This document shows positions 1-64,000 of a stretch of DNA of 64,000 bases, piece after piece; within the stretch, counting starts at the first letter, position 1, and every line of letters begins with the position of its first letter. The notes below the pieces were generated by a model that saw nothing but the letters and a program-made list of their open reading frames with translations, was not told where the DNA came from and did not search any database. The position numbers were made by a program, and so were the translations under genes. Origin of the DNA: an uncultured Gammaproteobacteria bacterium. Its GTDB lineage: Bacteria; Patescibacteriota; Patescibacteriia; SG8-24. The DNA is taken from NCBI GenBank assembly GCA_964491475.1, contig CAZBFO010000003.1, positions 8,766 to 72,765 of the forward strand, written 5' to 3'.

Positions 1-204
1 CTCCCTCCGCACCTCAAAGCGATTGAGCTTGAAGGCGGGTCGATTCGTCTGGGCTTCTCCTACTCGCTCAAGTATCTTTTTTACATGACGCTGACCGGAG
101 ACGATCGGGCGTTTGCCTGCTGTGAGCACTTGGTCGGCCTGTTGGGTACGACCGTTCCGCTCGGCATGGACGACCGAGGTCGTTGGTTGATTCCCGTCAT
201 CTAG
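1..204 (+). CDS. 3' end of an upstream gene (start outside window); product unknown
   Basis: Open frame 1 from the window edge to TAG at 202-204; GC-rich third codon positions; followed by a hairpin plus T-tract. Confidence 0.35.
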   Translation, partial: LPPHLKAIELEGGSIRLGFSYSLKYLFYMTLTGDDRAFACCEHLVGLLGTTVPLGMDDRGRWLIPVI

Positions 205-211
205 TCGGCAT

Positions 212-241
212 CCTCCGTCATTTGACGGGGGATTTTCTTTT
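212..241 (+). terminator. intrinsic terminator candidate
   Basis: Stem 212-219/224-231 (cctccgtc/gacggggg) followed by ttttcttttt. Confidence 0.45.
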
Positions 242-278
242 CATGCCGCAAATCACCCTGCCGCTTACTTATTTATAA

Positions 279-297
279 AGAGGGCTTCGAGCCCTCT
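279..297. terminator. hairpin 3' of the pth stop, probably bidirectional
   Basis: agagggc-ttcga-gccctct 7-bp stem with A/T-rich flanks on both sides. Confidence 0.45.
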
Positions 298-298
298 T

Positions 299-889
299 TT
301 ACTTCCCGTAAGTATTTGCGGCAACGTCGAGGCCGTCGGTCAGAGTCGTTTCCAGCGCTTTCACGGCGTTTTCGACTGCCTTTTCCAGCTCGCCCTCCTC
401 ATCCTTGCCGAACTTCTCCAGGACGAAGTCCTCGGCCGGAACGGTCTTGGCCCGTTCGGTCCCGATGCCGATGCGGACGCGTGCCACGTCCGGCGTTCCC
501 AGCCGTTCGATGACGTTCTTGATGCCGTTGTGCCCGCCGGCCGATCCGGTTGCGCGAATGCGGATGTTGCCCAGCGGAATGTCGAGCTCGTCGTAGACCA
601 CGATGATGTCGGCGGGGGAGAGCTTCCAGAAGCCTGCGGCCACCGCCACCGCCTCGCCGGAAAGGTTCATGTACGTTTGGGGCAGCATCAGCGCCACCTT
701 CTCACTGCCGACGCGCCCTTCCGAAACCTCGGCATTGAACTTATTCTTCCAGCCGTCAAAAGCGTCGGCATGCAGGGTATGAAAAGCCCGAAGCGCACGG
801 AAGCCGGCATTATGCCGAGTCTTCTCGTATTGCGCTCCGGGATTTCCGAGTCCGACGATCAGTTTCATACGGGTGACCATCTTTGCCAC
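299..889 (-). CDS. pth: peptidyl-tRNA hydrolase
   Basis: 196 aa; N-terminal GLGNPG..Y..TRHNAGF and GHNG motifs typical of Pth. Confidence 0.9.
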   Translation of the reverse strand: MAKMVTRMKLIVGLGNPGAQYEKTRHNAGFRALRAFHTLHADAFDGWKNKFNAEVSEGRVGSEKVALMLPQTYMNLSGEAVAVAAGFWKLSPADIIVVYDELDIPLGNIRIRATGSAGGHNGIKNVIERLGTPDVARVRIGIGTERAKTVPAEDFVLEKFGKDEEGELEKAVENAVKALETTLTDGLDVAANTYGK

Positions 890-1054
890 AGTCTAGCATA
901 TTGAGCCCTTTCTAGAACGCGCCAACCAAGAAAATTGTACGCGGGGGTGGCAGGGGCTGGGGACCCCGCGAGCGCGCAGTGTCGCCCGCAGGCGACCGAG
1001 CACTCGTGGGGTGAGCCCCTGACAGGCCCAGCGCAGTTTCTTGACAGCGCAACG

Positions 1055-2437
1055 TCAGTCGATCTCGCGAGCCAGTACGCGCAGCGGCGAGCCGGAGAAG
1101 TCGAAGTGTTCTCTCATGCGGTTTTCCACGAAGCGCAGGAAGCTGGGGTGCAGCGTCTCCTTGTCGTGGACCACCACCATGAAGGTGGGGGGCTTGGTGC
1201 CGACCTGCGTCATGCCGTACACCTTGGGGCGGTTGCCCTTCTTGCCGAAGCGGTCGCCGCCTTCGGCGAAGTGCGCGTGATGCTTCTTCTTGAGCAGGGC
1301 GATGAAGCCGTCCAGTTCCTCTTGAGGGATGACCTTTTCCCGCTTGGCGGCGATCTCGGTGACGTAACCGAGCAGGCGGTTGACGCGCGAGCCGGTGCGG
1401 GCGGCGATGAAGGCCACGGGCGCCCAAGAGAAGAAGGGGATCTGCCCGTAGACGTACTGGACGTAGTCCTCGGCCTTGCCGAGCTTGAGTCTCTCGGCCT
1501 CATCCCACTTGTTCACGACGATCAGGATGCCGCCGCTGAAGTCCTCGATCAGGCTGGCGAGCTTCTTTTCCTGCAGGTCGATGCCTTGGGTGGCGTCGAC
1601 CATCAGGATAGCCACGTCGGCCAGCTTGAGCTGCTCGATGCTCATGTGCACGCCGATCTTCTCGATGCCGGGCGCGACGCGCGACTTTTTGCGGATGCCG
1701 ACGGTGTCGATGACCAGGATGTTCTTCTTGTTGCCCTTCTCGTCTTCGTAGGTGAGCAAGGTGTCTTGCGGTTCCTTGGTGGTGTGGGCGACTTCGCTGA
1801 CGATGACGCGGTCCTCGCCGGCCAGGGCGTTCAGCAGCGACGACTTGCCGACGTTGGGTCGGCCGATGATGGCCACGCGCATGTCGATGGGCGGCATTTC
1901 CTTGCCGACGCGCTTTTCGGCCTCGAGCTTCTCATAGACCACGTCCAGCAGGTCGCCAACGCCGGTGCCGTTGGCGGCGGAGACGGGGTGCGGCGCGCCG
2001 AAGCCGAGCTTCAGCCATTCGGGATCTTCGGCAATGCGGCGCTTGCCCGGGTTGTCGGCCTTGTTGGCGACGAGAATCACGTCCTTCTTGGACTTCTGGA
2101 GGAATTTGGCGAAGGCGCGGTCCAAAGGGTTCAGTCCGGAAGGGGCGTCGATGAGGAAAAGGATGACGTCGGCCTTCTTCATGGCCAACTTGGCCTGGCG
2201 AGACAGGTTCTTGTCGGTGGCGGCCTCGGAAGTGAGGTCCAGGCCGGCGGTGTCGATCACCGTCATAATGGAGTCGCGCCAGTGGCAATGGCCGAACTTG
2301 ATGTCGCGGGTGGTGCCCGGTTCGGAGGAGGTTATGGCGACGCGCGTCTCGAGAAGACGGTTAAACAATGTCGATTTGCCGACATTCATGCGCCCGACGA
2401 TGGCGATTACCGGGGTGGCGGCGTGACGTTGGTCCAT
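1055..2437 (-). CDS. der: ribosome-associated GTPase Der (EngA), two GTPase domains
   Basis: 460 aa; two G1 motifs (GRMNVGKST, GRPNVGKSS) plus G3/G4 motifs in each half and a C-terminal KH-like region. Confidence 0.9.
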   Translation of the reverse strand: MDQRHAATPVIAIVGRMNVGKSTLFNRLLETRVAITSSEPGTTRDIKFGHCHWRDSIMTVIDTAGLDLTSEAATDKNLSRQAKLAMKKADVILFLIDAPSGLNPLDRAFAKFLQKSKKDVILVANKADNPGKRRIAEDPEWLKLGFGAPHPVSAANGTGVGDLLDVVYEKLEAEKRVGKEMPPIDMRVAIIGRPNVGKSSLLNALAGEDRVIVSEVAHTTKEPQDTLLTYEDEKGNKKNILVIDTVGIRKKSRVAPGIEKIGVHMSIEQLKLADVAILMVDATQGIDLQEKKLASLIEDFSGGILIVVNKWDEAERLKLGKAEDYVQYVYGQIPFFSWAPVAFIAARTGSRVNRLLGYVTEIAAKREKVIPQEELDGFIALLKKKHHAHFAEGGDRFGKKGNRPKVYGMTQVGTKPPTFMVVVHDKETLHPSFLRFVENRMREHFDFSGSPLRVLAREID

Positions 2438-2453
2438 ATTTCGGCCTTATTCC

Positions 2454-3914
2454 TTACAAGGCGTTCTTGCCGATAACGAAGACGAAATCTACCCCATTTG
2501 AGGCGTTTTCGGCAAGCCCCCCAGGGGGACCGGCCTTGGTCTTGCTGGCATTGGTGACGCTCTTGAGCTTGGCCAGTTCCAAGCCCTTCTTGCCCTGGGT
2601 CAAATCAAAGATGACCGAGTCGGAATAGTCAAAGGAATCAGCGTTGCCGATTTTCACGATCTGAAAGCCGTCGGCGATGAGTTTCTTTCCGAATGTTTGC
2701 GCTTGGCCCGGCGTGCCGCTGCCGTTCTGGATTTCCACGCGCGGTTTTTCGGCGGGTTTGGCGGGGGCGTTGGTCCTGTCGTTCGTCGTGGAAGAGGCGA
2801 CCACGGATGGTGCCGGTTCGGGCGGGACGTCGGTGGTGCCAAGGCGGAAGACGTCGGCGGCGAGCGTGCGCAATCCGCCCCAGTCGTCGTTGCGCGGCAC
2901 CAGCACGTAGGCGCCTCCGTAGGCGCTCTCGGCAAGCGGGGAGTCGGGACCGGCATCGACCACCTTGTGCACGATGTCGGCCGGCGTGATCTTTTGCGCC
3001 ACGCGAGCCAAACGCAGGATCTCGCCGATCTGCAGGTTGGTGGCGATGTTGGACTGCAACGCGGCCATGGTGTTAGTGACCGTGGTCGGGCTCTTGAAGG
3101 TGGAGGCGGTCAGCAGCTTGTCCTTGAGCGCCGAAAGTACCTTCTGCTGGCGGGCGGCGCGGGCGAAGTCCGAACCTTCGCCGTTGTTGCCGTGGCGGGA
3201 ACGGGTGAACTTGAGCGCTTCCTCGCCAGTCATGTGCGTCCAGCCTTTCTTGAACGAGACGACTTGGACCCCGTAATCATTGGTCGGATAGGTGTAGTCG
3301 GTGAAGCTCTTGTCGACGCTCACGTCGATGCCGCCGACCGAATCGACCACGCTCTTGAATCCCGCAAAGTCGACGCGGACGTAGTAGGGGATGTCGATGC
3401 CTAGCAGCCCCTCGAGCGCGGTGCGCGCGAAGTCGGCGCCGTGTCCGCGCGAGTCCATCTCGCCGAAGGCGTTGGCGGCATTGATCTTGCGCCAGCCGTA
3501 CTTTGGCAGCGGTACCAGCAAGTCGCGGGGAATCGACAGGAGCGCGACCTTGTCGTTCTTCGGTTCGATGCTCGCCACCATGATGGTATCGGTCAGGTTG
3601 GGACCCTCGTGCCCCTCGCCGCCGGTACCCAGAAGCAGGATGTTGATGCGGTTGTCGCCTTCGCCCTGCAGTTGGCGGTCGGCGCTGCCGATGAGGTGGC
3701 GCATCTGTCCGAGCAGGGGGATGTCATCGAGACCGGACATGGCAAAGATGCCGGTTTGCGATTGCGATGCCCGGCCGTAACCGAAGCAGCCCACGAAGGC
3801 GACGAACAGGAACAGCGTCGATAAAAAAAACTTCACCGGCGAACGACCGGTGCGGGCGGGCTTATGAGGAGTGACTCCACTCGTGGACAGCAGGTCCACT
3901 TTCACGGATTGCAT
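2454..3914 (-). CDS. LytR-CpsA-Psr (LCP) family cell-envelope protein with N-terminal TM anchor and Pro/Thr-rich linker
   Basis: 486 aa; LLLGTGGEGHEGPNLTDTIMVASI...LSIPRDL core typical of LCP phosphotransferases; N-terminal hydrophobic helix. Confidence 0.8.
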   Translation of the reverse strand: MQSVKVDLLSTSGVTPHKPARTGRSPVKFFLSTLFLFVAFVGCFGYGRASQSQTGIFAMSGLDDIPLLGQMRHLIGSADRQLQGEGDNRINILLLGTGGEGHEGPNLTDTIMVASIEPKNDKVALLSIPRDLLVPLPKYGWRKINAANAFGEMDSRGHGADFARTALEGLLGIDIPYYVRVDFAGFKSVVDSVGGIDVSVDKSFTDYTYPTNDYGVQVVSFKKGWTHMTGEEALKFTRSRHGNNGEGSDFARAARQQKVLSALKDKLLTASTFKSPTTVTNTMAALQSNIATNLQIGEILRLARVAQKITPADIVHKVVDAGPDSPLAESAYGGAYVLVPRNDDWGGLRTLAADVFRLGTTDVPPEPAPSVVASSTTNDRTNAPAKPAEKPRVEIQNGSGTPGQAQTFGKKLIADGFQIVKIGNADSFDYSDSVIFDLTQGKKGLELAKLKSVTNASKTKAGPPGGLAENASNGVDFVFVIGKNAL

Positions 3915-4039
3915 GCCCTCATCTTACGCAAAAAGGAAGAAACCGCAAGGCCGTTACTGTCCACTACCTGCGCGGATTTGCACATTGACAGAATTGTGCT
4001 ACCTTTGCTGTACTATGCGCCTAGAAGTGCGCAAATTAG

Positions 4040-4116
4040 GGACGTTTAGCTCAGCTGGTTAGAGCGCTGTCCTCACACGACAGAGGTCGGTGGTTCGATC
4101 CCACCAACGTCCACCA
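4040..4116 (+). tRNA. tRNA-Val (anticodon CAC)
   Basis: Acceptor stem ggacgtt/aacgtcc; D arm agctcagctggttagagc; anticodon stem ctgtc/gacag with loop ctCACac; T arm ggttcgatcc; discriminator a plus encoded CCA. Confidence 0.85.
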
Positions 4117-4176
4117 CCGAACTTCACGGAACTTCCACGAAACTTCGAGGAGAGGCACATTTTTCCATACATTTCC

Positions 4177-4830
4177 ATGCCTGAAACCATGCCGTCGGCT
4201 GACGAGCCGAAGATGCCCGAAGTGCAGCCAACCGTCGTAGACTCTCCCGATGCGTCCAAGTCCCCCTCGCTCTTTTCACGCATTTTCGCATTTGGAGGCG
4301 AACTGCTGCATGTGGTGGTCATCTCATTGGCCATCATCCTTCCGGTCCGCTACTTCCTGATTCAGCCTTTCTACGTGAAAGGCGCATCAATGGAGCCGAA
4401 TTTTTTCGACCACGAGTACCTCATCATCGATGAGATCGGCTACCGGATGCACGATCCGGCCCGCGGAGACATCGTCGTTTTCCGCTACCCGAACGATCCT
4501 CGCCAGTTCTTCATCAAGCGCGTCATCGGCTTGCCGGGGGAGCGGGTGAAGGTCGGCGGCGGCAAGGTCACCGTCTTCAATCAGGAATACCCGGCAGGCA
4601 AGCCGCTCGACGAGACTTCCTACCTGGGAGAGTTGACGACGAACGGCGAACGTGATACCAAGCTCGGCCCGGACGAATACTTCCTGATGGGCGACAATCG
4701 GCCGGCCAGCCTCGATTCACGCGTTTTCGGCTCCGTGCCGCGGTCGTTCATCGTCGGCCGCGTCTGGCTCCGCGGATGGCCGCCCGAGAAGATGAAAGTC
4801 TTTTCCGACAGCCCCGTAGCCCTCCCCTAA
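4177..4830 (+). CDS. lepB: signal peptidase I
   Basis: GASMEPNF (catalytic Ser box), RGDIVVF, IKRVIGLPGE and GDNRPASLDSR motifs. The ORF-track start at 4090 overlaps the tRNA, so the first ATG after the tRNA (4177) was chosen; 4189 and 4210 are alternatives. Confidence 0.75.
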   Translation: MPETMPSADEPKMPEVQPTVVDSPDASKSPSLFSRIFAFGGELLHVVVISLAIILPVRYFLIQPFYVKGASMEPNFFDHEYLIIDEIGYRMHDPARGDIVVFRYPNDPRQFFIKRVIGLPGERVKVGGGKVTVFNQEYPAGKPLDETSYLGELTTNGERDTKLGPDEYFLMGDNRPASLDSRVFGSVPRSFIVGRVWLRGWPPEKMKVFSDSPVALP

Positions 4831-4856
4831 AAGTTCAACTCTCATAAGCAACGAGT

Positions 4857-6272
4857 ATGCCAGCAACCAAAACGAAAAAGCCGGCCGCCGCCAAGTCGAA
4901 GGGTCCTTCCTTCACCAAGGCTTCCGACGGCAAGCCTTCCGCCAAGCGCCAGTCGCAAGGTCTCGATCCGGCCGCGCAGAAGCCGGTGTCCACCAAGGGT
5001 ACGCCGCAGACTCCACGCGGCATGCGCGACATCGTCCCCAGCGAGCAGAAGTACTGGAGGCACATCTACCGCAAGGCCGAGGAACTGACCGCGGCCTACG
5101 GCTTCGAGCGCCTCGACACGCCCATCCTCGAGGAGACTTCGCTGTTCGTGCGCTCCGCCGGCAAGCAGAGCGACGTGGTCGAGAAGGAAATGTTCTCGTT
5201 CATCGACAAGGGCGGCGACAACGTCACCCTGCGCCCCGAAGGCACCGCTCCGATGGTCCGCGCCTACGTCAACCATGGCATGGTCAACCTGCCGCAGCCG
5301 GTAAAGATGTACTACTGGGGTCCGATGTTCCGCTACGAGCGTCCGCAGCACGGCCGCTTCCGCCAGCACCACCAGTTCGGCGTGGAGGTGTTCGGCGATG
5401 CCAGCCCCGTGCAGGACTGCGAGGTGATCCTGCTCGCGTACCTGTTCTACAAGGAGCTGGGCATCAAGACCGCCATCCACATCAACAGCCTCGGTTGCTC
5501 CGGTTGCCGTGCCACCTACGCCACCGAGCTGGCCAACTACTACCGCACCAAGCGCAACCAGATTTGCGAGGACTGCAAGCGCCGCCTGGCCAAGAGCCCG
5601 CTCCGTCTGCTCGACTGCAAAGAGGCCGGCTGCCAGCCCGTCAAGGAAGGCGCGCCGCACATCGTCGACTTCCTCGACGAGGAGTGCAAGAACCACCTGA
5701 TGCGCGTGCTGGAGTACTTGGATGACCTGCAGGTGCCGTACGTGCTGAACCCGCACCTCGTTCGCGGCTTCGACTACTACACCCGCACGGTGTTCGAGAT
5801 CATGCTGGCCGAAGAGAATCCCGAGCAGTCGCAGATCGCGCTCGGCGGGGGAGGCCGGTACGACACGCTCGTGGAGCAGCTCGGCGGCCGCCCCACTCCT
5901 GCCTGCGGCTTCGGCATCGGCGTGGAACGCGTCATTCTCCAGCTGAAGGCGCAGCAGATCGAGCCCAAGGACGATCGTCGCCCGGACATCTTTCTTGCCC
6001 AGCTCGGCGACGCCGCCCGCCGCAAGGCCTTCATGCTGTTCGAGGACCTGCGCGCTTCCGGCGTGCACGCCTCGGCCAACTTCTCCAAGGGCGCGTTGAA
6101 GGGACAACTCGAAATCGCCAACCGCCTCGGTGCCAAGTACACCGTGATCCTCGGTCAAAAAGAGGTCATCGACGGCACCGTCCTCATCCGCGACATGGAG
6201 TCGGGCATGCAGGAGATCGTGCTGTACGACAAGGCCGGTTCGGAGATCAAGAAGAAGCTCGGCAAAGTCTAG
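4857..6272 (+). CDS. hisS: histidyl-tRNA synthetase with ~45-aa Lys/Pro-rich N-terminal extension
   Basis: 471 aa; class II aaRS motifs, RPEGTAPMVRAY, GGGRYD, HisRS anticodon-binding C-terminus; extension MPATKTKKPAAAKSKG... precedes the conserved RGMRD start region. Confidence 0.9.
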   Translation: MPATKTKKPAAAKSKGPSFTKASDGKPSAKRQSQGLDPAAQKPVSTKGTPQTPRGMRDIVPSEQKYWRHIYRKAEELTAAYGFERLDTPILEETSLFVRSAGKQSDVVEKEMFSFIDKGGDNVTLRPEGTAPMVRAYVNHGMVNLPQPVKMYYWGPMFRYERPQHGRFRQHHQFGVEVFGDASPVQDCEVILLAYLFYKELGIKTAIHINSLGCSGCRATYATELANYYRTKRNQICEDCKRRLAKSPLRLLDCKEAGCQPVKEGAPHIVDFLDEECKNHLMRVLEYLDDLQVPYVLNPHLVRGFDYYTRTVFEIMLAEENPEQSQIALGGGGRYDTLVEQLGGRPTPACGFGIGVERVILQLKAQQIEPKDDRRPDIFLAQLGDAARRKAFMLFEDLRASGVHASANFSKGALKGQLEIANRLGAKYTVILGQKEVIDGTVLIRDMESGMQEIVLYDKAGSEIKKKLGKV

Positions 6273-6278
6273 CCGAAG

Positions 6279-6328
6279 CGCAGGAACGCAAAACGCCCTG
6301 GTTTCTCGGGGCGTTTTGCGTTCCTGCG
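6279..6328. repeat. 20-bp perfect inverted repeat (hairpin) between the convergent hisS and Fic-like genes
   Basis: cgcaggaacgcaaaacgccc (6279-6298) pairs perfectly with gggcgttttgcgttcctgcg (6309-6328); 10-nt loop; no flanking U-tract. Confidence 0.7.
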
Positions 6329-6361
6329 GGGTCAGATTGCGCTTGCCAGCAGACTTCGTTC

Positions 6362-7816
6362 TCAGTCATTGAGGCCGTTGATGTTCATCAGGGCGTCGTA
6401 CAGTATTTTGCGGTTTTCAGGAAGTGACGCCTTTCCGTAGTACCCCGGCTCGTTGGCGATCTTGTATTGTTCGTGGCCGACGACGGCGATGGCCACGGGG
6501 TTGTAACCGACGATTTTGGCAAGATTCTTGTAGTAGTCCTTTTCGCGCGTCTTGGGCGGTTCGACGCCCTTCTTGGCCATCAGCAGTTCCAGGAACAGGA
6601 GAGACGTGCTCCCGTTGCGGTCGCCGAAGGGGTGCATGTCGAGCAGGTCATTGTGCAGTTTCGCGGCTTCGATTTCGTAGCGCATTTTGGAGGTGTTCTC
6701 CACGATGCTCTTATCGAACAGGTCGTTGGCCCGATCGATCATCTTCTCCATCTCTGGCCGCACGTCGTCGCTAAGGAGCCCGAGGCGCCTGTTGAAGGTC
6801 ACCACCATGTTCGGATCCTCGCGCAGCTTCGAGAACTCCTTGGGCACGATGCCCTTGTTGTTGAGCGCGTGCAGTTCCTCGATCATCGACAGCTCGATGG
6901 TGGGCGCGTCCGCCATCTTCTTGATGGCATCGGCAACGGCTTCACGATTGCTTTCCTTGAGCTGCTCCAATTCTTCGCGCGTGCGGCCGTACAGCTCCTT
7001 CGTGGTGTTCTCGATGCTTTGCGCCGAACCCGATTGCAGCCTGTGCGCCACCATTTCGTCTTCGATGAAATCGCTGAATTGGTCGAAGATTTCCGCGAAG
7101 GCCTTGTTGACCTCGGGTTTGAGCTGACCGCTGCGTTTCACCGAAGAAAGCTGGTTGAAACGGTTGTAAATGTTGCGCCAAGTGGTCTCGCTGCCTTGCT
7201 GGCTGCGGGGTATCTGCTTGGAGAGCGCGTTCAGCGTGCCCATGATTTCTGACAGTTCGCCCTTGAGTTTTTCCGGATCGGCGCCTTCGAGTTCAAGGTC
7301 CTGTCCCAGCGAGTCGATGTTCCTGAACGCCTGGCCCACGAGCTGTTCTTGGATGCCTTTTTCCATCGCCTCGGCGATGTTGGCACGCGAAGCGTCCAGC
7401 TTGCTGTTCTTCGCGCCAAGGTACATGACCGCGAGCTTGTCGCGATCGGCCGCGGAGACGCCTTCCAGCTTCACGCCGTAGGCCGAAGCCAGCGTATTGA
7501 GCTCGGCCGAAAACGCCTCGTCCTCAAGCATCGCGGGATCGTAGGCGGCGATGATTTCGAGCGATGCCTGCGCGTCCAAGCCCTTGGCATGCAACGCGTC
7601 GAGCAGCGGCCGGCGTTCCTTCTTTTCACGCTCGCGTTTTGCCTCGGGAGTCTCTCGACGATCGGGCCCACCCTCGCCCTTTTCGACGGTCTCCGGGATA
7701 TCCGCATCCGAGATTTCTTCCTCCTCGTCAAAAGAAACGTCAATCGAGCCGTCATCGGGCATCGCCGGCGGCTCCTTATCGCCCGGAGGCACATATTGTC
7801 GCATTTCCGGACCCAT
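6362..7816 (-). CDS. Fic-domain-like protein with degenerate active-site motif and long acidic/helical N-terminal region
   Basis: 484 aa; C-terminal HPFGDRNGSTSLLFLELL aligns to the Fic core HPFx[DE]GNGRxxRLL with substitutions; N-terminus E/D/K-rich. Confidence 0.55.
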   Translation of the reverse strand: MGPEMRQYVPPGDKEPPAMPDDGSIDVSFDEEEEISDADIPETVEKGEGGPDRRETPEAKREREKKERRPLLDALHAKGLDAQASLEIIAAYDPAMLEDEAFSAELNTLASAYGVKLEGVSAADRDKLAVMYLGAKNSKLDASRANIAEAMEKGIQEQLVGQAFRNIDSLGQDLELEGADPEKLKGELSEIMGTLNALSKQIPRSQQGSETTWRNIYNRFNQLSSVKRSGQLKPEVNKAFAEIFDQFSDFIEDEMVAHRLQSGSAQSIENTTKELYGRTREELEQLKESNREAVADAIKKMADAPTIELSMIEELHALNNKGIVPKEFSKLREDPNMVVTFNRRLGLLSDDVRPEMEKMIDRANDLFDKSIVENTSKMRYEIEAAKLHNDLLDMHPFGDRNGSTSLLFLELLMAKKGVEPPKTREKDYYKNLAKIVGYNPVAIAVVGHEQYKIANEPGYYGKASLPENRKILYDALMNINGLND

Positions 7817-7826
7817 GGAGGCGGTG

Positions 7827-8141
7827 CTAATGTCGCAGTCCGAGCGACTTGCGGACTTCCTCGGCCGCGTCCTCGTCCCGCTCTTCGGACTCGTTGCGGA
7901 TCGGATCGCGGATGCCCAAGGTAATCTCGGGGTACTGTTTGACCAGGTCCATCATCGACTCAGGCGGCACTTCGTTCGGAAACTGCTGCGTCAGTCGCAC
8001 CGCTTCCTTGGCGAGACCTCGGATGCGTTCAATCGGGACGTTTCCCTTTTCGAGCTCCTTGGCTATTTCGTCCAAGAGCGTTTTTTGCAGATCGTACGTT
8101 TTCATACGGTCTCGAAAATCCGAGTCTTCATAAGACTGCAT
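7827..8141 (-). CDS. hypothetical small protein, co-oriented immediately upstream of the Fic-like gene
   Basis: 104 aa ORF ending 10 nt before the Fic-like start; acidic C-terminus; no recognisable motif. Confidence 0.4.
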   Translation of the reverse strand: MQSYEDSDFRDRMKTYDLQKTLLDEIAKELEKGNVPIERIRGLAKEAVRLTQQFPNEVPPESMMDLVKQYPEITLGIRDPIRNESEERDEDAAEEVRKSLGLRH

Positions 8142-8164
8142 TATACCATTTTTAAGCCTAAAAG

Positions 8165-8190
8165 AAAAGGGCGCATGAAGCGCCCCTTAT
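8165..8190. terminator. intrinsic terminator for the metallophosphoesterase gene
   Basis: gggcgc-atgaa-gcgccc hairpin with A/T-rich flanks. Confidence 0.5.
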
Positions 8191-8195
8191 CGGTA

Positions 8196-9035
8196 TCAAG
8201 CTGCAAAGGCAAGACGTCGTATCGCATCTCCTTCTTTCACGACGAGCTGTTTTTCGTCATAGTCGCCGCCGATGCTGACGAAGCGCGTCGCACCCTTTTT
8301 GGCATCGCCGCTCATGTGGATGTGTCCGCTGACGACCAGGCTGTGCGGAGCGATGCGACGGATCGTATCGCCCAGGCGCTCGCTGCCGAGGAAGGCGTTC
8401 AGGAAACGCCAGACCTTTGGAACGAGGAAGCGAGGCCATTTCAGTAGGCACTTCGTCGGCACGTGATGCGTGAGAACGACGGTTTCGCGCGTGCCGGCGA
8501 TTTGCCGCAGCTGGCGTTCCAGACGAGATCGTTGCCATTCGGCAACTTCCTCGTCGCTGCAGCCCCAGTCCGCGTGAATCGCGTCTCCCCATATGGCCGA
8601 CTCGGGTCCGGGATAGACCTTCTTTCGGTACGCTTCCGCCGGAACGCCGATACCCTCGTCGCGAAAGGAAAGGTCGTACCATCCCATGGCGCCGGCAAAG
8701 CCGACGTCATTGACGATAAACGGCTCTTCCTCGAGCGGGTGAAAACCGGCTGCCTTGAAGAGGGAGGGGAGACCTCGGTAACGCTCGAGAGCATTACGTT
8801 GATCCTCCTTCCATACGTCATGGTTGCCGGCGATGGCAGCTCGTTTGCCTGGAAACGAGGCAAACAGGGACAAGCAGCTTGTGATGCTATCGTCATCGGT
8901 GGCAAGATCGCCACCGAGCAGGAGGACGTCGTTCTCTCGGCCGCGGGCACATACGTGGGCTGCCAGCGCCTGTACGGACCGGTTGCCGCGCTCACCGACC
9001 CCGAAATGGAGGTCACTTGCCATGAAAACCTTCAT
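8196..9035 (-). CDS. calcineurin-like metallophosphoesterase
   Basis: 279 aa; ASDLHFG, GGDL, GNHD and later His motifs of the metallophosphatase fold. Confidence 0.8.
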   Translation of the reverse strand: MKVFMASDLHFGVGERGNRSVQALAAHVCARGRENDVLLLGGDLATDDDSITSCLSLFASFPGKRAAIAGNHDVWKEDQRNALERYRGLPSLFKAAGFHPLEEEPFIVNDVGFAGAMGWYDLSFRDEGIGVPAEAYRKKVYPGPESAIWGDAIHADWGCSDEEVAEWQRSRLERQLRQIAGTRETVVLTHHVPTKCLLKWPRFLVPKVWRFLNAFLGSERLGDTIRRIAPHSLVVSGHIHMSGDAKKGATRFVSIGGDYDEKQLVVKEGDAIRRLAFAA

Positions 9036-9081
9036 TTTTAGCTCCCAGAGAACAGTGTGTGTCCCTTTATTGGGACACGAA

Positions 9082-9110
9082 ATCGTACCTTAAAAAGGCC
9101 GTTTTGTCAA
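9082..9110 (-). promoter_or_regulatory. sigma70-like promoter (TTGACA-17-TACGAT) with AAAACGGCCTTTTT spacer motif
   Basis: Minus strand: ttgacaaaacggcctttttaaggtacgat; about 45 nt upstream of the metallophosphoesterase ATG. Confidence 0.5.
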
Positions 9111-9125
9111 TCCTGTCGCTTGGTA

Positions 9126-9154
9126 TTCGGGACATTTGACGCCCTAGCCTTAAT
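9126..9154 (+). promoter_or_regulatory. sigma70-like promoter for rpsU (TTGACG-17-TACGAT), divergent from the previous one
   Basis: ttgacg at 9126-9131, 17-nt spacer, tacgat at 9149-9154. Confidence 0.45.
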
Positions 9155-9211
9155 TGAGTACGATGCATCTACGGAAGTATCCCCACGCGCCGCAGGCGCA
9201 AAGAAAGAGAG

Positions 9212-9472
9212 GTGACTATTGTGGCTGAAGTGAAACGAAAGAAAGGTGAAAGCTTTGAGAGCCTTCTGCGCCGGTTTAGCCGGAAAGTGCAGGACAGCGG
9301 CAAGCTTCTTCAGAAAAAGAAGATTCGGTACCACTCGCGCGACAAGTCCAAGACCGCAGTGCGAGCCGCAGCCCTTCGTCGCGAATATCTGCGCGCCAAG
9401 CGCGATTTCTTGATCAAGTCTGGTCAGGCAACCGAAGAAGATTTCCGCCCGAAGCGCGGAGGTCGCCGTTAA
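9212..9472 (+). CDS. rpsU: 30S ribosomal protein S21 (GTG start)
   Basis: 86 aa basic protein; V.V...E.FE..LRRF.R motif; preceded by aagaaagagagg RBS. Confidence 0.8.
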   Translation: MTIVAEVKRKKGESFESLLRRFSRKVQDSGKLLQKKKIRYHSRDKSKTAVRAAALRREYLRAKRDFLIKSGQATEEDFRPKRGGRR

Positions 9473-9484
9473 ACCCGTACCGCG

Positions 9485-9937
9485 ATGACTACCCGAGAGC
9501 GCATCGAAAGCGACTTCACCAGGGAATTCAAAGCACGCAACGCATCCGCCGTGTCCGCACTGCGGATGCTTCGCGCCGCCGTGAAGAACGTGGAGATCGA
9601 CAAGATGCACGCGCTTTCGGAGGAAGAGGTCGTCGACGTGGTCGGCAGGGAGGTCAAGAAACTCCGCGACGGTCTTGAATCGTTCAAGGCTGGCGGACGC
9701 GACGATCTTGCGGCGGGAGTCGCCGCCGAGATCGCGCTGATCGAGACCTACCTCCCGGCCCAGCTCGATGACGCAGCACTGGGTGAACTGGTAGGGAAGA
9801 CCGCGGCCGGCTTGGGTCCGCTCACCGAAAAGGACTTCGGACGGCTCATGAAGGAAGTCATGAAGGCCGCAGCCGGGAAGGCGGACGGGCAAAAGGTCAG
9901 CGCCGCCGTAAAGTCGGCCCTGGCACCAAAGACGTAG
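9485..9937 (+). CDS. yqeY: GatB/YqeY domain protein
   Basis: 150 aa; FKARNASAVSALRMLRAAVKNVEID...IETYLP pattern typical of the YqeY family. Confidence 0.85.
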   Translation: MTTRERIESDFTREFKARNASAVSALRMLRAAVKNVEIDKMHALSEEEVVDVVGREVKKLRDGLESFKAGGRDDLAAGVAAEIALIETYLPAQLDDAALGELVGKTAAGLGPLTEKDFGRLMKEVMKAAAGKADGQKVSAAVKSALAPKT

Positions 9938-9990
9938 GCCAATCCTTCGGCACAAACGCATAAACCCGCTTCGAATCTAACCCTTCTCCC

Positions 9991-12339
9991 ATGCTTGGAA
10001 GAGGTGCGAAACGAAAGAACGGGCAGCCCTGGTGGCTGCAAAAGAAGACCGCCTTTTTGACGCTCGCGGTTTTTCTTTTTGTCGGAACGGCGGTGTTCGG
10101 CCATGCTGTTGCCGCGTTCGCGCAGGTCAATGCCAAGGTCGGCCTCGGCGTCGAGTTTGCCACGGCGACCGGGCTGGCTACAGGCGACATCCGCACCTAC
10201 GTCTCCAAGATCATCCGCTACTTCCTGCTGCTGCTCGGCACCATCGCCGTGATCCTTTGCATGTACGCCGGCTTCCTCTGGATGACGGCCGGCGGCAACG
10301 AAGAAAAGATTTCCCAAGCGAAGAAAATCCTGACTAACGCGGTGATCGGCCTGCTCATCATCGTCGCCGCATACGCCATCGTGGCGTTCATCTTGCAATC
10401 TTTGGGCATCGATACCGGAGGGGGAGTGACTTCGAGCGGATCCGGTTCCTCGGGCGCCTTGTCCGGCGGAGGAAACGGCTCCAGTCAGCTGGGCAACGGC
10501 ATCATCGAGTACCACTATCCGGAACCGGGACAGACCGACGTGCCCCGCAACACCAAGATTTCGATCACCTTCAAGAAGCCGCTGGTGCTGTCGTCGGTCA
10601 TCAAGAACTACAACGACAAGGGCACTTATGATCCTTCCGACGACCTGCTGTGCGCCAGCGGCAATACTTGCGCTACCGGTACCGCGATTACCTCCGGCAC
10701 GGTGCTTTCCCTGAACACCGATAACATCAAGATCATTCCCAACAGCGCCTTGTTGCCTGGCGGTTCGGGCACTATCGACCAGCAATTCACCAATCGGTAT
10801 CCTGCCGCCTCGACCTCTGACGCCACCTCTCGCTTCACCGCCGTGGTGGTGCCGATGACCGCCGGTCAGCAGCAGACCATCGTGCTCAAGCCGGTGGCGC
10901 CGATCGGTTCCGCCACCGAGAACGTGAACTATCGCGTGGCGCTGCGCGGCGGCGACAACGGCGTGAAGGCCTGGACGCTCCCCGCCACCGGCGCGACGCC
11001 CGTTGCCGGTGCGGCCTTCTCGCGCACCTATGCCGACGGCGGCTATTACTGGTCTTTCACCACCAGCACCATCATCGACGTGACGCCGCCGCAGATCACC
11101 TCGGTCGTCTCTTCGACCTCGTACCCGGTCGGAACGCCGAGCACTTCGATCCTGTACCGCAACCAGTTGCTGCAGATCTACTTTAACGAAGCCATCGATC
11201 CGACCACTTCTACCGGCATCATCGGCACCGGTCCGGGCGGGGGATTCACGATCATTTCCGTTACGGGTCAGTGCAAGCCGGGCACCTATGATGCCAGCGG
11301 CGTCAACGACCCGACGAAGTGCGTCTTCAACGGCGGCAATCCCGGTTCCATCGACGGTACCGTGGCCATCGGCAATCGCAGCACCACGCTGGAGTTCACG
11401 CCGAGCACCCTCTGCGAAAACGTGCCCCTGAACTCCTGCGGCGAGCAGGTGTTCTGCCTGCCGAAGAACGTTCAGCTGACGGTGCGCGCGCTGGCCGCTT
11501 CCATCGGAGCCAGCGGTCCTTCCTCCATAGCTTCCGACGGCGTCGTCGACATGGCCGATAACTCCATGGACGGCAACCAGAACGGCACGGCAGAAGGTCG
11601 TCCGTCGGCGGTGCAGACCGTCAATCCGGCGAGGACTGCCGACTTCTACCGAAACAACCCGCAGACTGGCACCGACCTGGACACCGTGGACGACAACGCC
11701 AAATGGGACTATTGGGTGGGGGCGGACGTGGATTTGGTGGCCCCGTTCATCACCGAGATGGACCCGATTCCGCTGGGTAACGGCGCTCCGCTGCAGTATC
11801 CGGCCGGACCTTCGCAGGTGCCTCCGGACTTGGTGCCCGCGATCACCTGGAGCAAGGTCATGAGCATCGGCTCCATCCGCACCGGCGCGTTCGACGAATC
11901 GACGAAATCCTACACGCCGCCCACGTCGACGCTTTCGCTCCGTTCAAACGAATGCAAGAAGAACGGCGCCGACGCCTGCAAGCCGGGCGTGGCCTGCGCC
12001 TGCACGCCTGTCGAAGCTCCGGGATACTTCATCGACTCCGGCCTGCCTATAGCGGGATCGAACGGCGCCTTCTTTACCAAGATGCGCTTCCTGCATCCGG
12101 TCCGTCCGTTTTTTACGGCGAACGATCTCGGGTATACTGATGCTGACGTGCTGGCAGGCGCGAACATCCCCATGTACGTGCCCATCTCGCGGGCCCAACT
12201 GCGCGACACCCGGCAGAACTGCTTCTACCCCAGCAAGTACACCTCGTGCAGTACCAATCCTTCCACCGGTCAAACGTCCTGCTGCAACAGCCAAGTGACG
12301 GCAGACGGCACGTTCCTCACTACGTGCACGCCCAACTAG
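9991..12339 (+). CDS. large secreted/surface protein: signal peptide plus two-helix pilin-like (VirB2/TrbC-type architecture) N-terminal module, Ig-like domains, Cys-rich C-terminus
   Basis: 782 aa; N-terminal ~130 aa paralogous to the N-terminus of the following giant ORF (..YAGFLWMTAGGNEEKISQAKKIL..); Ser/Thr/Gly-rich beta-domain-like repeats; C-terminal CCNSQV..C. Confidence 0.8.
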   Translation: MLGRGAKRKNGQPWWLQKKTAFLTLAVFLFVGTAVFGHAVAAFAQVNAKVGLGVEFATATGLATGDIRTYVSKIIRYFLLLLGTIAVILCMYAGFLWMTAGGNEEKISQAKKILTNAVIGLLIIVAAYAIVAFILQSLGIDTGGGVTSSGSGSSGALSGGGNGSSQLGNGIIEYHYPEPGQTDVPRNTKISITFKKPLVLSSVIKNYNDKGTYDPSDDLLCASGNTCATGTAITSGTVLSLNTDNIKIIPNSALLPGGSGTIDQQFTNRYPAASTSDATSRFTAVVVPMTAGQQQTIVLKPVAPIGSATENVNYRVALRGGDNGVKAWTLPATGATPVAGAAFSRTYADGGYYWSFTTSTIIDVTPPQITSVVSSTSYPVGTPSTSILYRNQLLQIYFNEAIDPTTSTGIIGTGPGGGFTIISVTGQCKPGTYDASGVNDPTKCVFNGGNPGSIDGTVAIGNRSTTLEFTPSTLCENVPLNSCGEQVFCLPKNVQLTVRALAASIGASGPSSIASDGVVDMADNSMDGNQNGTAEGRPSAVQTVNPARTADFYRNNPQTGTDLDTVDDNAKWDYWVGADVDLVAPFITEMDPIPLGNGAPLQYPAGPSQVPPDLVPAITWSKVMSIGSIRTGAFDESTKSYTPPTSTLSLRSNECKKNGADACKPGVACACTPVEAPGYFIDSGLPIAGSNGAFFTKMRFLHPVRPFFTANDLGYTDADVLAGANIPMYVPISRAQLRDTRQNCFYPSKYTSCSTNPSTGQTSCCNSQVTADGTFLTTCTPN

Positions 12340-12349
12340 TGCTGACGCA

Positions 12350-15300
12350 ATGACTGCCATGACCACTTTCGTGAAAACCACACTCAAAAAGATTCGGAAC
12401 GCGTCGGCTGCGATAGCCGTCGCGTTTCTGGCGCTTCCGGTGGCCGTGTACGCGGCCGGTCCCGACCTCGGTTTGTCGTATGCAACTGCTACCGGACTGA
12501 CCACCACGGACATCCGCACGGTCATTGCCAGGATCATCAGCTACTTCCTGGGACTGCTCGGGCTGATCGCCCTGCTGCTGATTCTGTATGCGGGCTTCAC
12601 CTGGATGACTGCCGGCGGCAACGAAGAAAAGGTCAGCCAGGCCAAGCGCATCCTCACGCAAGCGGTCATCGGCCTCGTCATCATCATGTCGGCATTCGCC
12701 ATCACGCAGTTCGTCATCGGCGCGATTACCGAGGGAACTTTGGGAGGCAACACCTCGAACAGCGGCTGCACCACTCCGGGGGGGTGCTGCCCCGCCGGCC
12801 AGATCTGCAGCGGCCTGTCCGGAGGAGGGGGATTCAACGTTACCGGCATCACTCCGGCGGGCGCAGGCCCTGGTAATGGCGGCTGGCCCAAGAATTCCTC
12901 GCTCTCGGTCAATTTCAACGCCAACGTCAACATGGCCAGCGCCACCTCCACCAACGTGCAGGTGTTCAAATGCAATCCGCGTTTGGTGAACGGGGCCGCT
13001 TCGCCCTTCAATTACAATTCCTGCAATACGCCGGTGGCCGGCACCATCACCGCTGGCGGCAGCGGCAACCGCATTGACTTCCAGCCGACTGGCACGCCGG
13101 GACCGAACCCGACCGATTTCGAGGCCGATTTCTGGTACAAGATCAGCGTGCAGGGTCAGGCGGTGACCTCGCAGGCCGGCGATCCGCTGCAGTGCCCGCT
13201 TTTCACCTCGGACATTTCTTTGCCGACCGCCCTGAACTCCTATTGCGCTCGCGCCGTGGCTTTCAACGACAAGCGTGACACGCAACCGCCGACGGTCACG
13301 ATCGGCTCTCCGGTCTCGCCGCCCCCGTATTGCGCTTCTTCTTCCGGCGGCAGCCTGGTGCAGGTGATAGCCACGGGCAATGACGACTTCATGGTCGCGG
13401 GCGTCGACTACCTGCTCGACGGCGGCAGTTCCGGCCTGACCGACGTGCGCGGCGTTCCGTTGTCGTCCTCCGTCAACAACGCGGCCGCATTGCCGTTCAA
13501 CTCCGCTGACATCTACGCGGACATCGGCAAGTTGGCGCCGGGCATGCATTCGGTGAGCGCCGTGGCGCGGGACGGCGTGCCGCAGATGAGCTCGACCGCG
13601 CAAACGCAGTTCAAGGTGAACGCGCCGCATTGCTGCAACAACGTGCTCGACACCGCGCAAGGCGAGACCGGCAAGGACTGCGGAGGGGAGTGCGGCTCCT
13701 GCGTCGGAGGGTCCTGCACCGCCACTGCCGATTGCGCCGCGGGTGCGGTCTGCGTCAGCGGCAAATGCGTTACGCAGCCGACGATCACCAGCATCAACAC
13801 CTATTCCGCCGGGCCCGGCACGTACATCACCATCAAGGGAACCGGTTTCGGCACGATTGCCGGCACGGTCACGTTCCTCGGCGCCGCCGGCGACGGCGAC
13901 GACAAGATCGCGCAGGCCTGCGCCGCCAACCAGGGCTGGTCCGACACGCAGGTCATCGTGATCGTCCCTGCGGGCGCAGTCGACGGTCCCATCAAGCTGG
14001 CCGCATCGACGGGATTCGACGCCACCAACGATGCCAACGGCCCGCAGCTGCCTGATTTCAAGATCACTACCGCGACCGCCCCCGGCATCTGCTATCTCGA
14101 TCCGGCTTCCGGAGCTGCTGGCACCAAGTTTGCCATCAACGGCGCGGGCTTCGGGGCTACCATCGGCACGAGCTTCGTGCAGGTGGGATCGACGCAGGCG
14201 ACTGTCGTGACCTGCGGCACGGGCGATACCGACTGCGGTTGGAGCGACTCCCGCATCTGGGTGACGACGCCGCCGATCGCCGAAGGGGATTATCCCGTCA
14301 CTGCAACCGTCAACGGCACGCTTTCCAATCCGAGCACCTACGTGATCAGGCCGGCAGACCCGTTGGCCAGGCCCACCGTCACCGGTGTCATTCCCGAATC
14401 CGGCCCCGTCGGCACCTATGTCACCATCCAAGGTCTGCACTTCGGCACGCGCAAGGGCGTGGTGAAGTTCCTTTACGGCTCCGGCCTCACGGCCGAGGTC
14501 GCCCTTTCCGACGATCCCGTCTGCAGCGACAACTGGCACGACAACTACATCATCGTGAAGGTGCCGGCCAAATATAAGAGCACCTTGCCCGTCAACGCCT
14601 CCAACGCGGGCGTGTCGCATGGCATCCAAGTGGAGACGTCGACGCCCACGCAGATCAGCAACAACAATATTTCTTTCGGCGTGAACTTGGATCCGCTGCG
14701 CCCCGGCATCTGCTCGCTCAAGCCGGACAACGGTCCGGCTGCCAGCAATGTGACCGTGAACGGCGAAGGGTTCAACGGGGGAGGGCAGACGCCGTCTTCG
14801 CCGGGAGCCGCCTCCTCGCCACGGTTCAGCCTTGAATTCTACAAGACCGTCGGCAAGCACTGTCTCTACAGCCCGGCGACCGCCTGCGACGCATTGGCGC
14901 TCGGCACGGCCTGTCCCACTTCGGGTCAGGGCGTTTGCGTCCCCAACACCTTGCCTGCGCCGTTGTTCCGCAGCTGGAGCGACACCACGATCGAAGGGGT
15001 GGTCGCCGGCATTACCACCGACAAGGCCACCTGGCCGAAGACCGGTCCGGTGTACGTCATCGCCAACAACCAGTTGAGCGCCAACGCGGTACCGTTCACC
15101 GTGCAGGACTGCAACCAGGCGGGCATCACTTGCCCCGTCGGCAATCAGTGCTGCTCGAACGGCGCCTGCCAGACCAGCTGCGTGCCTGCCGCCAAGACCA
15201 GCGCCTACGGCTGGCAGTTCAGCACCAGCGTGCTGCCTGCGCTGCCCTATGTCATCGAGCGTGCGCAATGCGACATCGATGCCAAGCTGTTCCAGAGCCC

Positions 15301-18300
15301 GTCGCCGGCGCACGACAGTCAGGATGCCTGCAAGAACGCCCAGGCATACTTCGAGTTCAGCAGGCCGCTCGACACCTCGACCATCAGCAACTCGACCGTG
15401 AAGGCGGACAAATGCGGCACCGGCGATACGCCTGACTGCACGACACCGGTTTCCGTCGCCATGACCATCGGTCAGTCGTCTTTTACCGGTTGCGACGCCC
15501 TGAATCCCGCAAATTGTACCGGCTTCCAGACGCAGCCGAGTCCCGGCTACAACGGCGGCTTCTGGGAAAAGAAGGCCTGGTACCGTGTCACGCTGGTTTC
15601 CAATCCCGCGACCGGCATCGGTCTCCGGGAACCGGGTCCCACGGGTAAGTTCCTGGACGGAGATTTGGACAAGAAGCAGGGCGGCAACTACGTCACCATG
15701 TTCCGCGTTCGCGACAGCGATGACCCGTGCCAGATCGCCAACGTGCTCGTGGCGGCTTCTCGCCAGCTCATCGCCGACGACCAGAACCCCATCGGCTTCA
15801 ACGCCAACCCCATTGCCGCGAACTGCAACGTCCTCACCTGCGACGACAATCAGTACAACATTTCCTGGATTGCCGTTCCGGCCTACCTGACCACCAACAT
15901 CGCGCCGATGTCCCAGCCGACGTCGCAGTGCACCCGAAAGGCGTTGGCGCTCAAGGAGACTCCTCCGGGCCTGACGACCCCGTTCACTGCCACGATGTCC
16001 TCCAAGCCCTCGGGTCCGCCGAAGTCCGGCCAATCCGACGTCACGGTGAAGTTTGCCGATCCGAAGGTCATCGCCGTGAGTCCTACCAACGGCTGCACGC
16101 AGGCATGCATCAACGCGGCGATAACCGCGACGTTCAACGTGCCGATGAACGCCGCTTCGTTGAGCGCGTCCAACGTGCAGGTGCAGATCTGCCGCAACGA
16201 CACCTGCGCGCCGCCGTACCTGCCGTTGCCGAACGGTTTCACCTACACCACCTCCTTGTCACCGGACGGCTTCAAGCTGACGGTCAACAAGTCGATGGAC
16301 TTCGCCGTCAACACCTCGTACATCGTGCGCATCCTCGGCGACAATCCGGCTACGCCGGCGATCGAGGGCGCCTACAGCTTGAGCGGCGTGCCGCTTTCCG
16401 GCCTCAACGACGGCCAGAGCTTCTCTTGGAAGTTCCGCACCAAGAACGACCCCTCGCGCTGTGCCGTGGCCAGCACCAAGCTTGAACCCAAATCGGCAAT
16501 CCTGCGGTTCGTAGGTGACAGGGAGGACCTGACCGGCACCGGTTACGGTTCGGCCGATGCCTGCAATCCCGACGGTCAGGAACTCGACACCAGCACCACC
16601 AACTGGCTGTGGACTTTCGACAACCCGAATTTGGTGCTGCAAGGTTTCGTCCATGGCGACGATCTGGCCGGTCCGTACCAGTTCTGGAAGCCGGAAGTGA
16701 AAGCGACGCAATCCACCGTGGTCGACACCAAGCCGCATCCGGTGCTCGGTTGCAGCTCCAGCTGCCTCTACTCCGGCTCGCAGGATTCCTTGCCGGCCTG
16801 CGGCGACGGCATCGTCGACAGCAAGTTCGAGGCATGCGACCTTGGTCCCGCCAACGGCACCGGTCCGTGCAACAAGAACTGCACCTGGCGCGGCAATACC
16901 GCGGCAAACGGCTGCGGTGACGGCAACGTCGACCCCACCAAGGGAGAGGAGTGCGACATGATCAGCGGCGTGTTCCCGCCGGGCTGCAAGAAGCCCGACG
17001 TGGTCGATCCGAACGGCATCTTCGCCACCAACATCGGCTGCATCATGACCGGCGCTTCGACCGTGCCGGGGACGCAGTGCGGCAACGGCCTGATCGGCGA
17101 CGGCGAAGAGTGCGACGACGGCAGCTTGAGCAACGGCGACGGCTGCAACTCGGACTGTCTGCTTGAAGGTTCGCGTCCGTCATGCGTAATCGATCCGACC
17201 AATCCGCAGTGCATCGGCGTCTGCGGCAACGGCAAGCTGGAACCCGGCGAAGACCCTGATTGCGAGAAGGCAGGCGTTTCGCCGTCCACGCTCAACTGCA
17301 GCCCACACACTTGCCTCAAGAACGGCACTTCGGCTTGTGGCACGCCAAACGACCTCAACTGCTGCGGTAATGGCAAGGCTGATCCGGGCGAAGACCCCGC
17401 ATGCGACACCGTCAACGGCATTCCCCTGTACTGCACCACGCGATGCCTGCTCAAAGGCTCCTCGGCTTTCTACGACAAGCCGTCGTTCTGCGGTGACGGC
17501 TACAAGGGAGCGGGGGAAGTGGCTTCCTGCGAGCCCACCGGCAACGGCGACGGTAACACCGACGGCTACCAGGCGACGGTGGCCAACACCCAGCCCGGCT
17601 TCGACGCCACCAATCCGGCCGGCAGCATGAGCACGGTGAAGGGTTCGATTGCCGGCGTCAGCGACGCCAAATCCGGCCGATCCCAGATCACGCTTAGCTG
17701 CACCTGCAAGAACGAGCCTGTAAATTCCCAGGACACCTTCTGCGCCAACCTCCGCCCCGACTTGGCTTGCGCCGACAACGGCTGCTGCATGCCCAGGCCG
17801 ACGGTGGAACGCGTGGAGCCGACCACCTTCAACTCGTGCCGCAACGCGCTTGTGACCATGGTGTTCAGCGAGGTCATGGATGACTCCTCCGTCACCAAGA
17901 ACTTCATGATCGGCTTCGGCAACGGCAACGACGCTTGCCCGCAAGGGACCGTCGAAGTGCCTGCCGCCTACGTGCCGCAGTCTTTCTGGGTACGGTTGTG
18001 GCAGGGGATGGTCAACTTCCTGAAGGACACCTTCATCCGTCCCGTCTTCGGCGTCAGCGGCAACGACGCCGGTTACGACCAGCAGAAATTCTGCAGCGTC
18101 AAGGGCAACGCGATCATGTTCGTCGACGGTACCGGTCCGACCAAGAAATCGGTGCTGACCTTCACGCCTTCCCACGCTTACCCGACAGACAAGTACATGC
18201 GCATTCGCCTGAACGCCGGTGCCAAATCCGCCAGGGGCGTGCCTTTGTCCATCACGAATACCAGCGGTGCAGGCGGTTATACCGCTTACTTCGGCACCGG

Positions 18301-21300
18301 TTCCACGATTTGCGCCGTCCAGAAGGTGACGGTCAATCCGCCGTCCATCCTGCTTTCGTCGGTCGATGACCAGCAGGTCGTCATGGCAAACGCCGTGGCT
18401 GCCGGCGGGCAGGCCATCGCGCCTACGCCCGAATACGCCTGGGGCTGGTCATGGGACACGTATCCCTCGCAGCCGGTCTCCACGGCCGCCCCGCTGGTGA
18501 TTACCCCTCGCGTCTCCAACATCACCGCCTGCTCCCTCGGTGCCAAGTGCACCGCTGCCGGCGGCTGTCCGTGCTACATCGATTCCGGTTCGGCCCTGTG
18601 TACCGTTGCCGGCGGCGCCGATTCCTGCACGGGCACCGTCACTGAAACCCTGCCGATTGCCGATCTGCGCGTTCGCGGCTCCAAGGCCGCAGACGGCGCC
18701 TATTCGCCGAAGAACAGCAAGGGGCAGCTGCCGATCAACGCCAAGGCGGTCATCGCCAACGAATGCGTGCTGCCGTCGGTCTGCACCTCGCCCTCGGGTT
18801 GCAACTGCGGCGTCGGCCCGTCCTCCTGCACGGTCATCAACGGCGCCACGTCCTGCGCGGTTCTCTCCGGTTCGGGCGTCTCCGTAATCAGCTCGCAAAC
18901 CACCACGGGCACCGGTTCCGCCGTGGTAATGCTCTGCAAGCACCCGTGGCCGAATTATCACGCCTGTGTCGGTCAAGGTTGCTATACGGACATCTGGGAG
19001 CCGTATTCTCCGTTGGAATTCCCCGGCGTGGCCTTCTACTACTGCCGCGATTTGGGCAAGACGGGCGCCACATCGATGGCGCCTGGGCAGCCTGTCGCGG
19101 ACGCCGCCGGGGGAACGAAGCCTGCCAAGTCCGCCTTGCTCGCCGGCTCCACTGCTCCCGCGACCACGCTGCCGTGTCTCAAGGAGACTCCCGCCAGCGT
19201 AGCGGCGCCGGTACCGGGCATTCTTCGCGAGTACCTGTTCACTTATGAGTCGAATCTTAGCAATTGCCCTGATGGTCCGCAGTCTGCGGGCGCGCCATGG
19301 CTAAACGACGCTTTCGGCCTGCGCGTTTCGTCGAACGAGAAGCACGTGAGCATCGGCGATTGGTACTTCGGCCGAGGTTTCCGCGGCAATCCGACCCCGA
19401 AGGCGGTTGACGGTTATGGCGCCCTTAGCGAGGGCCGAACCACCTACGTCAGCGCCGCATTCCGAAAGGCAAGCTCGCAGAAGCTCTACACCAACTCATA
19501 CATCCTCTCGTACAGCGACAATTCCGCTCCGGAGACTTCCGCCATCTACGACCAGATACTAGCGAACGTCGATTTCAATGCGGATCCCGACCTGCAGAAC
19601 TTCGGCGCGTGCCGCCTCGGTCCGTCGCGAACCGACGCCATGGTGCTTTGCACCGTCGATAACGACTGCCGCGTCGACAGCTTCGGCAGGCCCGTTCCCG
19701 GCCGTGAGCAGTACAAGTGCGACGCGGCGACCCATACCGGGTGCGTCACCGATAAAAACGTCGCCGCGCCTGATGCCGGCAACCCTGTCGCTTGCGGCAC
19801 CGATTACGACTGCCTCGTCGGCGCTGGCGGCACTTCGCTGAATCGCCCCGCAACGGTCACCTGCGACGTGCCCAAGGCCAAGCTCACGCGCGACGTGAAG
19901 CGATGGTCCGACCTGCTGTCGCTGCGCGATTCGCTGGTCGCCAAGGCGACGGAGACCGGCTCGTTCCCCAAACTTGATGCCGGAACCTTCCTGCGCGCCC
20001 AAACGAACAGCACTTGGCCTTCGTGGGGTGATGCGTTCGCCAAGGGCGTCGGCGGTACCGTGCCGAACGATCCTGTGAACCAGCATGCCGTCTGCGCGGG
20101 TCCGAACCAGCCTTACGACCCCAAGACCTGCTGGGATGCCAACAGGCGTCAGTACGTCTGTCCTCAAGGTTCGCACGTCTACGAGTACCAGAGTTTCGGC
20201 GGCGTCGACTTCTGGCTGCGCAACGATTTCGAGTACGACGTGCTCGGCGATTCCTGGGCCGGCGGCACCTGCCTCGACAAGACCGATCTCGCCTCCTGCA
20301 TCGCCGATCCGATGTGCGGCGGCACCTGCAGCAACAACAAGGCGCAATCTTGCACCGACAGCGGAGATTGCAACGGCGGCACCTGCCAGGTTCCGTGCAA
20401 CTTCCGACTCGGCAAGGTCATCTTCGGCGCAGGGAATTCTGCTTCCTGCCAGGGCGTGCCGATCAGCCCGACCAGTGGCGGTTCCTGCGGTGACGGCATC
20501 CTGCAGGACAACCAGTCTGATCCCGCCAAGAACGAAGTCTGTGAAATCCGCATGACCCAGTCGCAGGCCTGCAACTCCGACCCTGCTAAGCTGGTACAGA
20601 AGCAGGGTGCTTATACGCAGACCTGCAATTCGCAGTGCAACGGCTGGGTGACGCAGGGCGTGTGCACCGCAAGCAGCCAACGTGCCGGGTTTATCTGCGT
20701 CACGAGCGCTGATTGCGGCACGGGCGGTTCCTGCATCACCTGGACCGATTTCCGCTGCAACGGCGAGGCGGGCAACGCCAAGAACGGCGCCGCCTGCGTC
20801 AAGGATTCCGACTGCACTGATGGCGCCAAGAAGGGCGTCTGCGCCAGCGCATGCCAAGGCGGCCGATGCGGCGACGGCGCCGTGCAGGCTCCCGAGCAGT
20901 GCGATGACGGCGCGTTGAACGGCACCTACGGTCATTGCAAGGCGGACTGCACCGCAGTCGGCTTCTCCTGCGGTGACTCGCTGCGCCAGCCCAACGAGGC
21001 TTGTGACTGCGGCGGCGCCAACGGCCAATATGCCTTCAACGGCATCAAGGCCGCGGCGTCCAACACCAATGCTCCCAACCAGTGTCTCCAGAACCCGGCC
21101 GGTTTCAACGTTTACTCGTGCTCTTGGGACTGCAGCGGCGCGGGTCCGCGCTGCGGCGACGGCATAGTCAACGGCACCGCCGAAAAGTGCGACGGCGGCT
21201 TCGAGGAGTTCAAGGGATTCTGCAACGATGCCGCCCAGACGGGCTGCAACGCCACTGCGAACTGCCCCGCGATCGGTACATGCGTTGGCGGCAAATGCAG

Positions 21301-23155
21301 CAACGGCGACAACGTTTCCTGCGTCTCCAATTCGGATTGCGTGGGATCCTGCGGCCACTTCTGCCCGACAGTCGAGCAGAAGCAGCGCCACTCCTGCAAC
21401 CCCAACAATCCGGCGACCATCGCCGATGACGCCACGGCATGCACCTGGTCCGCTTGGACCTGCACGTCGCCCGGCACCTGCGGCAACGGCAAGAAGGAAA
21501 CCGGAGAGCAGTGCGATGACGGCAATACCGACAATACCGATTCTTGCATCATCGACACGTCGCTCAACTACACCTGCAAGGCTTCCATCTGCGGCGACGG
21601 CTACGTAAATCCGGGTGCCGGCGAAGAGTGCGATACCGGTTCGAGCAACGGACGGCCGTGCATTCCCAAATACGGCATCACTTGCAACTACTGCAACGGC
21701 AATTGCCGTGTCGCCACCGTTTCCGGCGCCTACTGCGGCGACAATGCCATACAGGACTCCACCACCGTGCCCGTCGGTCCGGAACAATGCGACGGCGTAA
21801 AGGGACTGGGTGACGATTGGGTGTGCGTGTCCAACAAGGAAGAGAACCGGTCGTTCGGGCTCATCACTGGTCCCGGCGGCTGCTCGAACCAGACCTGCCA
21901 GCGTGCCTGTGCCGACCCAAACTCTTCGGCATGCAACAACACGGGCGGCAACACCGACAGCGATCAGTGCCCTCCTGGGGCCGCGAAGTCGTGGTGCGAT
22001 TCGCGCAAGGCATTGTCGGACAAGGCGTACACTTCCGTCAGCAGCTCATTCAACCTCACGTTCCTCAAGAGCAACACGACGCCGGCGGGGCTCAACGACA
22101 GCTGCGATCCCGACGACGACAATGACGGCGTGCCCGACAGCCTCGATTGCGACCCCAAGAACGCCAACGCCCATCCCTCCTACCAGATTCCCCCTCACGA
22201 CGGATTGGGCGCGGTGCTCATTCCTGCGGCACCCGAAGTCTGCGACGGCATCGACAATGACTGTGACGGAAAGATTGACAACCTGTTGAGTTTAAGCGGT
22301 CAGATGGTCGACGCGCAGACCGACAAGAAGCTGCCGGGCGCGTCCATCCAGTTCTTCTGCGGACCGAACCTGGTGTACGAGTTTCAGGACAACCAGATTG
22401 ACGGGAACGGAAACTTCAACGTCAACAATGCCGCCATCGACTCATCGCTTTGCGCGGGCGTCACGCAAATCGACTACAAGATCGTGTATGGCGGCGGCTT
22501 GTGCGGCGACGCCGGCGGAAGCTTCCCGTACACCCCAGGCGGTTGCTACGGCTGGATACTTCCCAAGCGATACGTCACCAAGAAGCCCGCTCCGGGCGAT
22601 GTTCGTGCCATTCTTACCTGGGGCGCGAACCCCCGAGACGTCGACTTCCACCTGTTTGCCAACCATGATAAGCCGAACAATCATTTGTGGTTCAGCGCCG
22701 GGGGAGGCAACGGTTCAAACATCAGGGCGCAAGTCAACGACGATGCAGGCTTATATACGCTGGACCACGATAGCACGACCGGCCTCGGTCCCGAGACCAT
22801 CTCGCTGCATCCTAAAGACACCTCGACGATTTACCGATTCGTCGCGCATCGATTCAGCGGCTCGGGTGACCTGCTGGCAAGCCCCATTCGAATCATCGCT
22901 TACGCCGTAAGCAAGCTCGACAACTCTTGCATGGAAAGCGTGTGGAACGCGCCGATCTATACGGGTTACAACCCCGTTTCCGACGATGTCTGCGTCTTCC
23001 AAGTACAGGGGGACAAGGTCGGCAACTGGGCAGGGCATGCTGACTGGCCCTTCTTCGCCTGTCCGCACGACACCACTCACAACATGCTGTTCATCAAGCC
23101 TGGCACGAACGGCAACGACGATACGGACGGTGACGCGCCCAAGTTCGACTACTAG
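12350..23155 (+). CDS. giant (3601 aa) cysteine-rich surface protein: pilin-like N-terminal module, 4 IPT/TIG domains, Ig-like domains, two blocks of Myxococcus-type cysteine-rich repeats, Asp-rich metal-binding motifs
   Basis: Uninterrupted 10.8 kb ORF with GC3 bias; TIG-like repeats (..ITSINTYSAGPGTYITIKGTGFG.. x4, ~13.8-14.8 kb); CGNGxxxxGEECDDGxxxNGDGC repeats (~16.75-17.56 and 20.85-21.80 kb); DCDPxxxNAHP...CDGIDNDCDG near the C-terminus. Confidence 0.85.
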   Translation: MTAMTTFVKTTLKKIRNASAAIAVAFLALPVAVYAAGPDLGLSYATATGLTTTDIRTVIARIISYFLGLLGLIALLLILYAGFTWMTAGGNEEKVSQAKRILTQAVIGLVIIMSAFAITQFVIGAITEGTLGGNTSNSGCTTPGGCCPAGQICSGLSGGGGFNVTGITPAGAGPGNGGWPKNSSLSVNFNANVNMASATSTNVQVFKCNPRLVNGAASPFNYNSCNTPVAGTITAGGSGNRIDFQPTGTPGPNPTDFEADFWYKISVQGQAVTSQAGDPLQCPLFTSDISLPTALNSYCARAVAFNDKRDTQPPTVTIGSPVSPPPYCASSSGGSLVQVIATGNDDFMVAGVDYLLDGGSSGLTDVRGVPLSSSVNNAAALPFNSADIYADIGKLAPGMHSVSAVARDGVPQMSSTAQTQFKVNAPHCCNNVLDTAQGETGKDCGGECGSCVGGSCTATADCAAGAVCVSGKCVTQPTITSINTYSAGPGTYITIKGTGFGTIAGTVTFLGAAGDGDDKIAQACAANQGWSDTQVIVIVPAGAVDGPIKLAASTGFDATNDANGPQLPDFKITTATAPGICYLDPASGAAGTKFAINGAGFGATIGTSFVQVGSTQATVVTCGTGDTDCGWSDSRIWVTTPPIAEGDYPVTATVNGTLSNPSTYVIRPADPLARPTVTGVIPESGPVGTYVTIQGLHFGTRKGVVKFLYGSGLTAEVALSDDPVCSDNWHDNYIIVKVPAKYKSTLPVNASNAGVSHGIQVETSTPTQISNNNISFGVNLDPLRPGICSLKPDNGPAASNVTVNGEGFNGGGQTPSSPGAASSPRFSLEFYKTVGKHCLYSPATACDALALGTACPTSGQGVCVPNTLPAPLFRSWSDTTIEGVVAGITTDKATWPKTGPVYVIANNQLSANAVPFTVQDCNQAGITCPVGNQCCSNGACQTSCVPAAKTSAYGWQFSTSVLPALPYVIERAQCDIDAKLFQSPSPAHDSQDACKNAQAYFEFSRPLDTSTISNSTVKADKCGTGDTPDCTTPVSVAMTIGQSSFTGCDALNPANCTGFQTQPSPGYNGGFWEKKAWYRVTLVSNPATGIGLREPGPTGKFLDGDLDKKQGGNYVTMFRVRDSDDPCQIANVLVAASRQLIADDQNPIGFNANPIAANCNVLTCDDNQYNISWIAVPAYLTTNIAPMSQPTSQCTRKALALKETPPGLTTPFTATMSSKPSGPPKSGQSDVTVKFADPKVIAVSPTNGCTQACINAAITATFNVPMNAASLSASNVQVQICRNDTCAPPYLPLPNGFTYTTSLSPDGFKLTVNKSMDFAVNTSYIVRILGDNPATPAIEGAYSLSGVPLSGLNDGQSFSWKFRTKNDPSRCAVASTKLEPKSAILRFVGDREDLTGTGYGSADACNPDGQELDTSTTNWLWTFDNPNLVLQGFVHGDDLAGPYQFWKPEVKATQSTVVDTKPHPVLGCSSSCLYSGSQDSLPACGDGIVDSKFEACDLGPANGTGPCNKNCTWRGNTAANGCGDGNVDPTKGEECDMISGVFPPGCKKPDVVDPNGIFATNIGCIMTGASTVPGTQCGNGLIGDGEECDDGSLSNGDGCNSDCLLEGSRPSCVIDPTNPQCIGVCGNGKLEPGEDPDCEKAGVSPSTLNCSPHTCLKNGTSACGTPNDLNCCGNGKADPGEDPACDTVNGIPLYCTTRCLLKGSSAFYDKPSFCGDGYKGAGEVASCEPTGNGDGNTDGYQATVANTQPGFDATNPAGSMSTVKGSIAGVSDAKSGRSQITLSCTCKNEPVNSQDTFCANLRPDLACADNGCCMPRPTVERVEPTTFNSCRNALVTMVFSEVMDDSSVTKNFMIGFGNGNDACPQGTVEVPAAYVPQSFWVRLWQGMVNFLKDTFIRPVFGVSGNDAGYDQQKFCSVKGNAIMFVDGTGPTKKSVLTFTPSHAYPTDKYMRIRLNAGAKSARGVPLSITNTSGAGGYTAYFGTGSTICAVQKVTVNPPSILLSSVDDQQVVMANAVAAGGQAIAPTPEYAWGWSWDTYPSQPVSTAAPLVITPRVSNITACSLGAKCTAAGGCPCYIDSGSALCTVAGGADSCTGTVTETLPIADLRVRGSKAADGAYSPKNSKGQLPINAKAVIANECVLPSVCTSPSGCNCGVGPSSCTVINGATSCAVLSGSGVSVISSQTTTGTGSAVVMLCKHPWPNYHACVGQGCYTDIWEPYSPLEFPGVAFYYCRDLGKTGATSMAPGQPVADAAGGTKPAKSALLAGSTAPATTLPCLKETPASVAAPVPGILREYLFTYESNLSNCPDGPQSAGAPWLNDAFGLRVSSNEKHVSIGDWYFGRGFRGNPTPKAVDGYGALSEGRTTYVSAAFRKASSQKLYTNSYILSYSDNSAPETSAIYDQILANVDFNADPDLQNFGACRLGPSRTDAMVLCTVDNDCRVDSFGRPVPGREQYKCDAATHTGCVTDKNVAAPDAGNPVACGTDYDCLVGAGGTSLNRPATVTCDVPKAKLTRDVKRWSDLLSLRDSLVAKATETGSFPKLDAGTFLRAQTNSTWPSWGDAFAKGVGGTVPNDPVNQHAVCAGPNQPYDPKTCWDANRRQYVCPQGSHVYEYQSFGGVDFWLRNDFEYDVLGDSWAGGTCLDKTDLASCIADPMCGGTCSNNKAQSCTDSGDCNGGTCQVPCNFRLGKVIFGAGNSASCQGVPISPTSGGSCGDGILQDNQSDPAKNEVCEIRMTQSQACNSDPAKLVQKQGAYTQTCNSQCNGWVTQGVCTASSQRAGFICVTSADCGTGGSCITWTDFRCNGEAGNAKNGAACVKDSDCTDGAKKGVCASACQGGRCGDGAVQAPEQCDDGALNGTYGHCKADCTAVGFSCGDSLRQPNEACDCGGANGQYAFNGIKAAASNTNAPNQCLQNPAGFNVYSCSWDCSGAGPRCGDGIVNGTAEKCDGGFEEFKGFCNDAAQTGCNATANCPAIGTCVGGKCSNGDNVSCVSNSDCVGSCGHFCPTVEQKQRHSCNPNNPATIADDATACTWSAWTCTSPGTCGNGKKETGEQCDDGNTDNTDSCIIDTSLNYTCKASICGDGYVNPGAGEECDTGSSNGRPCIPKYGITCNYCNGNCRVATVSGAYCGDNAIQDSTTVPVGPEQCDGVKGLGDDWVCVSNKEENRSFGLITGPGGCSNQTCQRACADPNSSACNNTGGNTDSDQCPPGAAKSWCDSRKALSDKAYTSVSSSFNLTFLKSNTTPAGLNDSCDPDDDNDGVPDSLDCDPKNANAHPSYQIPPHDGLGAVLIPAAPEVCDGIDNDCDGKIDNLLSLSGQMVDAQTDKKLPGASIQFFCGPNLVYEFQDNQIDGNGNFNVNNAAIDSSLCAGVTQIDYKIVYGGGLCGDAGGSFPYTPGGCYGWILPKRYVTKKPAPGDVRAILTWGANPRDVDFHLFANHDKPNNHLWFSAGGGNGSNIRAQVNDDAGLYTLDHDSTTGLGPETISLHPKDTSTIYRFVAHRFSGSGDLLASPIRIIAYAVSKLDNSCMESVWNAPIYTGYNPVSDDVCVFQVQGDKVGNWAGHADWPFFACPHDTTHNMLFIKPGTNGNDDTDGDAPKFDY

Positions 23156-23181
23156 CCCGCCGCCGGCATTACCTCCAAAGT

Positions 23182-23700
23182 ATGGATTACGAAAACGCAT
23201 ACGACGACGGCGGCAAGCGGCGGACGACGATCATCGCGATCGTCGTCGTCGCCGTAGTGTTGGCGGGCATCGGGGTCATCGTCGCCCTTGTTTTGCGCAA
23301 CAGGTCGGCAGCCGGCGTTTCGTCGTCTTCAGTCGGAAACGGGGGGGCGACGCAGGGGGCCAAGGTGCCCGATGCAAGCTTTCAATACCAGCAGGTTTCC
23401 GACCCTGCTGCGGCAGTGGGCGGCACGGCGGTGAACGCCAATTCGCCGACAAAAGGCGAAACGCCCCAACCGGGCGTCGATCGCCTTTTGACCGACGAAG
23501 AAAAAAAGAACTACGGTTACCCGGTGGAGTGGAGGGTACGCATGCGAACGACAAAAGGAAGCCTCGGTCTTCAGACCGAAATCATCGTCGAAGACAAGGG
23601 TAACTGGAAATTGCCGGTTGGTAACAAAGAAAAAATCGAGGAGCCGGCTTCGGAACCCGCTCCCGTCGCTGCTCCGACGGCAGCGCCAAAGACGCAATAA
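23182..23700 (+). CDS. hypothetical membrane-anchored protein
   Basis: 172 aa; N-terminal TM helix IIAIVVVAVVLAGIGVIVALVL; extracytoplasmic tail. Confidence 0.5.
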   Translation: MDYENAYDDGGKRRTTIIAIVVVAVVLAGIGVIVALVLRNRSAAGVSSSSVGNGGATQGAKVPDASFQYQQVSDPAAAVGGTAVNANSPTKGETPQPGVDRLLTDEEKKNYGYPVEWRVRMRTTKGSLGLQTEIIVEDKGNWKLPVGNKEKIEEPASEPAPVAAPTAAPKTQ

Positions 23701-23743
23701 TGGCCAAACCGCTGGGCGGTGGATAAGCTGAAGCAGACGGTGC

Positions 23744-23778
23744 AAAACCCCTCTGAAAAGAGGGTTTTTGCGTTTTTG
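23744..23778 (+). terminator. intrinsic terminator
   Basis: cccctct-gaaa-agaggg hairpin followed by tttttgcgttttt. Confidence 0.55.
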
Positions 23779-23818
23779 GCGAGAGTCAGGCATTTCCCTA
23801 GAGGCACCGCCTTAAATG

Positions 23819-23827
23819 TGCTATACT
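23819..23827 (+). promoter_or_regulatory. extended -10 element TGCTATACT
   Basis: TGnTATACT about 55 nt upstream of the ATG at 23883; a second GATACT lies 7 nt upstream of that ATG. Confidence 0.35.
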
Positions 23828-23882
23828 CCTAAGTGGAATGGTGCGCAGGTACGTCTGCGTCTAAATCGGCGATACTTGGCGT

Positions 23883-24587
23883 ATGTTCGACGAAAAGAAC
23901 GAACCCGTAGACATCTTGGCGGACGTGGATAAGGTCGTGCCCATGACACCCATGTCTGCGGCGGCGCCTTCGCCCGAAGCTCGGGTCGTGCGTCGCGGAC
24001 CATCCGTTCTGCTGTTGTTCATCATTTTGGCCGCGCTCGGCGGACTGGGCACGGGCGGTTATTTCCTTTTCCGCAGCAAACCGGCAGAGACGCCGTCTGT
24101 GCCTGCCACCGTAATGGAGGATAAAACCGGCACTTCCGCGCAAAATGCTCACGCTACCCCCGCGCCTGCACAGGTCCCCACCCCAGCGGAGAATGCCCAG
24201 CCCGCTCCCGTACCGGTCACACAGCCCCCTGCGAACGTTCCGGTTCCGGCTTCAGGCTCGGGCACCAATGCCAACGCCAATGTTCCTCCGGCCAATGAGC
24301 CGCAACCCACGCAGCCGGTACAGCCTCCCGAACAAGTCCAGAAGCCGCCTGATTCCGACGGCGACGGCTTGAGCGATGCCGAAGAAGTGCAGCTCGGCAC
24401 GAATCCGCAAGCCGTCGATACGGATAGCGACGGCCTGACGGATTTCGATGAGGTCAAGATTTACGGAACCGATCCAAAGAACCCCGATACCGACGGAGAC
24501 GGTTATCTCGACGGCGCAGAGGTCAAGGGCGGATACAATCCGAAAGGACAAGGGAAGTTATTCCAAGTGCCTGCTTCTCCGAAGTAG
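23883..24587 (+). CDS. membrane-anchored Pro-rich protein with thrombospondin-type-3-like Asp (calcium-binding) repeats
   Basis: 234 aa; TM helix [15 protein letters not shown]; Pro-rich linker; [36 protein letters not shown] motifs. Confidence 0.6.
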
Positions 24588-24602
24588 GAAACCAGGAATC
24601 GT

Positions 24603-25718
24603 ATGGCCGAGAACCCGAATGAACTCACAAAACCTGCAGGTGCCGCACCAGGCGGTGACGAGCCGGTGATTCACATCATCCCGGAGAAGTTTTACGGTGC
24701 CGCCCTTCGCAAGAAATTGCCCAAGGCGCAGCCGGCTCCGGCCGCAGCGTCCCAACCGCAGCAGCAGGCCGCTCCCAAGAAGCAGGGGAAGACCGGGCTT
24801 TTGATCGCCATCGGCGTGCTGGTGCTTTTGATCGGCTCTGCCGGCGCCTATTTCTTGCTTGGCAGCAAGAAGACGGCCCCGCCGCCTGCTCCGGTGAACA
24901 CCGCCCCTCCTGCCCCGGTCTGCGGCGACGCCAAGTGCGATGCGCCGTCCGAGACTTACGAGAACTGCAAGGCCGACTGCCCTCCGCCACCTCCGGTGTG
25001 CGGTGATCGCCAGTGCGATGCGGCCACCGAAAACTACAACACCTGCCCCGCCGACTGCCCGCCTCCTGCTCCGGTCTGCGGCGACGCCAAGTGCGAGGAG
25101 CCGACGGAATCGGTCACGTCGTGCCCTGAAGACTGCAAGAAGCCCGAACCCACTGCCGGTGCCGACGCCGACGCCGACGGCCTGACGGACGAAGAAGAGT
25201 CCCAGCTGTATCACACCAATCCCAACGATCCCGAAACCGACAAAGACAGCTTCCTCGACAACAACGAAGTGCTGAAGCTGTTCGATCCGGCCAAACCGAC
25301 GCCGGCAATGCTCCGCGACAACCCCGGCATCGCCATCTACGCAAACGCCGAACAGCACTATGAGGTCTTCCGGCCGGCCAACTGGACGGTGAAGGAAGAT
25401 GACGCCTCCATGAAGACCGTGTTCTTCAACGCTCCCAGCGGCGAGACGGTCACCATCCTGATTTCGGACAAGCAGCCCGGCCAGACGATCATGGATTGGT
25501 ACTTGGCCCACACGCCAGGCGTCACCAGCTCGCAGGTCACCATGTATAACACGCGCCAGGGCTACGATGCCATCATCAGTCCCGACCAGTTCGCCCATTA
25601 CGTCGATTTGGGCAACGGTCATGTGGCTTCCGTGACCTACGGTCTCGGTACCCGCCTGCAGGTGCAGTACAAAGTCACCTTCCAAATGATGGTGCAGAGC
25701 CTGCGGAAGACGCAGTAA
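24603..25718 (+). CDS. membrane-anchored protein with three tandem 26-aa four-Cys repeats, a TSP3-like Asp motif and a C-terminal globular domain
   Basis: 371 aa; TM helix LLIAIGVLVLLIGSAGAYFLL; repeats PVCGDxxCDxxxExYxxCxxDCPPP x3; DADADGLTDEEE..NPNDPETDKD. Confidence 0.6.
   Translation: MAENPNELTKPAGAAPGGDEPVIHIIPEKFYGAALRKKLPKAQPAPAAASQPQQQAAPKKQGKTGLLIAIGVLVLLIGSAGAYFLLGSKKTAPPPAPVNTAPPAPVCGDAKCDAPSETYENCKADCPPPPPVCGDRQCDAATENYNTCPADCPPPAPVCGDAKCEEPTESVTSCPEDCKKPEPTAGADADADGLTDEEESQLYHTNPNDPETDKDSFLDNNEVLKLFDPAKPTPAMLRDNPGIAIYANAEQHYEVFRPANWTVKEDDASMKTVFFNAPSGETVTILISDKQPGQTIMDWYLAHTPGVTSSQVTMYNTRQGYDAIISPDQFAHYVDLGNGHVASVTYGLGTRLQVQYKVTFQMMVQSLRKTQ
24915..25148 (+). repeat. coding tandem repeat, 3 x 78 nt
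   Basis: Copies start at 24915, 24993 and 25071; copies 1 and 3 share an identical ccggtctgcggcgacgccaagtgcga start. Confidence 0.7.
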
Positions 25719-25726
25719 GGCCAGGA

Positions 25727-25748
25727 GCCGGGGTCCGCCCCGGCTTTT
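25727..25748 (+). terminator. intrinsic terminator
   Basis: gccgggg-tccg-ccccggc hairpin followed by ttttgt. Confidence 0.55.
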
Positions 25749-25783
25749 GTCAATCCCGACGCTTCATCTTTTGGCGACGCCGC

Positions 25784-25791
25784 TGTACAAT
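25784..25791 (+). promoter_or_regulatory. extended -10 (TGTACAAT) abutting the ybeY ATG (leaderless candidate)
   Basis: TACAAT at 25786-25791 with upstream TG; ATG at 25800. Confidence 0.4.
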
Positions 25792-25799
25792 GTCCCTGT

Positions 25800-26249
25800 A
25801 TGGTCACCGTCGAATGCATCGGAAAACTGCCTGCGGGATTCACCAAATCGAAGGTGGTCGAGCTGGTTGCGGTCAGCTGCAAAAGGGCTGGCTTCCGCGG
25901 CAACGCTTCCGTCGGCATCCGCATCGTGGATGACCGCGCCATTCGCTCGCTGAACCGGACGCATCGCGGCAAGGATAAGGTCACCGACGTCCTGTCGTTC
26001 TCTGCCACCGAAGGACTGCCCGAAGTCATGGCCTCGGCGGCTAAAGGGGAGCTGGGCGACATCGTCATCGACTTGCCGCAGGTGCGGCGCCAGGCCAAGG
26101 CCATCGGCCGTTCGCCAAAAGACGAGTTCGCGCTGATGGTCGTCCACGGCACCCTGCATCTTCTCGGTTTCGATCACGAGTCCCTCAAGGACGAGGCAAA
26201 AATGTTCGCACTGCAGCACGACATTCTCATCCGCGCCGGCATCCTCTGA
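25800..26249 (+). CDS. ybeY: rRNA maturation endoribonuclease YbeY
   Basis: 149 aa; HGTLHLLGFDHE zinc-binding motif. Confidence 0.85.
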   Translation: MVTVECIGKLPAGFTKSKVVELVAVSCKRAGFRGNASVGIRIVDDRAIRSLNRTHRGKDKVTDVLSFSATEGLPEVMASAAKGELGDIVIDLPQVRRQAKAIGRSPKDEFALMVVHGTLHLLGFDHESLKDEAKMFALQHDILIRAGIL

Positions 26250-26258
26250 CCGCTGACC

Positions 26259-26651
26259 ATGACGCCCATGTCCATGTTCGACCTCAACAACTTCGGCAAG
26301 AGCCTCTCGTATGCCTATAAGGGCATCCGCAGGGTCGCCAAGGAGGAACAGAGCTTTCGCATTCAGCTGGTGGTTGCGGCCGTCGTGGTGGCTTTCATGT
26401 TCGCCTTCGGCCTTCGGACTGCGGAAAAAGCCCTATTGACGATGGCCATAGTCCTTGTGTTAGTGCTCGAATTGCTCAACAGCATCTTTGAGCGGATGGT
26501 GGATATCCTCAAGCCCCGAATCCATCATTATGTCGAAGACATCAAGGATATTATGGCCGGAACGGTGCTGGTGGCCTCTCTGGGAGCCCTGCTTATCGGC
26601 TGCTTGATTTTTTGGCCCTATTTCGTCAAACTAGTAACAAGCGCTCCCTAG
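26259..26651 (+). CDS. dgkA: diacylglycerol/undecaprenol kinase family (DgkA-like)
   Basis: 130 aa; three TM helices; ELLNSIFERMVD similar to the DgkA ELLNSAIEAVVD motif. Confidence 0.7.
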   Translation: MTPMSMFDLNNFGKSLSYAYKGIRRVAKEEQSFRIQLVVAAVVVAFMFAFGLRTAEKALLTMAIVLVLVLELLNSIFERMVDILKPRIHHYVEDIKDIMAGTVLVASLGALLIGCLIFWPYFVKLVTSAP

Positions 26652-26674
26652 GCTAAGGGGAAGCCGTTTGGCGT

Positions 26675-27928
26675 ATGGCTGAAGACGCATTGTTTACCGG
26701 CATCGACATCGGCTCGTCGTCCGTCCGCATAGCGGTCGGGCAGCGTTTGCCGTCTTCCGAAAAGGAACAGATGCACATCATCGGTGCCGCCGAAGTCGCT
26801 TCCGAAGGCATCAACAGGGGAACGATCAACTCCATCGAGGACGCGGTGTCTTCGGTTTCCGCGTGCATCGAGAAGGTCGAGCGCATGACGGGATCGCCCG
26901 TCACCAGCGCCTGGGTGTCCATTTCCGGCAATAACGTCACCCTCCTTGAGAGCAAGGGCGTCGTGGCCGTGGCCAAGTCTGACGGCGAAATCCGGGAGGA
27001 CGACGTCGAACGCGTCGTCGGCGCCGCAGAGACGGTCGCTACCCCGGTCAACTACGAAATCCTCCACGTCATTCCCAAGTCCTTTACCGTCGACGCGCAA
27101 AAAGGCATCAAGGACCCGATCGGCATGAACGGCCTGCGCCTCGAAGTCGACGCCCAGATCATCCAGGGGCTGACTTCGCACATCAAGAATCTCTCCAAGT
27201 GCGTGTATCGCACCGGCATCACCATGGAACGGCCGGTATTGGGCGTCTTGGCCGTCGCCGATGTCGTCACTGCTCCGCGGCAAAAGGAGCTGGGCGTGGC
27301 CGTCGTGAACATGGGCGGCTCAAGCACCACATTGGTGGTCTTCGAGCAGGGTGACATCCTGCACATGGCCTCCATTCCGCTCGGCTCCGATCATGTCACC
27401 TCGGACATCGCCATCGGGTTGCGCACGACCATCGACATCGCCGAGCGCGTCAAGCTGCAATACGCCGAAGCCTCGTCGTCCAACATCGGCCGTTCGGAGC
27501 AGATCAACCTGCGCGAGCTGGGCGCTGCCGACGACGAGTTGGTCGGCCGCAAGTACGTCTGCGAAATCGTGCAGGCCCGCGTCGAGGAAATCATGGAGCG
27601 CATCGAGAAGGAACTGAAGAAGATCGGACGGGCGGGAATGCTGCCCGCCGGCGTGGTGCTCACCGGCGGGGGAGCGAAGCTTTCCGGGCTGGTCGAGCTC
27701 ACCAAGAGCAAGCTCCGCCTTCCGGCCTCGCTCGGGTACCCGCTGGGCGTCACCAGCATCACCGATCGCGTCAACGATCTGGCGTTCACCACGGCAATCG
27801 GCCTGGTGCAGTGGGGAATGAACGAAGTGCCTGAAGGCCCCAAAAAGCGCGGCGGCATGAACGTCGGCAAGCAGGTCGAGGCCGTCACCGCGTCGTTCAA
27901 GAAACTCTTTGGCGGATTCAGCCGCTGA
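26675..27928 (+). CDS. ftsA: cell division protein FtsA
   Basis: 417 aa; actin-like ATPase motifs ([10 protein letters not shown].., DIGGGTT-like [14 protein letters not shown]); immediately upstream of ftsZ. Confidence 0.9.
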
Positions 27929-27957
27929 AAATCATCACAAGCGATACAAGCAACCTA

Positions 27958-27990
27958 AAAAGCGGATGCCAAAACGGCTCCGCTTTTTGG
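27958..27990 (+). terminator. intrinsic terminator after ftsA
   Basis: aagcgga..gcc-aaaac-ggc..tccgctt hairpin followed by ttttt, 30 nt past the ftsA stop; a TTGACG-17-TATTCT promoter-like sequence follows at ~28040. Confidence 0.5.
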
Positions 27991-28139
27991 TACCAGCATC
28001 AATGAACACTTTTTATGTTCAGTTAGCGGTTTTTTGCCTTGACGTGGGGATAACCGATGCCGTATTCTTTATGCATACAGATGCGTTGGCAGAGGCGCGT
28101 CTCATCCCTCATCAACCATTCTTCTCACACGCACACGCT

Positions 28140-29483
28140 ATGGCCGAAGTGAAACCAGCAGTCGAGACCTTCGCGAAAATCAAAGTCATCGGTGCCGGAG
28201 GTTCCGGCGGCTCTGCCATCAATCGCATGATCCGCTCCAAGATCAAGGGAGTGGAGTTCATCGCCGCCAATACCGACGTGCAGGCGTTGAGCCACTCCAA
28301 CGCCGCCACCAAGATCCATCTCGGCAAGACGCTCACCCGCGGTCTCGGTGCCGGCATGAATCCGGAAGTCGGTCGCGCTTCGGCAGAGGAGAGCCAGAAC
28401 GAGATTCGCGACGCGCTCAAGGGTTCCGACATGGTCTTCATCACCTGCGGCCTCGGCGGCGGGACCGGCAGCGGTGCCGCTCCGGTCATCGCCGAAATCG
28501 CCCGTGACTCCGGCGCACTGACCGTCGCCGTGGTCACCAAGCCGTTCGGTTTCGAGGGCGCCCAGCGCCGTGACATCGCCGAGAAGGCCTACGCCGACCT
28601 GGCCCAGCACGTCGACACCATCATCTCGATTCCCAACGACCGCGTCCTCCAGATCATCGACAAAAAGACATCGCTGCTCGACGCCTTCGAGACGGTCGAT
28701 GACGTCCTGCGCCAGGGCGTGCAGGGCATCTCCGAGCTCATCACCGTTCCGGGCCTCATCAACGTCGACTTCGCCGACGTGCGCGCCATCATGAACAGCA
28801 CCGGCTCGGCCCTCATGGGCATCGGTCGCGCCACTGGCGAGAACCGGGCAATCGACGCCGCCAAGCAGGCGATCGCCAGCCCCTTGCTCGAAGTGGCCAT
28901 CGACGGCGCCCGCGGCATCCTCTTCACCCTCACCGGCGGCAATAACCTGTCCATGCACGAGGTGTCCGAGGCAGCCAAGGTCATCACGGCCAACGCCGAT
29001 CCGAACGCCAAGGTCATCTTCGGCGCCGTCATCGACGAAAACCTCAAGGACGAGCTCAAGGTCTGCGTCATTGCCACGGGCTTCGACAACGCCGAACGCC
29101 CCGTTGAGCGTCGCGCCGCCGATTCCGGCTTCTATACCCCGAACCGGGCCATCAAGAAGGAAGTCGTGGCTCCGGCCCCGGCTCCCGTCGTCGCCCAGTC
29201 ACGGCCCTTTTCGTCGCCCTCTCGCAAGCCCGAACCGGCTCCCGTGGCCGCAGAGCCTGCGGCTCCGGCCTATGCCGAACCGCGCAAACCCGAACCGGTC
29301 GCCAAGCCGGTGATGGAGTCGGTCGATGATGTCGTTGCCAGCCCCTTCATCCGTCGCGCCATGCCGGCCGCCCGCGAGATGCAGCCGCACTATGAGCATC
29401 ATTCCGCCCCTGCGGCCGCGAACGCCGGATCAGTCGAAGAGGACCTCGAAATTCCCGCTTTCATCCGCCGCAAGCTGGGCTAA
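28140..29483 (+). CDS. ftsZ: cell division GTPase FtsZ
   Basis: [17 protein letters not shown] and [16 protein letters not shown] tubulin signature; start set at the [12 protein letters not shown] (28140) rather than the ORF-track start at 27909. Confidence 0.9.
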
Positions 29484-29510
29484 AAGGCCGGCGGCACGTT
29501 CCTGCTTCCC

Positions 29511-29996
29511 ATGCGCTGTCCCGTCTGCAATTTCGAAGACACCCGAGTCGTGGACTCCCGCATCACGCAGGACGGTTTGAGCATCCGCCGACGTCGAGAA
29601 TGCATGGAGTGCGAGTACCGCTTTTCGACCGTCGAGGAAACGGAAATCCTGGACCTCGCGCTGGTGAAACGTGACGGTCGCCGCGAGCCGTACCAGCGCC
29701 AGAAGCTGGAAAACGGCCTTCGCAAAGCGCTCGAGAAGCGCCCATACGAGGCGGAGGCCTTCAATTCGCTGGCCGGTTCCATCGAACGCGACATCCAAAA
29801 GCTGAAGAAAGACGAAATCACCAGCGAGGAGATCGGTGAAATCGTGATGGAGCACCTCAAGAAATTCGACACCGTCGCCTATATCCGGTTCGCCTCCGTT
29901 TATCGGTCGTTTGCCGACGTGGCGACTTTCCAGCAGGAGCTGGATAAGCTGCTGGTGAAGGATGCAGCCGGAGTACGGCGCAAGAAGGCAGCTTGA
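29511..29996 (+). CDS. nrdR: transcriptional repressor NrdR
   Basis: 161 aa; N-terminal zinc ribbon MRCPVCNFEDTRVVDSR...C.EC..RF.T.E plus ATP-cone. Confidence 0.9.
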   Translation: MRCPVCNFEDTRVVDSRITQDGLSIRRRRECMECEYRFSTVEETEILDLALVKRDGRREPYQRQKLENGLRKALEKRPYEAEAFNSLAGSIERDIQKLKKDEITSEEIGEIVMEHLKKFDTVAYIRFASVYRSFADVATFQQELDKLLVKDAAGVRRKKAA

Positions 29997-30116
29997 CGGA
30001 CGGAAAAGAGACATGGGCCGGTCCCGTGTTTTTTGATTCCCGCCGAGCCTTCACGAAAGCCGATTTTTTTGATATACTTAGGGCAATTAAGTCATTGCGT
30101 TGCCGCACGATTGCGT

Positions 30117-31556
30117 ATGATGCCCAAGAAGCGAACGAAGATCGTCTGTACCATTGGGCCGGCTTCGCATGACCCCGAAATGATGGAAAAGATGGCGCTG
30201 GCCGGCATGAACGTGGCTCGCCTCAACTTTTCGCACGGCACGCACGACGATCATGCCAAGACGGTCGCCGCGGTTCGCGCCCTCGCGGCCAAGCTGGGAA
30301 CGACCATCGGTATCCTTCAGGATTTGCAGGGGCCGAAAATCCGCGTCGGCAACCTGCCGCAGGACGGCGTGATGCTGGTCAAGGACGAGATGGTGACGTT
30401 TACCACCGACGCTTCGGCGCAGATGCCCAAGATTCCCGTCACCTACGACAAGCTGCATCAGGACGTGAAGGCCGGCGACGTCATTCTGCTGGACGACGGA
30501 CTGCTGGAAGTGCGCGTAGAGAAGGTGGAGGGCACGGACATCGTCACCCGCGTGGTGAACGGCGGTCCGCTGACTTCGCACAAGGGCTTCAACCTGCCGA
30601 CAGCCACGCTTTCCGTGCCTTCGGTGACCGATAAGGACAAGGACGACCTCAAGTTCGGCGTTTCGCAGCGCGTCGATTGGGTGGCGCTGTCATTCGTGCG
30701 TACCGCCAAGGAGATTCATGACTGCCGCGCGATGATTGCCCAGTTCGAGAAGGAATTGGGACTGTCCGACGCTCATTCCATCCGCATCGTCGCCAAGATC
30801 GAGAAGCACGAGGCCATCAAGAACATCGACGAGATCATTGATGCCGTCGACGCCATCATGGTGGCACGGGGCGACTTGGGCATCGAGACGCCGGCGGCCG
30901 AGGTGCCGCTGGTTCAGAAGACCATCATTGAGAAGTGCCTGGCTGCGGCCAAGCCCGTCATCGTAGCCACGCAGATGCTCGACTCGATGATACGCAATCC
31001 TCGCCCCACCCGCGCCGAAGTGTCCGACGTGGCCAACGCCGTCATCGACCACACCGACGCCGTGATGCTTTCGGGCGAATCAGCCTCGGGCAAATATCCT
31101 CTCGAAGCCGTCGAGACCATGGCCAACATCGTCACGGAGACCGAGGCGTCGCATTTTGACGACCTTGCGCCCGTCATCGGCGGCACGAAGCGCAGCTCCG
31201 AAGCCGCCATGTCGGAATTGGCCAACATCCTGTCGCATGAAGTCGCCGCCAAGCTCATCCTGGTATGCTCGGCCTCGGGCGACACCGGCCGCGCGGTCAG
31301 CCGTCACCGTCCGGAACTGCCCATCGTGGCGGTGTGCGACAGCGAACGTGTCCGCAACCAGTTGCAGCTGTCCTGGGGCGTCGTGCCGATGCTTCTGCCT
31401 GCCTTCGCCAGCGTCGAGGAGATGATCGTCGGGGCGATGGCCCGTCTGAAGGAGCAGCAGCTTGCCGTCCCGGGTGACAAGATCATCGTCGTTTCTGGCG
31501 AGCCTGTAGGTTCGTCGGAGGGGGTGAACCTGGTCGAGCTGCGGACCGTGGCTTGA
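30117..31556 (+). CDS. pyk: pyruvate kinase
   Basis: TKIVCTIGPAS, NVARLNFSHG, MVARGDLGIE motifs; start taken at the MMPKKRTKIV ATG. Confidence 0.9.
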   Translation: MMPKKRTKIVCTIGPASHDPEMMEKMALAGMNVARLNFSHGTHDDHAKTVAAVRALAAKLGTTIGILQDLQGPKIRVGNLPQDGVMLVKDEMVTFTTDASAQMPKIPVTYDKLHQDVKAGDVILLDDGLLEVRVEKVEGTDIVTRVVNGGPLTSHKGFNLPTATLSVPSVTDKDKDDLKFGVSQRVDWVALSFVRTAKEIHDCRAMIAQFEKELGLSDAHSIRIVAKIEKHEAIKNIDEIIDAVDAIMVARGDLGIETPAAEVPLVQKTIIEKCLAAAKPVIVATQMLDSMIRNPRPTRAEVSDVANAVIDHTDAVMLSGESASGKYPLEAVETMANIVTETEASHFDDLAPVIGGTKRSSEAAMSELANILSHEVAAKLILVCSASGDTGRAVSRHRPELPIVAVCDSERVRNQLQLSWGVVPMLLPAFASVEEMIVGAMARLKEQQLAVPGDKIIVVSGEPVGSSEGVNLVELRTVA

Positions 31557-31572
31557 GCGAAAACGAAACGAA

Positions 31573-31598
31573 AATCGGCCGGCTTCCGCCGGCCGATT
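31573..31598. terminator. bidirectional hairpin between pyk and the convergent minus-strand gene
   Basis: aatcggccggc-ttcc-gccggccgatt 11-bp stem; T-tract on the minus-strand side. Confidence 0.5.
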
Positions 31599-31599
31599 G

Positions 31600-32355
31600 T
31601 CATTGCGACGGCATGTTTCGGAGCGCATCGTCATCGAAGAACGTCTCGTTCGCCTTATAGGCGCCATGGTTGAGGACCTCGCAGCTGCCGTCACGTTGCG
31701 TTCCGCACTTGTAAGCGTCGGTGCCGGTGCGCTTTTGGAAATCGAGCACGTAGCCGTTGCTGGTGGCGGATTCGGCGTTTTCGCAGCGAAGGAGGAACTG
31801 GCTTTCGGGAGACGCGCCGTTGCCGGTGACGGTGCAGACGGACGGGGAGACGTCGTTCACCAGATTGAAGTCGTCAGCCGTGATGGCGATCGTGGCGGCC
31901 TTCGGGTCAGCCTCGCTCATGATGCCGAAGGCCACGCTGCCGGTGAAATTCGGCAGGTGCTTCACGGCCAGGAACAGGATGCGCGGATCGGCACTGTCAT
32001 CCGCGCAGGCGTCGGACAGTTCGTAGCCGTCGTCAATGAGCGAGGCGAACTTCTTGCTGACTTCCAGATAGGGCAGCACGGCCTCCGTGCGTTCGGCGTC
32101 GGTCAGGTCCTTTCGAATTGGCGTCTGGCCGCAGGCTTCAAGCATGCTCCGAGCGCTTTTGACGTCTGCTTCCGTTGCAGGAACGGCACCGGCCGCCTTG
32201 GTTTTGGCGGCTTGTCGGACCTGGTCAGAAAGAGTGCCGATGGAATCGTGGAGGCTGGCGATGTCGCCGTTTCGGAAATACAACGAAGCGCCTATTCCCA
32301 CGCAGGCGACGAGCAGGATGATAATGATGACGGTCTGGAGCCTCTGGATGGTCAT
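31600..32355 (-). CDS. hypothetical membrane-anchored secreted protein (Cys-containing)
   Basis: Start set at MTIQRLQTVIIIILLVACVGIG (signal anchor); no recognisable family. Confidence 0.45.
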   Translation of the reverse strand: MTIQRLQTVIIIILLVACVGIGASLYFRNGDIASLHDSIGTLSDQVRQAAKTKAAGAVPATEADVKSARSMLEACGQTPIRKDLTDAERTEAVLPYLEVSKKFASLIDDGYELSDACADDSADPRILFLAVKHLPNFTGSVAFGIMSEADPKAATIAITADDFNLVNDVSPSVCTVTGNGASPESQFLLRCENAESATSNGYVLDFQKRTGTDAYKCGTQRDGSCEVLNHGAYKANETFFDDDALRNMPSQ

Positions 32356-32517
32356 AGGGCTGCTACGCCAAAAATACCATATTTGACCCCACTTGGGCCA
32401 CATTATGGCCGAAAACAGTGGAAAAATGGCCAGGTCGCGAGAAGAACCAGGGGGACTTGAAAGAAAAAGCGACTTCGACTACAATAATCCCACTGTGAAT
32501 CCTGAAATGGATATCGT

Positions 32518-32595
32518 GGGTCCGTGGTGTAGCCCGGTTAACACGTCTCCCTGTCACGGAGAAGACCGAGGGTTCAAATCCCTTCGGACCCGCCA
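32518..32595 (+). tRNA. tRNA-Asp (anticodon GTC)
   Basis: Acceptor stem gggtccg/cggaccc; anticodon stem tctcc/ggaga with loop ctGTCac; T arm gagggttcaaatccctt; discriminator g plus CCA. Confidence 0.85.
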
Positions 32596-32597
32596 CG

Positions 32598-32629
32598 AAA
32601 ACACCTGCCTCAACGCAGGTGTTTTCGTT
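32598..32629 (+). terminator. intrinsic terminator after tRNA-Asp
   Basis: aaaacacctgc-ctcaac-gcaggtgtttt, 11-bp stem plus T-tract. Confidence 0.6.
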
Positions 32630-32724
32630 TGCGCGTTCGCGGATTGACCCGGCCTCGGTTTTATGCTTAGCTGTGACGGCAGCGGCGTTCCTTTCGCAAA
32701 AACGAACAAGACAGGAGCATCAAC

Positions 32725-33222
32725 ATGGGCACGTACCCTCGCGTCACGTACAACCCGGATGGCGGCATGGACCCCAGGGACAGCATCTTGGGCGGTCATC
32801 TGCAGATCACGGCGTTCGAAGACAAGTGCATCGTCTGGCAGCTGGTAACGTGGGGCGGCAGGGAGTACACCGGCCGCTACGTCCGCATCTTCGGCTACCG
32901 CTGTTCGCAGACGCGCGACGAGCCGGGAGGGCTGAAGTCGTTTGAGGTCTTTCCCATCGACCGTGAGAGCAGCAGGCGCGACGCCGAGGACGTGGTGGAC
33001 GAGCAGCTCCGCAAGCACGACGCGCGTCGGCACGACTCGATGAACATCTCCATCGGCTTCTGGCCGCGCAACGCCAAGCCCGAGACCTTCCATGTCATCG
33101 GCACGCATCCTTCCAAGCTGGTGCCGATTCCTCCGACGTATCAGGCGCCGTACGCGTCGCCGGACGGTACGACCATTCACTATCCGCCGGGAACGTACCC
33201 GGGCAACGGATACATTTCTTAG
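32725..33222 (+). CDS. hypothetical protein
   Basis: 165 aa ORF with coding-like GC3 bias; no motif recognised. Confidence 0.4.
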   Translation: MGTYPRVTYNPDGGMDPRDSILGGHLQITAFEDKCIVWQLVTWGGREYTGRYVRIFGYRCSQTRDEPGGLKSFEVFPIDRESSRRDAEDVVDEQLRKHDARRHDSMNISIGFWPRNAKPETFHVIGTHPSKLVPIPPTYQAPYASPDGTTIHYPPGTYPGNGYIS

Positions 33223-33307
33223 GCGGACGCCATGCCTGGCACCTCTGGCACCCGTAGCGGTTGACCGTTCGTGACTTTCGCGCTATACACCAGCCGGAGG
33301 AAGCAGG

Positions 33308-33718
33308 ATGAAACCCGCATACGCGATGTATCTTCTGCAGGTCGAATGGACCTGGGACCACAGCAACACCGAGTTCGCCACGATCACCGTGGAGGGCCGT
33401 GAAGGCTGCCGCTACGAACCCGAATTCGAGCGTCTGCTCGATCCGGACTTCCCGCAGGTTCGCAAGTCGGGAATGATCGAGGAACTCAATGCTGTCGCCC
33501 AGGCAGTCGCCAGGGGCACTCCCGGCAGTTGCAGGGTCGTCCGCTTGTACCGAATCGAGGATGCCGTCGGCATCCTGAACGGCGGTCAGCCCAATGGCGC
33601 CTTTGCCGCAGGGAGCTTGGCCGTCATGCAGATGACTCTGCGCCCCGTGTGTGAGTTCGATTCGGAAGGAGCACCCATCGCCCCGAAGGGGCAGAGCGTC
33701 GAGCTGCCGGCGACATAG
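33308..33718 (+). CDS. hypothetical protein
   Basis: 136 aa ORF; no motif recognised. Confidence 0.4.
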   Translation: MKPAYAMYLLQVEWTWDHSNTEFATITVEGREGCRYEPEFERLLDPDFPQVRKSGMIEELNAVAQAVARGTPGSCRVVRLYRIEDAVGILNGGQPNGAFAAGSLAVMQMTLRPVCEFDSEGAPIAPKGQSVELPAT

Positions 33719-33738
33719 ATTTCCCGTTCACCGACTCG

Positions 33739-33766
33739 GACGCCGATACCATCGGCGTCTTTTTTT
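33739..33766 (+). terminator. intrinsic terminator
   Basis: gacgccgat-acc-atcggcgtc 9-bp stem followed by ttttttt. Confidence 0.55.
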
Positions 33767-33777
33767 GCCAAAAAGAA

Positions 33778-33806
33778 AGCGCCCCCGGCATAAGGCCGGG
33801 AGCGCT
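33778..33806 (-). terminator. intrinsic terminator for the convergent minus-strand gene
   Basis: agcgcccccggc/gccgggagcgct hairpin with a T-rich tract on the minus strand. Confidence 0.45.
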
Positions 33807-33821
33807 GTGGGTGAGTCGCCT

Positions 33822-34211
33822 CTACTTGATGTCCTCATACACGACGACGGTGCAATCCGGGTCGGTGACGAGGGCGTTGTCGACGATTCGGATTTGGTCG
33901 CGCCGGCACTTCGACGCGTCGACGAGCTTGAGCTTCCGCTGCGGTGAGCCGGAGAAGACGGTGCGCGTGAGCGGCGTCTCTGCCGAATCGCCCTTTGAAG
34001 GCGCGTTGCAGGCGTGGAAGATTCCGGCGCCGGCGACGATGGCAGTGATGCCGAGGATGGCGTAGGTCAGGAACCGGCGCTTCGCCCGCACTCGCGGCAC
34101 GATGACCGTGGTCTCCTCGCGGGAGGTGTCGGTCGGCTTGGTTTCGGAAGGCTCCGCGGGCTTCGTCGTCTCGTTCTGCGCGGTCATCGGTTCGGTATTG
34201 GCTTGATGCAT
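33822..34211 (-). CDS. hypothetical membrane-anchored protein
   Basis: Start at the MHQANTEP ATG (34211); Thr/Glu/Pro-rich N-terminus, TM helix FLTYAILGITAIVAGAGIF, Cys-containing C-terminal domain; caggagag RBS. Confidence 0.45.
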   Translation of the reverse strand: MHQANTEPMTAQNETTKPAEPSETKPTDTSREETTVIVPRVRAKRRFLTYAILGITAIVAGAGIFHACNAPSKGDSAETPLTRTVFSGSPQRKLKLVDASKCRRDQIRIVDNALVTDPDCTVVVYEDIK

Positions 34212-34282
34212 TGCAGCTCTCCTGGTGGAACGTACGGGTAACCCGTTTTTGCGGGTGATCCCAAAGCAAATGGGAACTCCGC

Positions 34283-34311
34283 AATCTAGCACAAAAAAGC
34301 CGTTTTGTCAA
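34283..34311 (-). promoter_or_regulatory. sigma70-like promoter TTGACAAAACGGCTTTTTTGTGCTAGATT
   Basis: Minus strand: -35 TTGACA (34311-34306), 17-nt spacer, extended -10 TGcTAGATT (34288-34283). Confidence 0.5.
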
Positions 34312-34368
34312 CGCGGGGAGGCAATATCCAAACGAAAACGACCCCTTTTCGGGAGGTCGTTTTTTGGC

Positions 34369-34719
34369 TTACTGCTTGTTGGAGGCTTCGTAAATCATCC
34401 TGAAGGCTTCCGGGTGGCTGCCAGCGATCTGCGAGAGAATCTTGCGGTCGATGGTGATGCCGGCCTTCTTGAGGTTGCCCATGAACTTGCTGTAGGAGCC
34501 GCCGAGCGGGCGAACTGCCGCGCTGATGCGGGTTTGCCACAGGCCGCGCATGTCGCGCTTCTTGAGGCGGCGGTCGCGGTAGGCGTTCTTGCCGGCCTTG
34601 AGGATGGCGACCTTGGCAAGCTTGAGCTTGCTCTTGCGCCCCCACATGTAGCCCTTGGTCTGGGCCATGATGTTCTTGCGGCGCTTGAGGTGTGTTTTTC
34701 CACGTTTAACGCGAGGCAT
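34369..34719 (-). CDS. rplT: 50S ribosomal protein L20
   Basis: 116 aa; MPRVKRG..H..R...GY conserved start. Confidence 0.9.
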   Translation of the reverse strand: MPRVKRGKTHLKRRKNIMAQTKGYMWGRKSKLKLAKVAILKAGKNAYRDRRLKKRDMRGLWQTRISAAVRPLGGSYSKFMGNLKKAGITIDRKILSQIAGSHPEAFRMIYEASNKQ

Positions 34720-34728
34720 AGGCGGAGT

Positions 34729-34917
34729 TTACTGCTGGAGCGTCAGCTTCTTAATGCTCTTGGCGAAAGCGGGGTGCTGGGTCTTGTCACGGCGCTTGTT
34801 GCGCGTGGTGTTGCCCGATTCGCGGGTGTTGAAGTGGGCCTGACCGGCGGCGCGCTTGAGGATCTTGCCGCTCTTGGTCACTTTGTACCGCTTGGACATT
34901 GCTTTGTGGGTCTTCAT
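34729..34917 (-). CDS. rpmI: 50S ribosomal protein L35
   Basis: Start at MKTHKAMSKRYKVTKSGKILKR, which aligns to the L35 N-terminus MPKIKTxxxAAKRFKxTGKGG; the ORF-track start at 34971 is probably too far upstream. Confidence 0.8.
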   Translation of the reverse strand: MKTHKAMSKRYKVTKSGKILKRAAGQAHFNTRESGNTTRNKRRDKTQHPAFAKSIKKLTLQQ

Positions 34918-34976
34918 AAAATGGTGTTTTGACCAGAGAACCTGCGCTAGGCGCAGGTCCTGTAACTCCACGGATA

Positions 34977-35525
34977 TTACGCTTTTCCAACGATACTTGT
35001 CAACTGCCCGCCCTGGCGAAGCACCGGTTGTTCGATTTTGAGGGGGACATCCTTGTTCAGGAGGGCAATAAACTGCTGAATTACTTGGGTTGCCAGCTCT
35101 CCAAAGCGCTTTTCGCGGCCTCTCAAGATGATTTCTGCCTTCACTTTGTTGCCTTCGGCCAAAAACTCCTTGGCCTTCTCCTTGCGGACTTCCATGTCAT
35201 GCGGGGCGATGCGCAGAGAAAGGCGGATACCTTTCACCTCGACGGTCTTTTGCTTGGCCTTTTGCTTGCGAGCCTCCTTGTCTTGCTCGTATTTGTAGCG
35301 TCCAAAATCGACGATTTTGGCTACAGGAGGCTCCGCCTTGGGCTGAATGACGACCAGATCGAGATCGCGCTCTTTGGCCTTGGAAATGGCGTCAGCGGTA
35401 GGCATGACACCGACATGGACGTCGTTCTCATCAATGACGCGAACCTCCGCAAAGCGGATAAGCTCGTTCACCGAGTACATGACTTTTTGTGGCTTCGGTT
35501 TGAAGCGTCGGCGGGAGATTCGCAA
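34977..35525 (-). CDS. infC: translation initiation factor IF-3 (non-ATG TTG start in the track; exact start uncertain)
   Basis: 182 aa; VRVIDENDVHVGVM..DLDLVVIQP..EPPVAKIVDFGRYKYE N- and C-domain motifs; infC-rpmI-rplT order conserved. Confidence 0.85.
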   Translation of the reverse strand: MRISRRRFKPKPQKVMYSVNELIRFAEVRVIDENDVHVGVMPTADAISKAKERDLDLVVIQPKAEPPVAKIVDFGRYKYEQDKEARKQKAKQKTVEVKGIRLSLRIAPHDMEVRKEKAKEFLAEGNKVKAEIILRGREKRFGELATQVIQQFIALLNKDVPLKIEQPVLRQGGQLTSIVGKA

Positions 35526-35623
35526 GGTCGTACTGGTTAGCGATGGATATGTGGCTCATCATAGGGAAATTCTTGCCGTTTGTAAAGAGGTGACGGGCAA
35601 ATGGTCCGGTTAAGGTCTGGTTT

Positions 35624-35632
35624 TGCTATACT
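35624..35632 (+). promoter_or_regulatory. extended -10 (TGCTATACT) 10 nt upstream of the DUF2723 ATG (leaderless candidate)
   Basis: TATACT at 35627-35632 with TG at 35624-35625; ATG at 35642. Confidence 0.4.
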
Positions 35633-35641
35633 TGCGCTGTT

Positions 35642-37453
35642 ATGCGGCTTTTTACCGTACGTTGGGACAAAAAGTTTCCATCTTGGGCAGTTCCTTTGTT
35701 TTTGGGGAGTTTTTCGTTCTTTGCCTATCTTGAGACGCTGCCAAGTACGATTTCATTCGAGGATAGCGCGGAATTCGTGACCGCATCGGCGAGCTTGGGC
35801 ATCGCGCATCCATCCGGTTATCCGCTGTACGTGCTTCTCGGTCACCTGTTCAGTCTTTTGCCCTTTGGGACGGTTTCATGGAGGGTTGCCTTGCTTTCAG
35901 CGGTATGTGCTGCGGCGGCGGTGGCAGTCCTTTTCGTCGCTGGGCGTGAAATTGTCGAGTTTCTGGGCAGGCGGGCTGATGCAGCCACCGAAATGGTGAT
36001 GGCCGGCTGCTCGGCAGCCTTCGCGCTTTCACCGTTGTGGTGGAGCCAGGCCGTGTACGCCAAGGTGTACGCATTGCATGTCCTTCTTCTCGGGCTGGTA
36101 GCTTTGTACTTATTACGATGGGCAACGACGAATTCGGAACGAAACATCTTCCTTGTAGCTTTGTTTTTCGGTCTCGCCTGCGCGAATCATCTTTTTCTGA
36201 CTTTGGCGGCAGGCCCATGGCTGATTGCGGCGCTGATTATGGGTTCGGGGGAGGGACGGCGTTTGCGAAAGGCCGCGGTCGTCGTCGCCGGGGTGGCCGC
36301 AGGCATGCTGCCGTATGCGTATATAGCGCTGCGGATGCCGACGGCGCCGTATGCGACGGTAACCTTCGATCATGCCGCGCAGCTGCTGAAGTTCGTTCTC
36401 CGTTCCAATTATGCCGACGTGGGCGTCGGCGGAGGAGAAAAATTCTGGCTGCTCCTGATCCTCTGTGCGAATGCGTTGGCGGACGTGGGCATGGGAGTCG
36501 CGGCGTTGGCAACCTTTGGCGCCCACGGTCTCGTGCAGCGAGGCATTCGGCGTCAGGCGAGAGCTGCAGGCATTTTCTGGCTCGGCGTCATCGCCGTGCC
36601 GCTGTTCATCGTCGGTTTCCGGTCGATCGGTTTCTCCGGCGAGGCAGCCTACCTCTATCGCGTTTACGGCCTTTCGAGCGAGGCGTTTGTGTCAGCCTTG
36701 GCCGCCGTCGGCATGGCGGTCATCTGGCAATCGGCTGCAGCTCGACGTTTCGGGGTCGCACGATATGCGCTGTCGATGCTTGCCGTCGCCCTGCCGATTC
36801 TTTCCGCGATAAACGCGGCACCGGCCGTGAGACTGGCAGCCGATCCGTTCGTGGAGCAGTGGCTCCGCTCCACATTGGAAAGCTTGCCGCCGGAGGCAGT
36901 CCTGGTCGTTTCCGAGGAGGGTACGGTATCCGACACCGAGCTGTTCGGTTTGTCGTATCTGCAGGTAACGGAAGGACTTCGTCGCGACGTTACCGTGGTG
37001 ACCGACATGGGCATCCGTCCGCTGTATCGTCCGGAGCTGCCGGCGGGGGAGTCTCGTTTCCCTCTCCCCATCCAGCGACGGATGCTGCTCGAGGCGACAC
37101 TGCGTGATCCCGCCTTGGCGGCGCGTCCGTTATTTACGAGTTTCCCTCCGGAAGTCGTCGCCGCACAATACCGTTCTCGCGCCACGGGCTACGTCTTTGC
37201 TCTCGATGAGGACGCTGCATTGCCGGCGGCGCCGCTGTATCGACTGCCGGCGGATGCGGGTTCGTCCTACGCGGCGGCAAAGATTACGGCCCATCTGGGA
37301 TACCTTGAAGCCGCTCGAATCACCGAAACCGACGGCGTCAGGGCGGCGATGCCTGCGCTGCAAAAAGCCATGAATCTCGATCAGGAACCGGAGAGCAGCG
37401 ATTATGTGGGATTCGTGCGTCATCGCGGGGCGACGGTAGAGGTTGAGCGATGA
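35642..37453 (+). CDS. DUF2723 (TMEM260-like) polytopic membrane protein, putative glycosyltransferase-like
   Basis: 603 aa; N-terminal DSAEFVTASASLGIAHPSGYPLY matches the DUF2723 hallmark (DSGE..GIAHPPGYPLY); more than 10 TM helices then a soluble C-terminal domain. Confidence 0.7.
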   Translation: MRLFTVRWDKKFPSWAVPLFLGSFSFFAYLETLPSTISFEDSAEFVTASASLGIAHPSGYPLYVLLGHLFSLLPFGTVSWRVALLSAVCAAAAVAVLFVAGREIVEFLGRRADAATEMVMAGCSAAFALSPLWWSQAVYAKVYALHVLLLGLVALYLLRWATTNSERNIFLVALFFGLACANHLFLTLAAGPWLIAALIMGSGEGRRLRKAAVVVAGVAAGMLPYAYIALRMPTAPYATVTFDHAAQLLKFVLRSNYADVGVGGGEKFWLLLILCANALADVGMGVAALATFGAHGLVQRGIRRQARAAGIFWLGVIAVPLFIVGFRSIGFSGEAAYLYRVYGLSSEAFVSALAAVGMAVIWQSAAARRFGVARYALSMLAVALPILSAINAAPAVRLAADPFVEQWLRSTLESLPPEAVLVVSEEGTVSDTELFGLSYLQVTEGLRRDVTVVTDMGIRPLYRPELPAGESRFPLPIQRRMLLEATLRDPALAARPLFTSFPPEVVAAQYRSRATGYVFALDEDAALPAAPLYRLPADAGSSYAAAKITAHLGYLEAARITETDGVRAAMPALQKAMNLDQEPESSDYVGFVRHRGATVEVER

Positions 37454-37480
37454 CGCTCCTCACGGTACAGTGCCCCCGAT

Positions 37481-37924
37481 ATGTCCACGTTGGCCGAAAA
37501 CAAGAAAGCCCGTTTCGAATACGAAATCCTCGAGCCGTTCGAGGCCGGCTTGATGCTGCTCGGCCACGAGGTGAAGTCGGTCCGTGCGGGCCGGATGGCA
37601 CTGGTAGGTTCGTATGTCACCATTTCGCGCGGCGCCCTTTGGCTGGTCGGCGCGCAAATACAGCGCTACCCGCAGGCGGGACCGCTGCCTGATTACGATC
37701 CCCAGCGCACCCGCAAACTCCTGCTGCACAAGCGCGAAATCCAAAAATTGGCCGGAAAAATGGAGCAGAAAGGATTGACTTTGGTCCCTCTTTCTGTCTA
37801 TACTAAGGGGTCGAAAATCAAGTTGTCCTTCGGATTGGCCCGCGGCAGGAAGCAGTTCGAGAAGAAGGACAAGCTCAAGAAGCGCGACCTGGACCGCGAC
37901 ATCCGGCGCACCCTCAAAGGATAG
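37481..37924 (+). CDS. smpB: SsrA-binding protein SmpB
   Basis: 147 aa; ..FEYEILE..EAG..L.G.EVKS.R.G...L..SY and a basic C-terminal tail. Confidence 0.9.
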   Translation: MSTLAENKKARFEYEILEPFEAGLMLLGHEVKSVRAGRMALVGSYVTISRGALWLVGAQIQRYPQAGPLPDYDPQRTRKLLLHKREIQKLAGKMEQKGLTLVPLSVYTKGSKIKLSFGLARGRKQFEKKDKLKKRDLDRDIRRTLKG

Positions 37925-37945
37925 AAGCCCGCTTCTGTCTTTCGA

Positions 37946-38337
37946 GGGGATGACCGGCATCGACGGGAGTTCGTTTCACGGCATGCCATCCGAGGTCGGC
38001 CGCATCCTCGTAAATCCGCGGTCACCGAACAAGTGCAAACTTGCTCTCGCGCGCGAAGTCGGCCCTGGCTAACGCCTTTGCCCCTTCGTTCGTTCCGGCT
38101 TTCGCTTAAGCGTTAAAGCCCATCCGTTCCGCTGACGTCAGATAAGCGGAGTCCGGGTGTCATTCATCTGGCAGAGCAGTCGCGCCGCACCGACGCGCCC
38201 GCCGAAATTGCATCGGCGCTCGTGGCAGGGGATTTCGTCCGCTTTCCACCCCCGCCAGACCACCAAACGGACTACGATCGTAGAAGTGCCGAGGGATACC
38301 TCACCAGACGGGAGTTCGACTCTCCCCATCTCCACCA
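37946..38337 (+). ncRNA. ssrA: tmRNA (SsrA), one-piece
   Basis: 5' GGGGAUGACCGGCAUCGACGGG and 3' GGGAGUUCGACUCUCCCCAUCUCCACCA form a tRNA-Ala-like acceptor stem with a G3-U wobble; conserved GCAUGCC, GAGG and CCUCGUAAA; resume codon GCA at 38035; tag ORF ends at TAA 38107-38109. Confidence 0.8.
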
Positions 38338-38339
38338 AG

Positions 38340-38370
38340 AAAAACGACCGATTGATGATCGGTCGTTTTT
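38340..38370. terminator. bidirectional intrinsic terminator
   Basis: aaaaacgaccgat-tgatg-atcggtcgttttt, perfect 13-bp stem with A- and T-tracts. Confidence 0.6.
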
Positions 38371-38389
38371 CGTACCGCGTTGCGGCGGC

Positions 38390-39064
38390 TTACGGGTTGT
38401 TGTGTGTCTGGATCGGCTGACCGTCCAGAATGGCGTGAATCGGGCCGTTCACGTTGATGAGCGGAACGTTGAGGAACTTGACGGGGACTTCTTGGGCGTC
38501 AGGGGTGTATTGGACGTGTGCCGCGACGATCGTGGGCGCGCCGCCGGTACTCACGGGCTCAACGGTCGCAGAAATGGAAAGCGAAGTGTTGAACTTGATG
38601 GGTACCGTCGTTGAGATGAAGTCTTTGGTAATCTGCCAGCCGGAAACCAAGCCGCTTGCAACTGCGTCCGTGTCGGTATTTGCTCCGACCGTGACCAGCG
38701 GCGTCGCCATGCCGTCCACGTTGATGCTGTACGTCACCTTGTCGCCGGTCCTGGCGCGCTTGGCGCGAAGCGAAATGGCTTGCGTCGCGCCGCCAAAAGG
38801 GGCCGTGCAATTGACAATCTGCTGCGTCGAGGTGCCGGAAGAGCTGAATTGCACTATGCCCGGCCCGGAAGACGCGTTCGACATCAGGATGTCAGGCGAT
38901 CCGCACGATACTGAACCGGCTCCCTGCACCGCCAGCGCGGTAGTCGGCCGGAAGTACGGCAGGCTCAATATTCCGACGACGATCAGCATACCGATTGCCC
39001 CGATAGATACGGCAAGGATGCTGCCGGGCTTGGGGCCATTTATGGTCGATGTGTCCATAGGCAC
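38390..39064 (-). CDS. hypothetical secreted/membrane-anchored protein
   Basis: 224 aa; N-terminal hydrophobic anchor, Ser/Thr/Gly-rich beta-like domain; divergent from the ECF sigma gene. Confidence 0.5.
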   Translation of the reverse strand: MPMDTSTINGPKPGSILAVSIGAIGMLIVVGILSLPYFRPTTALAVQGAGSVSCGSPDILMSNASSGPGIVQFSSSGTSTQQIVNCTAPFGGATQAISLRAKRARTGDKVTYSINVDGMATPLVTVGANTDTDAVASGLVSGWQITKDFISTTVPIKFNTSLSISATVEPVSTGGAPTIVAAHVQYTPDAQEVPVKFLNVPLINVNGPIHAILDGQPIQTHNNP

Positions 39065-39235
39065 TTAGGGTAAAATGCAAAGTACCTTCAGAATAGCATA
39101 TATGCCGATTTTGGCGGAGCCTTACGGTAAGGAGAGGGCGCAGACCTTGCCTAAACGCCCGTTTTAGGCTATCTTTGACCGTTACGCCCCTCAATCCGTA
39201 AGAAAAAACCGGGGCTGGCGTCATCATAAACGGAC

Positions 39236-39739
39236 ATGCAAAGCGCCCAGCTACAACATGACGAGTTCATGAAAGCGTACGATCTCTACGCCGACGCCAT
39301 TTTTCGTCATTGTTACTTTCGGGTGTATGACCGCGAGAAGGCCCGGGAAATGATGCAGGACGCGTTCATGAAGACCTGGGAGTACCTTTCCAAAGGAAAG
39401 GAAATCGATAACCTCCGGGCATTCCTTTATCGCGTGGCCAACAACATGGTCATCGACCACAGCCGCAAGAAGAAGGAGTCTTCGCTCGATGCGCTGATGG
39501 AAGAAGGGTTCGAACCTGCCGTCAACGACAAGACGACCCTGGCGGCGGAGGCCGGACAGATGATCGCGCTGCTGGACCGGCTCGACGTGAAGTACCGCGA
39601 CGCCGTCCGCATGCGGTATCTCGACGACCTTTCGCCTAAGGAAATCGCTCATGCATTGGGAGAGACGGAAAACGTCATCTCCGTGCGCATTCACAGGGGC
39701 ATTGCCCAACTGCGCGCCTTGATGGCGCAAACCGCCTGA
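39236..39739 (+). CDS. ECF-type RNA polymerase sigma factor (sigma-70 family)
   Basis: 167 aa; region 2 (..AFMKTWEYL..) and region 4 HTH (RMRYLDDLSPKEIAHALGETENVISVRIHRG). Confidence 0.85.
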   Translation: MQSAQLQHDEFMKAYDLYADAIFRHCYFRVYDREKAREMMQDAFMKTWEYLSKGKEIDNLRAFLYRVANNMVIDHSRKKKESSLDALMEEGFEPAVNDKTTLAAEAGQMIALLDRLDVKYRDAVRMRYLDDLSPKEIAHALGETENVISVRIHRGIAQLRALMAQTA

Positions 39740-39747
39740 TATCGCCT

Positions 39748-40998
39748 ATGGAAGACCTGCTCAACAACCTGAAGGCCCATGCCAAGAACGTGGCGCTGAC
39801 GGCCGGGGAGAAATCCGCCGGCCGTGAGGCCTTGCGCTCTTTCATGGCGCTGACGCCGAACCGTCTTTCCCAGGCCAAAGCGTCGAAACCGAAACGCTTC
39901 GCCTTCCTGCGGCTCTCGCATGCGGGTCGCGCGGCCGGAGTGTTCGCCGCCTCCTTTGCCCTGCTGCTTTCTGCTGGCGGGATTTCCTATGCCGCCGAAG
40001 GCGCGGTGCCCGGCGACACGCTGTATCCGGTGAAGGTCTCGTTCAGCGAGCCGATCCGCGCAGCAGTCGCCGTCTCCGAAAAGGACCGTGCCGAATGGTC
40101 GGCAGAGCGTGCCAGCCGCCGCCTGGCCGAGGCGGAGGTGCTGGCTCAGCGGGGCAAGCTCGAGGCGGAAATGCGAGCCTCGCTTGATGCCGACTTCCAG
40201 CGCTTTTCCGAAGGCGCCGAACTTCACTTGGCGAAGGTCAGGGAGGAAGATGACGCCGACGCCGCCGATGTCAGCGCTCACATCGAGGGTACGCTCCGCG
40301 CGCACAGCCAGATCATGGCCGCGTTGGCCGAGAATCGCCGGGAGCGGCGGAAGGCCGCCAAGCTCGACGACCGTGCGGAGGGCGGCGATGCCGGCGACAA
40401 CGGCGACGATGAGGAACACCAGGTTGCCGTCCTTGCCGCTTCGGTCGACCAGCAGGTGAGCGTGACGATTAAGGAAAACGATTCTACCGAGACGCGAGCC
40501 TCTTCCGGCGGTTCCGTCAAGGCCGCGGGATTCGCCCGGGGCAGGCATGATGCCGCCGTACGCAAGATTGCCGAAGTCCGTTCCTGGCTCGCCGCCAAGT
40601 CGGGTTCGTTCACGGCCGACTCGCGCACGCAGGCCGATGCGCGACTGACCGCCGCGGATTCCTCCGTGGCCGCCGGTGACGCGGCCCTTGCCGCCGGCAA
40701 GAATCGCGAGGCCTTTGCCGCTTACGCCAAGGCGCAGCGGCTGGCGCAGGAAGCCAAACTCATCGTTCGCGCCAGCAACGACTTGGGAGTGCAGGTGCGT
40801 TTCAAGGACTCGTCCGAGGACGACACCGATCGCGAAGGCGACGCGGACAAGCGGAACGGTGACGGGAATGACCGTGGCGGCTTGGACCTCAACGCGGACG
40901 CGGGCGTCCATCTCGACGGCCTGCTCGGCGGCCATGACCGCGGCAGTTCCGACGAGAACCGCCGACGGCATGGTTCTCGCGATGGAAGCGACAACTAG
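39748..40998 (+). CDS. DUF5667-like putative anti-sigma factor (TM anchor, helical Ala/Glu-rich extracytoplasmic domain)
   Basis: 416 aa; begins 9 nt after the sigma gene; TM helix after ~60 aa; PGDTLYPVKVSFSE motif typical of DUF5667; Asp/Gly/Arg-rich C-terminus. Confidence 0.65.
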   Translation: MEDLLNNLKAHAKNVALTAGEKSAGREALRSFMALTPNRLSQAKASKPKRFAFLRLSHAGRAAGVFAASFALLLSAGGISYAAEGAVPGDTLYPVKVSFSEPIRAAVAVSEKDRAEWSAERASRRLAEAEVLAQRGKLEAEMRASLDADFQRFSEGAELHLAKVREEDDADAADVSAHIEGTLRAHSQIMAALAENRRERRKAAKLDDRAEGGDAGDNGDDEEHQVAVLAASVDQQVSVTIKENDSTETRASSGGSVKAAGFARGRHDAAVRKIAEVRSWLAAKSGSFTADSRTQADARLTAADSSVAAGDAALAAGKNREAFAAYAKAQRLAQEAKLIVRASNDLGVQVRFKDSSEDDTDREGDADKRNGDGNDRGGLDLNADAGVHLDGLLGGHDRGSSDENRRRHGSRDGSDN

Positions 40999-41003
40999 CG
41001 ACG

Positions 41004-41031
41004 AAAAACCTCCGGAACGCCGGAGGTTTTT
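41004..41031. terminator. bidirectional intrinsic terminator
   Basis: aaaaacctccgg-aacg-ccggaggttttt. Confidence 0.6.
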
Positions 41032-41046
41032 CGTTTTGCGAACGTT

Positions 41047-43617
41047 TCAGCTTGCTGCGGTTCGCGGCTTGGCAGTGGCCCGCAACAACCATCGTTTGAC
41101 CAGTTCGCTGGCCAGGAAGTAGCCCCCGACAATGGCCAAGCCCATCAGCGCGTGTTTCGGTGCAGGCGACACGAAGTGGAAGATGGAGCGCCCCAGCGCC
41201 GAGAAGGGAATGGCGATGGCGGTCAGCGCCGCCACGACCGACATGCCGGCCAGCGGCCAGGAGGGAGGCGCGGCCTTCCAGAAACGGCCGGCGGTGCGCA
41301 GCGAGAACACCAGCGCGATTTCGGTCAGCACGCTGACGATGAACCACGATGACTGCAGGATGGCTTCGCCCTCGCCTCGGAATACCGCGAAGGTGGTGAA
41401 GTCGAAAAGGCTGCTGACGAGGCCGAGGATGGTGGTGTAGATGATGATGCTGCGCGCGTCGTACTTCTTCGGCTCCGCCAAGTCGGCCTTGTCGAGGCTG
41501 TCGGTGGCGATGGTCAGCATGGGGAAGTCGGAGAGCAGGTTCAGCAGCAGAATCTGCAACGGCAGCATCGGCAGGTAGTTCACGAACAGCGAGATGATCG
41601 CCACCGAATAGAAGTTGCCGAAGTTGGATGCCAGCGTGACCTTGATGTACTTGATGGTGTTGCTCGACGTGCGGCGGCCCTCCTCGATGCCGTCGAAGAT
41701 GACGTGCAGGTCGCGGTTGAGCAGGATGACGTCGGCGGATTCCTTGGCGATGTCCGAGGCGCCTTCGACCGCCAGTCCGACGTTGGCCATCTTGAGGCCG
41801 GGCGCGTCATTGAAGCCTTCGCCCAGGAAGCCGACGGTCTTCTTTTCCTGCAGCAGCCCCAGCACCATGAACTTCTGCCGCGGGTTCATTCGGGCGAAGA
41901 CGTGCCTGGCATGCACTGCGGCGTGCCGTTCGTCGTCGCTCATGGCCTCGAGTTCGGCGCCGGTGACGACGTCGGTGGGGTCGCTGACGATGTTCAGCTT
42001 GCGGGCCACTGCGCCGGCCACGTCGCGCGAGTCGCCGGTGATGATCTTGATCTGGACGCCCAGCGCGGCGGCCTTCTTGGCGGCGCGGACGGCGCTCGGC
42101 TTGAGCGGGTCCACGAAGGAGATGAGGCCGAGCAGGCGCATGCCGTGCTCCTCGTCGCGCAGCGCCGCGTGCGCCGAAACGTCTTTGGCCGCCACGGCGA
42201 TCACGCGGTTGCCGGCGAGACCTTGCCGGACGATTTCCTTGCCGACGGACACGGCATTGGGGACGTTGGCACACAGGGGGAGCACGTCATCGGGGGAGCC
42301 GCGCATGATCATCCTGGCCCTGCCCCCCGGCAACGCGATCATGACGCTGTTGCGGCGGCGCACGGGATCGAAGGGCAGCTCGGCCAGCTTCACGACGTGC
42401 TTGGCTTCGCCCTGCAGCTTGGCGCCGGCGTGCCGCCACAGCGCGACGTCGAAGGCGTTGTTCTGCTGCTTGGCCTTTTCGCCGATGAAAGAGGAGGACA
42501 GCAGCCCGTGGCGGAAGCATTCGTCGGGGTCGGCCGAGAGCACGTCGGCCACCTCGAGCTCGTTCTTGGTGATGGTGCCGGTCTTGTCGGTGCACAGGAT
42601 TTCGATGCTGCCGAGGTCGTCGATGGCCGAAAGGCGTTTTACGACGACCTTGCGCTTGGCCAGTGTGACCGCGCCGCGCGACAGCGAAATAGTCGAGACT
42701 ACCGGCAATGCCTCGGGAATGATGCCGACGGTGAGCACGATGGAGAAGATCAGCAATTCCTGCAGGTGGCTCCAGCCCTTGAGCATCACATTCAGGAAGA
42801 ACATGAAGGCGATGGTGACCAGCACCAGCTTCATGATGAAGGTGCTGAAACCGGAAATTTCCCTTTCGAAGGCGCTGGTTCCCTTGGCGGCGGAGGCGAG
42901 GGCGGCGATGTCGCCGAGCGCGGCCGCCTTGCCCGTGGCGATGACCACCGCGGTCGCCTCGCCCGTCAGCATGGACGTGCCGGAGAAGCCGATGTTGGTG
43001 GCGGCGTAGTATTCTCCTGGCTCGACCGCCATCCGCAGGGCGTCCTTGTAGACGTCGTTTGATTCGCCGGTGAGCACCGACTCGTCCACGGACGCCGAAG
43101 TGACGGACAGGAAGCGGATGTCGGCAGGGATTTTGTCGCCGGCCTGCAGGTGCACGACGTCGCCCGGAACGAGTTCGGCGGAATCGACGATGACCGTCTT
43201 GCCGTCGCGGATGACATGCGTGGATTGCCGCCAGTACTTCATCAGCACTTCGACCGCCCGTTCGGCGCGGAATTCCTGGAAGAAGCCGAGGACGGTGTTC
43301 AGCACGGTGAACAGCACGATCATGCCTGCGTCAAAGCGCTCGCCGGTGGCGAAGGCCACGGCCGCCGCGACCGCCAGCAGGTAGATGAAAGGTGACGTGA
43401 GCTGGCGCACCAGCACGTCGAGCGCGGTCTTCCGCTTTCGGGCGATGTCGTTCGGTCCGAACTCCGCTTTTCGGGATCGCGCCTCGTCCGCGGAAAGGCC
43501 GGCGGCCGCATCCGAGCGCAGCGCTTTCAGCAGCTGGTCGGCAGGCGCGGCCGCCGCCTTCTTGAAGTCATGGTTTGCGAGCTGTTCGGTGGGTTGCATG
43601 GCCTCATCGTAGCACAA
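41047..43617 (-). CDS. cation-transporting P-type ATPase (P2/P3-like; Mg/Ca/H type)
   Basis: 856 aa; DKTGTITKN phosphorylation motif, TGES, TGDSRD, GEGFNDAPGLKMANVG (GDGxND) and 10 TM helices. Confidence 0.9.
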   Translation of the reverse strand: MCYDEAMQPTEQLANHDFKKAAAAPADQLLKALRSDAAAGLSADEARSRKAEFGPNDIARKRKTALDVLVRQLTSPFIYLLAVAAAVAFATGERFDAGMIVLFTVLNTVLGFFQEFRAERAVEVLMKYWRQSTHVIRDGKTVIVDSAELVPGDVVHLQAGDKIPADIRFLSVTSASVDESVLTGESNDVYKDALRMAVEPGEYYAATNIGFSGTSMLTGEATAVVIATGKAAALGDIAALASAAKGTSAFEREISGFSTFIMKLVLVTIAFMFFLNVMLKGWSHLQELLIFSIVLTVGIIPEALPVVSTISLSRGAVTLAKRKVVVKRLSAIDDLGSIEILCTDKTGTITKNELEVADVLSADPDECFRHGLLSSSFIGEKAKQQNNAFDVALWRHAGAKLQGEAKHVVKLAELPFDPVRRRNSVMIALPGGRARMIMRGSPDDVLPLCANVPNAVSVGKEIVRQGLAGNRVIAVAAKDVSAHAALRDEEHGMRLLGLISFVDPLKPSAVRAAKKAAALGVQIKIITGDSRDVAGAVARKLNIVSDPTDVVTGAELEAMSDDERHAAVHARHVFARMNPRQKFMVLGLLQEKKTVGFLGEGFNDAPGLKMANVGLAVEGASDIAKESADVILLNRDLHVIFDGIEEGRRTSSNTIKYIKVTLASNFGNFYSVAIISLFVNYLPMLPLQILLLNLLSDFPMLTIATDSLDKADLAEPKKYDARSIIIYTTILGLVSSLFDFTTFAVFRGEGEAILQSSWFIVSVLTEIALVFSLRTAGRFWKAAPPSWPLAGMSVVAALTAIAIPFSALGRSIFHFVSPAPKHALMGLAIVGGYFLASELVKRWLLRATAKPRTAAS

Positions 43618-43651
43618 AAGACCCTTTCACGACTCCGGGGGAGCTGGTATA

Positions 43652-44152
43652 GTGAAGGTGCATATGACGCCAAAAACTCCCAAGCGAAAGTCGCTTTTCG
43701 TGTTCAACGAGTTCACCGTCCTGTTCACGTTCGGCGCGGTCGGGTTGGTGATGCTGCTGTTCGGGGGAATCTTCGGCGTCGGCAATCTCGATTGGGATGA
43801 TTCGGCGAAAGAAATCGCCGCACCGGAAGCGATAGTGCAGACGGCGCCCACCACGGAGGAGTATCAGGCGGAGGCCCGCGGCGCGATGACGCCTTTCCTG
43901 CAGGAGGCCGTGAACGTGCGCAAGGAGAATTTCGCGTCGATGGATCCCTCGATGCTTGATTTGGCGACGAAAACCCAGGACCGGATGCTCGACGTGCGAG
44001 TGCCCAAGGATTCGCGTGACGCGCATCTCGCCTTCGTGCTCCTGCTTGACCAGTGGAAGCGCGCGCTCGGCGGCTCCAAGATCGATCAGAAGGCGGTGCT
44101 GAAGAAGACTTCGCAGCTGATCGCGGAGAACCCGTGGGTGCTGCAGCAGTAG
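43652..44152 (+). CDS. hypothetical single-pass membrane protein (first gene of a 4-gene operon)
   Basis: 166 aa; TM helix FTVLFTFGAVGLVMLLFGGIFGV. Confidence 0.4.
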   Translation: MKVHMTPKTPKRKSLFVFNEFTVLFTFGAVGLVMLLFGGIFGVGNLDWDDSAKEIAAPEAIVQTAPTTEEYQAEARGAMTPFLQEAVNVRKENFASMDPSMLDLATKTQDRMLDVRVPKDSRDAHLAFVLLLDQWKRALGGSKIDQKAVLKKTSQLIAENPWVLQQ

Positions 44153-44153
44153 T

Positions 44154-44876
44154 ATGACCAGAATCGAAAACGCCGCTTCGTTCCAGGACAAGGAGGCGCT
44201 CAAGAAGGAAATACGGCGCGAAATCAAGGTGGAAGAGCGGCGCAAGAAGCTGGTTGGCTGCGGCGGCTGCCTGCTGCTGGCGCTGGTCGTCATCTGCGTG
44301 CCCCTCTTTTTGGTCGCGCCGTTCTTCGCGAAGACAGGTTTCGTCGAGGTGCCGCTGCTGACTCGCGCGGTATACAGGCCGTCGGCTCCCATGCGGGATG
44401 TCGCGCCGTTCAGCGGCGAAACCTCCGATCAGGTGCTGGCGGTGCTTCCGCACAAGATCACCTACGACGTTGCGGCGGCGCAGCTGCGTCTGCCGATCAG
44501 CGAGCAGGAGTTCACCACCGTGATGCAGCGCGTCGCCACGATGAAGCCCAGCCAGCTGCCGTTCGCCGTGAGCCGGATGCAGATGGTCATCGAACCGAAC
44601 CAGGTCGAGGTCTTCGCCGTGTCTCCCCGGCATGGCCGGGACGTGACGGTGCGCATCCGCCTCGTTCCCCGTGTTCGCGACGGCCAGCTGGTCATTGAGT
44701 CGCCGCAAGTGCTTTTGGGCGGCGAAGCGGTGCCGCATTTCCTGGCCCAGCCCTTTTTCGATTACTTCGCGAAGAGCATGATGGACCAGCTTCGCGGTGC
44801 CATGGATTCCGTCGGCCGCCTGGTGGACATCAAGCTTTCGGAAGGCGCAATGACCTTCGTCTTTTTCAGACAATGA
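44154..44876 (+). CDS. hypothetical single-pass membrane protein
   Basis: 240 aa; start 1 nt after the previous stop; TM helix LLLALVVICVPLFLVAPFF. Confidence 0.45.
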   Translation: MTRIENAASFQDKEALKKEIRREIKVEERRKKLVGCGGCLLLALVVICVPLFLVAPFFAKTGFVEVPLLTRAVYRPSAPMRDVAPFSGETSDQVLAVLPHKITYDVAAAQLRLPISEQEFTTVMQRVATMKPSQLPFAVSRMQMVIEPNQVEVFAVSPRHGRDVTVRIRLVPRVRDGQLVIESPQVLLGGEAVPHFLAQPFFDYFAKSMMDQLRGAMDSVGRLVDIKLSEGAMTFVFFRQ

Positions 44877-44886
44877 CCTGACAACC

Positions 44887-45675
44887 ATGAAGAAGTTCTC
44901 CTCATCGGCCGTCGCCTGGGTGTCTGCTGCCATCGTGGTCGGGTCGTTTGTGACGCTCTCGCTCGTGCCGCGCCTTTCGGCATCGGCTGCCGCCGCGATG
45001 GTGCCGTGGGTCTGCGTGTTGGGTCCGGTCAGCATCGCGCTGACCACTTTCTTCACCAACCGGGACTCCGCCGTCTCCGCGGCGCTGCTCTCGTCGATCA
45101 CTCCCGCCATCCTGCTCGCCGGCGCGCTGGGCACCTTCATGACCGTCGAGGGTGACACCGCCAGGCTGCTGGTCGCCGCAACTACCATCGGCTTCAGCGT
45201 GCTGTTCCTGGCGTACTGGCACGGCATGGGCAGGGGGGACGTCCGTTTCAGCGCCGATGACTTTGCCCACCTGTCGTTCGCGCTGCACGTAGTCGCCATG
45301 TTCTTCGTGCTGGTCAGCGTCTTCGGCCTGTCCGACTTCCTGACGCTGCCTTTGCCCGCCGTGGCCGGCATCGCCGGTGCCATCACCTTGGTGACCGTGG
45401 CCGAAACCATGCGCCGCGCCGGCCTTCCGCGGCAGTCGATAGTCGCTTTCTCCGCGACCATGGCGCTCATCATGGCCGAGGCGACGGTGGCCTTGAGCGA
45501 ATTGCCGACCGGCAACCTGGTGGACGCGATGATGGGCGTCGTGGTATACGCTACCTGCCTGCATGCGGCTACGGCCATTCTCCAGCCTTCGCCCAGGCCT
45601 CCCGCGTTGCGCAGGCATTTCGCGCTTTCCTTCGCCATCGTCATCCTCGTGCTGTCCACCGCGCGGTGGGCCTGA
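44887..45675 (+). CDS. hypothetical polytopic membrane protein
   Basis: 262 aa; about 7 hydrophobic helices. Confidence 0.5.
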   Translation: MKKFSSSAVAWVSAAIVVGSFVTLSLVPRLSASAAAAMVPWVCVLGPVSIALTTFFTNRDSAVSAALLSSITPAILLAGALGTFMTVEGDTARLLVAATTIGFSVLFLAYWHGMGRGDVRFSADDFAHLSFALHVVAMFFVLVSVFGLSDFLTLPLPAVAGIAGAITLVTVAETMRRAGLPRQSIVAFSATMALIMAEATVALSELPTGNLVDAMMGVVVYATCLHAATAILQPSPRPPALRRHFALSFAIVILVLSTARWA

Positions 45676-46823
45676 ATGCTATGAACGAAAAAACATCCCA
45701 AAAAAGCGGATCATTTACGCAGACATTTTTGGTGACCACGGCGTTGGGCGTGGCGGCCGGCGTTGCCGGTGCCATGTTCATGCTGCCGTATGCCACGTCC
45801 GTGCTGGTGCAAAAGTCGGCCACCTCCTCCGTTTCGACTTCCGATTTGCCGCGACCTCGCGTCGCCAGTTCCGTCGCCGCCGGCACGTTGGCTCCGGCCG
45901 TTCGCGCTTCGGTTTCATTTGCGGCCGTCAAAACGACGTCGGGCATCGCCGGAAAGGCCTATGTGCCGGGGGACGCCATCGGCATGGGCGCCGTCGTCAC
46001 TTCCGACGGTTGGATGGCCACGGTGAGCGATTCGCCGCTTCTGAAGAACAGGAACTTGTCCGGCATTACCGCGCTTGTCGGCGGCCGGGCGTACAAGCTG
46101 ACCAGCATGGTCCGTGATGCCTATTCCGGCGTGACGTTCCTGAAGGCCGACGCGGACAATCTCCCGGTGACCGCGTTCGGCGCCACCGACGCCGTCGCGG
46201 CCGGCGATTCCGTGTTCGCGGCCGATTCCGCCGGGGGACTGCGCCGGCTCGAAGTGCTGGCCAATGACACGCTGCCGGCAATCAGCAGCGATGACCTGCT
46301 GCGCTCCTCGGAAAAAGTGCAGCGCCTGTTGCGCGTGACGGGCGGACTGATCGGCACCGGCGCGATGGTGCTGAACGGCAGGGGCGAGATCATCGGGCTG
46401 GCGGCAGGCGACGGGCGTTTCGGGTCCGTGGTGGTGCCGGTCGAGGCGTTCTCGGACATCATCGGCGCGGTGCTGCGCGGACAGCCGCTGCGGCGTCCGT
46501 ACTTGGGACTCAACTACGTCGATTTGTCCCTGATTTCCGGCCGTGACGGCGAGGGGCCGGCTCGCGGTGCCCTGGTTTCCGGTTCGTCCGACGGCAAGCA
46601 ACCGGCGGTCATCAGGGGCGGTCCTGCCGCTGCGGCAGGCATCAGGGCAGGGGATGTCATCGTGGCGATTGACGGCGAGCAGGTCTCCGGAAAGAACCCG
46701 TTGGCCGACGCGCTGATGCAATACCAGCCCGGCGATAAGCCGACGCTCTCCGTACAGCGCGGCAACGCCTCAACGACCATGGACGTGACGGTCACGCTGG
46801 GGGTCGCAAAGAATCTGCAATAA
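45666..46823 (+). CDS. HtrA/DegP-like trypsin-fold protein with C-terminal PDZ domain; catalytic His and Ser apparently absent
   Basis: 385 aa; overlaps the previous gene by 10 nt; N-terminal TM; trypsin-like beta-barrel alignable to DegP, with TVSDS in place of TNNHVV and GTGAMVL in place of GNSGGAL; PDZ region GIRAGDVIVAIDGEQV. Confidence 0.55.
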   Translation: MGLNAMNEKTSQKSGSFTQTFLVTTALGVAAGVAGAMFMLPYATSVLVQKSATSSVSTSDLPRPRVASSVAAGTLAPAVRASVSFAAVKTTSGIAGKAYVPGDAIGMGAVVTSDGWMATVSDSPLLKNRNLSGITALVGGRAYKLTSMVRDAYSGVTFLKADADNLPVTAFGATDAVAAGDSVFAADSAGGLRRLEVLANDTLPAISSDDLLRSSEKVQRLLRVTGGLIGTGAMVLNGRGEIIGLAAGDGRFGSVVVPVEAFSDIIGAVLRGQPLRRPYLGLNYVDLSLISGRDGEGPARGALVSGSSDGKQPAVIRGGPAAAAGIRAGDVIVAIDGEQVSGKNPLADALMQYQPGDKPTLSVQRGNASTTMDVTVTLGVAKNLQ

Positions 46824-46894
46824 ATAAGGGCGCGAGAGGGGTTCGGGATGCGTTCCTGCCCCTTTTTTGGTACACTGGAACCGACCTGGCACGA

Positions 46895-46923
46895 TTGACA
46901 AAACGCCCTTTTCGTGCTAGTTT
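46895..46923 (+). promoter_or_regulatory. sigma70-like promoter TTGACAAAACGCCCTTTTCGTGCTAGTTT
   Basis: -35 TTGACA 46895-46900, 17-nt spacer, extended -10 TGcTAGTTT 46915-46923. Confidence 0.5.
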
Positions 46924-46938
46924 GGCCGGTTGTCTTTC

Positions 46939-47583
46939 ATGACGCCTCCCATGCATTCCTACGACTCCCACTACCTGTACGTCCTCTCGCGAGGCTGGAA
47001 GAAAATTCTGGTCTTCGCTTTGGGTATCGCTCTCGCCGGCGCCGGTTTGAGCCTGCTGTTCCCGTTGCGCTACAGCTCGTCGATGCGCATGCTCATCATT
47101 CAGAAGCAGCTTTCGGCGACCGATCCGTACACTGCCATCAAGGCTTCGGAACGCATTTCGGACAACTTGTCGCAGATCATGTACACCACCTCGTTTTTCG
47201 ACAAGGTGATGGGCTCCAACTTCACCATCGACAAGTCGGTCTTCAGCACCGACGAGATGAAGAAGCGCAAGCAGTGGAGCCAGATGATCAGCACCCAGGT
47301 GGTGCGCGACTCCGGCATGCTCATCGTGACGGTCTACCACACCGACCCCAAGCAGGCCGAGCAGATTTCCCGCGCCATCGCCTTCATCCTTTCGACCGAC
47401 GGCGCCGATTACATCGGCGGAGGCAACCTGGACATCCGCTTGGTGGACGATCCGTTGATTTCCAAGTACCCGGTCAAGCCAAACATCCCCGCCAATGCCG
47501 TTCTCGGCTTTATGCTGGGCATCATCATCGGCACCGGCTACGTGCTGTCGGATTCGCGTCGACATTCCATTTTTGGAGCTTAA
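46939..47583 (+). CDS. Wzz/Cap-type polysaccharide co-polymerase (chain-length determinant) family protein
   Basis: Two terminal TM helices flanking a periplasmic domain; Pro-rich PVKPNIPANAVLGFMLGIIIG motif before TM2. Start set at ATG 46939 because the track's TTG at 46930 coincides with the predicted TSS. Confidence 0.6.
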   Translation: MTPPMHSYDSHYLYVLSRGWKKILVFALGIALAGAGLSLLFPLRYSSSMRMLIIQKQLSATDPYTAIKASERISDNLSQIMYTTSFFDKVMGSNFTIDKSVFSTDEMKKRKQWSQMISTQVVRDSGMLIVTVYHTDPKQAEQISRAIAFILSTDGADYIGGGNLDIRLVDDPLISKYPVKPNIPANAVLGFMLGIIIGTGYVLSDSRRHSIFGA

Positions 47584-47605
47584 AGTCAGAAAAGAACTAA
47601 GATTA

Positions 47606-47641
47606 GCCAAATCCGCCAAAACGGCGGATTTGGCTTATTTT
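47606..47641 (+). terminator. intrinsic terminator
   Basis: gccaaatccgcc-aaaac-ggcggatttggc, perfect 12-bp stem followed by ttatttt. Confidence 0.6.
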
Positions 47642-47743
47642 AGATAAAATATTCATTTTAAGGCTAAAATTATCCCGAGAAATGATGGGTAAGAGGCTTA
47701 AATTTAAGCTTAAACAAAGATGATTTTTGCCCTGTGGGTCATC

Positions 47744-47773
47744 TTGACAAAAGCCCTGTTTTATGTTACAGTC
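47744..47773 (+). promoter_or_regulatory. sigma70-like promoter TTGACAAAAGCCC...TGTTACAGT inside an AT-rich island
   Basis: -35 TTGACA 47744-47749, 18-nt spacer, extended -10 TGtTACAGT. Confidence 0.45.
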
Positions 47774-47991
47774 CTGTGTTAATTGATAACTGGAGCATTG
47801 AGACCGTTTGGCGAACAGCGCGACATCTCCTCCTCGTCACGCTGGACGTCAAACGGTCCCAGGGCTTCACGGTTCTGGAAAATGTTCGCTGACAATCGAA
47901 TGTGCACGGTTACAAGGCATTGGAAAATGCTTCGGCCGCCACCACTCGTGCCCGGAAGGGCCAACCATCCCTTTTGGGAAGGAGCAAGGTC

Positions 47992-48942
47992 ATGAAGAAT
48001 ATCGTTGTTACGTGTCTCACGGTTCTCGCTCTCACGATGGTGTCCAGCGTCGCTCTCGCGGAGGGCTCGCAGGTCAAGCTCCCGGCCGACGTGGCCGCGT
48101 GCGTCAACGCCTGCACGGGCTCAAGCCCTTCGGGCGCGGGCTCGTGCTGCGAAGACAGCGACCGGCGTCTCAAAGTCCTCGAGGCCGACCTTGCCCAGCG
48201 CAGGGCTTGGCTCGAGGCTGCTCGGAAGAATGTCCGGCCGCAGGTCGATAGGGTCAAGCAGCTTCAGGATCAACTGAAGTCGCTCAACGAGAGCGTCGAC
48301 AAGAACGCAGGCGAACTCGCCCGCGTCGCCGGCGAACTCGCCGTCCAGACCAAGAAGCTCGAAGATTTGACCAAAGACGTCAAAAATTTGGCAGAAAAGG
48401 TCTCGGGCCTCGAGCGCGATCTCGCCGACCTGAAGAAGACGGTCGACGGTCACGATGCGACGCTCGCCGATCACAGCAAGCGCCTCGAGAAGCTCGAGCT
48501 GGCGCCGCCCTCCATCAGGGTCGGCTTCCACGCGGGCGTCCTCGGGCTGCATGCCTTCGGCAGCGGCACGGACTTCACGGCAGTGCCGATTACTGCTAGC
48601 CTGACCTTCCCGATTTCGAAGCGCGTCACGGTGTTCACCGAGGCGGGCGCGACGTTGTCGGGAGACAGGTACGCGGTCGGCACCGTGCTTCACGGGGCCG
48701 CGCAGTACCACTTCGACCCGCACTGGTCGATCGACGGCGGCGTCACCAGCGTGTGGGCCGGTTTCAACAACCACCTGAAGGCCGCGCAAGCGTCCTTCCT
48801 GGCGGATGTGGGGCCAACCTACACGAATGGCGTCTTCATGGCGCGTGCCGGCCTCCTGGCCGGTCCGGCCTTCGAGCCAAGCCCGAAGGGAGCGTCTTTC
48901 GCTCTCGGCGGTACGCTTTCGCTCGGGGTCGTCTTGCCCTGA
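47992..48942 (+). CDS. hypothetical secreted coiled-coil protein with a C-terminal beta-rich domain
   Basis: Start at the MKNIVVT ATG with ggaaggagc RBS; signal peptide; CxxxC..CC; ~120-aa heptad-like region (LEADLAQRRAWLEAARK..LKKTVDG); Gly/aromatic-rich C-terminus. Confidence 0.5.
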   Translation: MKNIVVTCLTVLALTMVSSVALAEGSQVKLPADVAACVNACTGSSPSGAGSCCEDSDRRLKVLEADLAQRRAWLEAARKNVRPQVDRVKQLQDQLKSLNESVDKNAGELARVAGELAVQTKKLEDLTKDVKNLAEKVSGLERDLADLKKTVDGHDATLADHSKRLEKLELAPPSIRVGFHAGVLGLHAFGSGTDFTAVPITASLTFPISKRVTVFTEAGATLSGDRYAVGTVLHGAAQYHFDPHWSIDGGVTSVWAGFNNHLKAAQASFLADVGPTYTNGVFMARAGLLAGPAFEPSPKGASFALGGTLSLGVVLP

Positions 48943-49019
48943 GCGTGAGCTGGGGCGGTCCGAAATTGTTCGGACCGCCCTTCACCAAAAGTTCAACGCA
49001 TCAGGATTAGGAGCCAGTC

Positions 49020-49697
49020 ATGAAAACGTTCATCAAGTTCGCGAGCTTGCTCTCGTTCATCGTCATCTTTGCCGTCATCGGCGGCTGCGGCCTCCAGGAC
49101 GGCGAGTCCGACCCGGGATCCGGCGGTCCGCCTCCGAACAGCGGAGGCAACGGCGGTAACGGCGGGAATGGCGGTAACGGCGGTAACGGCGGCAACGGCG
49201 GTTCCGCCACGACCAGCAATGGCGGGGCGAAGCCTACGAACAAGGCTTGTGCTGTCGTCGATCTGCCCTCACCGTTCCAGAGCATCAAGTCGTACGACTT
49301 GGACTTTAACAAGTTCTACGTCAGCGGCTCAAGCACCGGCTTCGTGTGCGGCACTCTGCCGAACATGAAGTGGGACCAGTGCCAGGCTCTCGGCGACGAC
49401 AACGCTGATGCCTGGATCGGGATGACGATCGTGGACCCGAAGGCACTGCCGGACGGCACGTACGACTTCTCGTACAAGGACGCACGCGACGTGTTTGCAC
49501 AGTACGGCGCTCCTGCGCAGATTCTGTGCATGCCGCGCGACGGTGTCGCGTACCTTCAGTGCAATTGGGTCAACCAAGACGGCTCGACGACGGATCTCGG
49601 TCGCCAGGGCGAGTGCCACGTTCGCGTCAGTACGCATTCCGGCGTCATTTCGCCGGCAGGCAATGCTGTCGTGTTCTGGGACCGTCTGAACAAGTGA
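49020..49697 (+). CDS. lipoprotein with (GGN)n linker and Cys-containing C-terminal domain
   Basis: 225 aa; signal peptide plus lipobox-like VIGGC; SGGNGGNGGNGGNGGNGGNGG linker; C-terminal domain paralogous to the next gene (shared TYDFSY/TYSFTY and CNW). Confidence 0.55.
   Translation: MKTFIKFASLLSFIVIFAVIGGCGLQDGESDPGSGGPPPNSGGNGGNGGNGGNGGNGGNGGSATTSNGGAKPTNKACAVVDLPSPFQSIKSYDLDFNKFYVSGSSTGFVCGTLPNMKWDQCQALGDDNADAWIGMTIVDPKALPDGTYDFSYKDARDVFAQYGAPAQILCMPRDGVAYLQCNWVNQDGSTTDLGRQGECHVRVSTHSGVISPAGNAVVFWDRLNK
49143..49202 (+). repeat. hexanucleotide coding microsatellite (GGY AAY GGC)n
   Basis: Six consecutive ggcggtaac / ggcgggaat / ggcggcaac units encoding (GGN)6. Confidence 0.8.
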
Positions 49698-49735
49698 CGG
49701 GGTACGAAGGTCAGCCGAGATTCTTCGGCAGACAA

Positions 49736-49769
49736 GAAGGGGTCCAGCGCTTGCTGGGCCCCTCTTTTT
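49736..49769 (+). terminator. intrinsic terminator
   Basis: ggggtccagc-gctt-gctgggcccc hairpin followed by tcttttttat. Confidence 0.6.
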
Positions 49770-49806
49770 TATGCTTATTTTAGCATAAAAATAGTATATG
49801 GCATGG

Positions 49807-49835
49807 TTGACAAAATGGCTTTTTTGTGCTATGGT
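49807..49835 (+). promoter_or_regulatory. sigma70-like promoter TTGACAAAATGGCTTTTTTGTGCTATGGT
   Basis: -35 TTGACA 49807-49812, 17-nt spacer, extended -10 TGcTATGGT; AT-rich palindrome tatgcttattttagcata just upstream. Confidence 0.5.
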
Positions 49836-49919
49836 GATCAGTCCTCTAATACAAGATTTTGCGCCAACGGCCATTCGGGCTGAAGGTGTGGGGACACCAC
49901 GAATACGGGAGCTCATTCC

Positions 49920-50762
49920 ATGAAAAAGCATTTCGTTTTGGCACTGCTGTCTTCGGCGCTCATGCTCGTCGCTTGCGGCGTGCAGACCGGCGATGACGAG
50001 CTGTTCGCTCCGATGCCTCCCAATTCCGCCGCTTTCGGCGGAGTCGATGGCGGTCCGGCGGCCGACGCGGGCGCATCGCGCCCCGACGCCACGGCAGCTT
50101 CCTCCGACACCGGAGGAGGCAAGACCGACAGCGGTTCCTCGGAACCGAAGTCGGACGCGGGCGGCACGGTTCCGGACAGCGGCAGCGATGCCGCCGATTC
50201 CGGCAAACCGAAACCTGACGCATCGACCCCCGATTCCGGCGTCTCTGACGCTGGCGTCGCCGATGCGGCAACCGAAGCCGGCAGCGATGCCGGTGCCGAT
50301 TCCGGTCCGGCCGACGCTGGCGTGGTCGTTCCCGACAACGCCGATGTCGTCCGTTTGACCGCTGACCGCAAGACATTCCTGCTCTCGACTCGCTATATCT
50401 TCTCCGCCAAGTGCGGTGAGGTGCGCGGGCCGATGCCGGGCGTCGGCTGGTCCGCCGGTCCGCAGTCCTGCGACACCGATAGTGACGGCTACTTCGCCTA
50501 CACGCCGATCGCGGGGACGGTGGGGACCTACTCCTTCACTTACCTCGATCCCAACAAGCCGGCGGACGGCTGGGCCCTCTACGGCAATATCGACCTCCTT
50601 CGGGCGATGTCGCCGACGGCACGGTCGTTCGTCGAGTGCAATTGGTGGGATGCGTCCACGCAGAAGACCGTTTCGGTCGGCAACCCGAGCTGCAGCCTGA
50701 AGGCCACCTTCGGTGCCAACGGACTGCTCGCGGGTGCGGGGAACATGGCGAACCTCCAGTAG
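49920..50762 (+). CDS. lipoprotein with Asp/Ser/Gly/Ala-rich low-complexity region and C-terminal domain paralogous to the preceding lipoprotein
   Basis: 280 aa; classic lipobox LMLVAC; gggag RBS; ~90-aa acidic repeat-like region; shared C-terminal Cys pattern. Confidence 0.55.
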   Translation: MKKHFVLALLSSALMLVACGVQTGDDELFAPMPPNSAAFGGVDGGPAADAGASRPDATAASSDTGGGKTDSGSSEPKSDAGGTVPDSGSDAADSGKPKPDASTPDSGVSDAGVADAATEAGSDAGADSGPADAGVVVPDNADVVRLTADRKTFLLSTRYIFSAKCGEVRGPMPGVGWSAGPQSCDTDSDGYFAYTPIAGTVGTYSFTYLDPNKPADGWALYGNIDLLRAMSPTARSFVECNWWDASTQKTVSVGNPSCSLKATFGANGLLAGAGNMANLQ

Positions 50763-50785
50763 GTTCGACGGAAGTTCCATTCTAA

Positions 50786-50819
50786 AAAAGGGCGGCTGAC
50801 GCTTGTCGGCCGCCCTTTT
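50786..50819. terminator. bidirectional hairpin terminator
   Basis: aaaaagggcggc..(loop)..gccgccctttt. Confidence 0.55.
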
Positions 50820-50833
50820 ACGCTGCCCAAACG

Positions 50834-50842
50834 TGCTACAAT
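50834..50842 (+). promoter_or_regulatory. extended -10 (TGCTACAAT) 9 nt upstream of ATG 50851 (leaderless candidate)
   Basis: TACAAT at 50837-50842 with TG at 50834-50835. Confidence 0.4.
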
Positions 50843-50850
50843 GGGCCTGT

Positions 50851-52395
50851 ATGCACCACGGTGAACCGGTGGCCGACATCATGGCCAAAGAAACCACCAA
50901 GGCCGTACGCAGCCCCTATGGGCCCGTTTTGGGCACTCTTTTGACCATAACGGTGCTGCTGGGCATCATCGTTTCCCCGTGGAAGGCGGTGGCGCTGGCC
51001 GTAACCCTGGCGGTAGTGGTGGTTACCATGGCTAGGCCGCATTGGGCGCTGTTTTTCCTGGCGGTCTACACGCCCTTCGAACCTTTCCTTCTCAAATTCG
51101 TCCCGGACGAACTGTACGTCTACGCGCGTTATTTTACCGAGGGCCTGGTGTACCTGCTGTTGGCGGCCGTGCTCGTGCGCATCTTCGCGCGCGAAAAGAA
51201 AATGGTGGCCACGCCCATCGACCTGCCGTTCGTTTTTTTCCTGCTGGTCGCCCTCACTTCGTTGGTCGTGAATTTCGTGCCGCCGTTCATCGGCATCCTC
51301 GGTTTGCGGCAGATCATCCGCTTCATCCTGCTGTTCTTCGCGACCGTCTACCTTAATCCCGAGGAACAGTTCATTCGCAAGGTGACTGCGGCGATGTTCT
51401 GCGTGGTGGCGTTCGAGGGCGTGCTCGGATTGGCGCAGGCTTTCGTGGGTGCGCCGCTCGACCAGTTCCTGATTCCCAGCGAGCGTCACTTTTACGAAAG
51501 CATCCAGCTGACCAGCGGCACCGCCCAGTCGTGGTCGCCAGGCACGCGCGTCTTCGCCACGCTCGGGCGGTATGACCAATTGGGCACGTTCCTGTGCTTC
51601 TTCATCGTGCTGGCCATCGGCCTGTGGTACGTGCACGGGCGCAAGGAAGGCGGTCGCAAGTTCATGCCGTTCGCCGTCGCCGCGCTGCCGGCCCTCCTGC
51701 TGACGCTTTCGCGCGCCTCGTGGTTCGGCCTGCTCATCGCGCTGTTCTGCATCGGCGGCATGCTGATGCGCGACTGGCGGGTGCGGTTCGCCTACGCGGG
51801 TGCGATTTTCCTGGCGGTGGGCTATCTGGCCGTTTCCGGCATCACCGTCAAATACCTCACGGATTATCCCGAACAGACGCCGATAGAGCGCCTGTTCGAA
51901 TCGTTCTCGTACGAGCGGTGGCGCGGCGAATATTACGGCCTCGGTCGGCTGTACTGGATCGTGCAGACGCCGGCAGTGGTGGTGCGCTCGTCGCCGCTGG
52001 TGGGCGTGGGTCCCGGCCAATACGGTGGGGGAGCCGCCGCGGCGCTCGGCAACACCACGGTATACGAGCGCCTGAACCTGCCCTTCGGCGTCTACGGCAC
52101 GGACGGGTATATTGACAACAACTGGTTCTCGCTGTGGGGCGAGACGGGAACGCTCGGCCTGGTGTTCTACCTGTGGATGTTCGTGGCGCTGTGGCGAATG
52201 TCGCTGACCGTCTGGCGCGAGGCCAAGGACAAGAACGTGCGCGGCCTGGCGCTGGGTTTTGCCGGCTGCCTGCTGGCGTTCGGTTTCCAGGCGTTCCTGG
52301 CGACCTACCTCGAAGTGCGCACCATCGCGCTGTATTTTTGGATGTACGCCGCCTTCGTGTACGTCCTCGGGCGCAGGAACAAGGTGTTCAGCTAA
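50851..52395 (+). CDS. O-antigen ligase / Wzy_C family polytopic membrane protein
   Basis: About 12 TM helices; periplasmic loop LLLTLSRASWFGLLIALF typical of the O-antigen-ligase (Wzy_C) domain. Start at 50851 (MHHGEP) favoured over 50803 or 50881 from promoter position. Confidence 0.65.
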   Translation: MHHGEPVADIMAKETTKAVRSPYGPVLGTLLTITVLLGIIVSPWKAVALAVTLAVVVVTMARPHWALFFLAVYTPFEPFLLKFVPDELYVYARYFTEGLVYLLLAAVLVRIFAREKKMVATPIDLPFVFFLLVALTSLVVNFVPPFIGILGLRQIIRFILLFFATVYLNPEEQFIRKVTAAMFCVVAFEGVLGLAQAFVGAPLDQFLIPSERHFYESIQLTSGTAQSWSPGTRVFATLGRYDQLGTFLCFFIVLAIGLWYVHGRKEGGRKFMPFAVAALPALLLTLSRASWFGLLIALFCIGGMLMRDWRVRFAYAGAIFLAVGYLAVSGITVKYLTDYPEQTPIERLFESFSYERWRGEYYGLGRLYWIVQTPAVVVRSSPLVGVGPGQYGGGAAAALGNTTVYERLNLPFGVYGTDGYIDNNWFSLWGETGTLGLVFYLWMFVALWRMSLTVWREAKDKNVRGLALGFAGCLLAFGFQAFLATYLEVRTIALYFWMYAAFVYVLGRRNKVFS

Positions 52396-52401
52396 AAGCG
52401 C

Positions 52402-53658
52402 ATGAAAGTCGTCTTTGCCAACAAATACTATTTTCTGAAGGGCGGCGCGGAGCGCTATCTTTTCGATTTGAAGGCGCTGCTGGAGCGCCACGGCAACGAG
52501 GTCATACCTTTCGCCATGCGGGACGGGCGCAACCTCAAGACGCCGTGGGAAAAATATTTCGTCAGCGCCGTGCGGACCGAGCGCGTGCGTTTCTCGCTTG
52601 ACGGTCTCAAGACCGCCGGCCGGATGCTGTACTCGTTCGAGGCCAAGCGCAAGTTCGCGAGGCTGCTCGATGCCGCCAAGCCGCAGCTGCTGCACGTGCA
52701 CAACATCTACCACCAGATTTCGCCGTCCATTCTTCCCGAAGCGCGCAAGCGGGGAATCCCCGTGGTGATGACCGCGCACGATTACAAGCTGGTCGCGCCC
52801 AACTACTCGCTGTTTCACGACGGCGCCATCTGCGAGCGTACCAAGCCCGACAAGTACTGGCAGGCATACAGGCACCGTTGCATCAAAGGCTCTGCCGCCG
52901 CCAGCGCGCTCGCGGCGATGGAGATGACCCTGCACAAGGCGCTCGGCCTGTACCGAGACAACGTCGACAAGATCATCGCGCCCAGCCGCTTCATGCAGGC
53001 GCTGCTGGCCGAATACGGCATTCCCGCCCGAAAGATCGTGCATATCCCGCATCCGATCGACGCCTCGGCATGGCGACCGGCTTTCGGAGGGGGGAAGTAT
53101 GCGCTCTACGTGGGGCGCTTGTCCGAGGAGAAGGGCGTCGACGTTTTGATCCGCGCCGCGGCCATGCGAAAAGACATCCCCGTGCATATCGTGGGCACCG
53201 GCCCGGACGAGGCGCGATTAAAAGAGCTGGCCAAGAAGCTCGATGCCGCTAACGTCATCTTCCGCGGCTTCATGTCCGGCGGCGACCTCCGATCCGAATA
53301 TGCCGGAGCAAGTTTCCTGGTCGTTCCTTCGGTCTGGTACGAAGTCTTCGGCCTGATCGTTCTCGAAGCCTACGCTGCAGGCAAACCGGTGGTGGCCTCG
53401 CAAATCGGCGGCCTCGGCGAACTGGTCCGCGACGGCGAAACCGGCTTCCTCTGCTCCGCCGGCGACTCCGAAGACTTTGCCGACAAGATGGGCGCATTGT
53501 GGGACGCCCCGTTAATAGCCGACGACATGGGCGTCGCCGGACGCGCTTGGGTGGAAAGCGACTTCACCCCGGATGAACACCTGAAAAGGATTCTCGACGT
53601 ATATGCGGGCGCGCTGGCGTCCGCAAGCGCGCCCCTTGCGCGGCCCCGCTCCGGGTGA
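52402..53658 (+). CDS. glycosyltransferase family 4 (GT-B, RfaB-like)
   Basis: 418 aa; EVFGLIVLEAYAAGKPVVASQIGGLGELVRDGETGFL, the E-x7-E GT4 C-terminal motif. Confidence 0.85.
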   Translation: MKVVFANKYYFLKGGAERYLFDLKALLERHGNEVIPFAMRDGRNLKTPWEKYFVSAVRTERVRFSLDGLKTAGRMLYSFEAKRKFARLLDAAKPQLLHVHNIYHQISPSILPEARKRGIPVVMTAHDYKLVAPNYSLFHDGAICERTKPDKYWQAYRHRCIKGSAAASALAAMEMTLHKALGLYRDNVDKIIAPSRFMQALLAEYGIPARKIVHIPHPIDASAWRPAFGGGKYALYVGRLSEEKGVDVLIRAAAMRKDIPVHIVGTGPDEARLKELAKKLDAANVIFRGFMSGGDLRSEYAGASFLVVPSVWYEVFGLIVLEAYAAGKPVVASQIGGLGELVRDGETGFLCSAGDSEDFADKMGALWDAPLIADDMGVAGRAWVESDFTPDEHLKRILDVYAGALASASAPLARPRSG

Positions 53659-53695
53659 CGCTCTCGCTAAAAAAAATCTCGGCTCCGAGCAATCA

Positions 53696-53722
53696 AAAAC
53701 GAGACCCCTTCGGTCTCGTTTT
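53696..53722. terminator. bidirectional intrinsic terminator between two convergent GT4 genes
   Basis: aaaaacgagacc-ccttc-ggtctcgttttt. Confidence 0.6.
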
Positions 53723-53735
53723 GGCATGTGATCGG

Positions 53736-54941
53736 TTACGCCGTCATCCGCGTCCGCTTCGCGCTCACGAGCGCGGCCGTCGCGGTCCTGCGGGAAGCCG
53801 CGCGCATCGCGCTCCGTTCCGTCGCGAACAGCGACTCGTACGTGCGCTCGACGCCGCGCGCGACGTCATCCCAATGGTAGTTGGCGATGACGAATTTCTT
53901 GGCGGCGGCTCCGTTCAGCGCGACTGCTTCGGGCTGGTCGAGCAGCACGCGCAGCTTGCGGGTGAGGTCGGCGACGCTGCGGTTGCGGAAGCTCATGCCG
54001 AACTCGCGGGTGCATTCCATGTTCTCGGGAATGTCGGAAGCGAGGACGGTCTTGCCGTAGCTCATGGCTTCGAGAACTGCGATGGGCAGGCCTTCGGATT
54101 CCGAAGGGTGCACGACGGCGTACGAACCGGCGAAGACCTGCTCGAGCGCGCGGCCCTTGAGGTAGCCGGTAAAGAGGATGTCGGGGTTGCCGGCGGCCAT
54201 GGCGCGCAGGCGGGCCACGTAGTCGTCGGTGAAGGCCGAGCCGCCGACGATGACCAGCTTCTTGCCGCGGGTCAGGTCGCGCTTTTGCAGGCGCTGATAG
54301 GCCTCGATGAGATGGTGCGCGCCCTTATGGCGCACCAGGCGCGAAACCATGATCACGTAACCGTCTTTCTTCAGGCCGAACTTGGCCAGGACGTCAGTGC
54401 CGATGCGTCCGGGAGTCTCGATGCCGTTCGGAACGTAGATGACGTCGCCGCCGAAGCGGTGCATGCAGTACGACTGCAACGTCTTGGAGACGGCGATGGT
54501 CTGATGGGGGAACATGCAGGCGGCGCGTTCGCCGAGGCCGAGCATGGTGCGGGCGATGAAGCCCCACTTTTGGTGGTTGCGGTCGACACAGTGGAAGGTC
54601 GCCACGACTTTGGCGCGAGGCGCGAACACGCGCGGAATCCAGGAAAGCAGCGACGGACCGACGCCATGATAATGGATCACTTCGGCACCGTCGCGAATCG
54701 CGTGCACCGTCGAAGTGAAGGTGTGCACGATGGCATCGAGGTGCTTGGAGTTGATGGTCGGAGTGGCCACCGTGCTGACGCCTTTCGAAAAGCGGCGCTT
54801 TGCGGGCGCATACCAAGAACGCGTGTAGACGGTCACATCATGCCCTCGCTTGCCCAGGCGAACAGCCAAAGCTTCAACGTGGCGCTCAATGCCGCCAAAT
54901 TGCGTGGGGATGCCCTTTTGTCCGATCATTGCGATCTTCAT
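53736..54941 (-). CDS. glycosyltransferase family 4
   Basis: 401 aa; N-terminal MKIAMIGQKGIPTQFGGIERHVEALA and C-terminal EGLPIAVLEAMSYGKTVLASDIPEN motifs. Confidence 0.85.
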   Translation of the reverse strand: MKIAMIGQKGIPTQFGGIERHVEALAVRLGKRGHDVTVYTRSWYAPAKRRFSKGVSTVATPTINSKHLDAIVHTFTSTVHAIRDGAEVIHYHGVGPSLLSWIPRVFAPRAKVVATFHCVDRNHQKWGFIARTMLGLGERAACMFPHQTIAVSKTLQSYCMHRFGGDVIYVPNGIETPGRIGTDVLAKFGLKKDGYVIMVSRLVRHKGAHHLIEAYQRLQKRDLTRGKKLVIVGGSAFTDDYVARLRAMAAGNPDILFTGYLKGRALEQVFAGSYAVVHPSESEGLPIAVLEAMSYGKTVLASDIPENMECTREFGMSFRNRSVADLTRKLRVLLDQPEAVALNGAAAKKFVIANYHWDDVARGVERTYESLFATERSAMRAASRRTATAALVSAKRTRMTA

Positions 54942-54991
54942 AGGCGTTTTTGGCTCAACACTGCGATAAAAGCAGTATTTGAGAACCAGCT

Positions 54992-55020
54992 AACTTAGCA
55001 TAATTTTGGCTGATTGTCAA
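54992..55020 (-). promoter_or_regulatory. sigma70-like promoter (TTGACA-17-TAAGTT)
   Basis: Minus strand: ttgacaatcagccaaaattatgctaagtt, about 45 nt upstream of the GT4 ATG. Confidence 0.45.
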
Positions 55021-55044
55021 CGGTCGTGGTGGCCATAACTAACA

Positions 55045-55070
55045 AAAAAGCCCTTAAACAAGGGCTTTTT
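55045..55070. terminator. bidirectional intrinsic terminator
   Basis: aaaaagccctt-aaac-aagggcttttt. Confidence 0.6.
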
Positions 55071-55084
55071 TCAGGCTTCTGGCC

Positions 55085-57112
55085 TTATTTCCGGCTCTTC
55101 TTGCCGGTTTTCGTGGTTACTGGCGCGGGCTCGACGGCGCCTTTTCCTGCCGATCGCTGGTCGTAGGGAAGGTCCGTCGTCAGGTCGGCGGCAGTGGCAT
55201 GCAGGGTGGCGTTCGTTGCCTGATCGCGTCCGGTAATTTTGACGCTCTTAAGCAAGGTCGGCGCCGTCCCTACGTCCGCTGCCGTCGGGGTCAGCGCGAT
55301 CTCGAAGCTGCCGCCGACGCTGGTGGCGTCGCCGTTGGCAAAAGCAGGGACGCTCCCCAGGTCCCAGCGAACCGTGCGCGTGCTGGGCAAGTAGTCGATT
55401 GCCGTGCCCGAGGTGACGCTTGACTTACCCGTCCAGGAAACTTCGGGCGGCAGCGTCGCCTCGACGACAGTGCCGTCGACGCCGCCGGTGGTCGTCGTTA
55501 CGGTCAGGAAGACGCGATACTTGGTGGTTTCGCCTGCGCGCGGCGGCAGCGGGCCGATGCCCAGCTGGTCGCCGGCCTTGGTGTAGTACAGCGCGGCCGC
55601 CTCGATGCCCAGCCGGGTCGCCACCGGCAGGTCGATAGTGCCGGTATCGACGTGAACGACATCTGATTCGCCAGCCAGCTCGTACTCTGCGCGGCCGATG
55701 ACGTGGAGGGAAGGGAACGCGGTCGCGCCCAGGTCTTCCGAGGTAAGGTCACGCTTGGCGGAGAACGTCGCGATCAGCTCGCCGGATTCTCCCGGCTGCA
55801 CGATGGCCAGCTTTGGCGTGTCCTTTTCGTTCCACGAAAGGGCGGCCGGGTTCTGGTCGACGATAAACGACGCGCCCGGGTCGAGAGTCACGCGGAGATG
55901 GGCGATGGGCTGCGCGCCGTCGTTCTTGTAGCGAATGCTGACGCGCGCAGGTTCGCCGGGCAGCAGCGCGTCGCGGCCGTCGGGGTTGAGCAGCTGGGCG
56001 TCAAACGAGAGCGCTGCTGCACGCGAGTCGGCATTCCGGCGCACCCGTTCCGCAAGCGCGTTGCTCGTCTGGCCGTCCTCGCGCACGTACCCGCGCACGG
56101 TGAAGACCGAGGCCTCTCGCAGTTTTTCGGGCACCGATCGGAAATAGCCGTACATTTTCAGGGTGCCGTGAGCGTTGGCCGGCAGCGTTCCCAGGCGCCA
56201 TTCCCTGACGCCGGCGAAGGCCGGCGAAACGCCGGTAACCGTGAAGTCATCGGGAATCGCAATGCGAACGACGACGCCGGAAAGCGGTCGGTCGGCCTTG
56301 TTCGCGTATTCCAGTCCGATTTCGCGAGTCACCCCGCGGTCGATGTTCGCGGGCAGGTGCAGGTCGAGCGAGAGCACCGAGCCGGTGATGGGCCGATCGT
56401 CGAGCGTCGAAACGCGCGAGGAGACGGTGGCGGCGTCGTCCCAGTAAAGCAGCTCGGCCGACATCGAAGAAGTGTCGCCGGTGGCACCGTAGGTGCGCGC
56501 CTTGAAGCGGATTTCGTCGCGGCTGTTCGGCGGAACGGTGCCCAGCGCGTAGACCAGGATGTCGTGACGCGAATTTTCGGACAGCGCCTTAGCCATGGTG
56601 GTGTCGACCGTGCAAGCCTTTTCCTTGGGGTCGGCGTCGGCGACATCGCTGACCAGGCCGGTGCCCGGCGGCAGGTGCACCCGCAGGACGACGCAGCCCA
56701 GCGGCCTGGGCGAGTCGTTGCGATAGGCATAGACGTACTCGGTGTCGGCGCCGCTGACGATCGATTGCGGCGAAACGGCGTCGATGCGGGCCAGCGGCGG
56801 CGTGGGAATCAGCGGCAAGAGCGTGTCGGCGAAAAACCAGATCACCAGCATGCCGCTCAACATCGCCAGCAGAGCCATGTCGAACCAGAACACCTTGGAG
56901 TGGTGCTTGGGGAACCTGGTGCGGTATTTGCGCTCGTAGTGGCTGGCCAGATGGTCGTAGCACACCTTTTTGACGGGATCGGCGTACTTAAACAGCGGCT
57001 CGGCGATGTCCTGCAGCTTGTCCCAAATGCGCATCATCGCGCCCGAATAGGCGGTGACGGCTTTGGCGGCCGTCCCTTTGGCGCGAGTCTGCTTTTGCTT
57101 GCGTTCTGGCAT
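55085..57112 (-). CDS. membrane-anchored surface protein with repeated DUF11/CARDB-like beta-sandwich domains
   Basis: 675 aa; N-terminal cytoplasmic basic region, TM helix LLAMLSGMLVIWFFADTLL, then at least 4 repeats with the pattern ..L.PG..FIVD.. / ..IAIPDDFTVTG.. / ..ATLPPEVSWTG.. Confidence 0.5.
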   Translation of the reverse strand: MPERKQKQTRAKGTAAKAVTAYSGAMMRIWDKLQDIAEPLFKYADPVKKVCYDHLASHYERKYRTRFPKHHSKVFWFDMALLAMLSGMLVIWFFADTLLPLIPTPPLARIDAVSPQSIVSGADTEYVYAYRNDSPRPLGCVVLRVHLPPGTGLVSDVADADPKEKACTVDTTMAKALSENSRHDILVYALGTVPPNSRDEIRFKARTYGATGDTSSMSAELLYWDDAATVSSRVSTLDDRPITGSVLSLDLHLPANIDRGVTREIGLEYANKADRPLSGVVVRIAIPDDFTVTGVSPAFAGVREWRLGTLPANAHGTLKMYGYFRSVPEKLREASVFTVRGYVREDGQTSNALAERVRRNADSRAAALSFDAQLLNPDGRDALLPGEPARVSIRYKNDGAQPIAHLRVTLDPGASFIVDQNPAALSWNEKDTPKLAIVQPGESGELIATFSAKRDLTSEDLGATAFPSLHVIGRAEYELAGESDVVHVDTGTIDLPVATRLGIEAAALYYTKAGDQLGIGPLPPRAGETTKYRVFLTVTTTTGGVDGTVVEATLPPEVSWTGKSSVTSGTAIDYLPSTRTVRWDLGSVPAFANGDATSVGGSFEIALTPTAADVGTAPTLLKSVKITGRDQATNATLHATAADLTTDLPYDQRSAGKGAVEPAPVTTKTGKKSRK

Positions 57113-57122
57113 ATCGGTGATA

Positions 57123-59174
57123 TCAGCGGCCGGAAGAGAATTGGAAGACGTCGTCGGTCATGGTGGCGATTTCGTAGGTGCCGTCGCCGTTGGTATCGGC
57201 TACCGCCACGCGCACGCCCGTGCGAGAAGCAGGGTCGGCGGCGAAGAATCCCTTGCCTTGCGGCACGCCGAAGCGGTTGAAGATGCGCACGTGCGGCCCG
57301 CCCCCCGGCCCGGCGCCGGTGACGATTTCCGCCTTGCCGTCGCCGTTCAGGTCGCCAACGGCAACGTTCACGCCGCCGCGGAAGCTGCGGTCGTAAGCAT
57401 ACCAGCCTTTGTCTATCAGCTTGCCAAAGCGGCTGAACACGCGCACGTGCGGCCCGCCCCCCGGCCCGGCGCCGGTAACGATGACCGGTCGTCCTGTCCC
57501 GTAGACGTCGCCGACTGCCACGCTGACGCCGCCGTGGAATCCGGAAGCGTATGCCATGAAGCTCGGTCCCAACGGGTTGCCTTCGCGATCGTAAACGCGC
57601 ACTTCCGGCGCGCTGCCCTGGGTGGCACCGACGACCACCTCGGCTTTGCCGTCACCGTTCAAGTCGCCGACTGCCACGTTCACGCCTTGCGTGTACCCGT
57701 CGCCGAAAGGGGAGAAGGAAGCCTTGAGAGTGCGGTCCGCAGCGTAGATGGACACCCGGCCCTTGGCCGCCACCACCTTTTCGATTTGACCGTCCTTCTC
57801 GATGTCGGCATTGATGATGCTGGCGCTGCCGTCATAGCCGCTCTCATAAGAGAAGAAGCCGTTGCGCAGCTTGGAGCCGTCGGCTCCGAACAGGCGCACG
57901 AACGAGCCGTTGCCGAAGACGGCATTGGCCACCGTCTCGATGCGCTTCATCAGCAGCAGGCCGTCGTTGGGCGGAATAGTCACCGTGGTCACCACCGACC
58001 CGTCATTGGTGGCAGGGTCTTGCGTGCCGTGCAGTTTTTCCATCTCGCCGTCCAAGCTAACGGTTTTGGGGTCGGAAGAAGAGTTGACCAGTGCGACGCC
58101 GTCCTGGAAGTCGCGGCGCCAGACGCTCGGCGCAAGGCGGCGATCGGCGGGGGCGAGGACGTTCACGGCGTCGCCGAGCGGTTTGCCCAGGTGCACGTCT
58201 TCCTCGTCGTAGCGCCACAGCTGTCCGTGGTCGCTCTCGCCGAAGTCGAAGCTGAAGAAGCCGTCGGCCATCAGGGTCGAGGCCAGTCCGTAGCGCACCT
58301 TCTTGTAGTCGGTGTCGCTGCCGGCGTTGGCCGTGTTTGCGTTGATGATGAACACCGGCGCGCTCCCGACCGACTTGTGCAGGCGCACGTAGTTGGACAT
58401 CACGCCCGACCACGATCCGCCCGCCTCCCACGGCGTGGGGAAGGACTCGAACATGCGCCCGTTCACGTACGGCTGGAGCGCGTCGGTGGAGTCGCCGTTG
58501 GTGACGATGACCGCGTCGGAGCCGAGCGCGTCGCGCGTGGCCTTGAGCATGTTGACCATGCCGCGCTGCCAGGCGACGTCAATCAGCGTCTTGTCGTCGC
58601 GAATGCCGTCGCGGTGCAGGTCCAAATTGCCGCCGTTCATCCACGAAGCGGTGGCGGAAAATTCATCGTAAAAAATGCCGTCCCAGTCGCCGGTCGACCA
58701 GATATCATCATGGACGAACTTGGGAAGATAGCTGTTCCATTCGGACGCGCCCGAGAGCACCGCCGTTCCCGGCCAGACGGAGACGCGGTTGCCCTGCGGA
58801 TCGAGCAGCCACCAGGAGTCCTGGATGCCGTCCCGGAGTTTTCGGTGCAGAGGATCAACCCACGAAAAGTTGTACGACTTGGTAGGCACGTATGCCAGGA
58901 TGATGATGTCCGGGTTCAGCTGCCGCAGTTTGGGAAACATGCCGGGGTTGTAGACCTGCGCCTCGGCAGGGAACACCAGCAGGTCGTACTTGGCCAGCTG
59001 CGGATACATCGACGGCGTGATGTCCGTGCCGGCCTTGAGGTAGTAGTTGGCGGTGCGCACGAACTTGTCGCTCGGCGTCTTGATCGCCGCGCGCGCGTCC
59101 GAGGCAAAAAGCGAAACGCCCGCGACCGCAATCGCGAGTGTCAGCGTCAGGCGTTGTGCGGCGAGTCGTTTCAT
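57123..59174 (-). CDS. secreted protein: N-terminal TIM-barrel glycoside-hydrolase-like domain (tentative) plus C-terminal FG-GAP/VCBS beta-propeller repeats
   Basis: 683 aa; signal peptide; C-terminal repeats GDLNGDGKAEVVVGA, GDVYGTGRPVIVTGA, GDLNGDGKAEIVTGA, DTNGDGTYEIA (FG-GAP). The hydrolase call for the N-terminal ~400 aa is by loose resemblance only. Confidence 0.55.
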   Translation of the reverse strand: MKRLAAQRLTLTLAIAVAGVSLFASDARAAIKTPSDKFVRTANYYLKAGTDITPSMYPQLAKYDLLVFPAEAQVYNPGMFPKLRQLNPDIIILAYVPTKSYNFSWVDPLHRKLRDGIQDSWWLLDPQGNRVSVWPGTAVLSGASEWNSYLPKFVHDDIWSTGDWDGIFYDEFSATASWMNGGNLDLHRDGIRDDKTLIDVAWQRGMVNMLKATRDALGSDAVIVTNGDSTDALQPYVNGRMFESFPTPWEAGGSWSGVMSNYVRLHKSVGSAPVFIINANTANAGSDTDYKKVRYGLASTLMADGFFSFDFGESDHGQLWRYDEEDVHLGKPLGDAVNVLAPADRRLAPSVWRRDFQDGVALVNSSSDPKTVSLDGEMEKLHGTQDPATNDGSVVTTVTIPPNDGLLLMKRIETVANAVFGNGSFVRLFGADGSKLRNGFFSYESGYDGSASIINADIEKDGQIEKVVAAKGRVSIYAADRTLKASFSPFGDGYTQGVNVAVGDLNGDGKAEVVVGATQGSAPEVRVYDREGNPLGPSFMAYASGFHGGVSVAVGDVYGTGRPVIVTGAGPGGGPHVRVFSRFGKLIDKGWYAYDRSFRGGVNVAVGDLNGDGKAEIVTGAGPGGGPHVRIFNRFGVPQGKGFFAADPASRTGVRVAVADTNGDGTYEIATMTDDVFQFSSGR

Positions 59175-59184
59175 GGAAGGGGGA

Positions 59185-59466
59185 TTACTCCTCGTCCTTC
59201 TTTTCCAGCGTTTTGGGATTCGGGCTGTACAGCCGGTTGCGAATCTTCCACTGGTTCACGAACTGCCCGATGCCTTCCTTGGCCAGCTTGTTGCGCACGG
59301 ACGGTCGATCTTGCGACCAGCGCACCAAGCTCTCAAAGTTAATCTTATACCTTCCGCGGATGACCACATAGGTCACGTCGCCGTCCGAGATGGCACGACG
59401 AATCGTCTTTGTGGAGATGCCAAAGAGGCGAGAGGCTTCGGATACGGACACGCGGATGATGCTCAT
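59185..59466 (-). CDS. small helix-turn-helix DNA-binding protein (excisionase/MerR-like HTH)
   Basis: 93 aa; SVSEASRLFGISTKTIRRAISDGDV HTH; first gene of the minus-strand operon with the two surface-protein genes. Confidence 0.55.
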   Translation of the reverse strand: MSIIRVSVSEASRLFGISTKTIRRAISDGDVTYVVIRGRYKINFESLVRWSQDRPSVRNKLAKEGIGQFVNQWKIRNRLYSPNPKTLEKKDEE

Positions 59467-59531
59467 AGTAACCGAGTACAGTAGCAGTTCTGCCTTAAAA
59501 TGTCAACCCGACATTAAGGGTAAATCAGTGT

Positions 59532-59559
59532 TATTTGTCTACACCAGTGTAGACAAATA
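59532..59559. promoter_or_regulatory. 28-nt near-perfect palindrome (candidate operator) upstream of the HTH gene
   Basis: tatttgtctacac-ca-gtgtagacaaata (13-bp arms); adjacent second inverted repeat tgacg-tttc-cgtca at 59560-59573; 14-bp palindrome ggttgagctcaacc at 59653-59666. Confidence 0.5.
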
Positions 59560-59805
59560 TGACGTTTCCGTCAAATGTTTTTATCGACCGAATCGACTCG
59601 CTAAGCGACGAAGTCGCTCCGTTACTTTTTGAAGCTCGTCACGTTCCCTAATGGTTGAGCTCAACCGCTCGGCATTTTTTTGACCTTAAATAAGGCCGAA
59701 AAAACAAGGCTCCTTCGTTGCCAATACGGCTCCGAACCCTTATACTCTTCGACAGCGCATATAAGGTCATGAGCTGTAACGCTTTTTTCTTTTTCTCGTC
59801 TGATT

Positions 59806-60405
59806 GTGCAGAACCGTTTAAAAGAAAAGTTTCTCCTGTTTCGCATTAGGGCGAAAAAGGACCCTGAAGCGTTTGGCGCCATTTACGACGCCTACGTGAA
59901 GCAGCTCTACCGCTTCATCTACTTCAAGGTCGCGTCCGCGGAACAGGCTGAAGATCTCACCTCGGAAACTTTCCTCAAGGCCTGGCAGTACCTGAAGGAG
60001 AAGAGGGAAGTTCCGAACCTGCAGGCGCTCCTCTACAGCGTCGCGCGCTCGGTGGTCATCGACCACTACCGCTCGAACGCGGCTGAACGCGCCACGATCT
60101 CGCTCGACGAAAACATCGCCGACGCGAACGTGGACGTGGCCAGCGAGAAGTTCCTCAAGGACATGGAGACCAAGTTCGACACGACGCTCGTCCTGGAAAA
60201 GCTTCGCGGCTTGAAGGAAGAGTATCGCGACGTGGTCATCATGCGGTTCCTCGACGAGATGTCGACGGGTGAGATAGCGGCGGTACTCGGCAAGTCCGCC
60301 TCGAACGTCAGGGTCATCCTTCACCGGGCGACCAAGGCGCTTTCGGACGCCATCTCTCATGACCAATCGAGAACTCGGCACAATCCTGAAACAGACAAAG
60401 AATGA
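59806..60405 (+). CDS. ECF-type RNA polymerase sigma factor (second copy; GTG start)
   Basis: 199 aa; region 2 (YRFIYFKV..AEDLTSETFLKAW) and region 4 HTH (IMRFLDEMSTGEIAAVLGKSASNVRVILHRA). Confidence 0.85.
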   Translation: MQNRLKEKFLLFRIRAKKDPEAFGAIYDAYVKQLYRFIYFKVASAEQAEDLTSETFLKAWQYLKEKREVPNLQALLYSVARSVVIDHYRSNAAERATISLDENIADANVDVASEKFLKDMETKFDTTLVLEKLRGLKEEYRDVVIMRFLDEMSTGEIAAVLGKSASNVRVILHRATKALSDAISHDQSRTRHNPETDKE

Positions 60406-61420
60406 ACGACGGGGTGGCGCGCCACACGACGTTTGGGTTCAGCGTAATCGGGAAATTCTCCTGATGCAGGTCCGGAACACCACCGACCTCAACGCCAAGC
60501 CCAACTTCGGCGGCATGATGCGCGACCTCGTTTCTGTTTTCATGCCGATGGAAGGTTTGATGACCGTCGCTCATGGCGTCGGCATCTTCATGCTGGTGGT
60601 CGGTTCGGTGCTGGGCGGGGGACTCGCTTCCGCGCAGGTGTACCGCAACTCGGCCCCTGGCGAGATGCTCTATAATGTGAAACTTGCCGTGGAACGCGCA
60701 CAGCTTCTGCTCGCCCCCAATGATGACTACCGCACCGGCCTTCATGCCGAGTTCGCCGACCATCGCATCGACGAGGTGGCCAAGCTGGCAGAGGAGAACG
60801 CCTCGCGGCAGGCTCTGGTGCCGGGGGTGCTGGCGGCCTTCAACGGCGAAGTGGCCGCGCTGACCGCCGGCCTCGACGTGATGAAGGCGACGGATCCGCA
60901 GGGGACGGTAGAGGCGGCCAAGCTGATGGAACGGAAGATGGCGGTTTACCAGAACGAACTGCGAAAGGCATCGTCCACGCTCCCTCCCCAATACCAGCTG
61001 TCAGTAGCAGCGTCCCGCGACCTGGTGGACGGCACCACGCTCCGGGCCATCGCGGTCATCGTCGACAGCCACCTGGCAAACGCCGACTCCGTATCGACCA
61101 CCGTGGTCACCAACAAGTTCGAGGAGCGGCTGCAGCAGGCGGAAGACAACCTGAACGCCAACAGCTCCACCGACGCGGCCAAGACGGCGTCGGCCACCAA
61201 GGCCAAGGCGGCCATCGCCGAAGCCAAGAAGCTGCTCAAGGATCAGGACTACCGCGCGGCACTTTCCAAGATCGAAGAGGTCGCCCAGCTGACGAAGGAG
61301 GCCGAGGCAGACAGCGCGACTGTAACGCCCGCGCCCGCCGTAACGGACACCAACACGAACACGTCTGCTCCAGAGAAGGGGGCGGCATCGACGAACACGC
61401 CAACGCAGGTCAAGCAATAA
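60359..61420 (+). CDS. DUF5667-like putative anti-sigma factor (second copy)
   Basis: 353 aa; overlaps the sigma gene 3' end; TM helix VGIFMLVVGSVLGGGLASA; GEMLYNVKLAVERA motif; helical Ala/Glu/Lys-rich domain. Confidence 0.65.
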   Translation: MTNRELGTILKQTKNERRGGAPHDVWVQRNREILLMQVRNTTDLNAKPNFGGMMRDLVSVFMPMEGLMTVAHGVGIFMLVVGSVLGGGLASAQVYRNSAPGEMLYNVKLAVERAQLLLAPNDDYRTGLHAEFADHRIDEVAKLAEENASRQALVPGVLAAFNGEVAALTAGLDVMKATDPQGTVEAAKLMERKMAVYQNELRKASSTLPPQYQLSVAASRDLVDGTTLRAIAVIVDSHLANADSVSTTVVTNKFEERLQQAEDNLNANSSTDAAKTASATKAKAAIAEAKKLLKDQDYRAALSKIEEVAQLTKEAEADSATVTPAPAVTDTNTNTSAPEKGAASTNTPTQVKQ

Positions 61421-61714
61421 AAGGGCCAGGCCCTACAAAGTCGCCCGAACCGTTCGGACGTCGCTGTAGGGTCTGGCTACCGACAGTCGGGCCGTGCAAT
61501 CAAGTTGTGGTGCAGGGGGACTCTCCCCGCATGGGGCAAGTCCCCCCGCCGCAACTCCGCACTGCCCGATGAACCGGTCGCTATGACCTGTATATCGCTA
61601 TTTACGTGATAGGCAGAAAGGTCGGGATCTCGAAAGGATCGCCTCCACGGTACATCAGCCCGGCATTCCCATTTAGTGAATGCGGGTAAACTACCGAAAG
61701 GCAGTACATCTCAT

Positions 61715-64000
61715 ATGAACGAAGTTATCAAAATGACCCGCAAGGCCGTCACCGCCGCCGTCGTGGCTGCGACGATCGCCTGGTCGGTGTCGCTTTCGGC
61801 CTTCCTCGCGCCGCTCGCCGCACAGGCAGCGACCGCAGGATCGCTCGTCAAGGCTTCCCTCCCGGCCGTCTACTACGTCGGTCAGGATGGCAAGCGCTAC
61901 GTCTTCCCTAACGAGAAGACCTACAAGACTTGGTACGCCGACTTCTCGTCGGTCATGACCATCACGGACGCCGAATTGGCAGCCATGTCGATCGGCGGCA
62001 ACGTGACCTACAAGCCTGGTGTCCGCATGGCGAAGATCACCACGGATCCCAAGGTGTACGTCGTCGACGCGCACGGCACCCTCCGCGGTATTTCCTCGGA
62101 AGCTGTCGCCTCCGCGCTCTACGGCGCCAACTGGAACAAGATGATTGACGACGTCCCGGATGCGTTCTTCACGAACTACACCGTGGGCTCGGATGTCACC
62201 TCGGCTTCCATGTTCAGCCCGTCCACGGCTTCGGCCGGCGCGGCGTCGATCAACCAGGACAAGAACCTGGGCTCGGCGACGACCGTTTCGGGCACGCTCT
62301 CCGCGATGCTTTCTTCCAGCCAGCCGGCTGGCGGCACGCTTCCGAAGGGCGCCATGGCTGTTAACGTCCTCAAGGTCGATGTCCACAACGGTGGCTCCGC
62401 CGCGATGACGGTTGACTCCGCCACCGTGCACCGCTCCGGTTCCGGTATTGTCGGCGACATCAAGAACGTCTATGTCTACGCTGGCAACGACCGCCTGACC
62501 ACGGGCCGCACCTTCAACAGCACGACCCACGACGCTTCCTTCTCCGGTCTCAACCTCGCGTTGGCCGCTGGCGAAACGAAGTCCCTCTGGATCGCTGTTG
62601 ACTTCTCGTCGACGGCTACCGCCTCCGACGTGCACTCGTTCTCGCTCACCAACCTGCAGTCCGGCAGCTCGATGGCCTCTGGCCTTCCGCTCTCCGGCTC
62701 GACCTTCACCCTTTCCGGCGCCTCCGCTGGCTCCGTTACGGTGCTGAAGTCGGGTACCATCACCAAGCCGAAGGCTGGTCAGATGGCCGCCAAGGTTGCC
62801 GAATTCCAGCTTCAGGCTGGCGGCAGCGAGGACATCACGCTTTCCCGCATCTCGCTCTACCAGAGCGGCGCGATTGGTCGCGACAAGCTGACCAACTTCA
62901 CGCTCAAGCAGGCCGGTCTGACGATCGCCACGGCTTCCGCGCTTAACGGCAAGGATCTCGCGGTGTTCGCTCTCTCCAACCCGCTCCTGATCGAGAAGGG
63001 CAACTCCAAGACCTTCCAGGTCTACGCTGACATCTCCGGTGCCGCTCGCACCACCGACACCATCATGTTCTACGTCGATCAGACGACTGACGTGCTGGCG
63101 CTCGGCGCGACCTACGGCTACGGCGTCTCCGTCGACACTGGTACCACCGGTACCTACGATGGCGCTGGTTGCGTCGCCGTTCCTGCCGCGGGCAACTGCT
63201 CCGCTGCTGGCGTCGATGCCGGTCAGCTCACCATCAACTTCAATGGTCCTTCCTCGAAGGACATCGCCGCCAACGCCAAGGACACTGAACTCTTCAACTT
63301 CTCCATGGCCGCCGGCTCGAACCTTGAAGTCCGCAAGCTTCAGCTTCAGCTCGACTCGGCCGGTGGTAACCTCCACAACGGTACCAACCCCCGCGTCACT
63401 GACGTGAAGGTCATCGACACCGCCACGGGCGCCGTCGTCGCCGGTCCTAAGGATGTGACCGCCGCCGCCACGACCGAGACCCTGTCGTACACCGAGGTGT
63501 TCAACCTGACCTCCGGTCAGACCCGCACCTTCAAGGTCACTGCCGATATCGCCAACGCCACCACGCTCGGCGCCATGAACAAGCTTCGTGTCACCCTGCT
63601 GACGTTCGGCACCAGCGACATCCGCAACCTTGATGCCAGCACCAACTTGGTCCCGTCCACGGACATCGTTCCGAACTCGGCCATCGCTGGTAACAACCAC
63701 ACCCTGAAGACCCCGACTCTGACTCTCGGCGTCGCCTCGACTCCGGTCGCCCAGACCTACATCAAGGGCAGCCAGAACGTCAACCTGATGGGCATCACGC
63801 TCAAGGCTGGCGATGGCGTTGACGTCAAGGTCGACTCGATCCAGCTCCAGGGCCAGATCGACACCAATGACGGTACGGCCACCTGCACCGTCGCACCGGA
63901 TGGCGCCTTCGCCAACGGTCAGGAAAACGCCGCTTGCTCGTCCATCGCTGACGTCGTCCAGACCCTCAAGCTCTGGAACGGCTCCACGCAGATCGGCACG
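61715..64000 (+). CDS. large secreted repeat protein (S-layer/surface-array-like), 5' part only; runs off the window end
   Basis: ATG at 61715 (alternative 61733); signal peptide MTRKAVTAAVVAATIAWSVSLSAFLAPLAAQAA; more than 760 codons of Ser/Thr/Gly/Ala-rich repeated ~100-aa beta-like modules without a stop. The ORF-track hit on the opposite strand (61691..63700) is rejected as a shadow ORF. Confidence 0.7.
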   Translation, partial: MNEVIKMTRKAVTAAVVAATIAWSVSLSAFLAPLAAQAATAGSLVKASLPAVYYVGQDGKRYVFPNEKTYKTWYADFSSVMTITDAELAAMSIGGNVTYKPGVRMAKITTDPKVYVVDAHGTLRGISSEAVASALYGANWNKMIDDVPDAFFTNYTVGSDVTSASMFSPSTASAGAASINQDKNLGSATTVSGTLSAMLSSSQPAGGTLPKGAMAVNVLKVDVHNGGSAAMTVDSATVHRSGSGIVGDIKNVYVYAGNDRLTTGRTFNSTTHDASFSGLNLALAAGETKSLWIAVDFSSTATASDVHSFSLTNLQSGSSMASGLPLSGSTFTLSGASAGSVTVLKSGTITKPKAGQMAAKVAEFQLQAGGSEDITLSRISLYQSGAIGRDKLTNFTLKQAGLTIATASALNGKDLAVFALSNPLLIEKGNSKTFQVYADISGAARTTDTIMFYVDQTTDVLALGATYGYGVSVDTGTTGTYDGAGCVAVPAAGNCSAAGVDAGQLTINFNGPSSKDIAANAKDTELFNFSMAAGSNLEVRKLQLQLDSAGGNLHNGTNPRVTDVKVIDTATGAVVAGPKDVTAAATTETLSYTEVFNLTSGQTRTFKVTADIANATTLGAMNKLRVTLLTFGTSDIRNLDASTNLVPSTDIVPNSAIAGNNHTLKTPTLTLGVASTPVAQTYIKGSQNVNLMGITLKAGDGVDVKVDSIQLQGQIDTNDGTATCTVAPDGAFANGQENAACSSIADVVQTLKLWNGSTQIGT

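Follow-up and report, generated by a model that had tools for sequence, protein, structure and literature searches.

The class II proteins FICD/HYPE and C. elegans FIC-1 are the best profile and structural match to a Fic-like protein of 484 aa encoded in the window (the whole stretch of 64,000 nucleotides that was analysed). They have in common a helical region N-terminal to the Fic core, a flap, an alpha4-alpha5 loop with H-P-F-x-D-x-N-G, a G-Y-x-P that follows alpha5, and an R...YY segment. The Fic-like protein departs from FICD in its motif, where Arg stands for the first Gly and Ser and Leu replace the two arginines. It also has no recognisable conserved (T/S)xxIE(G/N) and no detected TPR domain, while the Asn of alpha5 is replaced by Glu (E410) and a phosphoesterase is the usual neighbour (23 of 27 loci).

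Doc from phage P1 lacks the second motif Arg, keeps the first, and has a non-AMPylating donor mode. It resembles the present case as an altered-motif Fido enzyme encoded after a small partner gene. However, Doc comprises about 125 aa without an N-terminal domain, compared to 484 aa here, and its partner Phd is a DNA-binding antitoxin. The Lys-Arg of the Doc motif HxFx(D/N)(A/G)NKR is replaced by G402-S403 in the Fic-like protein, which scores 18.5 bits against the NCBIfam model DOC_P1 (TIGR01550; cut-off 38.65).

The Fic enzyme AnkX has a motif that is non-canonical through a G-to-A change and keeps the first Arg, and it carries ankyrin repeats. The corresponding pattern HxFxDANGR is absent from the Fic-like protein, which has S403 for the Arg and Arg rather than Ala at motif position 6, and Pfam detects neither ankyrin repeats nor any other additional domain in it. 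In the Legionella pairs AnkX/Lem3 and SidM/SidD, a phosphodiester-linked group is attached by a transferase and taken off again by a second, separate enzyme, a hydrolase, which is the same logic as proposed here. In contrast, Lem3 and SidD are not calcineurin-like metallophosphoesterases, and the Legionella pairs are secreted effectors rather than a fixed adjacent cassette.

Class I FicTA modules such as VbhT/VbhA are similar in that the gene of a small helical protein lies immediately upstream of the Fic gene and is translationally coupled to it. The small protein of the present locus differs in having neither an inhibitory motif nor a fold match, the Fic-like protein lacks the Glu-binding Arg, and several lineages can do without the small gene. 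A separate antitoxin with (S/T)xxxE(G/N), as in class I FicTA, was not found at the locus.

The closest relatives outside the family (E 1e-8 to 1e-4) form a sister family with the motif HPHxDGNGT, at least one member of which belongs to a CPR lineage (P0112, Candidatus Woesebacteria). Both arginines are replaced here as well, by Thr, Ser or Gln and by a hydrophobic residue. The two families share [KR]xxN in alpha1, GIVP...R before the flap, RxG in the flap, and the alpha5 Glu. The sister family differs in keeping Gly at motif position 6, in having His or another residue for the motif Phe, and in lacking the phosphoesterase neighbour in the two loci examined; it is uncharacterised too.

Altered-motif Fido enzymes carry out other phosphoryl chemistry; Doc is a kinase, and AnkX is a phosphocholine transferase (see also PMC8097203). 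Small alterations of the one motif have repeatedly been seen to turn Fic chemistry from AMPylation to phosphorylation (Doc) and to phosphocholination (AnkX). The comparisons below suggest that the Fic-like family, the phosphoesterase and the usual small acidic protein form an uncharacterised reversible protein-modification module with non-standard chemistry.

Fold and layout of the Fic-like protein

The 484-aa protein is a Fic-fold protein of the Fido superfamily. The Fic fold proposed in a preliminary description of this DNA is recovered by Pfam, by a profile search of the PDB, by hhalign, and by Foldseek. Its Pfam Fic (PF02661) match reaches 25.0 bits against a gathering cut-off of 24 (E 3.5e-5), and all 34 aligned relatives are matched, the best at E 3.1e-8. 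The family profile finds FICD in the PDB at E 3.6e-9, with an alignment that spans the flap through alpha6 and includes the motif. Comparison of the family with canonical class II Fic proteins by hhalign gives 98.5% and 98.1%, at a query coverage of 214/216-440/484.

The AlphaFold model (pLDDT 85.4) shows a helix at residues 377-394, the HPF loop, a helix at 402-414, and strands within 331-345. The helical Fic core and the beta-hairpin flap, whose integrity had been in question, are thus both present in the model. The top 25 Foldseek matches are all FICD/Fic-1 (probability 1.0), followed by BT_2513, Bep, and VbhT. A chance HPF match in a non-Fic helical protein could be argued from the single-sequence Pfam score, which is merely 1 bit over the cut-off. 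The chance of this is negligible, since Fic proteins come up at high confidence whether the search is by profile, by profile-profile alignment or by structure, and it is ruled out by the profile and structure searches of this analysis.

The features of the locus are collected in Table 1. The coordinates given previously for the Fic-like ORF and a 104-aa ORF upstream of it (7827..8141), both on the minus strand with a 10-nt gap (7817..7826), proved correct, and N-terminal homology with the relatives P0002 and P0003 backs the 484-aa start.

Table 1. Position and basis of the features at the Fic-like locus
Feature	Position	Strand	Basis
Fic-like protein, 484 aa	6362..7816	-	ORF, full CDS including stop; Pfam Fic above cut-off
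Residues 1-56, acidic N-terminus (pI 4.05), predicted disordered	7649..7816	-	pLDDT <50 for residues 1-53; composition
Residues 57-262, all-helical N-terminal domain	7031..7648	-	helices at pLDDT 80-95
Residues 263-484, Fic fold	6365..7030	-	hhalign against class II Fic proteins; PDB profile match to FICD
K287-E-S-N290-R291, basic/polar cluster in helix alpha1	6944..6958	-	invariant in 80/80
Flap beta-hairpin, residues 331-346	6779..6826	-	DSSP strands 331, 340-341, 344-345; aligns to FICD flap
Variant catalytic motif (12-residue core) H395-P-F-G-D399-R400-N401-G402-S403-T404-S-L406	6599..6634	-	translation; family conservation
Small acidic helical protein, 92 aa	7827..8105	-	homologues in at least 16 loci; ORF of the preliminary description (104 aa) extends to 8141
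Extended -10-like element TGGTATAAT upstream of the small ORF	8140..8148	-	consensus match only
Calcineurin-like metallophosphoesterase, 279 aa	8196..9035	-	Pfam Metallophos; conserved neighbour upstream of Fic-like gene
Intrinsic-terminator-like hairpin and U-tract just past the phosphoesterase stop codon	8164..8191	-	terminator scan, stem 8188..8166
20-bp hairpin between convergent Fic-like and HisRS genes	6280..6328	.	sequence and fold

The first ~330 residues had been described as acidic and helical, which overstates the non-Fic part. Residues 1-56 are acidic, but they are predicted to be disordered rather than helical and are weakly conserved in the family alignment. The helical description holds for residues 57-262 (pI 5.0). 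The Fic fold, including the class II-type N-terminal extension, alpha1-alpha2 and the flap, starts already at about residue 263-268. It continues in the order class II-like N-terminal helix, alpha1, alpha2, flap, alpha3, alpha4, catalytic loop, and alpha5 to the C-terminus. The domain of residues 57-262 belongs to no known family, with Fic as the only domain that recurs in Pfam among 34 members scanned, and it could possibly serve in target recognition. In the flap, R332 is invariant, and R344 and G346 are near-invariant, among 80 members.

Variant catalytic motif

The roles that the His, the Asp, the anion hole formed by GNG, and the arginines play in Fic have been published (PMC8097203). Residues 395-406 of the Fic-like protein are HPFGDRNGSTSL, and residues 395-412 are HPFGDRNGSTSLLFLELL. 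Compared to HxFx(D/E)GNGRxxR, the Gly after Asp had been read as Arg400, the first Arg as Ser403, and the second as Leu406, which translation verifies. The canonical AMPylating motif with both arginines is absent, as the three replacements are fixed family-wide, and the family pattern HPFxDRNGST has neither of the phosphate-binding arginines.

The family consists of 92 representatives, about 90 of which have the motif, and conservation was counted over 80 members. H395, P396, D399, R400, N401, G402, and S403 are invariant in all 80, and T404 is found in 79. Position 406 is L in 68, M in 8, and V in 3 (79 of 80 together). K287, N290, R291, N320, R332, E410, and G458 are also invariant (80/80). 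The host genomes range from 40% to 65% GC. The label "degenerate", which the motif had been given, is wrong because the variant is invariant in 80/80 members, and the fixed positions include the His of catalysis, the Asp that binds the metal, and the anion-hole N-G. The DRNGST motif looks like a selected alternative active site, and of the options raised earlier, "inactive" is the less likely one. DRNGST was not found as a protein motif in the literature searched. The family has lost the two arginines that are regarded as essential for NTP use, with all other catalytic residues fixed, and has gained an invariant Arg, a Ser-Thr pair, and a nearby Glu.

A pseudoenzyme or scaffold, in which the Fic fold is kept for ligand or protein binding without catalysis and could act as the sensor of a phosphorylated ligand or bring the phosphoesterase to a target, is an unlikely explanation that has to be weighed. 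Both phosphate-binding arginines are gone, and the large helical N-terminal domain and acidic disordered tail look adaptor-like. To our knowledge, no active Fic transferase without both motif arginines has been characterised. The non-canonical Fic domain of BepC acts non-catalytically through protein-protein interaction (PMC8097203), a precedent that counts against an active enzyme. In contrast, pseudoenzymes usually lose the catalytic base, while His395, Asp399, Asn401, and Gly402 are retained here in every one of the 80 members together with many polar site residues. The sister family likewise retains H, D, N, and G while its arginines are changed to Thr or Ser. Even as a pseudoenzyme, the protein would be a well-defined, conserved, dead-looking Fic paired with a live hydrolase.

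An inhibitory glutamate of the kind that defines the Fic classes was sought as well. In Glu-inhibited Fic proteins of classes I-III, the second motif Arg forms a salt bridge with the inhibitory Glu (PMC8097203); this Arg is absent from the Fic-like family, where L, M or V takes its position. The C-terminal helix with (S/T)xxxE(G/N) of class III is lacking too, as the C-terminal conserved element P-G458-Y-Y-(E)-G is not helical and forms a beta-bridge to F397 in the model. The Glu of this element occurs in 30 of 80 members and is absent from the 484-aa protein itself. In class II, (S/T)xxxE(G/N) is located in a helix ahead of alpha1, and candidate positions for such an inhibitory Glu in the Fic-like protein are E252, the 261-263 loop, and E269.

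The last of these bears on a second alternative, in which the Fic-like protein is itself a dedicated hydrolase, an eraser or phosphodiesterase (e.g. a de-NMPylase) in series with the metallophosphoesterase. His395, an Asp399-bound metal and an activating carboxylate would attack a phosphodiester, and with a single-phosphate substrate the arginines would be dispensable, which would directly account for their loss. E269, at the start of helix 268-276, is Glu in 69 of 80 members and lies 126 residues before His395, close to the spacing in FICD, which we take to be 129. The PADLOC SoFic model aligns to the protein from residue 268. The S-I-E-N around E269 is similar to (T/S)V(A/G)IEN, the inhibitory motif that has been published for HYPE (PMC8097203). 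In EfFIC, deAMPylation needs the catalytic His, the motif acidic residue and a conserved Glu, all in one site (PMC6408439), and the equivalents of the His and the acidic residue are invariant in the family. The pair would then consist of two phosphoester hydrolases in a coherent pathway. However, in the profile-profile alignments by hhalign the canonical inhibitory S-x-x-x-E-G falls within 258-264, a variable loop, rather than on E269. The latter is short of invariant and has neither a conserved G/N after it nor a conserved S/T before it among the 80 members. A candidate writer is absent from the neighbourhood, and we know of no dedicated Fic hydrolase. This alternative is distinctly unlikely.

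Metallophosphoesterase neighbour and proposed function

The strongest partner of the Fic-like gene, the phosphoesterase gene at 8196..9035, did not figure in the preliminary description. Its product matches Pfam Metallophos (PF00149) at 39.7 bits (cut-off 21.5; E 9.3e-10). The metal/catalytic motifs are D8-x-H10, G42-D43, G70-N71-H72-D73, H190-H191, and G237-H238-x-H240, which gives all five PF00149 motifs (DxH, GD, GNH(D/E), H, and GHxH) in complete form. D8, H10, G42, D43, G70, N71, H72, H190, H191, G237, H238, and H240 are invariant in 22 orthologues. With 86.3 bits against the TIGR03729 acc_ester model (cut-off 148.25), the protein falls in a related subfamily. Its best solved relative, 6unc, is itself an uncharacterised "Metallophos domain-containing protein", and no paper naming 6unc together with a metallophosphoesterase was found.

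In 9/9 contexts, and in 23 of the 27 species-level loci, the phosphoesterase gene immediately precedes the Fic-like gene in the same orientation, with outer flanks that differ. Reciprocally, a DRNGS-motif Fic gene comes next after all 20 phosphoesterases of at least 318 bits with downstream sequence. No such gene follows any of the more distant phosphoesterases (314 bits or less), and no conserved neighbour was found for their clade. The phosphoesterase is missing in some subclades (L021, L027, L028, L035, and the long-form L119), so evidently, judging from gene content, the Fic-like protein can work without it. The DRNGST family occurs mainly in tiny CPR bacteria, and the longer Fic form without phosphoesterase was found in at least one non-CPR (marine) bacterium.

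A natural in-frame phosphoesterase-Fic chimera is present on 14 contigs; this protein (P0120) is truncated and is probably a deletion relic. The 600-760-aa members do not represent a Rosetta-stone fusion, as the extra N-terminal part of these proteins corresponds neither to the phosphoesterase nor to the small protein. No paper pairing a Fic domain with a metallophosphoesterase was found in the literature searched.

The explanation tentatively preferred, at a confidence that falls somewhat short of even, is an active non-canonical Fic transferase whose active site has been remodelled and still functions, and whose eraser is the phosphoesterase. The invariance across hosts of such different GC, the complete phosphoesterase site, and the two-way linkage were counted in favour of an active writer-eraser pair. 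His395 would act as general base or acid, Asp399 would hold a divalent metal, and the backbone of the R400-N401-G402-S403 turn would provide an anion hole that takes up one phosphate. In AMPylating Fic proteins, two arginines hold the beta/gamma-phosphates of ATP; with both absent here, a phosphate-containing donor would be bound differently, or the donor would be another molecule. Candidate stand-ins for the arginines are R400, the hydroxyls of Ser403/Thr404, and the K287/N290/R291 cluster of alpha1, which may contain relocated phosphate-binding residues or partners of E410.

The flap and the N-terminal helical domain would present a protein hydroxyl for modification, and the adjacent metallophosphoesterase would hydrolyse the resulting phosphoester or phosphodiester. 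The two proteins would thus act as writer and eraser, either in regulation or in self-protection, with the phosphoesterase as the antidote. The acidic helical protein of 92 aa, whose gene is translationally coupled to that of the Fic-like protein, may be an accessory regulator, an adaptor, or a substrate.

A bolder and rather doubtful proposal is that the DRNGST Fic proteins carry out modification or removal by a chemistry new to the Fido superfamily, using a donor without an arginine clamp on a pyrophosphate leaving group, and form with the phosphoesterase an unrecognised reversible switch. The Fic protein, its own phosphoesterase and the small protein offer a concrete three-protein system for probing further abilities of the Fic fold. 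What is said of the biology of CPR bacteria is mostly deduced from genomes, and the cassette offers a rare way into how their proteins are regulated.

Small upstream gene and transcription signals

On the evidence of the sequence comparisons, the small upstream ORF is a real gene, and its divergence is biased to third codon positions. The most likely start is the ATG at 8105 (92 aa) rather than that at 8141 (104 aa), which overlaps the extended -10-like element. Homologues have 90-97 aa and begin at the Met equivalent to 8105, and the database gene call is also 92 aa. The protein has a pI of 4.95 and a helical model with pLDDT 67, and a 12-member alignment leaves only M1 and A32 invariant. The co-oriented ORF, suggested earlier as a possible partner, is a true syntenic one, as a homologue of about 90 aa precedes the Fic-like gene by 2-12 nt in at least 16 related loci, and the small gene is conserved in most of the related loci. 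In several loci that retain the Fic gene, the small gene is absent or cut to about 50 aa.

The small protein has no Pfam family, no PDB fold match, no fold match at E<1, and none to antitoxins, and no DNA-binding domain was detected in it. The absence of a convincing (S/T)xxxE(G/N) had already been pointed out, and none is conserved in the 12-member alignment. The proposed analogy to a class I antitoxin does not stand, given the missing motif, the lost or shortened gene, and the Leu in place of the Arg partner, and a VbhA-type antitoxin was rejected on the motif and the lack of a fold match. An exonuclease VII small subunit (XseB) was rejected as well, at 17.8-18.2 bits against a cut-off of 24 and with any match in only 3 of 12 homologues.

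A toxin-antitoxin or defence module, in which a Fic-like toxin is neutralised by the small protein (as in class I FicTA) or enzymatically by the phosphoesterase, is improbable. The order of small ORF and Fic gene with its short gap is FicTA-like, the strict phosphoesterase-Fic linkage fits an enzymatic antidote, and PADLOC gives matches to candidates of the Fic type (PDC-S04, E 6e-6; SoFic, E 3e-4) and the phosphoesterase type (PDC-S10, E 1e-8 over 85 residues). These matches are weak, partial and generic, however, so that a known anti-phage defence system was rejected, and PADLOC gave no match for the small protein. The small protein also lacks the features of an antitoxin described above, and the cassette is single-copy among housekeeping genes, with the same flanks inherited between 66%-identical relatives. 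The enzymatic-antidote version overlaps with the writer-eraser explanation. A phage origin was rejected, as PHROG matches were weak or generic.

The hairpin past the phosphoesterase stop codon has a predicted fold of -16.7 kcal/mol (z -3.1) and is followed by UUUUCUUUU. Together with the promoter-like element between the phosphoesterase and the small ORF/Fic genes, this speaks against assuming co-transcription. At the other end, the hairpin between the Fic-like and HisRS genes has a predicted fold of -40.3 kcal/mol (z -10.0) and is likely a bidirectional terminator.

Fic fold and domain organisation

The 484-aa Fic-like protein has the Fic fold claimed for it in the preliminary description, which is recovered by Pfam, a PDB profile match, hhalign and Foldseek. 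The single sequence passes Pfam Fic narrowly (25.0 bits against a threshold of 24, E = 3.5e-5), and FICD homologues in the PDB are matched by phmmer at E of about 1e-3. A word-indexed search yields 36 relatives, and an exhaustive HMMER scan of 1.84 billion cluster representatives yields 92, including 65 at E<=1e-30. With the family alignment A1 as query against the PDB, the FICD match improves to E = 3.6e-9 and spans the flap, the catalytic loop and the next helix. All 34 aligned members match Pfam Fic individually, and no other recurrent Pfam domain occurs among them. Comparison by hhalign with canonical class II Fic proteins (three from the same search, SN[KR]MEG ... HPF[YF]DGNGR) gives probabilities of 98.5% and 98.1% over query residues ~215-440 of 484. 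The AlphaFold2 model on A1 has a mean pLDDT of 85.4 and a pTM of 0.76. Its top 25 Foldseek matches in the PDB are FICD/FIC-1 chains (probability 1.0, E down to 7.7e-6), followed by BT_2513, Bep proteins, VbhT, SoFic, and IbpA. A chance motif match is excluded by this recovery of the fold, and its residual probability is negligible.

The Fic fold begins at about residue 263 in the model. The acidic, helical non-Fic part, earlier put at ~330 aa, is instead ~260 residues long. In the catalytic loop, F397 is joined by a beta-bridge to G458, an invariant residue within the conserved C-terminal segment P-G-Y-Y-(E)-G.

Features of the locus (nucleotide positions) and of the Fic-like protein (residues)
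Feature	Position	Strand	Remarks
HisRS (histidyl-tRNA synthetase)	4857..6272	+	convergent, on downstream side of Fic-like gene
Hairpin, 20 bp, nearly perfect	6280..6328		between convergent Fic-like and HisRS genes; -40.3 kcal/mol, z -10
Fic-like gene	6362..7816	-	484-aa ORF
Small ORF, as first listed	7827..8141	-	104 aa
Phosphoesterase (Metallophos)	8196..9035	-	279-aa ORF
Ribosomal protein S21 homologue	9212..9472	+	C-terminal extension
YqeY gene	9485..9937		directly after S21 homologue
782-aa protein	9991..12339	+	N-terminal membrane segment
N-terminal segment	residues 1-56		acidic, pI 4.05; predicted disordered
All-helical domain	residues 57-262		confident in model; matches no known family
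Short helix	residues 268-276		
alpha1	residues 280-302		
alpha2	residues 309-319		
Flap hairpin	residues 331-346		
alpha3	residues 349-372		
alpha4	residues 377-394		
HPF catalytic loop	residues 395-401		
alpha5	residues 402-414		
Three more helices	after alpha5, up to C-terminus		

The variant catalytic motif

The published Fic motif is HxFx(D/E)GN(G/K)RxxR (PMC8097203). Residues 395-406 of the Fic-like protein, HPFGDRNGSTSL, bear out the variant read from the sequence alone: the His, Phe, Asp, Asn, and second Gly are all present, Arg400 replaces the first Gly, and Ser403 and Leu406 replace the two arginines. The signature HP[FYWL]xDRNGS[T] is carried by ~90 representatives, the DRNGST family. 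In an alignment of 80 members, each at least 330 aa, K287, N290, R291, N320, R332, H395, P396, D399, R400, N401, G402, S403, E410, and G458 are invariant (80/80). L315, N319, P325, R344, G346, A385, H388, N389, L392, T404, M413, G417, P420, R424, and A442 are kept in at least 76, and position 406, the canonical second Arg, is hydrophobic throughout. The GC content of the host genomes ranges from 40% to 65%, and the conservation of the motif is therefore deep. Judged from the alignment, the motif is maintained by selection and has not decayed.

Every Fic reaction depends on a His base/acid and a metal-binding acidic residue (PMC6408439, PMC8097203). The family keeps both, together with the anion-hole N-G. 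The two motif arginines bind ribose and gamma-phosphate, and the second also forms a salt bridge with the inhibitory Glu (PMC8097203); exactly these two are lost. The family gains an invariant Arg at motif position 6, a Ser-Thr pair, an alpha1 K-x-x-N-R and an invariant alpha5 Glu, one helical turn past the former second-Arg position. We infer that a phosphate-binding site with altered geometry is rebuilt from the gained residues. That the catalytic base, metal ligand and anion hole never vary, and that other invariant polar residues jointly take the place of the arginines, argues for a working active site. A pseudoenzyme or scaffold, for which BepC is a precedent, is unlikely given that the His and Asp are retained. 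That the protein is itself a hydrolase would neatly explain the arginine loss, since deAMPylation requires only the His, the acidic residue and a Glu (PMC6408439), but no positioned Glu is demonstrable in it, and this reading is rather improbable. The absence of both arginines argues against use of ATP in the standard AMPylation geometry.

The weakest search matches (P0099-P0112) form a sister group of proteins with HPHxDGNGT-type motifs that likewise lacks both motif arginines. It has in common with the DRNGST family the alpha1 [KR]xxN, GIVP..R, the flap RxG, and the alpha5 Glu. One of its proteins is annotated Candidatus Woesebacteria. Canonical HPFxDGNGRxxR proteins appear in the search only past this group. 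Examples of the HPHxDGNGT type are P0099, P0103, P0105, P0110, P0111, and P0112, and also P0102 and P0104.

Partnership with the phosphoesterase

On the minus strand, the phosphoesterase, the small ORF and the Fic-like gene are three successive genes, the cassette. In nine contexts retrieved through exact protein matches, the next gene upstream is a co-oriented Metallophos gene of 264-294 aa; the outer flanks vary. A one-genome-per-species scan gives 27 loci with the Fic-like gene. Their credible labels are all Patescibacteria (CPR), namely Uhrbacteria, Parcubacteria, and Magasanikbacteria, with a few implausible automatic MAG labels. The phosphoesterase is directly upstream in 23 of the 27. 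Of the four exceptions, two (L021 1484-2971 and L035 3503-5317) are paralogous second copies whose genomes also hold a full cassette; they lack the phosphoesterase and have a common conserved ~240-aa upstream ORF. The L035 copy is in two ORFs and is possibly a pseudogene.

For the reciprocal test, the phosphoesterase alignment served as seed for a metagenome scan, which gave 80 loci. The Fic-like gene is next in 20/20 cases where the phosphoesterase scores >=318 bits against the cassette profile and at least about 900 nt lie downstream; every complete copy has HP[FY]xDRNGST. More distant phosphoesterases (<=314 bits, ~60 in number) are never followed by it, even where 3.4 kb of downstream sequence is available. 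All five metal/catalytic motifs of the phosphoesterase are kept in 22 orthologues, and its closest solved relative, 6unc, is itself uncharacterised. Outside the window, a 288-aa in-frame chimera (P0093/P0120/P0122) joins phosphoesterase residues 1-162 (motifs I-III) to the Fic region from alpha4 to the C-terminus, with HPLVDRNGST, and recurs on 14 contigs and in one NCBI record. Rather than a functional fusion, this is probably the remnant of a deletion, and as such it records the adjacency of the two genes.

Linkage this strict, in both directions and to an intact phosphoesterase, points to the two proteins acting on the same phosphoester-containing molecule. In the simplest scheme the Fic-like protein would be the writer and the phosphoesterase the eraser, a putative assignment that we hold tentatively, at a little under an even chance.

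Some DRNGST members are 600-760 aa long with unrelated N-terminal extensions. One long form, P0075 (627 aa; L119 5741-7624, L120 5680-7563), lies on a 40-kb marine contig (genome GC 42.5%) with genes for citrate synthase, methylisocitrate lyase, and beta-oxidation. This content is not CPR-like, and the motif family is therefore wider than CPR. A 307-aa leucine-rich-repeat protein comes after P0075, and no phosphoesterase occurs within 6 kb; P0075 could represent the same active-site variant put to an effector-like use. Within the family, the form paired with the phosphoesterase is that of CPR. A metallophosphoesterase neighbour is absent at both sister-family loci examined (L037 5001-6539, L038 5001-6374). 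The fold and superfamily are already known, so the family is not categorically new. The motif variant, sister family and partnership are undescribed in Pfam, NCBIfam, PADLOC, PHROGs, and the literature searched, and DRNGST as a protein motif has zero occurrences in the searchable literature.

The small ORF, transcription signals and neighbouring genes

In at least 16 loci, the space that separates the phosphoesterase from the Fic gene holds a ~90-aa homologue of the small protein. Four loci have a ~50-aa version, and in four the gap is merely 78-98 nt. At L018, L022, and L034 a 312-345-nt gap fits the small protein, and no ORF >=40 aa was found by the criteria used; either degradation of the gene or trouble with its start codon or frame could account for this. 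Third codon positions take 55 of the 97 differences from the copy at locus L001, which indicates that the small ORF is a coding gene. Its start is placed at 8105, because homologues begin at the second Met, the database gene call is 92 aa, and the ATG at 8141 falls within a TGGTATAAT element. Acidic (pI 4.95) and predicted to be helical (pLDDT 67, single-sequence model), the protein belongs to no Pfam family. Its fold has no significant match in the PDB, and its homologues share no conserved polar motif. The ORF coordinates confirm the 10-nt gap before the 484-aa ORF noted in the preliminary description. The class I antitoxin role suggested there does not hold, and the small protein is a lineage-variable accessory partner. 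A classical toxin-antitoxin system is very unlikely, since the small gene is dispensable, the motif is missing and the genes around are housekeeping ones.

A terminator-like hairpin with a U-tract lies 3' of the phosphoesterase stop (-16.7 kcal/mol, z -3.1), followed by an extended -10-like element. The hairpin downstream of the Fic-like gene is probably a bidirectional terminator. All of these signals are consensus matches only; by them, the small ORF and the Fic gene may make up a bicistron of their own, and the phosphoesterase may be transcribed apart from it.

In L001, the orthologue of the 782-aa protein bears the domain PF18895 T4SS_pilin, and a 3588-aa protein comes next. Giant surface or pilus-like proteins of this sort are typical of CPR genomes, and these are not kept beside the cassette elsewhere. 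The ribosomal protein S21 homologue scores 26.0 against a Pfam cut-off of 27 bits. The histidyl-tRNA synthetase has a ~50-residue N-terminal extension rich in Lys, Pro, Ala, and Ser, and its Pfam catalytic domain starts at residue 55.

Follow-up and report, generated by a model that had tools for sequence, protein, structure and literature searches.

In F-type and T-type pili, both termini of the pilin lie on the outer surface, and peptides fused to the C-terminus of F-pilin are displayed on the pilus. To our knowledge, pilus formation has been demonstrated for no patescibacterial protein of the PF18895 (T4SS_pilin) family. VirB2-like pilins occur widely in Patescibacteria, and the essential T4SS cluster of Southlakia epibionticum contains an array of them that is itself essential (PMC12102498, PMC10633639, PMC12857230); arrays of 2-11 small pilin genes have been reported by Quinonero-Coronel et al. 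(2025). A 2025 survey of patescibacterial T4SS treated VirB2 homologues as small proteins and detected no adhesins (PMC12102498). A PrgB-like adhesin has not been detected in Patescibacteria (PMC12102498, PMC10633639, PMC12857230), and no patescibacterial homologue of VirB5 or PrgB is known. In a saccharibacterium, cryo-ET revealed tubes of 8.6-9 nm whose tip bears a "barb density" (PMC11880426).

The window analysed here, a 64-kb stretch of DNA from an uncultured ultra-small Patescibacteria/CPR bacterium, contains two adjacent genes that join a pilin domain to an ectodomain. F1 (ORF1, 9991..12339) encodes 782 aa (81.6 kDa) and belongs to a conserved family of ~540-890 aa, and F2 (ORF2, 12350..23155) encodes a giant fusion of 3601 aa (372.6 kDa); both lie on the + strand, 10 bp apart, and have a coding-type GC3 of 0.81. 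The overall layout is the same in each: a signal peptide, a two-helix hydrophobic hairpin, a Gly/Ser linker and a remainder predicted to be extracellular. When the two proteins are compared by BLASTP, the single significant match is the N-terminal region (81/179 identical, 45%; E 3e-28), the pilin cores being 59% identical over their aligned part. When the window was searched in all six frames with a local HMM, only these two copies of the module were recovered. The preliminary description was therefore right about the tandem pair, its position and its shared, paralogous N-terminal module; at 45-59% identity, however, the modules are not near-identical, the masses given above are not "megadalton", and the helix sequences that it quoted had been swapped between ORF1 and ORF2.

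Judged by sequence comparison, the module is a homologue of T4SS pilins. PF18895 scores 32.7 bits with whole ORF1 and 40.1 bits with whole ORF2, against a Pfam cutoff of 26.6, and 47.7 bits with the isolated ORF2 module. The closest relatives are stand-alone patescibacterial VirB2-like pilins of ~124 aa, collinear with the modules and up to 64% identical, and the best 120 matches are all stand-alone pilins (103-184 aa). Like the fusions, these small PF18895 proteins have an Ala-ended leader, a conserved mature N-terminus, two helices and a GFxWMTAGGNEEK loop, and occur in Patescibacteria as tandem paralogues, but they end ~10 aa past helix 2, where the fusions go on with the linker and extend 650 or 3,470 residues further. 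PF04956 (TrbC/VirB2) is also matched by 20 of 37 aligned sequences, namely 35 stand-alone pilins and both window modules (best E 7.9e-7), with neither window module reaching E<=0.01. The VirB2/TrbC/TraA proteins of that family share with the fusions this profile link as well as a long Sec leader and a pair of hydrophobic helices with a short basic loop; the fusions differ from them in not being small, in not lying beside virB4 and in having a monoderm host, and the fusion modules show no sign of cyclisation signals. Both modules further match NF045849, the pilin-like Mbov_0395 family of Mycoplasma ICEs, weakly but along all 80 positions of the model (E 1.2e-8 and 3.4e-9; 34.5 and 36.3 bits, under the family cutoff of 40). 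These two-helix proteins come from a monoderm conjugation system, and the match is in line with the MPF-FATA ancestry proposed for patescibacterial T4SS (PMC12102498); unlike F1 and F2, they are small, are carried on ICEs and lack ectodomains. Searching PDB sequences with a profile of the module gave 0 matches, and Foldseek of the hairpin returned only non-specific helical hairpins (best E 0.32) and no solved conjugative pilin. The earlier call of a VirB2/TrbC-type pilin rather than a type IV (PilA) pilin or a simple signal anchor is supported by these profile matches, the check that it had suggested, PF18895 being above cutoff in both proteins, and no class III leader motif (type IV pilin, prepilin peptidase) is visible in the leaders of the window proteins.

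Each ORF has exactly three hydrophobic segments (aa 19-46, 70-102 and 110-142 in ORF1; aa 15-42, 55-90 and 100-128 in ORF2), and a whole-protein scan found none beyond the N-terminus in either. The first segment ends at a predicted signal-peptidase-I-type site, between AFA and QVN in ORF1 and between VYA and AGP in ORF2; at position -1, Ala predominates (about 80-90% or more) both among stand-alone pilins and within the two fusion families. The signal peptides, which are probably cleaved, cover aa 1-44 of F1 (9991..10122) and aa 1-35 of F2 (12350..12454), with AlphaFold2 helices at 14-38 and 4-35, respectively. The F1 pilin domain (aa 45-137, 10123..10401; PF18895 at aa 67-134) comprises the conserved mature N-terminus FATATGLATGDIR, a helix at 67-98, the loop TAGGNEEK and a helix at 104-137; that of F2 (aa 36-128, 12455..12733; PF18895 at aa 52-122) comprises YATATGLTTTDIR, helices at 55-87 and 92-131 and the same loop. 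AlphaFold2 models segments 2 and 3 of both ORFs as a helical hairpin (pLDDT about 90). Because two helices remain after cleavage behind the first segment, the membrane hairpin suggested in the preliminary description would survive processing. Within the F1 family, conservation peaks in the hairpin region (0.66 vs 0.47 for the ectodomain), and the consensus sequences of F1, F2 and the small pilins are almost alike, including GFxWMTAGGNEEK; this constraint exceeds the needs of a generic anchor. The Gly/Ser-rich flexible linker of F1 (aa 138-166, 10402..10488) is poorly conserved (0.37), with pLDDT <50 at aa 143-155. It leads into an all-beta ectodomain (aa 167-782, 10489..12336) of tandem Ig-like (Big_5/SbsA-type) domains and a Cys-rich C-terminal part, the same kind of bacterial Ig-like domain as in S-layer proteins with SbsA/SbsC-type Big_5. 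The linker and ectodomain of F2 (aa 129-3601, 12734..23152) contain 194 Cys, three TIG/IPT domains (aa ~478-770), a Big_5 domain (aa 1237-1328), Cys-rich acidic repeats (aa ~1575-1607) and a MopE-like motif (aa 3292-3310).

The module is present in 137 of 137 homologues listed (120/120 of the ORF1 family, by PF18895, and 17/17 of the ORF2 family). A search with the ectodomain alone found 125 further proteins, of which 117 carry the module and the other 8 are short (174-489 aa), and in none of them does the ectodomain sit on another type of anchor. These counts show the pilin-ectodomain fusion to be obligate. In 75 of the 76 informative loci, which are those with enough DNA downstream of F1, the very next gene encodes another pilin fusion, usually a giant one. 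At least 75 related species have retained the pair at one and the same chromosomal position, and all genomes in which it was found are labelled Uhrbacteria, Magasanikbacteria, Falkowbacteria, Kerfeldbacteria or unclassified Parcubacteria/Patescibacteria. Counted from the start of the module, the 37 complete F2 copies are 888-3450 aa long (median 3169). The two modules co-vary: mean F1-F2 identity is 51% within a genome and 42% between genomes, the F2 of the same genome ranks first among 75 matches at 29 loci and within the first five at 50, and 0 of 10,000 permutations reached the observed mean. Gene conversion alone could produce such co-variation of two adjacent paralogous segments. Arrays of small PF18895 pilin genes also occur in related genomes; they hold 5-10 genes, among them one canonical member of ~120-124 aa per array. 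One array stems from the sequencing run that also gave the window, and no VirB4 was found near the arrays inspected. In a corresponding comparison for co-variation with the small pilin of the same genome, the rank was 1-2 of 132 in one genome and 16 in a second; for the window it was 24-64, with an array that is possibly from another genome.

Whereas small pilins form such arrays, the fusion pair occupies a fixed housekeeping locus outside the arrays inspected and outside T4SS clusters. The conserved order is lepB-hisS-rpsU-yqeY-F1-F2, two TSP3-repeat membrane proteins, and ybeY-dgkA-ftsA. The lepB gene (signal peptidase I; 4090..4830, + strand; Peptidase_S26, E 1.8e-42) is upstream in 64/85 loci, and its product may be functionally linked to the pair as a candidate processing enzyme for the pilin leaders. 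Directly upstream of F1 are rpsU (S21, in 75/85 loci) and yqeY (in 65/85) at 9212..9937 on the + strand, preceded by a promoter-like site at 9136-9164, a consensus match of a kind that occurs at background frequency. F1 and F2 are candidates for co-transcription, and a common rpsU-yqeY-F1-F2 transcript is possible. It may also include d1 (23182..23700, + strand), a 172-aa single-pass membrane protein whose sequence is not conserved and for which no homologue was found in the other loci; a terminator-like hairpin, again of background frequency, lies 3' of it at 23749-23764. Two further single-pass membrane proteins follow on the + strand: d2 (23883..24587) has bacterial TSP3 (Ca-binding) repeats (PF18884, E 4.4e-21) and a homologue directly after F2 in 20 loci, and d3 (24603..25718) has CxxxC-type repeats and a TSP3 repeat and is syntenic after d2 in 12 loci. 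Pfam scans of all 57 predicted genes confirmed that VirB4, VirB6 and VirD4 genes are absent from the window, as first noted, and in no inspected locus was one found closer than 10 kb to the pair.

With a probability of roughly 0.45, we propose that F1 and F2 are VirB2-type pilins with C-terminal extensions, minor or tip pilins that show adhesin-like ectodomains on a T4SS-type pilus. The long leader would direct each protein to Sec and be removed by signal peptidase I, and the two hydrophobic helices would insert as a hairpin with the short NEEK..AKK loop in the cytoplasm and the mature N-terminus and C-terminus both outside, so that the Gly/Ser linker and the whole Ig-like/TIG/Cys-rich ectodomain would be extracellular. 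The pilin domains would be drawn from the membrane pool by the machinery that polymerises the organism's canonical ~124-aa pilin. Since an appendage of 77 or 369 kDa should not fit on every subunit, F1 and F2 would be rare initiating subunits; in a pilus that grows from its base these would end at the tip, their ectodomains facing a host cell or surface, where they might serve the episymbiotic attachment suggested in the preliminary description. Pilus incorporation, tip location and adhesion are what we infer for a pair that would thereby take the role of VirB5 or PrgB in other T4SS. By analogy, VirB5/TraC-type tip proteins and PrgB of pCF10 have the same proposed function, which is to present an adhesive module either beside a T4SS or at its distal end, but they have no sequence or fold similarity to F1 and F2 and are separate proteins rather than covalent pilin extensions. 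Giant flagellins (PMC6248924) and large type IV pilin-like adhesins likewise combine a conserved polymerisation domain with a very large surface region, although these filament systems are unrelated, and giant flagellins carry an internal insertion and are homopolymers.

That the pair lies among housekeeping and division genes and that F2 is an orthologous core protein of conserved length would suit a constitutive envelope component no less than an adhesin. The main rival to the tip-pilin proposal, which we regard as a credible but more tentative reading, is that a pilin hairpin was co-opted as a stable membrane anchor of two helices; F1 and F2 would then stay in the membrane, and their ectodomains would span the wall and serve this clade as a constitutive surface layer, scaffold or fixed adhesin, perhaps in concert with the TSP3-repeat membrane proteins encoded downstream. 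Such an anchor would suit the core synteny between translation genes and ybeY-dgkA-ftsA-ftsZ, far from T4SS genes, and the two conserved single-pass membrane proteins directly 3' of the pair. F2 orthologues from distant genomes also cover 80-90% of its length, with 19/37 complete copies at 3,169-3,450 aa as counted from the module, and a 369-kDa cargo is hard to square with extraction of a pilin from the membrane. A static anchor needs hydrophobicity only, yet the hairpin, the loop motif and the mature N-terminal motif keep the small-pilin consensus; the ectodomain was found on no other anchor type, and neither SLH nor any other known domain for S-layer anchoring or lattice formation was detected.

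We consider it unlikely that the pilin domains instead occupy the base of the pilus or of the channel, with the ectodomains as a wall-spanning collar or sheath of a kind otherwise seemingly missing in monoderm Patescibacteria. Exactly two conserved, co-varying paralogues per genome, 10 bp apart, would suit an apparatus part, as would the compact, confidently predicted multi-domain model of F1 (pTM 0.79) and the scarcity of VirB8 homologues in Patescibacteria and absence of VirB1 from most VirB2-containing genomes (PMC12102498). The pair is, however, unlinked to virB4 in all loci seen and was found only under the lineage labels named above, whereas T4SS occur in most patescibacterial classes (PMC12102498), and an F2 length of about 900 to 3,450 aa is unusual for a fixed machine part. 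An assembly or frameshift artefact joining a small pilin to a surface-protein gene, or leaders that are pilin-like by composition, is refuted by recurrence across the homologues listed and loci and has almost no probability left: stand-alone pilins are far commoner among the nearest module relatives, but the same in-frame architecture occurs in independently assembled genomes from at least 75 species (at least 441 protein clusters), twice in tandem, with Pfam scores above the curated cutoff and the noted identity to real pilins. As the preliminary description held, the architecture appears not to have been described, in that our literature search found no paper on the pair or the fusion. Public databases already contain these proteins, automatically annotated as "pilin", "TrbC/VirB2 family protein" or "Ig-like domain-containing protein".

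Two genes lie 10 bp apart on the forward strand, ORF1 at 9991-12339 (782 aa) and ORF2 at 12350-23155 (3601 aa), in a window of ~61% G+C that carries housekeeping genes across its whole length. GC3 is 0.81 in both, as in real genes. The sole significant similarity between the two proteins is in the N-terminal region (81/179 residues identical, E 3e-28). Hydropathy analysis of the whole proteins places three hydrophobic segments in each, all inside the first ~140 residues, and none beyond. Segment 1 is a leader that ends AFA|Q in ORF1 and VYA|A in ORF2, and segments 2 and 3 form a helical hairpin in the AlphaFold2 models of both proteins (pLDDT ~90). The preliminary description had proposed such a common module of a signal peptide and a two-helix hairpin, which these results, including the structure prediction it had called for, confirm. 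Its wording needs correction in three respects: the modules are not near-identical (45% identity over the 179-residue match, 59% over the aligned pilin core), the helix sequences it quoted were swapped between the ORFs, and the proteins that it called megadalton have computed masses of 82 and 373 kDa. A local HMM search found no third copy of the module in the window.

Both proteins pass the curated gathering cutoff of the T4SS_pilin family PF18895 (26.6 bits), with 32.7 bits for ORF1 40.1 bits for ORF2, and 47.7 bits (E 1.6e-12) for the ORF2 module on its own. A search of 5.8 billion proteins with this module returned 353 matches. Every one of the best 120 is a stand-alone protein, 103-184 aa long (mostly 123-126 aa) and up to 64% identical to the module; PF18895 is present in them, often with PF04956 too, and the named ones are 'pilin' or 'TrbC/VirB2 family protein' entries from Patescibacteria. 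When 35 stand-alone pilins were aligned with the two window modules, all 37 sequences were collinear with 11 invariant columns, in the order leader, mature N-terminus DLGLxYATATGLxTxD(I/V)R, helix 1, GGFxWMTAGGNEEK, AKK(L/I)I, and helix 2. The small pilins end ~10 residues after helix 2, which is where a Gly/Ser linker begins in ORF1 and ORF2. The TrbC/VirB2 profile PF04956 is matched at E<=0.01 by 20 of the 37 aligned sequences (best E 7.9e-7) and by neither window protein, so that of the two profiles proposed for the N-termini only PF18895 is found in both; a Uhrbacteria orthologue of ORF2 has a weak TrbC match. Taken together, the PF18895 scores, the collinearity with the small pilins, and the link through PF04956 identify the module, at the level of sequence, as the patescibacterial VirB2-like pilin domain. 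Such pilins are widespread in the phylum, occur in arrays of 2-11 genes, and lie inside the essential T4SS cluster of Southlakia (PMC12102498, PMC10633639, PMC12857230).

The earlier view that the module is a VirB2/TrbC-type pilin, and neither a type IV pilin nor a simple anchor, is supported by PF18895, by the stand-alone relatives, and by the absence from both N-termini of the class III motif G|F(T/S)L(I/L)E of PilA-type pilins. The type IV assignment is also at odds with the presence of three hydrophobic segments instead of one, and the Pfam output contains no type IV pilin family. A plain signal anchor is rejected on the N-terminal sequences, the Pfam matches, and the three hydrophobic segments. 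Both modules (9991-10401 and 12350-12733) additionally have full-length, sub-threshold matches to NCBIfam NF045849, a pilin-like protein of Mycoplasma integrative conjugative elements, which hints that VirB2-like pilins may exist in other monoderm conjugation systems. A profile of the 37 modules gave 0 matches at E<=10 among PDB sequences and so provides no sequence link to solved pilins. Foldseek of the AlphaFold2 module model against the PDB recovered only generic helical hairpins (best E 0.32), a leader-bearing two-helix hairpin being too simple a fold to discriminate. A strict regular expression for the loop motif hits 37-43% of fusion modules versus 92% of small pilins, a lower count that is explained by the far broader range of taxa in the fusion sets; the ORF1-family (F1), ORF2-family (F2), and small-pilin modules have nearly identical consensus sequences.

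The fusion recurs far outside the window. Whole ORF1 has 415 homologues, and the best 120 are full-length proteins of 544-889 aa, every one with the pilin module. The ectodomain alone (aa 165-782), searched against 1.84 billion cluster representatives, gave 641 matches, of which 441 reach E<=1e-10. The ectodomain begins at residue ~145-178 of full-length targets. Among the 125 representatives new to this ectodomain-only search, the module is present in 117 and the remaining 8 are short proteins of 174-489 aa; none places the ectodomain behind any other N-terminus, so the fusion is obligate. A search with the first 1200 aa of ORF2, which did not return ORF2 itself, recovered fewer proteins, giants of the type pilin + TIG + Big_5, of which many are cut at contig ends and some bear the name 'TrbC/VirB2 family protein' or 'IPT/TIG domain-containing protein'. 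Hundreds of these fusion proteins are already in public databases under automatic names. The recurrent in-frame architecture in homologues and loci excludes an assembly or frameshift artefact. Full-text searches and the two most relevant papers yielded no description of pilin-ectodomain fusions or of a conserved F1-F2 pair, in keeping with the initial statement that the architecture had not been described; the fusion and the pair are new, and the PF18895 domain family is known.

The two genes also form a conserved pair. A Uhrbacteria genome, a Magasanikbacteria genome, and a 757-kb metagenomic contig have the same order of lepB, hisS, rpsU, yqeY, a pilin fusion of 660-790 aa, and a pilin fusion of 3,350-3,900 aa. 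We scanned one genome per GTDB species and kept 80 loci, labelled Uhrbacteria, Magasanikbacteria, Falkowbacteria, Parcubacteria (including isolate BM507), or Patescibacteria; these labels, together with SG8-24 and BM507, we take to correspond to GTDB class ABY1. The scan reported 575 confirmed stretches, a figure that may include small pilins because one search pattern sits in the pilin domain. Of these loci, 76 extend far enough past F1 to show what comes next, and in 75 of them the next gene is a second pilin fusion; the one exception has an F2 orthologue in which the module was not detected. The 37 complete F2 proteins measure 888-3,450 aa from the start of the module (median 3,169). F2 aligns over 80-90% of its length at 26-36% identity in genomes whose HisS identity is 50-68%, and so it is an orthologue inherited vertically and not a shuffled repeat protein. 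Many Patescibacteria MAG records (those of compared loci L007, L008, L011, and others) are titled 'uncultured Gammaproteobacteria bacterium', and Binatia or Eisenbacteria labels appear on other homologues; such names are obvious placeholders or products of mis-binning, from which no taxonomic distribution should be read.

On the 3' side of F2, two single-pass membrane proteins with TSP3 Ca-binding repeats are followed by ybeY, dgkA, and ftsA, with ftsZ next in the window. The two TSP3 proteins of the window (23883-24587 and 24603-25718, forward strand) have homologues directly after F2 in 20 and 12 other loci, respectively, and may belong to the same functional module as the pair. A further single-pass membrane protein right after F2 (23182-23700, forward strand) is not conserved in sequence. 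A scan for promoters and terminators gave counts at shuffle background, and there is a weak hint of a possible common transcript from rpsU to this last gene. Between hisS and rpsU, on the reverse strand (6362-9035), lie genes for a Fic-domain protein (484 aa), a 104-aa ORF, and a calcineurin-like phosphoesterase. Neither the Fic protein nor the phosphoesterase occurs in any of the 84 loci outside the window's own contig (L001), so the segment appears to be a lineage-specific insertion close to the 5' side of the pair.

ORF1 was modelled confidently by AlphaFold2 (mean pLDDT 86.6, pTM 0.79): the leader helix and the hairpin are followed by a linker that is disordered at aa 143-155 and then by an all-beta region. 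ORF2 contains three TIG domains and one Big_5 domain together with Cys-rich acidic repeats; it has 194 cysteines, its pI is acidic, and the greater part of the protein is without a Pfam match. Neither protein matches a known adhesin family, and similarity to VirB5/TraC or PrgB was absent from the Pfam and NCBIfam output and from the listed fold matches. Elsewhere in the window are genes for a TMEM260-like protein O-mannosyltransferase (35642-37453, forward strand) and a cluster encoding a Wzy-like ligase, two GT4 glycosyltransferases, a DUF11 protein, and a GHL15/FG-GAP protein (50803-59174); the surface proteins may be glycosylated.

The leaders are compatible with removal by signal peptidase I: the -1 Ala of AFA|Q and VYA|A is conserved and lepB is syntenic upstream, and the mature pilin would then be held in the membrane as a hairpin. 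An outward-facing position of both hairpin ends is the established topology of VirB2-type pilins. With the leader removed and the basic loop inside, both ends would face outward here too, which would put the linker and ectodomain outside the cell. We propose that F1 and F2 are minor pilins of a T4SS-type pilus, probably initiating and hence located at its tip, that the pilus itself is built from the canonical small pilin, and that F1 and F2 display adhesin-like ectodomains on it; we put the probability of this function at roughly 0.45. A bolder form, which we consider conceivable but doubtful, is that the T4SS-type pilus of one large patescibacterial clade (genome labels Uhrbacteria, Magasanikbacteria, Falkowbacteria, and Kerfeldbacteria) is covalently joined to its adhesin, the 77- and 369-kDa ectodomains of these initiator or tip pilins forming a distal 'barb' in contact with the host envelope, which it perhaps also penetrates. 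Conjugative pili have about the width of the tubes seen in one saccharibacterium. In this organism, which is of a different class from the window organism, tubes of 8.6-9 nm bear a barb-like density at the tip (PMC11880426).

VirB2-type pilins are treated as small proteins, roughly 7-12 kDa. F1 and F2 lack two pilin features, the small stand-alone size (782 and 3601 aa versus <=184 aa in the 120 nearest stand-alone relatives) and a location in a T4SS cluster. None of the 57 predicted genes of the window is virB4, virB6, or another T4SS cluster gene, as first noted, and the inspected syntenic loci have no T4SS gene within 10 kb of the pair. This remoteness of the core synteny from T4SS genes, along with the S-layer-type Ig domains, favors the main rival, in which the hairpin does no more than anchor the proteins, whose ectodomains build a constitutive surface structure. 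We regard it as a serious, if somewhat doubtful, contender: the hairpin is constrained at the level of the pilin sequence and is the best-conserved part of the F1 family, and F1 and F2 lack the anchoring and lattice modules of SbsA/SbsC-like S-layer proteins, with no such module (e.g. SLH) found alongside their Ig-like domains. That F1 and F2 are fixed, wall-spanning parts of a secretion apparatus strikes us as improbable.

The F1 and F2 modules of one genome are more alike than either is to its orthologues elsewhere. Mean F1-F2 identity is 51% within genomes and 42% between them, a within-genome mean reached in 0 of 10,000 permutations, and in 29 loci the F2 partner from the same genome is the best of 75. 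This co-variation has one of two sources, gene conversion between the adjacent genes or adaptation to a partner that both have in common. Tandem arrays of 5-10 PF18895 genes (compared loci L086, 9481-14255, and L087, 5697-8552) contain the stand-alone pilins closest to the fusion modules, and each array has one canonical pilin of ~120-124 aa and otherwise divergent members; the neighbours are solute-binding-protein and NTP-transferase genes, and no VirB4 lies within 10 kb of either array. When the fusion modules were compared with the canonical pilin of their own genome, they ranked 1-2 of 132 in one genome (loci L030/L086) and 16 in SG8_24, the two genomes covered. The window modules rank 24-64 against a small-pilin array from the same sequencing run, whose common genome origin with the window is unproven (GC 0.59 vs 0.62).

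Monoderm T4SSs were long thought to be without VirB2-type pilins, and Patescibacteria are a recently recognised exception. In Southlakia epibionticum, the only strain tested, epibiotic growth requires the T4SS (PMC12102498, PMC10633639, PMC12857230), and no PrgB-like adhesin has been detected in Patescibacteria (PMC12102498). For host contact by this system, for which no adhesin has been found so far, a pair of pilins with 650- to 3,470-residue ectodomains is a concrete candidate. If the covalent arrangement is true, it would be the first VirB2-type pilin fused to its own adhesin and would explain the absence of VirB5- and PrgB-like proteins; if the anchor model is true, the hairpin would be a new way to fasten giant surface proteins. 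The ORF1 ectodomain family alone spans 441 protein clusters (E<=1e-10) and the pair occurs in at least 75 species. It also offers a simple genomic marker for the clade. HMM surveys should be read with caution, as a two-gene 'pilin array' may in fact be the F1-F2 giants.

At 37481-38337 on the forward strand the window also has smpB, followed immediately by a tmRNA gene (tag ANLLSRAKSALANAFAPSFVPAFA; Rfam tmRNA score 99.4 bits). At 39236-40998 and 59806-61420, likewise on the forward strand, are two ECF-type sigma factor genes, each followed by a gene for a DUF5667 protein, a probable anti-sigma partner. The last gene, at ~61730-64000 on the forward strand and running past the window end, encodes another large secreted protein with signal peptide MTRKAVTAAVVAATIAWSVSLSAFLAPLAAQA and a GC3 of 0.80; the sole ORF listed mechanically there, of 669 aa on the reverse strand (61691-63700, GC3 0.55), is its spurious antisense.

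Follow-up and report, generated by a model that had tools for sequence, protein, structure and literature searches.

The 10.8-kb open reading frame at 12350-23155 (+) of the 64-kb stretch of DNA analysed here (the window) seems to encode a membrane-anchored extracellular appendage with a stalk, a head and an exchangeable tip, serving contact or adhesion; judging from its architecture, we assign this reading a probability of about 0.6. The protein would be exported by Sec via a cleavable signal peptide, and its N-terminal pilin module, a VirB2/TrbC-like pair of helices, would keep it in the cytoplasmic membrane, with about 3470 residues and 194 Cys on the outside. The stalk would be the proximal two thirds, built of Ig-like, TIG and Big_5 domains together with Cys-rich repeats; in the distal third, the head, a core would be followed by further Cys-rich repeats, the Asp-rich junction and, at the C-terminus, an exchangeable binding domain. 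The core probably serves as a docking domain between head and stalk. The most likely task of the whole assembly is to make contact with another cell or surface, or to adhere to it, and the tip would be the specificity determinant. The features considered are as follows.

9991..12339, + strand: partner gene, 782 aa: signal/TM region, T4SS_pilin module at aa 67-134, Big_5-like domain, and some 600 aa in which no known domain is recognised
12350..12454, + strand: predicted Sec signal peptide, aa 1-35 (...PVAVYA/AG; hydrophobic aa 17-38, then an A-x-A-like site)
12455..12739, + strand: VirB2/TrbC-like T4SS_pilin module (PF18895, aa 52-122)
12836..13771, + strand: a pair of Ig-like domains, one Big_5-like (aa 163-279) and one Big_7-like (aa 314-401), with a Cys-rich knot at aa 428-474
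13769..15064, + strand: four IPT/TIG repeats, aa 474-905
15065..16789, + strand: stalk segment with a Cys-rich stretch, Big_5 and a domain-less conserved region (aa 1341-1480)
16799..17584, + strand: Cys-rich repeat block A, six CG[DN]G...E.C[DE] units, aa 1484-1745 (TIGR02232, regex map)
17585..19261, + strand: distal stalk with a Big_5-like domain (aa 1816-1867), two Cys-rich units and conserved motifs
19262..20299, + strand: family-defining core, aa 2305-2650 (block 1 at 19262-19609, a variable Cys-rich insert, block 2 at 19856-20269)
20300..21874, + strand: Cys-rich region B, about seven CG[DN]G...E.CD repeats, aa 2713-3175 (nt 20486-21874; regex map)
22067..22285, + strand: Asp-rich junction with TSP3-like CDPDDDNDGVPD (aa 3255) and a MopE-type CDGIDNDCDG
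22286..23152, + strand: variable tip, aa 3313-3601, a CarboxypepD_reg-like sandwich and a beta domain
23182..23700, + strand: single-pass membrane protein, 172 aa, position kept, fast-diverging
23749..23777, + strand: terminator-like hairpin CCCTCTGAAAAGAGGG, then a T-run (consensus scan)
23883..25718, + strand: two membrane proteins of 234 and 371 aa, each single-pass and bearing bacterial TSP3 repeats (Ca-binding type)

The giant ORF is a functional, intact gene and not a pseudogene. It is one ATG-to-stop frame of 3601 aa without an internal stop, as the first-pass annotation had described it, and an independent Logan assembly (SRR12313479, L001) encodes an identical protein. Purifying selection is evident from comparison with the 67-71%-identical orthologue in locus L002: in each 150-codon bin between aa 1 and about 3150 (some 3150 codons in all), dN/dS is 0.08-0.25, and indels are nearly absent in this range. 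One could suspect an artefact (a chance open frame in GC-rich DNA, a pseudogene, or an assembly chimera of two genes), since spurious long ORFs do arise in such DNA, the 1237-aa antisense ORF at 12320-16033 being an example, and in place of the window's single gene most relatives carry two. This suspicion is effectively refuted by the second assembly, by the same single ORF in eight other loci from different samples (GC 0.43-0.62), by dN/dS well below 1 across the stalk/head junction, and by curated domain matches that fall in the giant-ORF frame only.

Greedily chosen ORFs cover about 94% of the window, and the named relatives are Ca. Uhrbacteria and Ca. Parcubacteria, with genomes of about 0.9-1.2 Mb. 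The genome appears to be gene-dense and of the Patescibacteria type, in line with the initial expectation of a gene-dense, probably small genome; its placement comes from these named relatives rather than from marker-gene phylogeny. The giant gene occupies about 1% of a genome of about 1 Mb. Its product contains 194 Cys (5.39%, about 7-fold above the 0.75% of eight other window proteins), not the roughly 330 first estimated, and all of them lie in the ectodomain, C-terminal of the anchor. The earlier description of an exported, disulfide-rich, multidomain extracellular protein is upheld.

No Shine-Dalgarno motif was found upstream of the ORF start; an alternative in-frame start lies at 12359, and the database orthologue begins at the second Met. 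The pilin module, within the first 4% of the protein, consists of TM helix 1 (aa 57-88), a short K/R-rich loop (TAGGNEEKVSQAKR) and TM helix 2 (aa 100-127). Its match to PF18895 (aa 52-122, cut-off 26.6) scores 40.1 bits in the whole protein and 44.0 bits (E 2.4e-11) in the segment; the partner protein scores 32.7 bits. With NCBIfam NF045849 (Mbov_0395 family pilin-like conjugal transfer protein) the giant and partner proteins reach 36.3 and 34.5 bits, below the cut-off of 40. Twenty columns are invariant in an alignment of eight partner and stalk pilin modules. The only hydrophobic segments of the giant protein are aa 17-38, 57-88 and 100-127, and the module is predicted to be the membrane anchor, everything C-terminal of it (about 3470 aa) being extracellular by the same prediction. 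Sortase (LPXTG) anchoring was considered and rejected: the protein ends in ...NDDTDGDAPKFDY, and none of its hydrophobic segments lies past aa 127.

It is tempting to ascribe more than anchoring to a bona fide PF18895 match. The VirB2-like modules of partner and stalk could polymerise into a T4SS-type pilus, alone or with small VirB2-like pilins encoded elsewhere, so that the ectodomain decorates or caps a filament rather than being merely membrane-anchored. Both pilin termini point outward in solved F-type pili, which makes a C-terminal extension sterically conceivable. The two module proteins are adjacent in nearly all loci, which recalls how VirB2-like pilins are arrayed in tandem in Patescibacteria; in Southlakia such arrays are essential (PMC12102498, PMC12857230, PMC10633639). 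However, a 3470-aa appendage per subunit would be hard to pack, and this difficulty would make the giant protein a minor pilus subunit at best. A Pfam scan of 38 other window ORFs revealed no VirB4, VirB6 or other T4SS gene, the four closest loci have only two pilin-module ORFs each, and a profile of the eight pilin modules matched no solved VirB2/TraA sequence in the PDB. We regard the pilus as a rather doubtful alternative to the membrane-anchored appendage. The PDB matches that the profile did give were designed 'Pizza' propellers only and were judged spurious.

The domain order first proposed (TIG, Big_5, two Cys-rich repeat blocks, a MopE-type motif and an all-beta C-terminus) is borne out by profile searches, the regex map and AF2 modelling. 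In the stalk, the two Ig-like domains (aa 163-279 and 314-401) are weak Pfam matches (E 0.014 and 0.029), and dN/dS is 0.09-0.25 across 12836..13771, which covers these domains and the Cys-rich knot. Pfam TIG (PF01833, cut-off 20.9) scores 56.5 bits in the whole protein and 70.7 in the segment (E 1e-19) over three stretches above threshold; a fourth repeat is visible in a four-way alignment. In a PDB sequence search the repeats match the TIG domains of cyclodextrin glycosyltransferase. Big_5 (PF13205, cut-off 23.6) scores 56.2 bits at aa 1237-1328 (nt 16058-16333), and weaker Big_5/Big_7-like matches lie at aa 163-279, 314-401, 982-1037 and 1816-1867 (E 0.002 for the last), the other Big_5 copies staying below cut-off. 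The region at aa 1341-1480 has no known domain and is recognised in 88 of the 150 best family representatives. The distal stalk carries the conserved motifs LCKHPWP...FYYCRD...ILREYLFTYES.

The repeats of the giant protein are of the Myxococcus-type Cys-rich kind, as had been proposed: TIGR02232 (myxo_disulf_rpt, cut-off 20.8) scores 44.1 bits (E 1.3e-11) over three stretches, the best at aa 1575-1607, and the regex finds 13 repeat-like CG[DN]G...E.CD units. DUF4215 (PF13948) stays below its 27-bit cut-off, with 17.6 bits in the whole protein and 21.0 in the best segment. The suggestion that the repeat blocks invite recombination-driven variation was not borne out: DNA copies are only 60-74% alike over at most 48 nt, tandem arrays are absent, and the variation lies in the tip. 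A comparison across relatives had been suggested to reveal domain shuffling; it did so for the tip, which is exchanged. In the orthologue the repeat blocks keep the same order and are conserved. We note that the strong constraint along the whole stalk exceeds the need of a passive spacer, which counts against the contact-appendage reading.

The window gene is a natural fusion: most relatives encode its two parts as separate genes. Our survey covered 83 related loci; the metagenome scan used a 6-sequence alignment. Stalk and head are separate genes in 32 loci and a single ORF in the window and eight others, and 11 loci fit neither simple arrangement. In split loci the separate stalk gene ends with the distal stalk (ORF1 of locus L079 stops at the equivalent ...VLKESYFFRETSN); ORF2 starts 4-55 nt past ORF1, or overlaps it in two cases. 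ORF2 has a typical signal peptide, and its mature protein starts at core block 1. The fusion suggests that stalk and head work together as a single physical unit, and it makes their association directly testable.

The core, the first domain of the mature secreted head protein in split loci, defines the family. A word-indexed search gave no match for aa 2101-2717 and only 3 for aa 2300-2640, and an exhaustive representative search was used instead; 1703 representatives match a 1200-aa query at E<1e-3. Among the best 150 of these 1703, both core blocks are present in 136, and pilin module and core occur together in 86 (median length 3306 aa). The AF2 model of the core is confident (pLDDT 85.5, pTM 0.82), and the core is, as modelled, family-specific and without a fold match in Pfam, the PDB or the viral library. 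It has no Pfam match and no PDB sequence match; Foldseek against PDB and BFVD gave nothing significant (best E 0.05-0.07, TM at most 0.17), and the core profile against PDB sequences found only Ara h 8 (E 1.5). The likeness of block 1 to START/Bet v 1 folds is too slight to build on. Block 2 aligned with four GspG sequences at an hhalign probability of 64.7% (score 31.7, shuffled controls at most 25.9), over 30 columns only. We did not file it as a type IV pilin or T2SS pseudopilin: Foldseek against the PDB yields no pilin, and the hydrophobic alpha1-N helix expected of pilins is absent ahead of the block.

As no relative of the core can be recognised by its fold, the core could do something other than dock. 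The head may then be enzymatic or predatory, the core being an unrecognised hydrolase or toxin delivered to the host envelope and the stalk only positioning it. The core is the most conserved part of the protein, with all 2278 pairs among 68 complete proteins detectably similar (median identity 51%). Its polar residues N25, R210, D211, R214 and D270 are invariant, D16, R21 and H28 nearly so, and giant proteins with a cell-wall-degrading role, as proposed in Omnitrophota, provide a precedent (bioRxiv 10.1101/2023.11.21.568195). It shows, however, no similarity to catalytic families in Pfam, NCBIfam or the PDB, and all that it weakly resembles are START/Bet v 1 folds, which bind ligands, and a pseudopilin helix. 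We find such an enzyme very improbable and prefer a docking core.

The segment of Cys-rich region B is recognised in 109 of the best 150 family representatives. The Asp-rich junction that follows is kept just ahead of the tip in other family members. Its CDGIDNDCDG motif (aa 3298-3310, nt 22241-22280) is a putative metal-binding motif, Cu-binding_MopE (PF11617, cut-off 27) scoring 26.5 bits in the whole protein and 30.0 in the C-terminal segment; the TSP_3 match at the junction has E 0.013.

The last 280 or so residues are a swappable tip, distributed incongruently with the core. Tip identity to the orthologue is 24-30%, as against about 75% over the rest of the protein, and the last 280 aa are similar in only 222 of the 2278 pairs, falling into 11 clusters; that of the window contains 7 of the 68 proteins. 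VWA, C-type lectin, right-handed beta-helix and CarboxypepD_reg-like tips occur in the family, all of them typical binding modules. Loci L006 and L007 are nearer the window by core, yet their tips are lectin and VWA, while the more distant L045 shares the window's tip type. The window tip itself had no match among 150 family representatives and none in Pfam. PF13620 (cut-off 32.3 bits) is carried at the aligned position by its nearest homologues (P0153-155), and a 5-sequence tip profile weakly matches a carboxypeptidase D domain in the PDB (E 0.05). The AF2 tip model is all-beta but poor (pLDDT 53), and its Foldseek matches (BcpA pilin, antibodies) therefore mean only 'beta-sandwiches'. The beta domain bears the motifs W..P.D.D.H and D.D..G.GPET. 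A supposed likeness of the motif W..P.D.D.H / D.DD..G.GPE to DUF2135/YfaP was dropped, there being no Pfam match at E<=5. Tip diversification by a diversity-generating retroelement was also rejected: blastn of nt 21900-23200 against the whole window gave the self-match only, without a template repeat.

The giant gene belongs to a conserved cassette, in the order pilin-module partner, pilin-module stalk, core/tip head and two TSP3-repeat membrane proteins; we found no description of it in the literature searched. The partner (17 Cys; PF18895 E 7.9e-8, Big_5 E 1.1e-4) had been taken for a truncated variant of the giant protein. The two are alike over the N-terminal 180 aa or so only (45% identity), the remainder being without significant similarity, and we now consider it a distinct partner: its orthologues lie directly upstream in L002, L003 and L004, and upstream of the stalk gene in 34 of the 35 surveyed loci with room. 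The TSP3 proteins match PF18884 (E 4.4e-21 and 3.7e-5), and their genes lie downstream of the core/tip gene in 23 of 23 loci with enough flank. In L002 a 174-aa ORF has the architecture and place of the 172-aa protein, with no similarity detected by tblastn. The 172-aa gene is probably the last of the transcription unit; the hairpin behind it is a weak indication only, since terminator-like sites in the region are not above shuffle expectation. Cassette contigs span 0.35-0.62 GC. The VirB2-like anchor, the two-gene fusion, the five-gene cassette and the unannotated core domain were all absent from the first-pass annotation.

In the fused lineage the giant gene is inherited vertically, in a fixed chromosomal position adjoining ybeY-dagK-ftsA-ftsZ. 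Such vertical inheritance at a fixed site resembles a core envelope component more than a typical accessory adhesin. The key role first proposed for the protein was host attachment, cell-cell contact or surface scaffolding; contact or attachment is, from the architecture, our best reading, and scaffolding is held only as a rival. As a scaffold, the protein would form an S-layer-like structural layer or spacer for cell integrity or division, not for cell contact. S-layer and envelope proteins often contain Big_5 (SbsA-type) and TIG domains, and the purifying selection on the whole stalk, the site beside ftsA/ftsZ and the Ca-binding-type TSP3 proteins of the cassette would also suit it. A swappable, fast-evolving tip with lectin, VWA and beta-helix modules is nevertheless a trait of ligand recognition and not of a lattice, and none of 18 split loci shows the ftsA/ftsZ linkage; we believe a scaffold to be unlikely.

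A broader proposal, which we put forward tentatively and hold less probable than the contact appendage as such, is that the cassette encodes an undescribed surface organelle with a docked head and partner-specific tips, widespread in non-Saccharibacteria Patescibacteria, the window gene being its natural single-chain version. Two VirB2-derived hairpins would assemble together, either within the membrane or as a short T4SS-type filament, and carry a disulfide-stapled stalk of about 100 nm; the new-fold core would dock the head onto it, and lectin, VWA, beta-helix or sandwich tips would set host or partner specificity.

Known systems share parts of this design. Patescibacterial VirB2-like pilins (PF18895; Southlakia epibionticum, Nanosynbacter) have the signal peptide, two hydrophobic helices and short basic loop of the giant protein, and, as in the window, tandem module genes and a patescibacterial origin. 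They are, however, small (about 100 aa) and encoded in or near virB4 clusters with T4SS genes alongside, whereas the 64-kb window shows none and its module sits on proteins of 3601 and 782 aa; giant fusions are not mentioned in the parts consulted of the survey paper on these pilins. Large (>1500 aa) beta-rich repeat 'adhesin-like' proteins of Parcubacteria/OD1, read as adhesins (Nelson & Stegen 2015, PMC4508563), and the giant surface proteins of Absconditicoccaceae (PMC13059738) are likewise very long, exported and rich in beta-sandwiches, occur in reduced CPR genomes and are interpreted in terms of host attachment. These reports give size and generic adhesion domains only; the type of anchor, a conserved core, stalk and head as split or fused genes, a cassette and the exchange of tips do not figure in them, and the domains named (fibronectin III, ConA, integrin, fibrinogen C) differ from ours. 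Proteins with Myxococcus-type repeats (TIGR02232/DUF4215) share the CG[DN]G...E.CD units, but these make up only about 20% of the giant protein, and myxobacterial-type matches (e.g. P0025, P0028) are without the pilin module and core. The giants of Omnitrophota (bioRxiv 10.1101/2023.11.21.568195) are also multidomain proteins of ultra-small host-dependent bacteria, encoded beside conserved surface or secretion genes; they are far larger, tied to T2SS/T4P-like loci and suggested to degrade cell walls, and homology is not shown. A conserved shaft with an exchangeable C-terminal receptor-binding tip is a general principle of phage tail fibres and modular adhesins. The likeness stops there: no sequence or fold relation was detected, and Foldseek of the core against a viral structure library gave nothing.

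Public records name proteins of the family 'hypothetical' or 'DUF4215 domain-containing', which is an annotation gap. A cultured patescibacterium cannot do without its surface adhesins and VirB2-like pilins (PMC10633639, PMC11665869, PMC12857230), and beyond a few cultured Saccharibacteria it is still an open question by what means ultra-small Patescibacteria recognise their hosts and keep hold of them (PMC11665869). The cassette is a concrete, widely conserved five-gene candidate for host contact. Its parts are open to test: an anchor derived from a conjugative pilin, a confidently modelled core, and a tip whose type may predict partner specificity from metagenomes.

The giant gene (window 12350-23155, forward strand) is a single ATG-to-stop ORF of 3601 codons with no internal stops, and the identical protein is encoded on a 24.7-kb contig of an independent Logan assembly (run SRR12313479). 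Genomes were scanned, one for each species, and three relatives shared the window's order of a partner protein followed by a giant one:

L002, MAG nzgw371: 783 aa and 3591 aa
L003 (CAZAPV010000023.1), MAG labelled Gammaproteobacteria: 768 aa and an ORF truncated where the contig stops
L004, a Ca. Parcubacteria MAG

The giant protein and its L002 orthologue are collinear with very few indels, and dN/dS lies between 0.08 and 0.25 in each 150-codon bin up to about residue 3150; identity is 50% at residues 3151-3300 and 24-30% over the final 300. The gene is intact and constrained, and we regard the chance that the ORF is an artefact as negligible. Because no Shine-Dalgarno motif is present upstream of ATG 12350 (window 12340-12362) and the orthologue P0001 (MISFVK...) begins at the second in-frame ATG, 12359, the true start may lie three codons downstream. 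Two antisense ORFs overlap the gene (12320-16033, reverse strand, 1237 aa; 19559-21787, reverse strand, 742 aa); they bear no gene-like marks and are an expected by-product of GC-rich, stop-poor DNA.

The L003 contig, labelled “uncultured Gammaproteobacteria”, and the fragment encoding the homologue P0163 (HLD09687.1), labelled “Methylophilaceae bacterium”, both bear the cassette and are probably mis-binned Patescibacteria DNA. Since Methylophilaceae are known to host a patescibacterial epibiont (PMC13059738), co-binning of such DNA might reflect physical association.

The product is rich in Gly, Ala, Thr and Ser and contains 194 Cys (5.39%) rather than the approximately 330 estimated in the first-pass annotation; all lie past residue 127, at about seven times the mean density of eight other window proteins (0.75%). 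The domain order proposed there is borne out by Pfam, TIGR02232 and motif mapping:

Domains of the giant protein
aa 474-905: four TIG-like repeats (Pfam, E 1e-19 on the segment)
aa 1237-1328: Big_5 (56 bits)
aa 1484-1745: first block of CG[DN]G...E.CD repeats, six units (motif mapping)
aa 2713-3175: second block of these repeats, about seven units (motif mapping)
aa 3255-3310: TSP3-like motif, then a MopE-type Asp/Cys motif

Further Ig-like matches are weaker than Big_5, the two repeat blocks match TIGR02232 (E 1.3e-11), and the C-terminus is all-beta in the AlphaFold model. The body of the protein is of an extracellular type, Cys-rich and multidomain. In the TIG region, residues 459-548 match PDB 8co1 chain Q2 (E 1.6e-4), one of 15 chains in that entry labelled “IPT/TIG domain-containing protein”. 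The suggestion that the repeat blocks are prone to recombination was not upheld: their DNA copies are only 60-74% identical over at most 48 nt, and tandem arrays are absent.

An N-terminal anchor module had been overlooked. Residues 52-122 match T4SS_pilin (PF18895; 44 bits, cut-off 26.6), a VirB2/TrbC-like pilin family typical of Patescibacteria (PMC12102498; bioRxiv 10.1101/2025.04.23.650224). Across the whole protein, hydrophobicity is confined to residues 17-38, which are signal-peptide-like and end in VYA-AG, and to the helices 57-88 and 100-127, linked by the basic loop TAGGNEEKVSQAKR. This hairpin would anchor the protein in the membrane and, given the usual VirB2 topology, the remaining approximately 3470 residues are predicted to be extracellular, a placement which the Cys content fits. 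A rival reading, in which such modules would assemble into a filament of the T4SS type, seems unlikely to us; no T4SS or type IV pilus genes were found among the window ORFs scanned.

An exhaustive HMMER search with residues 1741-2940 against 1.84 billion cluster representatives returned 1703 proteins at E<1e-3, of which 182 reach E<1e-30; their lengths are mostly 3000-4700 aa. The named family members are Ca. Uhrbacteria proteins (GTDB class ABY1, genomes of 0.9-1.2 Mb) annotated as “hypothetical” or “DUF4215 domain-containing”. Of the best 150 representatives among the 1703, 136 carry the pair of conserved blocks that define the core, at aa ~2305-2420 and ~2503-2640 of the window protein, with a variable Cys-rich insert between them. 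The pilin module and the core occur together in 86 (median length 3306 aa), and none matches the last 292 residues of the window protein.

The core matches nothing in Pfam or NCBIfam, and its profile matches no PDB sequence. When its AlphaFold model, built from a 27-sequence alignment (pLDDT 85.5, pTM 0.82), was compared by Foldseek with the PDB (best E 0.05, TM <=0.15) and with a viral structure library, neither yielded a significant neighbour. That the core is an unrecognised enzyme we consider very improbable. The pattern of block 2, K.KL.RD..R..DL...L......G.YP.L..GT...LP.DP.N...Y.Y, resembles a pseudopilin head; hhalign against four verified GspG proteins gave a probability of 65% and a score of 31.7 in a local match of 30 columns only, above the scores of shuffled columns (up to 18.3) and shuffled blocks (up to 25.9). 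This partial support makes the likeness to GspG a possible lead, and we do not classify the core as a pseudopilin.

The arrangement of the family was examined by scanning metagenome contigs with a core alignment. Of 237 confirmed matches, 80 loci were retrieved with up to 10 kb of flank, three genome loci were added, and the six-frame ORFs of all were searched with the window proteins and a pilin-module HMM. Eight loci share the fused arrangement of the window, with one ORF of 3100-3900 aa carrying both pilin module and core; the partner gene lies upstream in all seven with room for it, and TSP3-repeat genes and ybeY-dagK-ftsA-ftsZ lie downstream in all four with enough flank. The arrangement is split in 32 loci, where a pilin-module protein of 1600-2400 aa (ORF1) is directly followed by a separate protein of 1000-1660 aa (ORF2), which, at 21 junctions examined, begins 4-55 nt past the ORF1 stop in 19 cases and overlaps ORF1 in two. 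Here the partner is upstream in 27/28 loci with room for it, TSP3 genes follow on the downstream side in 19/19, and ftsA/ftsZ linkage is seen in 0/18.

ORF2 opens with a classical signal peptide, after which the mature protein starts at core block 1 (for example, MKKAKLAIFFGFFIIATLFFVYRESFAQ-SAGTSDAIGVRIIPNPNHYS). The C-terminus of ORF1 in the split locus L079, VLKESYFFRETSN followed by the stop, corresponds to ILREYLFTYES in the window protein (aa ~2293-2303), whose core begins about 15 residues further on. Since the end of ORF1 and the mature start of ORF2 both map to this junction, the window ORF is the single-chain form of a stalk protein and a secreted head protein. Together with the upstream partner and the downstream TSP3-repeat genes, stalk and head make up a conserved cassette. 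Gene fusion implies physical joint action of both products (Rosetta-stone logic), so on sequence grounds stalk and head would be expected to act together physically; we infer that the core mediates their docking. Eleven loci (L020, L025, L026, L027, L029, L033, L051, L052, L059, L067, L074) fit neither arrangement cleanly: despite 8 kb or more of sequence upstream, no pilin-module ORF immediately adjoins the core ORF, and in three of these loci the sole pilin-module ORF is one of ~130 aa, some 9 kb upstream. They could represent a third arrangement, inserted genes or frameshifts.

Two genes flank the giant one closely:

9991-12339, forward strand: partner (782 aa), with a pilin module as in the giant protein
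23182-23700, forward strand: small single-pass membrane protein directly 3' of the giant gene, followed by a terminator-like hairpin

The partner had been taken for a truncated copy of the giant protein. Their similarity is confined to the first ~180 residues (45% identity; DNA 72% over 253 nt), beyond which the partner, with 17 Cys, is unrelated; it is a distinct protein. The small ORF has a counterpart of the same position and architecture at L002 (23084-23608) with no tblastn-detectable similarity. Its divergence runs in step with that of the adjacent variable tip, and its product may be a tip-specific partner.

For 68 proteins with complete C-termini, compared in all 2278 pairs, the core is detectably similar in 2278/2278 (median identity 51%), the middle regions in 63%, and the last 280 residues in 222 (10%), which fall into 11 clusters. 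The family thus combines a conserved core with a variable tip.

Tip types by locus (L) or homologous protein (P)
VWA (Pfam): P0005, L011, L007
C-type lectin (Pfam): P0031, L006
Right-handed beta-helix (Pfam): L021
CarboxypepD_reg-like plus an unannotated beta domain: window, L002, L045, P0004, P0011, P0012, P0021
Largest cluster: no known domain in Pfam

The tip type of the window is shared by close fused relatives and by the distant split locus L045 (core identity 33%), yet L006 (39%) and L007 (38%), nearer in the core, carry lectin and VWA tips. Tip types disagree with core closeness, a distribution that suggests exchange or differential retention of tips. Within the window, the tip has no template repeat of the DGR type.

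The rest of the window is housekeeping: peptidyl-tRNA hydrolase, LytR, signal peptidase I, HisRS and YqeY, together with YbeY, DAGK, FtsA, FtsZ, pyruvate kinase, a P-type ATPase and an HtrA-like protease. Other features are as follows:

4040-4116, forward strand: tRNA-Val(CAC)
32518-32595, forward strand: tRNA-Asp(GTC)
35642-37453, forward strand: TMEM260-like protein O-mannosyltransferase (PF11028, E 8e-32)
37946-38337, forward strand: tmRNA, tag ANLLSRAKSALANAFAPSFVPAFA
39236-39739 and 59806-60405, forward strand: ECF-type sigma factors
55085-57112, reverse strand: weak DUF11 and NPCBM-associated matches
60359-61420, forward strand: DUF5667 protein, overlapping and directly following the second sigma gene
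43725-45701 and 50836-53187, reverse strand; 57054-59342 and 935-2476, forward strand; about 12 smaller: ORFs without any Pfam match

The O-mannosyltransferase could glycosylate the giant ectoprotein (16.7% Ser/Thr) and its partners, the DUF5667 protein is possibly an anti-sigma-like partner, and the matches at 55085-57112 suggest further uncharacterised surface proteins in the genome.

In the open-access texts searched we found no account of giant proteins anchored by this pilin module, and none of the core domain, of stalk and head as split or fused genes, or of the cassette. Large beta-rich adhesin-like proteins of Parcubacteria were mentioned in a single sentence in 2015 (PMC4508563), Absconditicoccaceae have giant surface proteins on record (PMC13059738), and a 2025 survey covered the small VirB2-like pilin arrays of Patescibacteria (PMC12102498). 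The protein falls within the giant adhesin-like proteins of CPR bacteria and the VirB2-like pilin-module proteins. That the cassette builds a structural envelope layer appears rather improbable; we infer for the giant protein a function in cell contact or adhesion, in which the tip would determine specificity.
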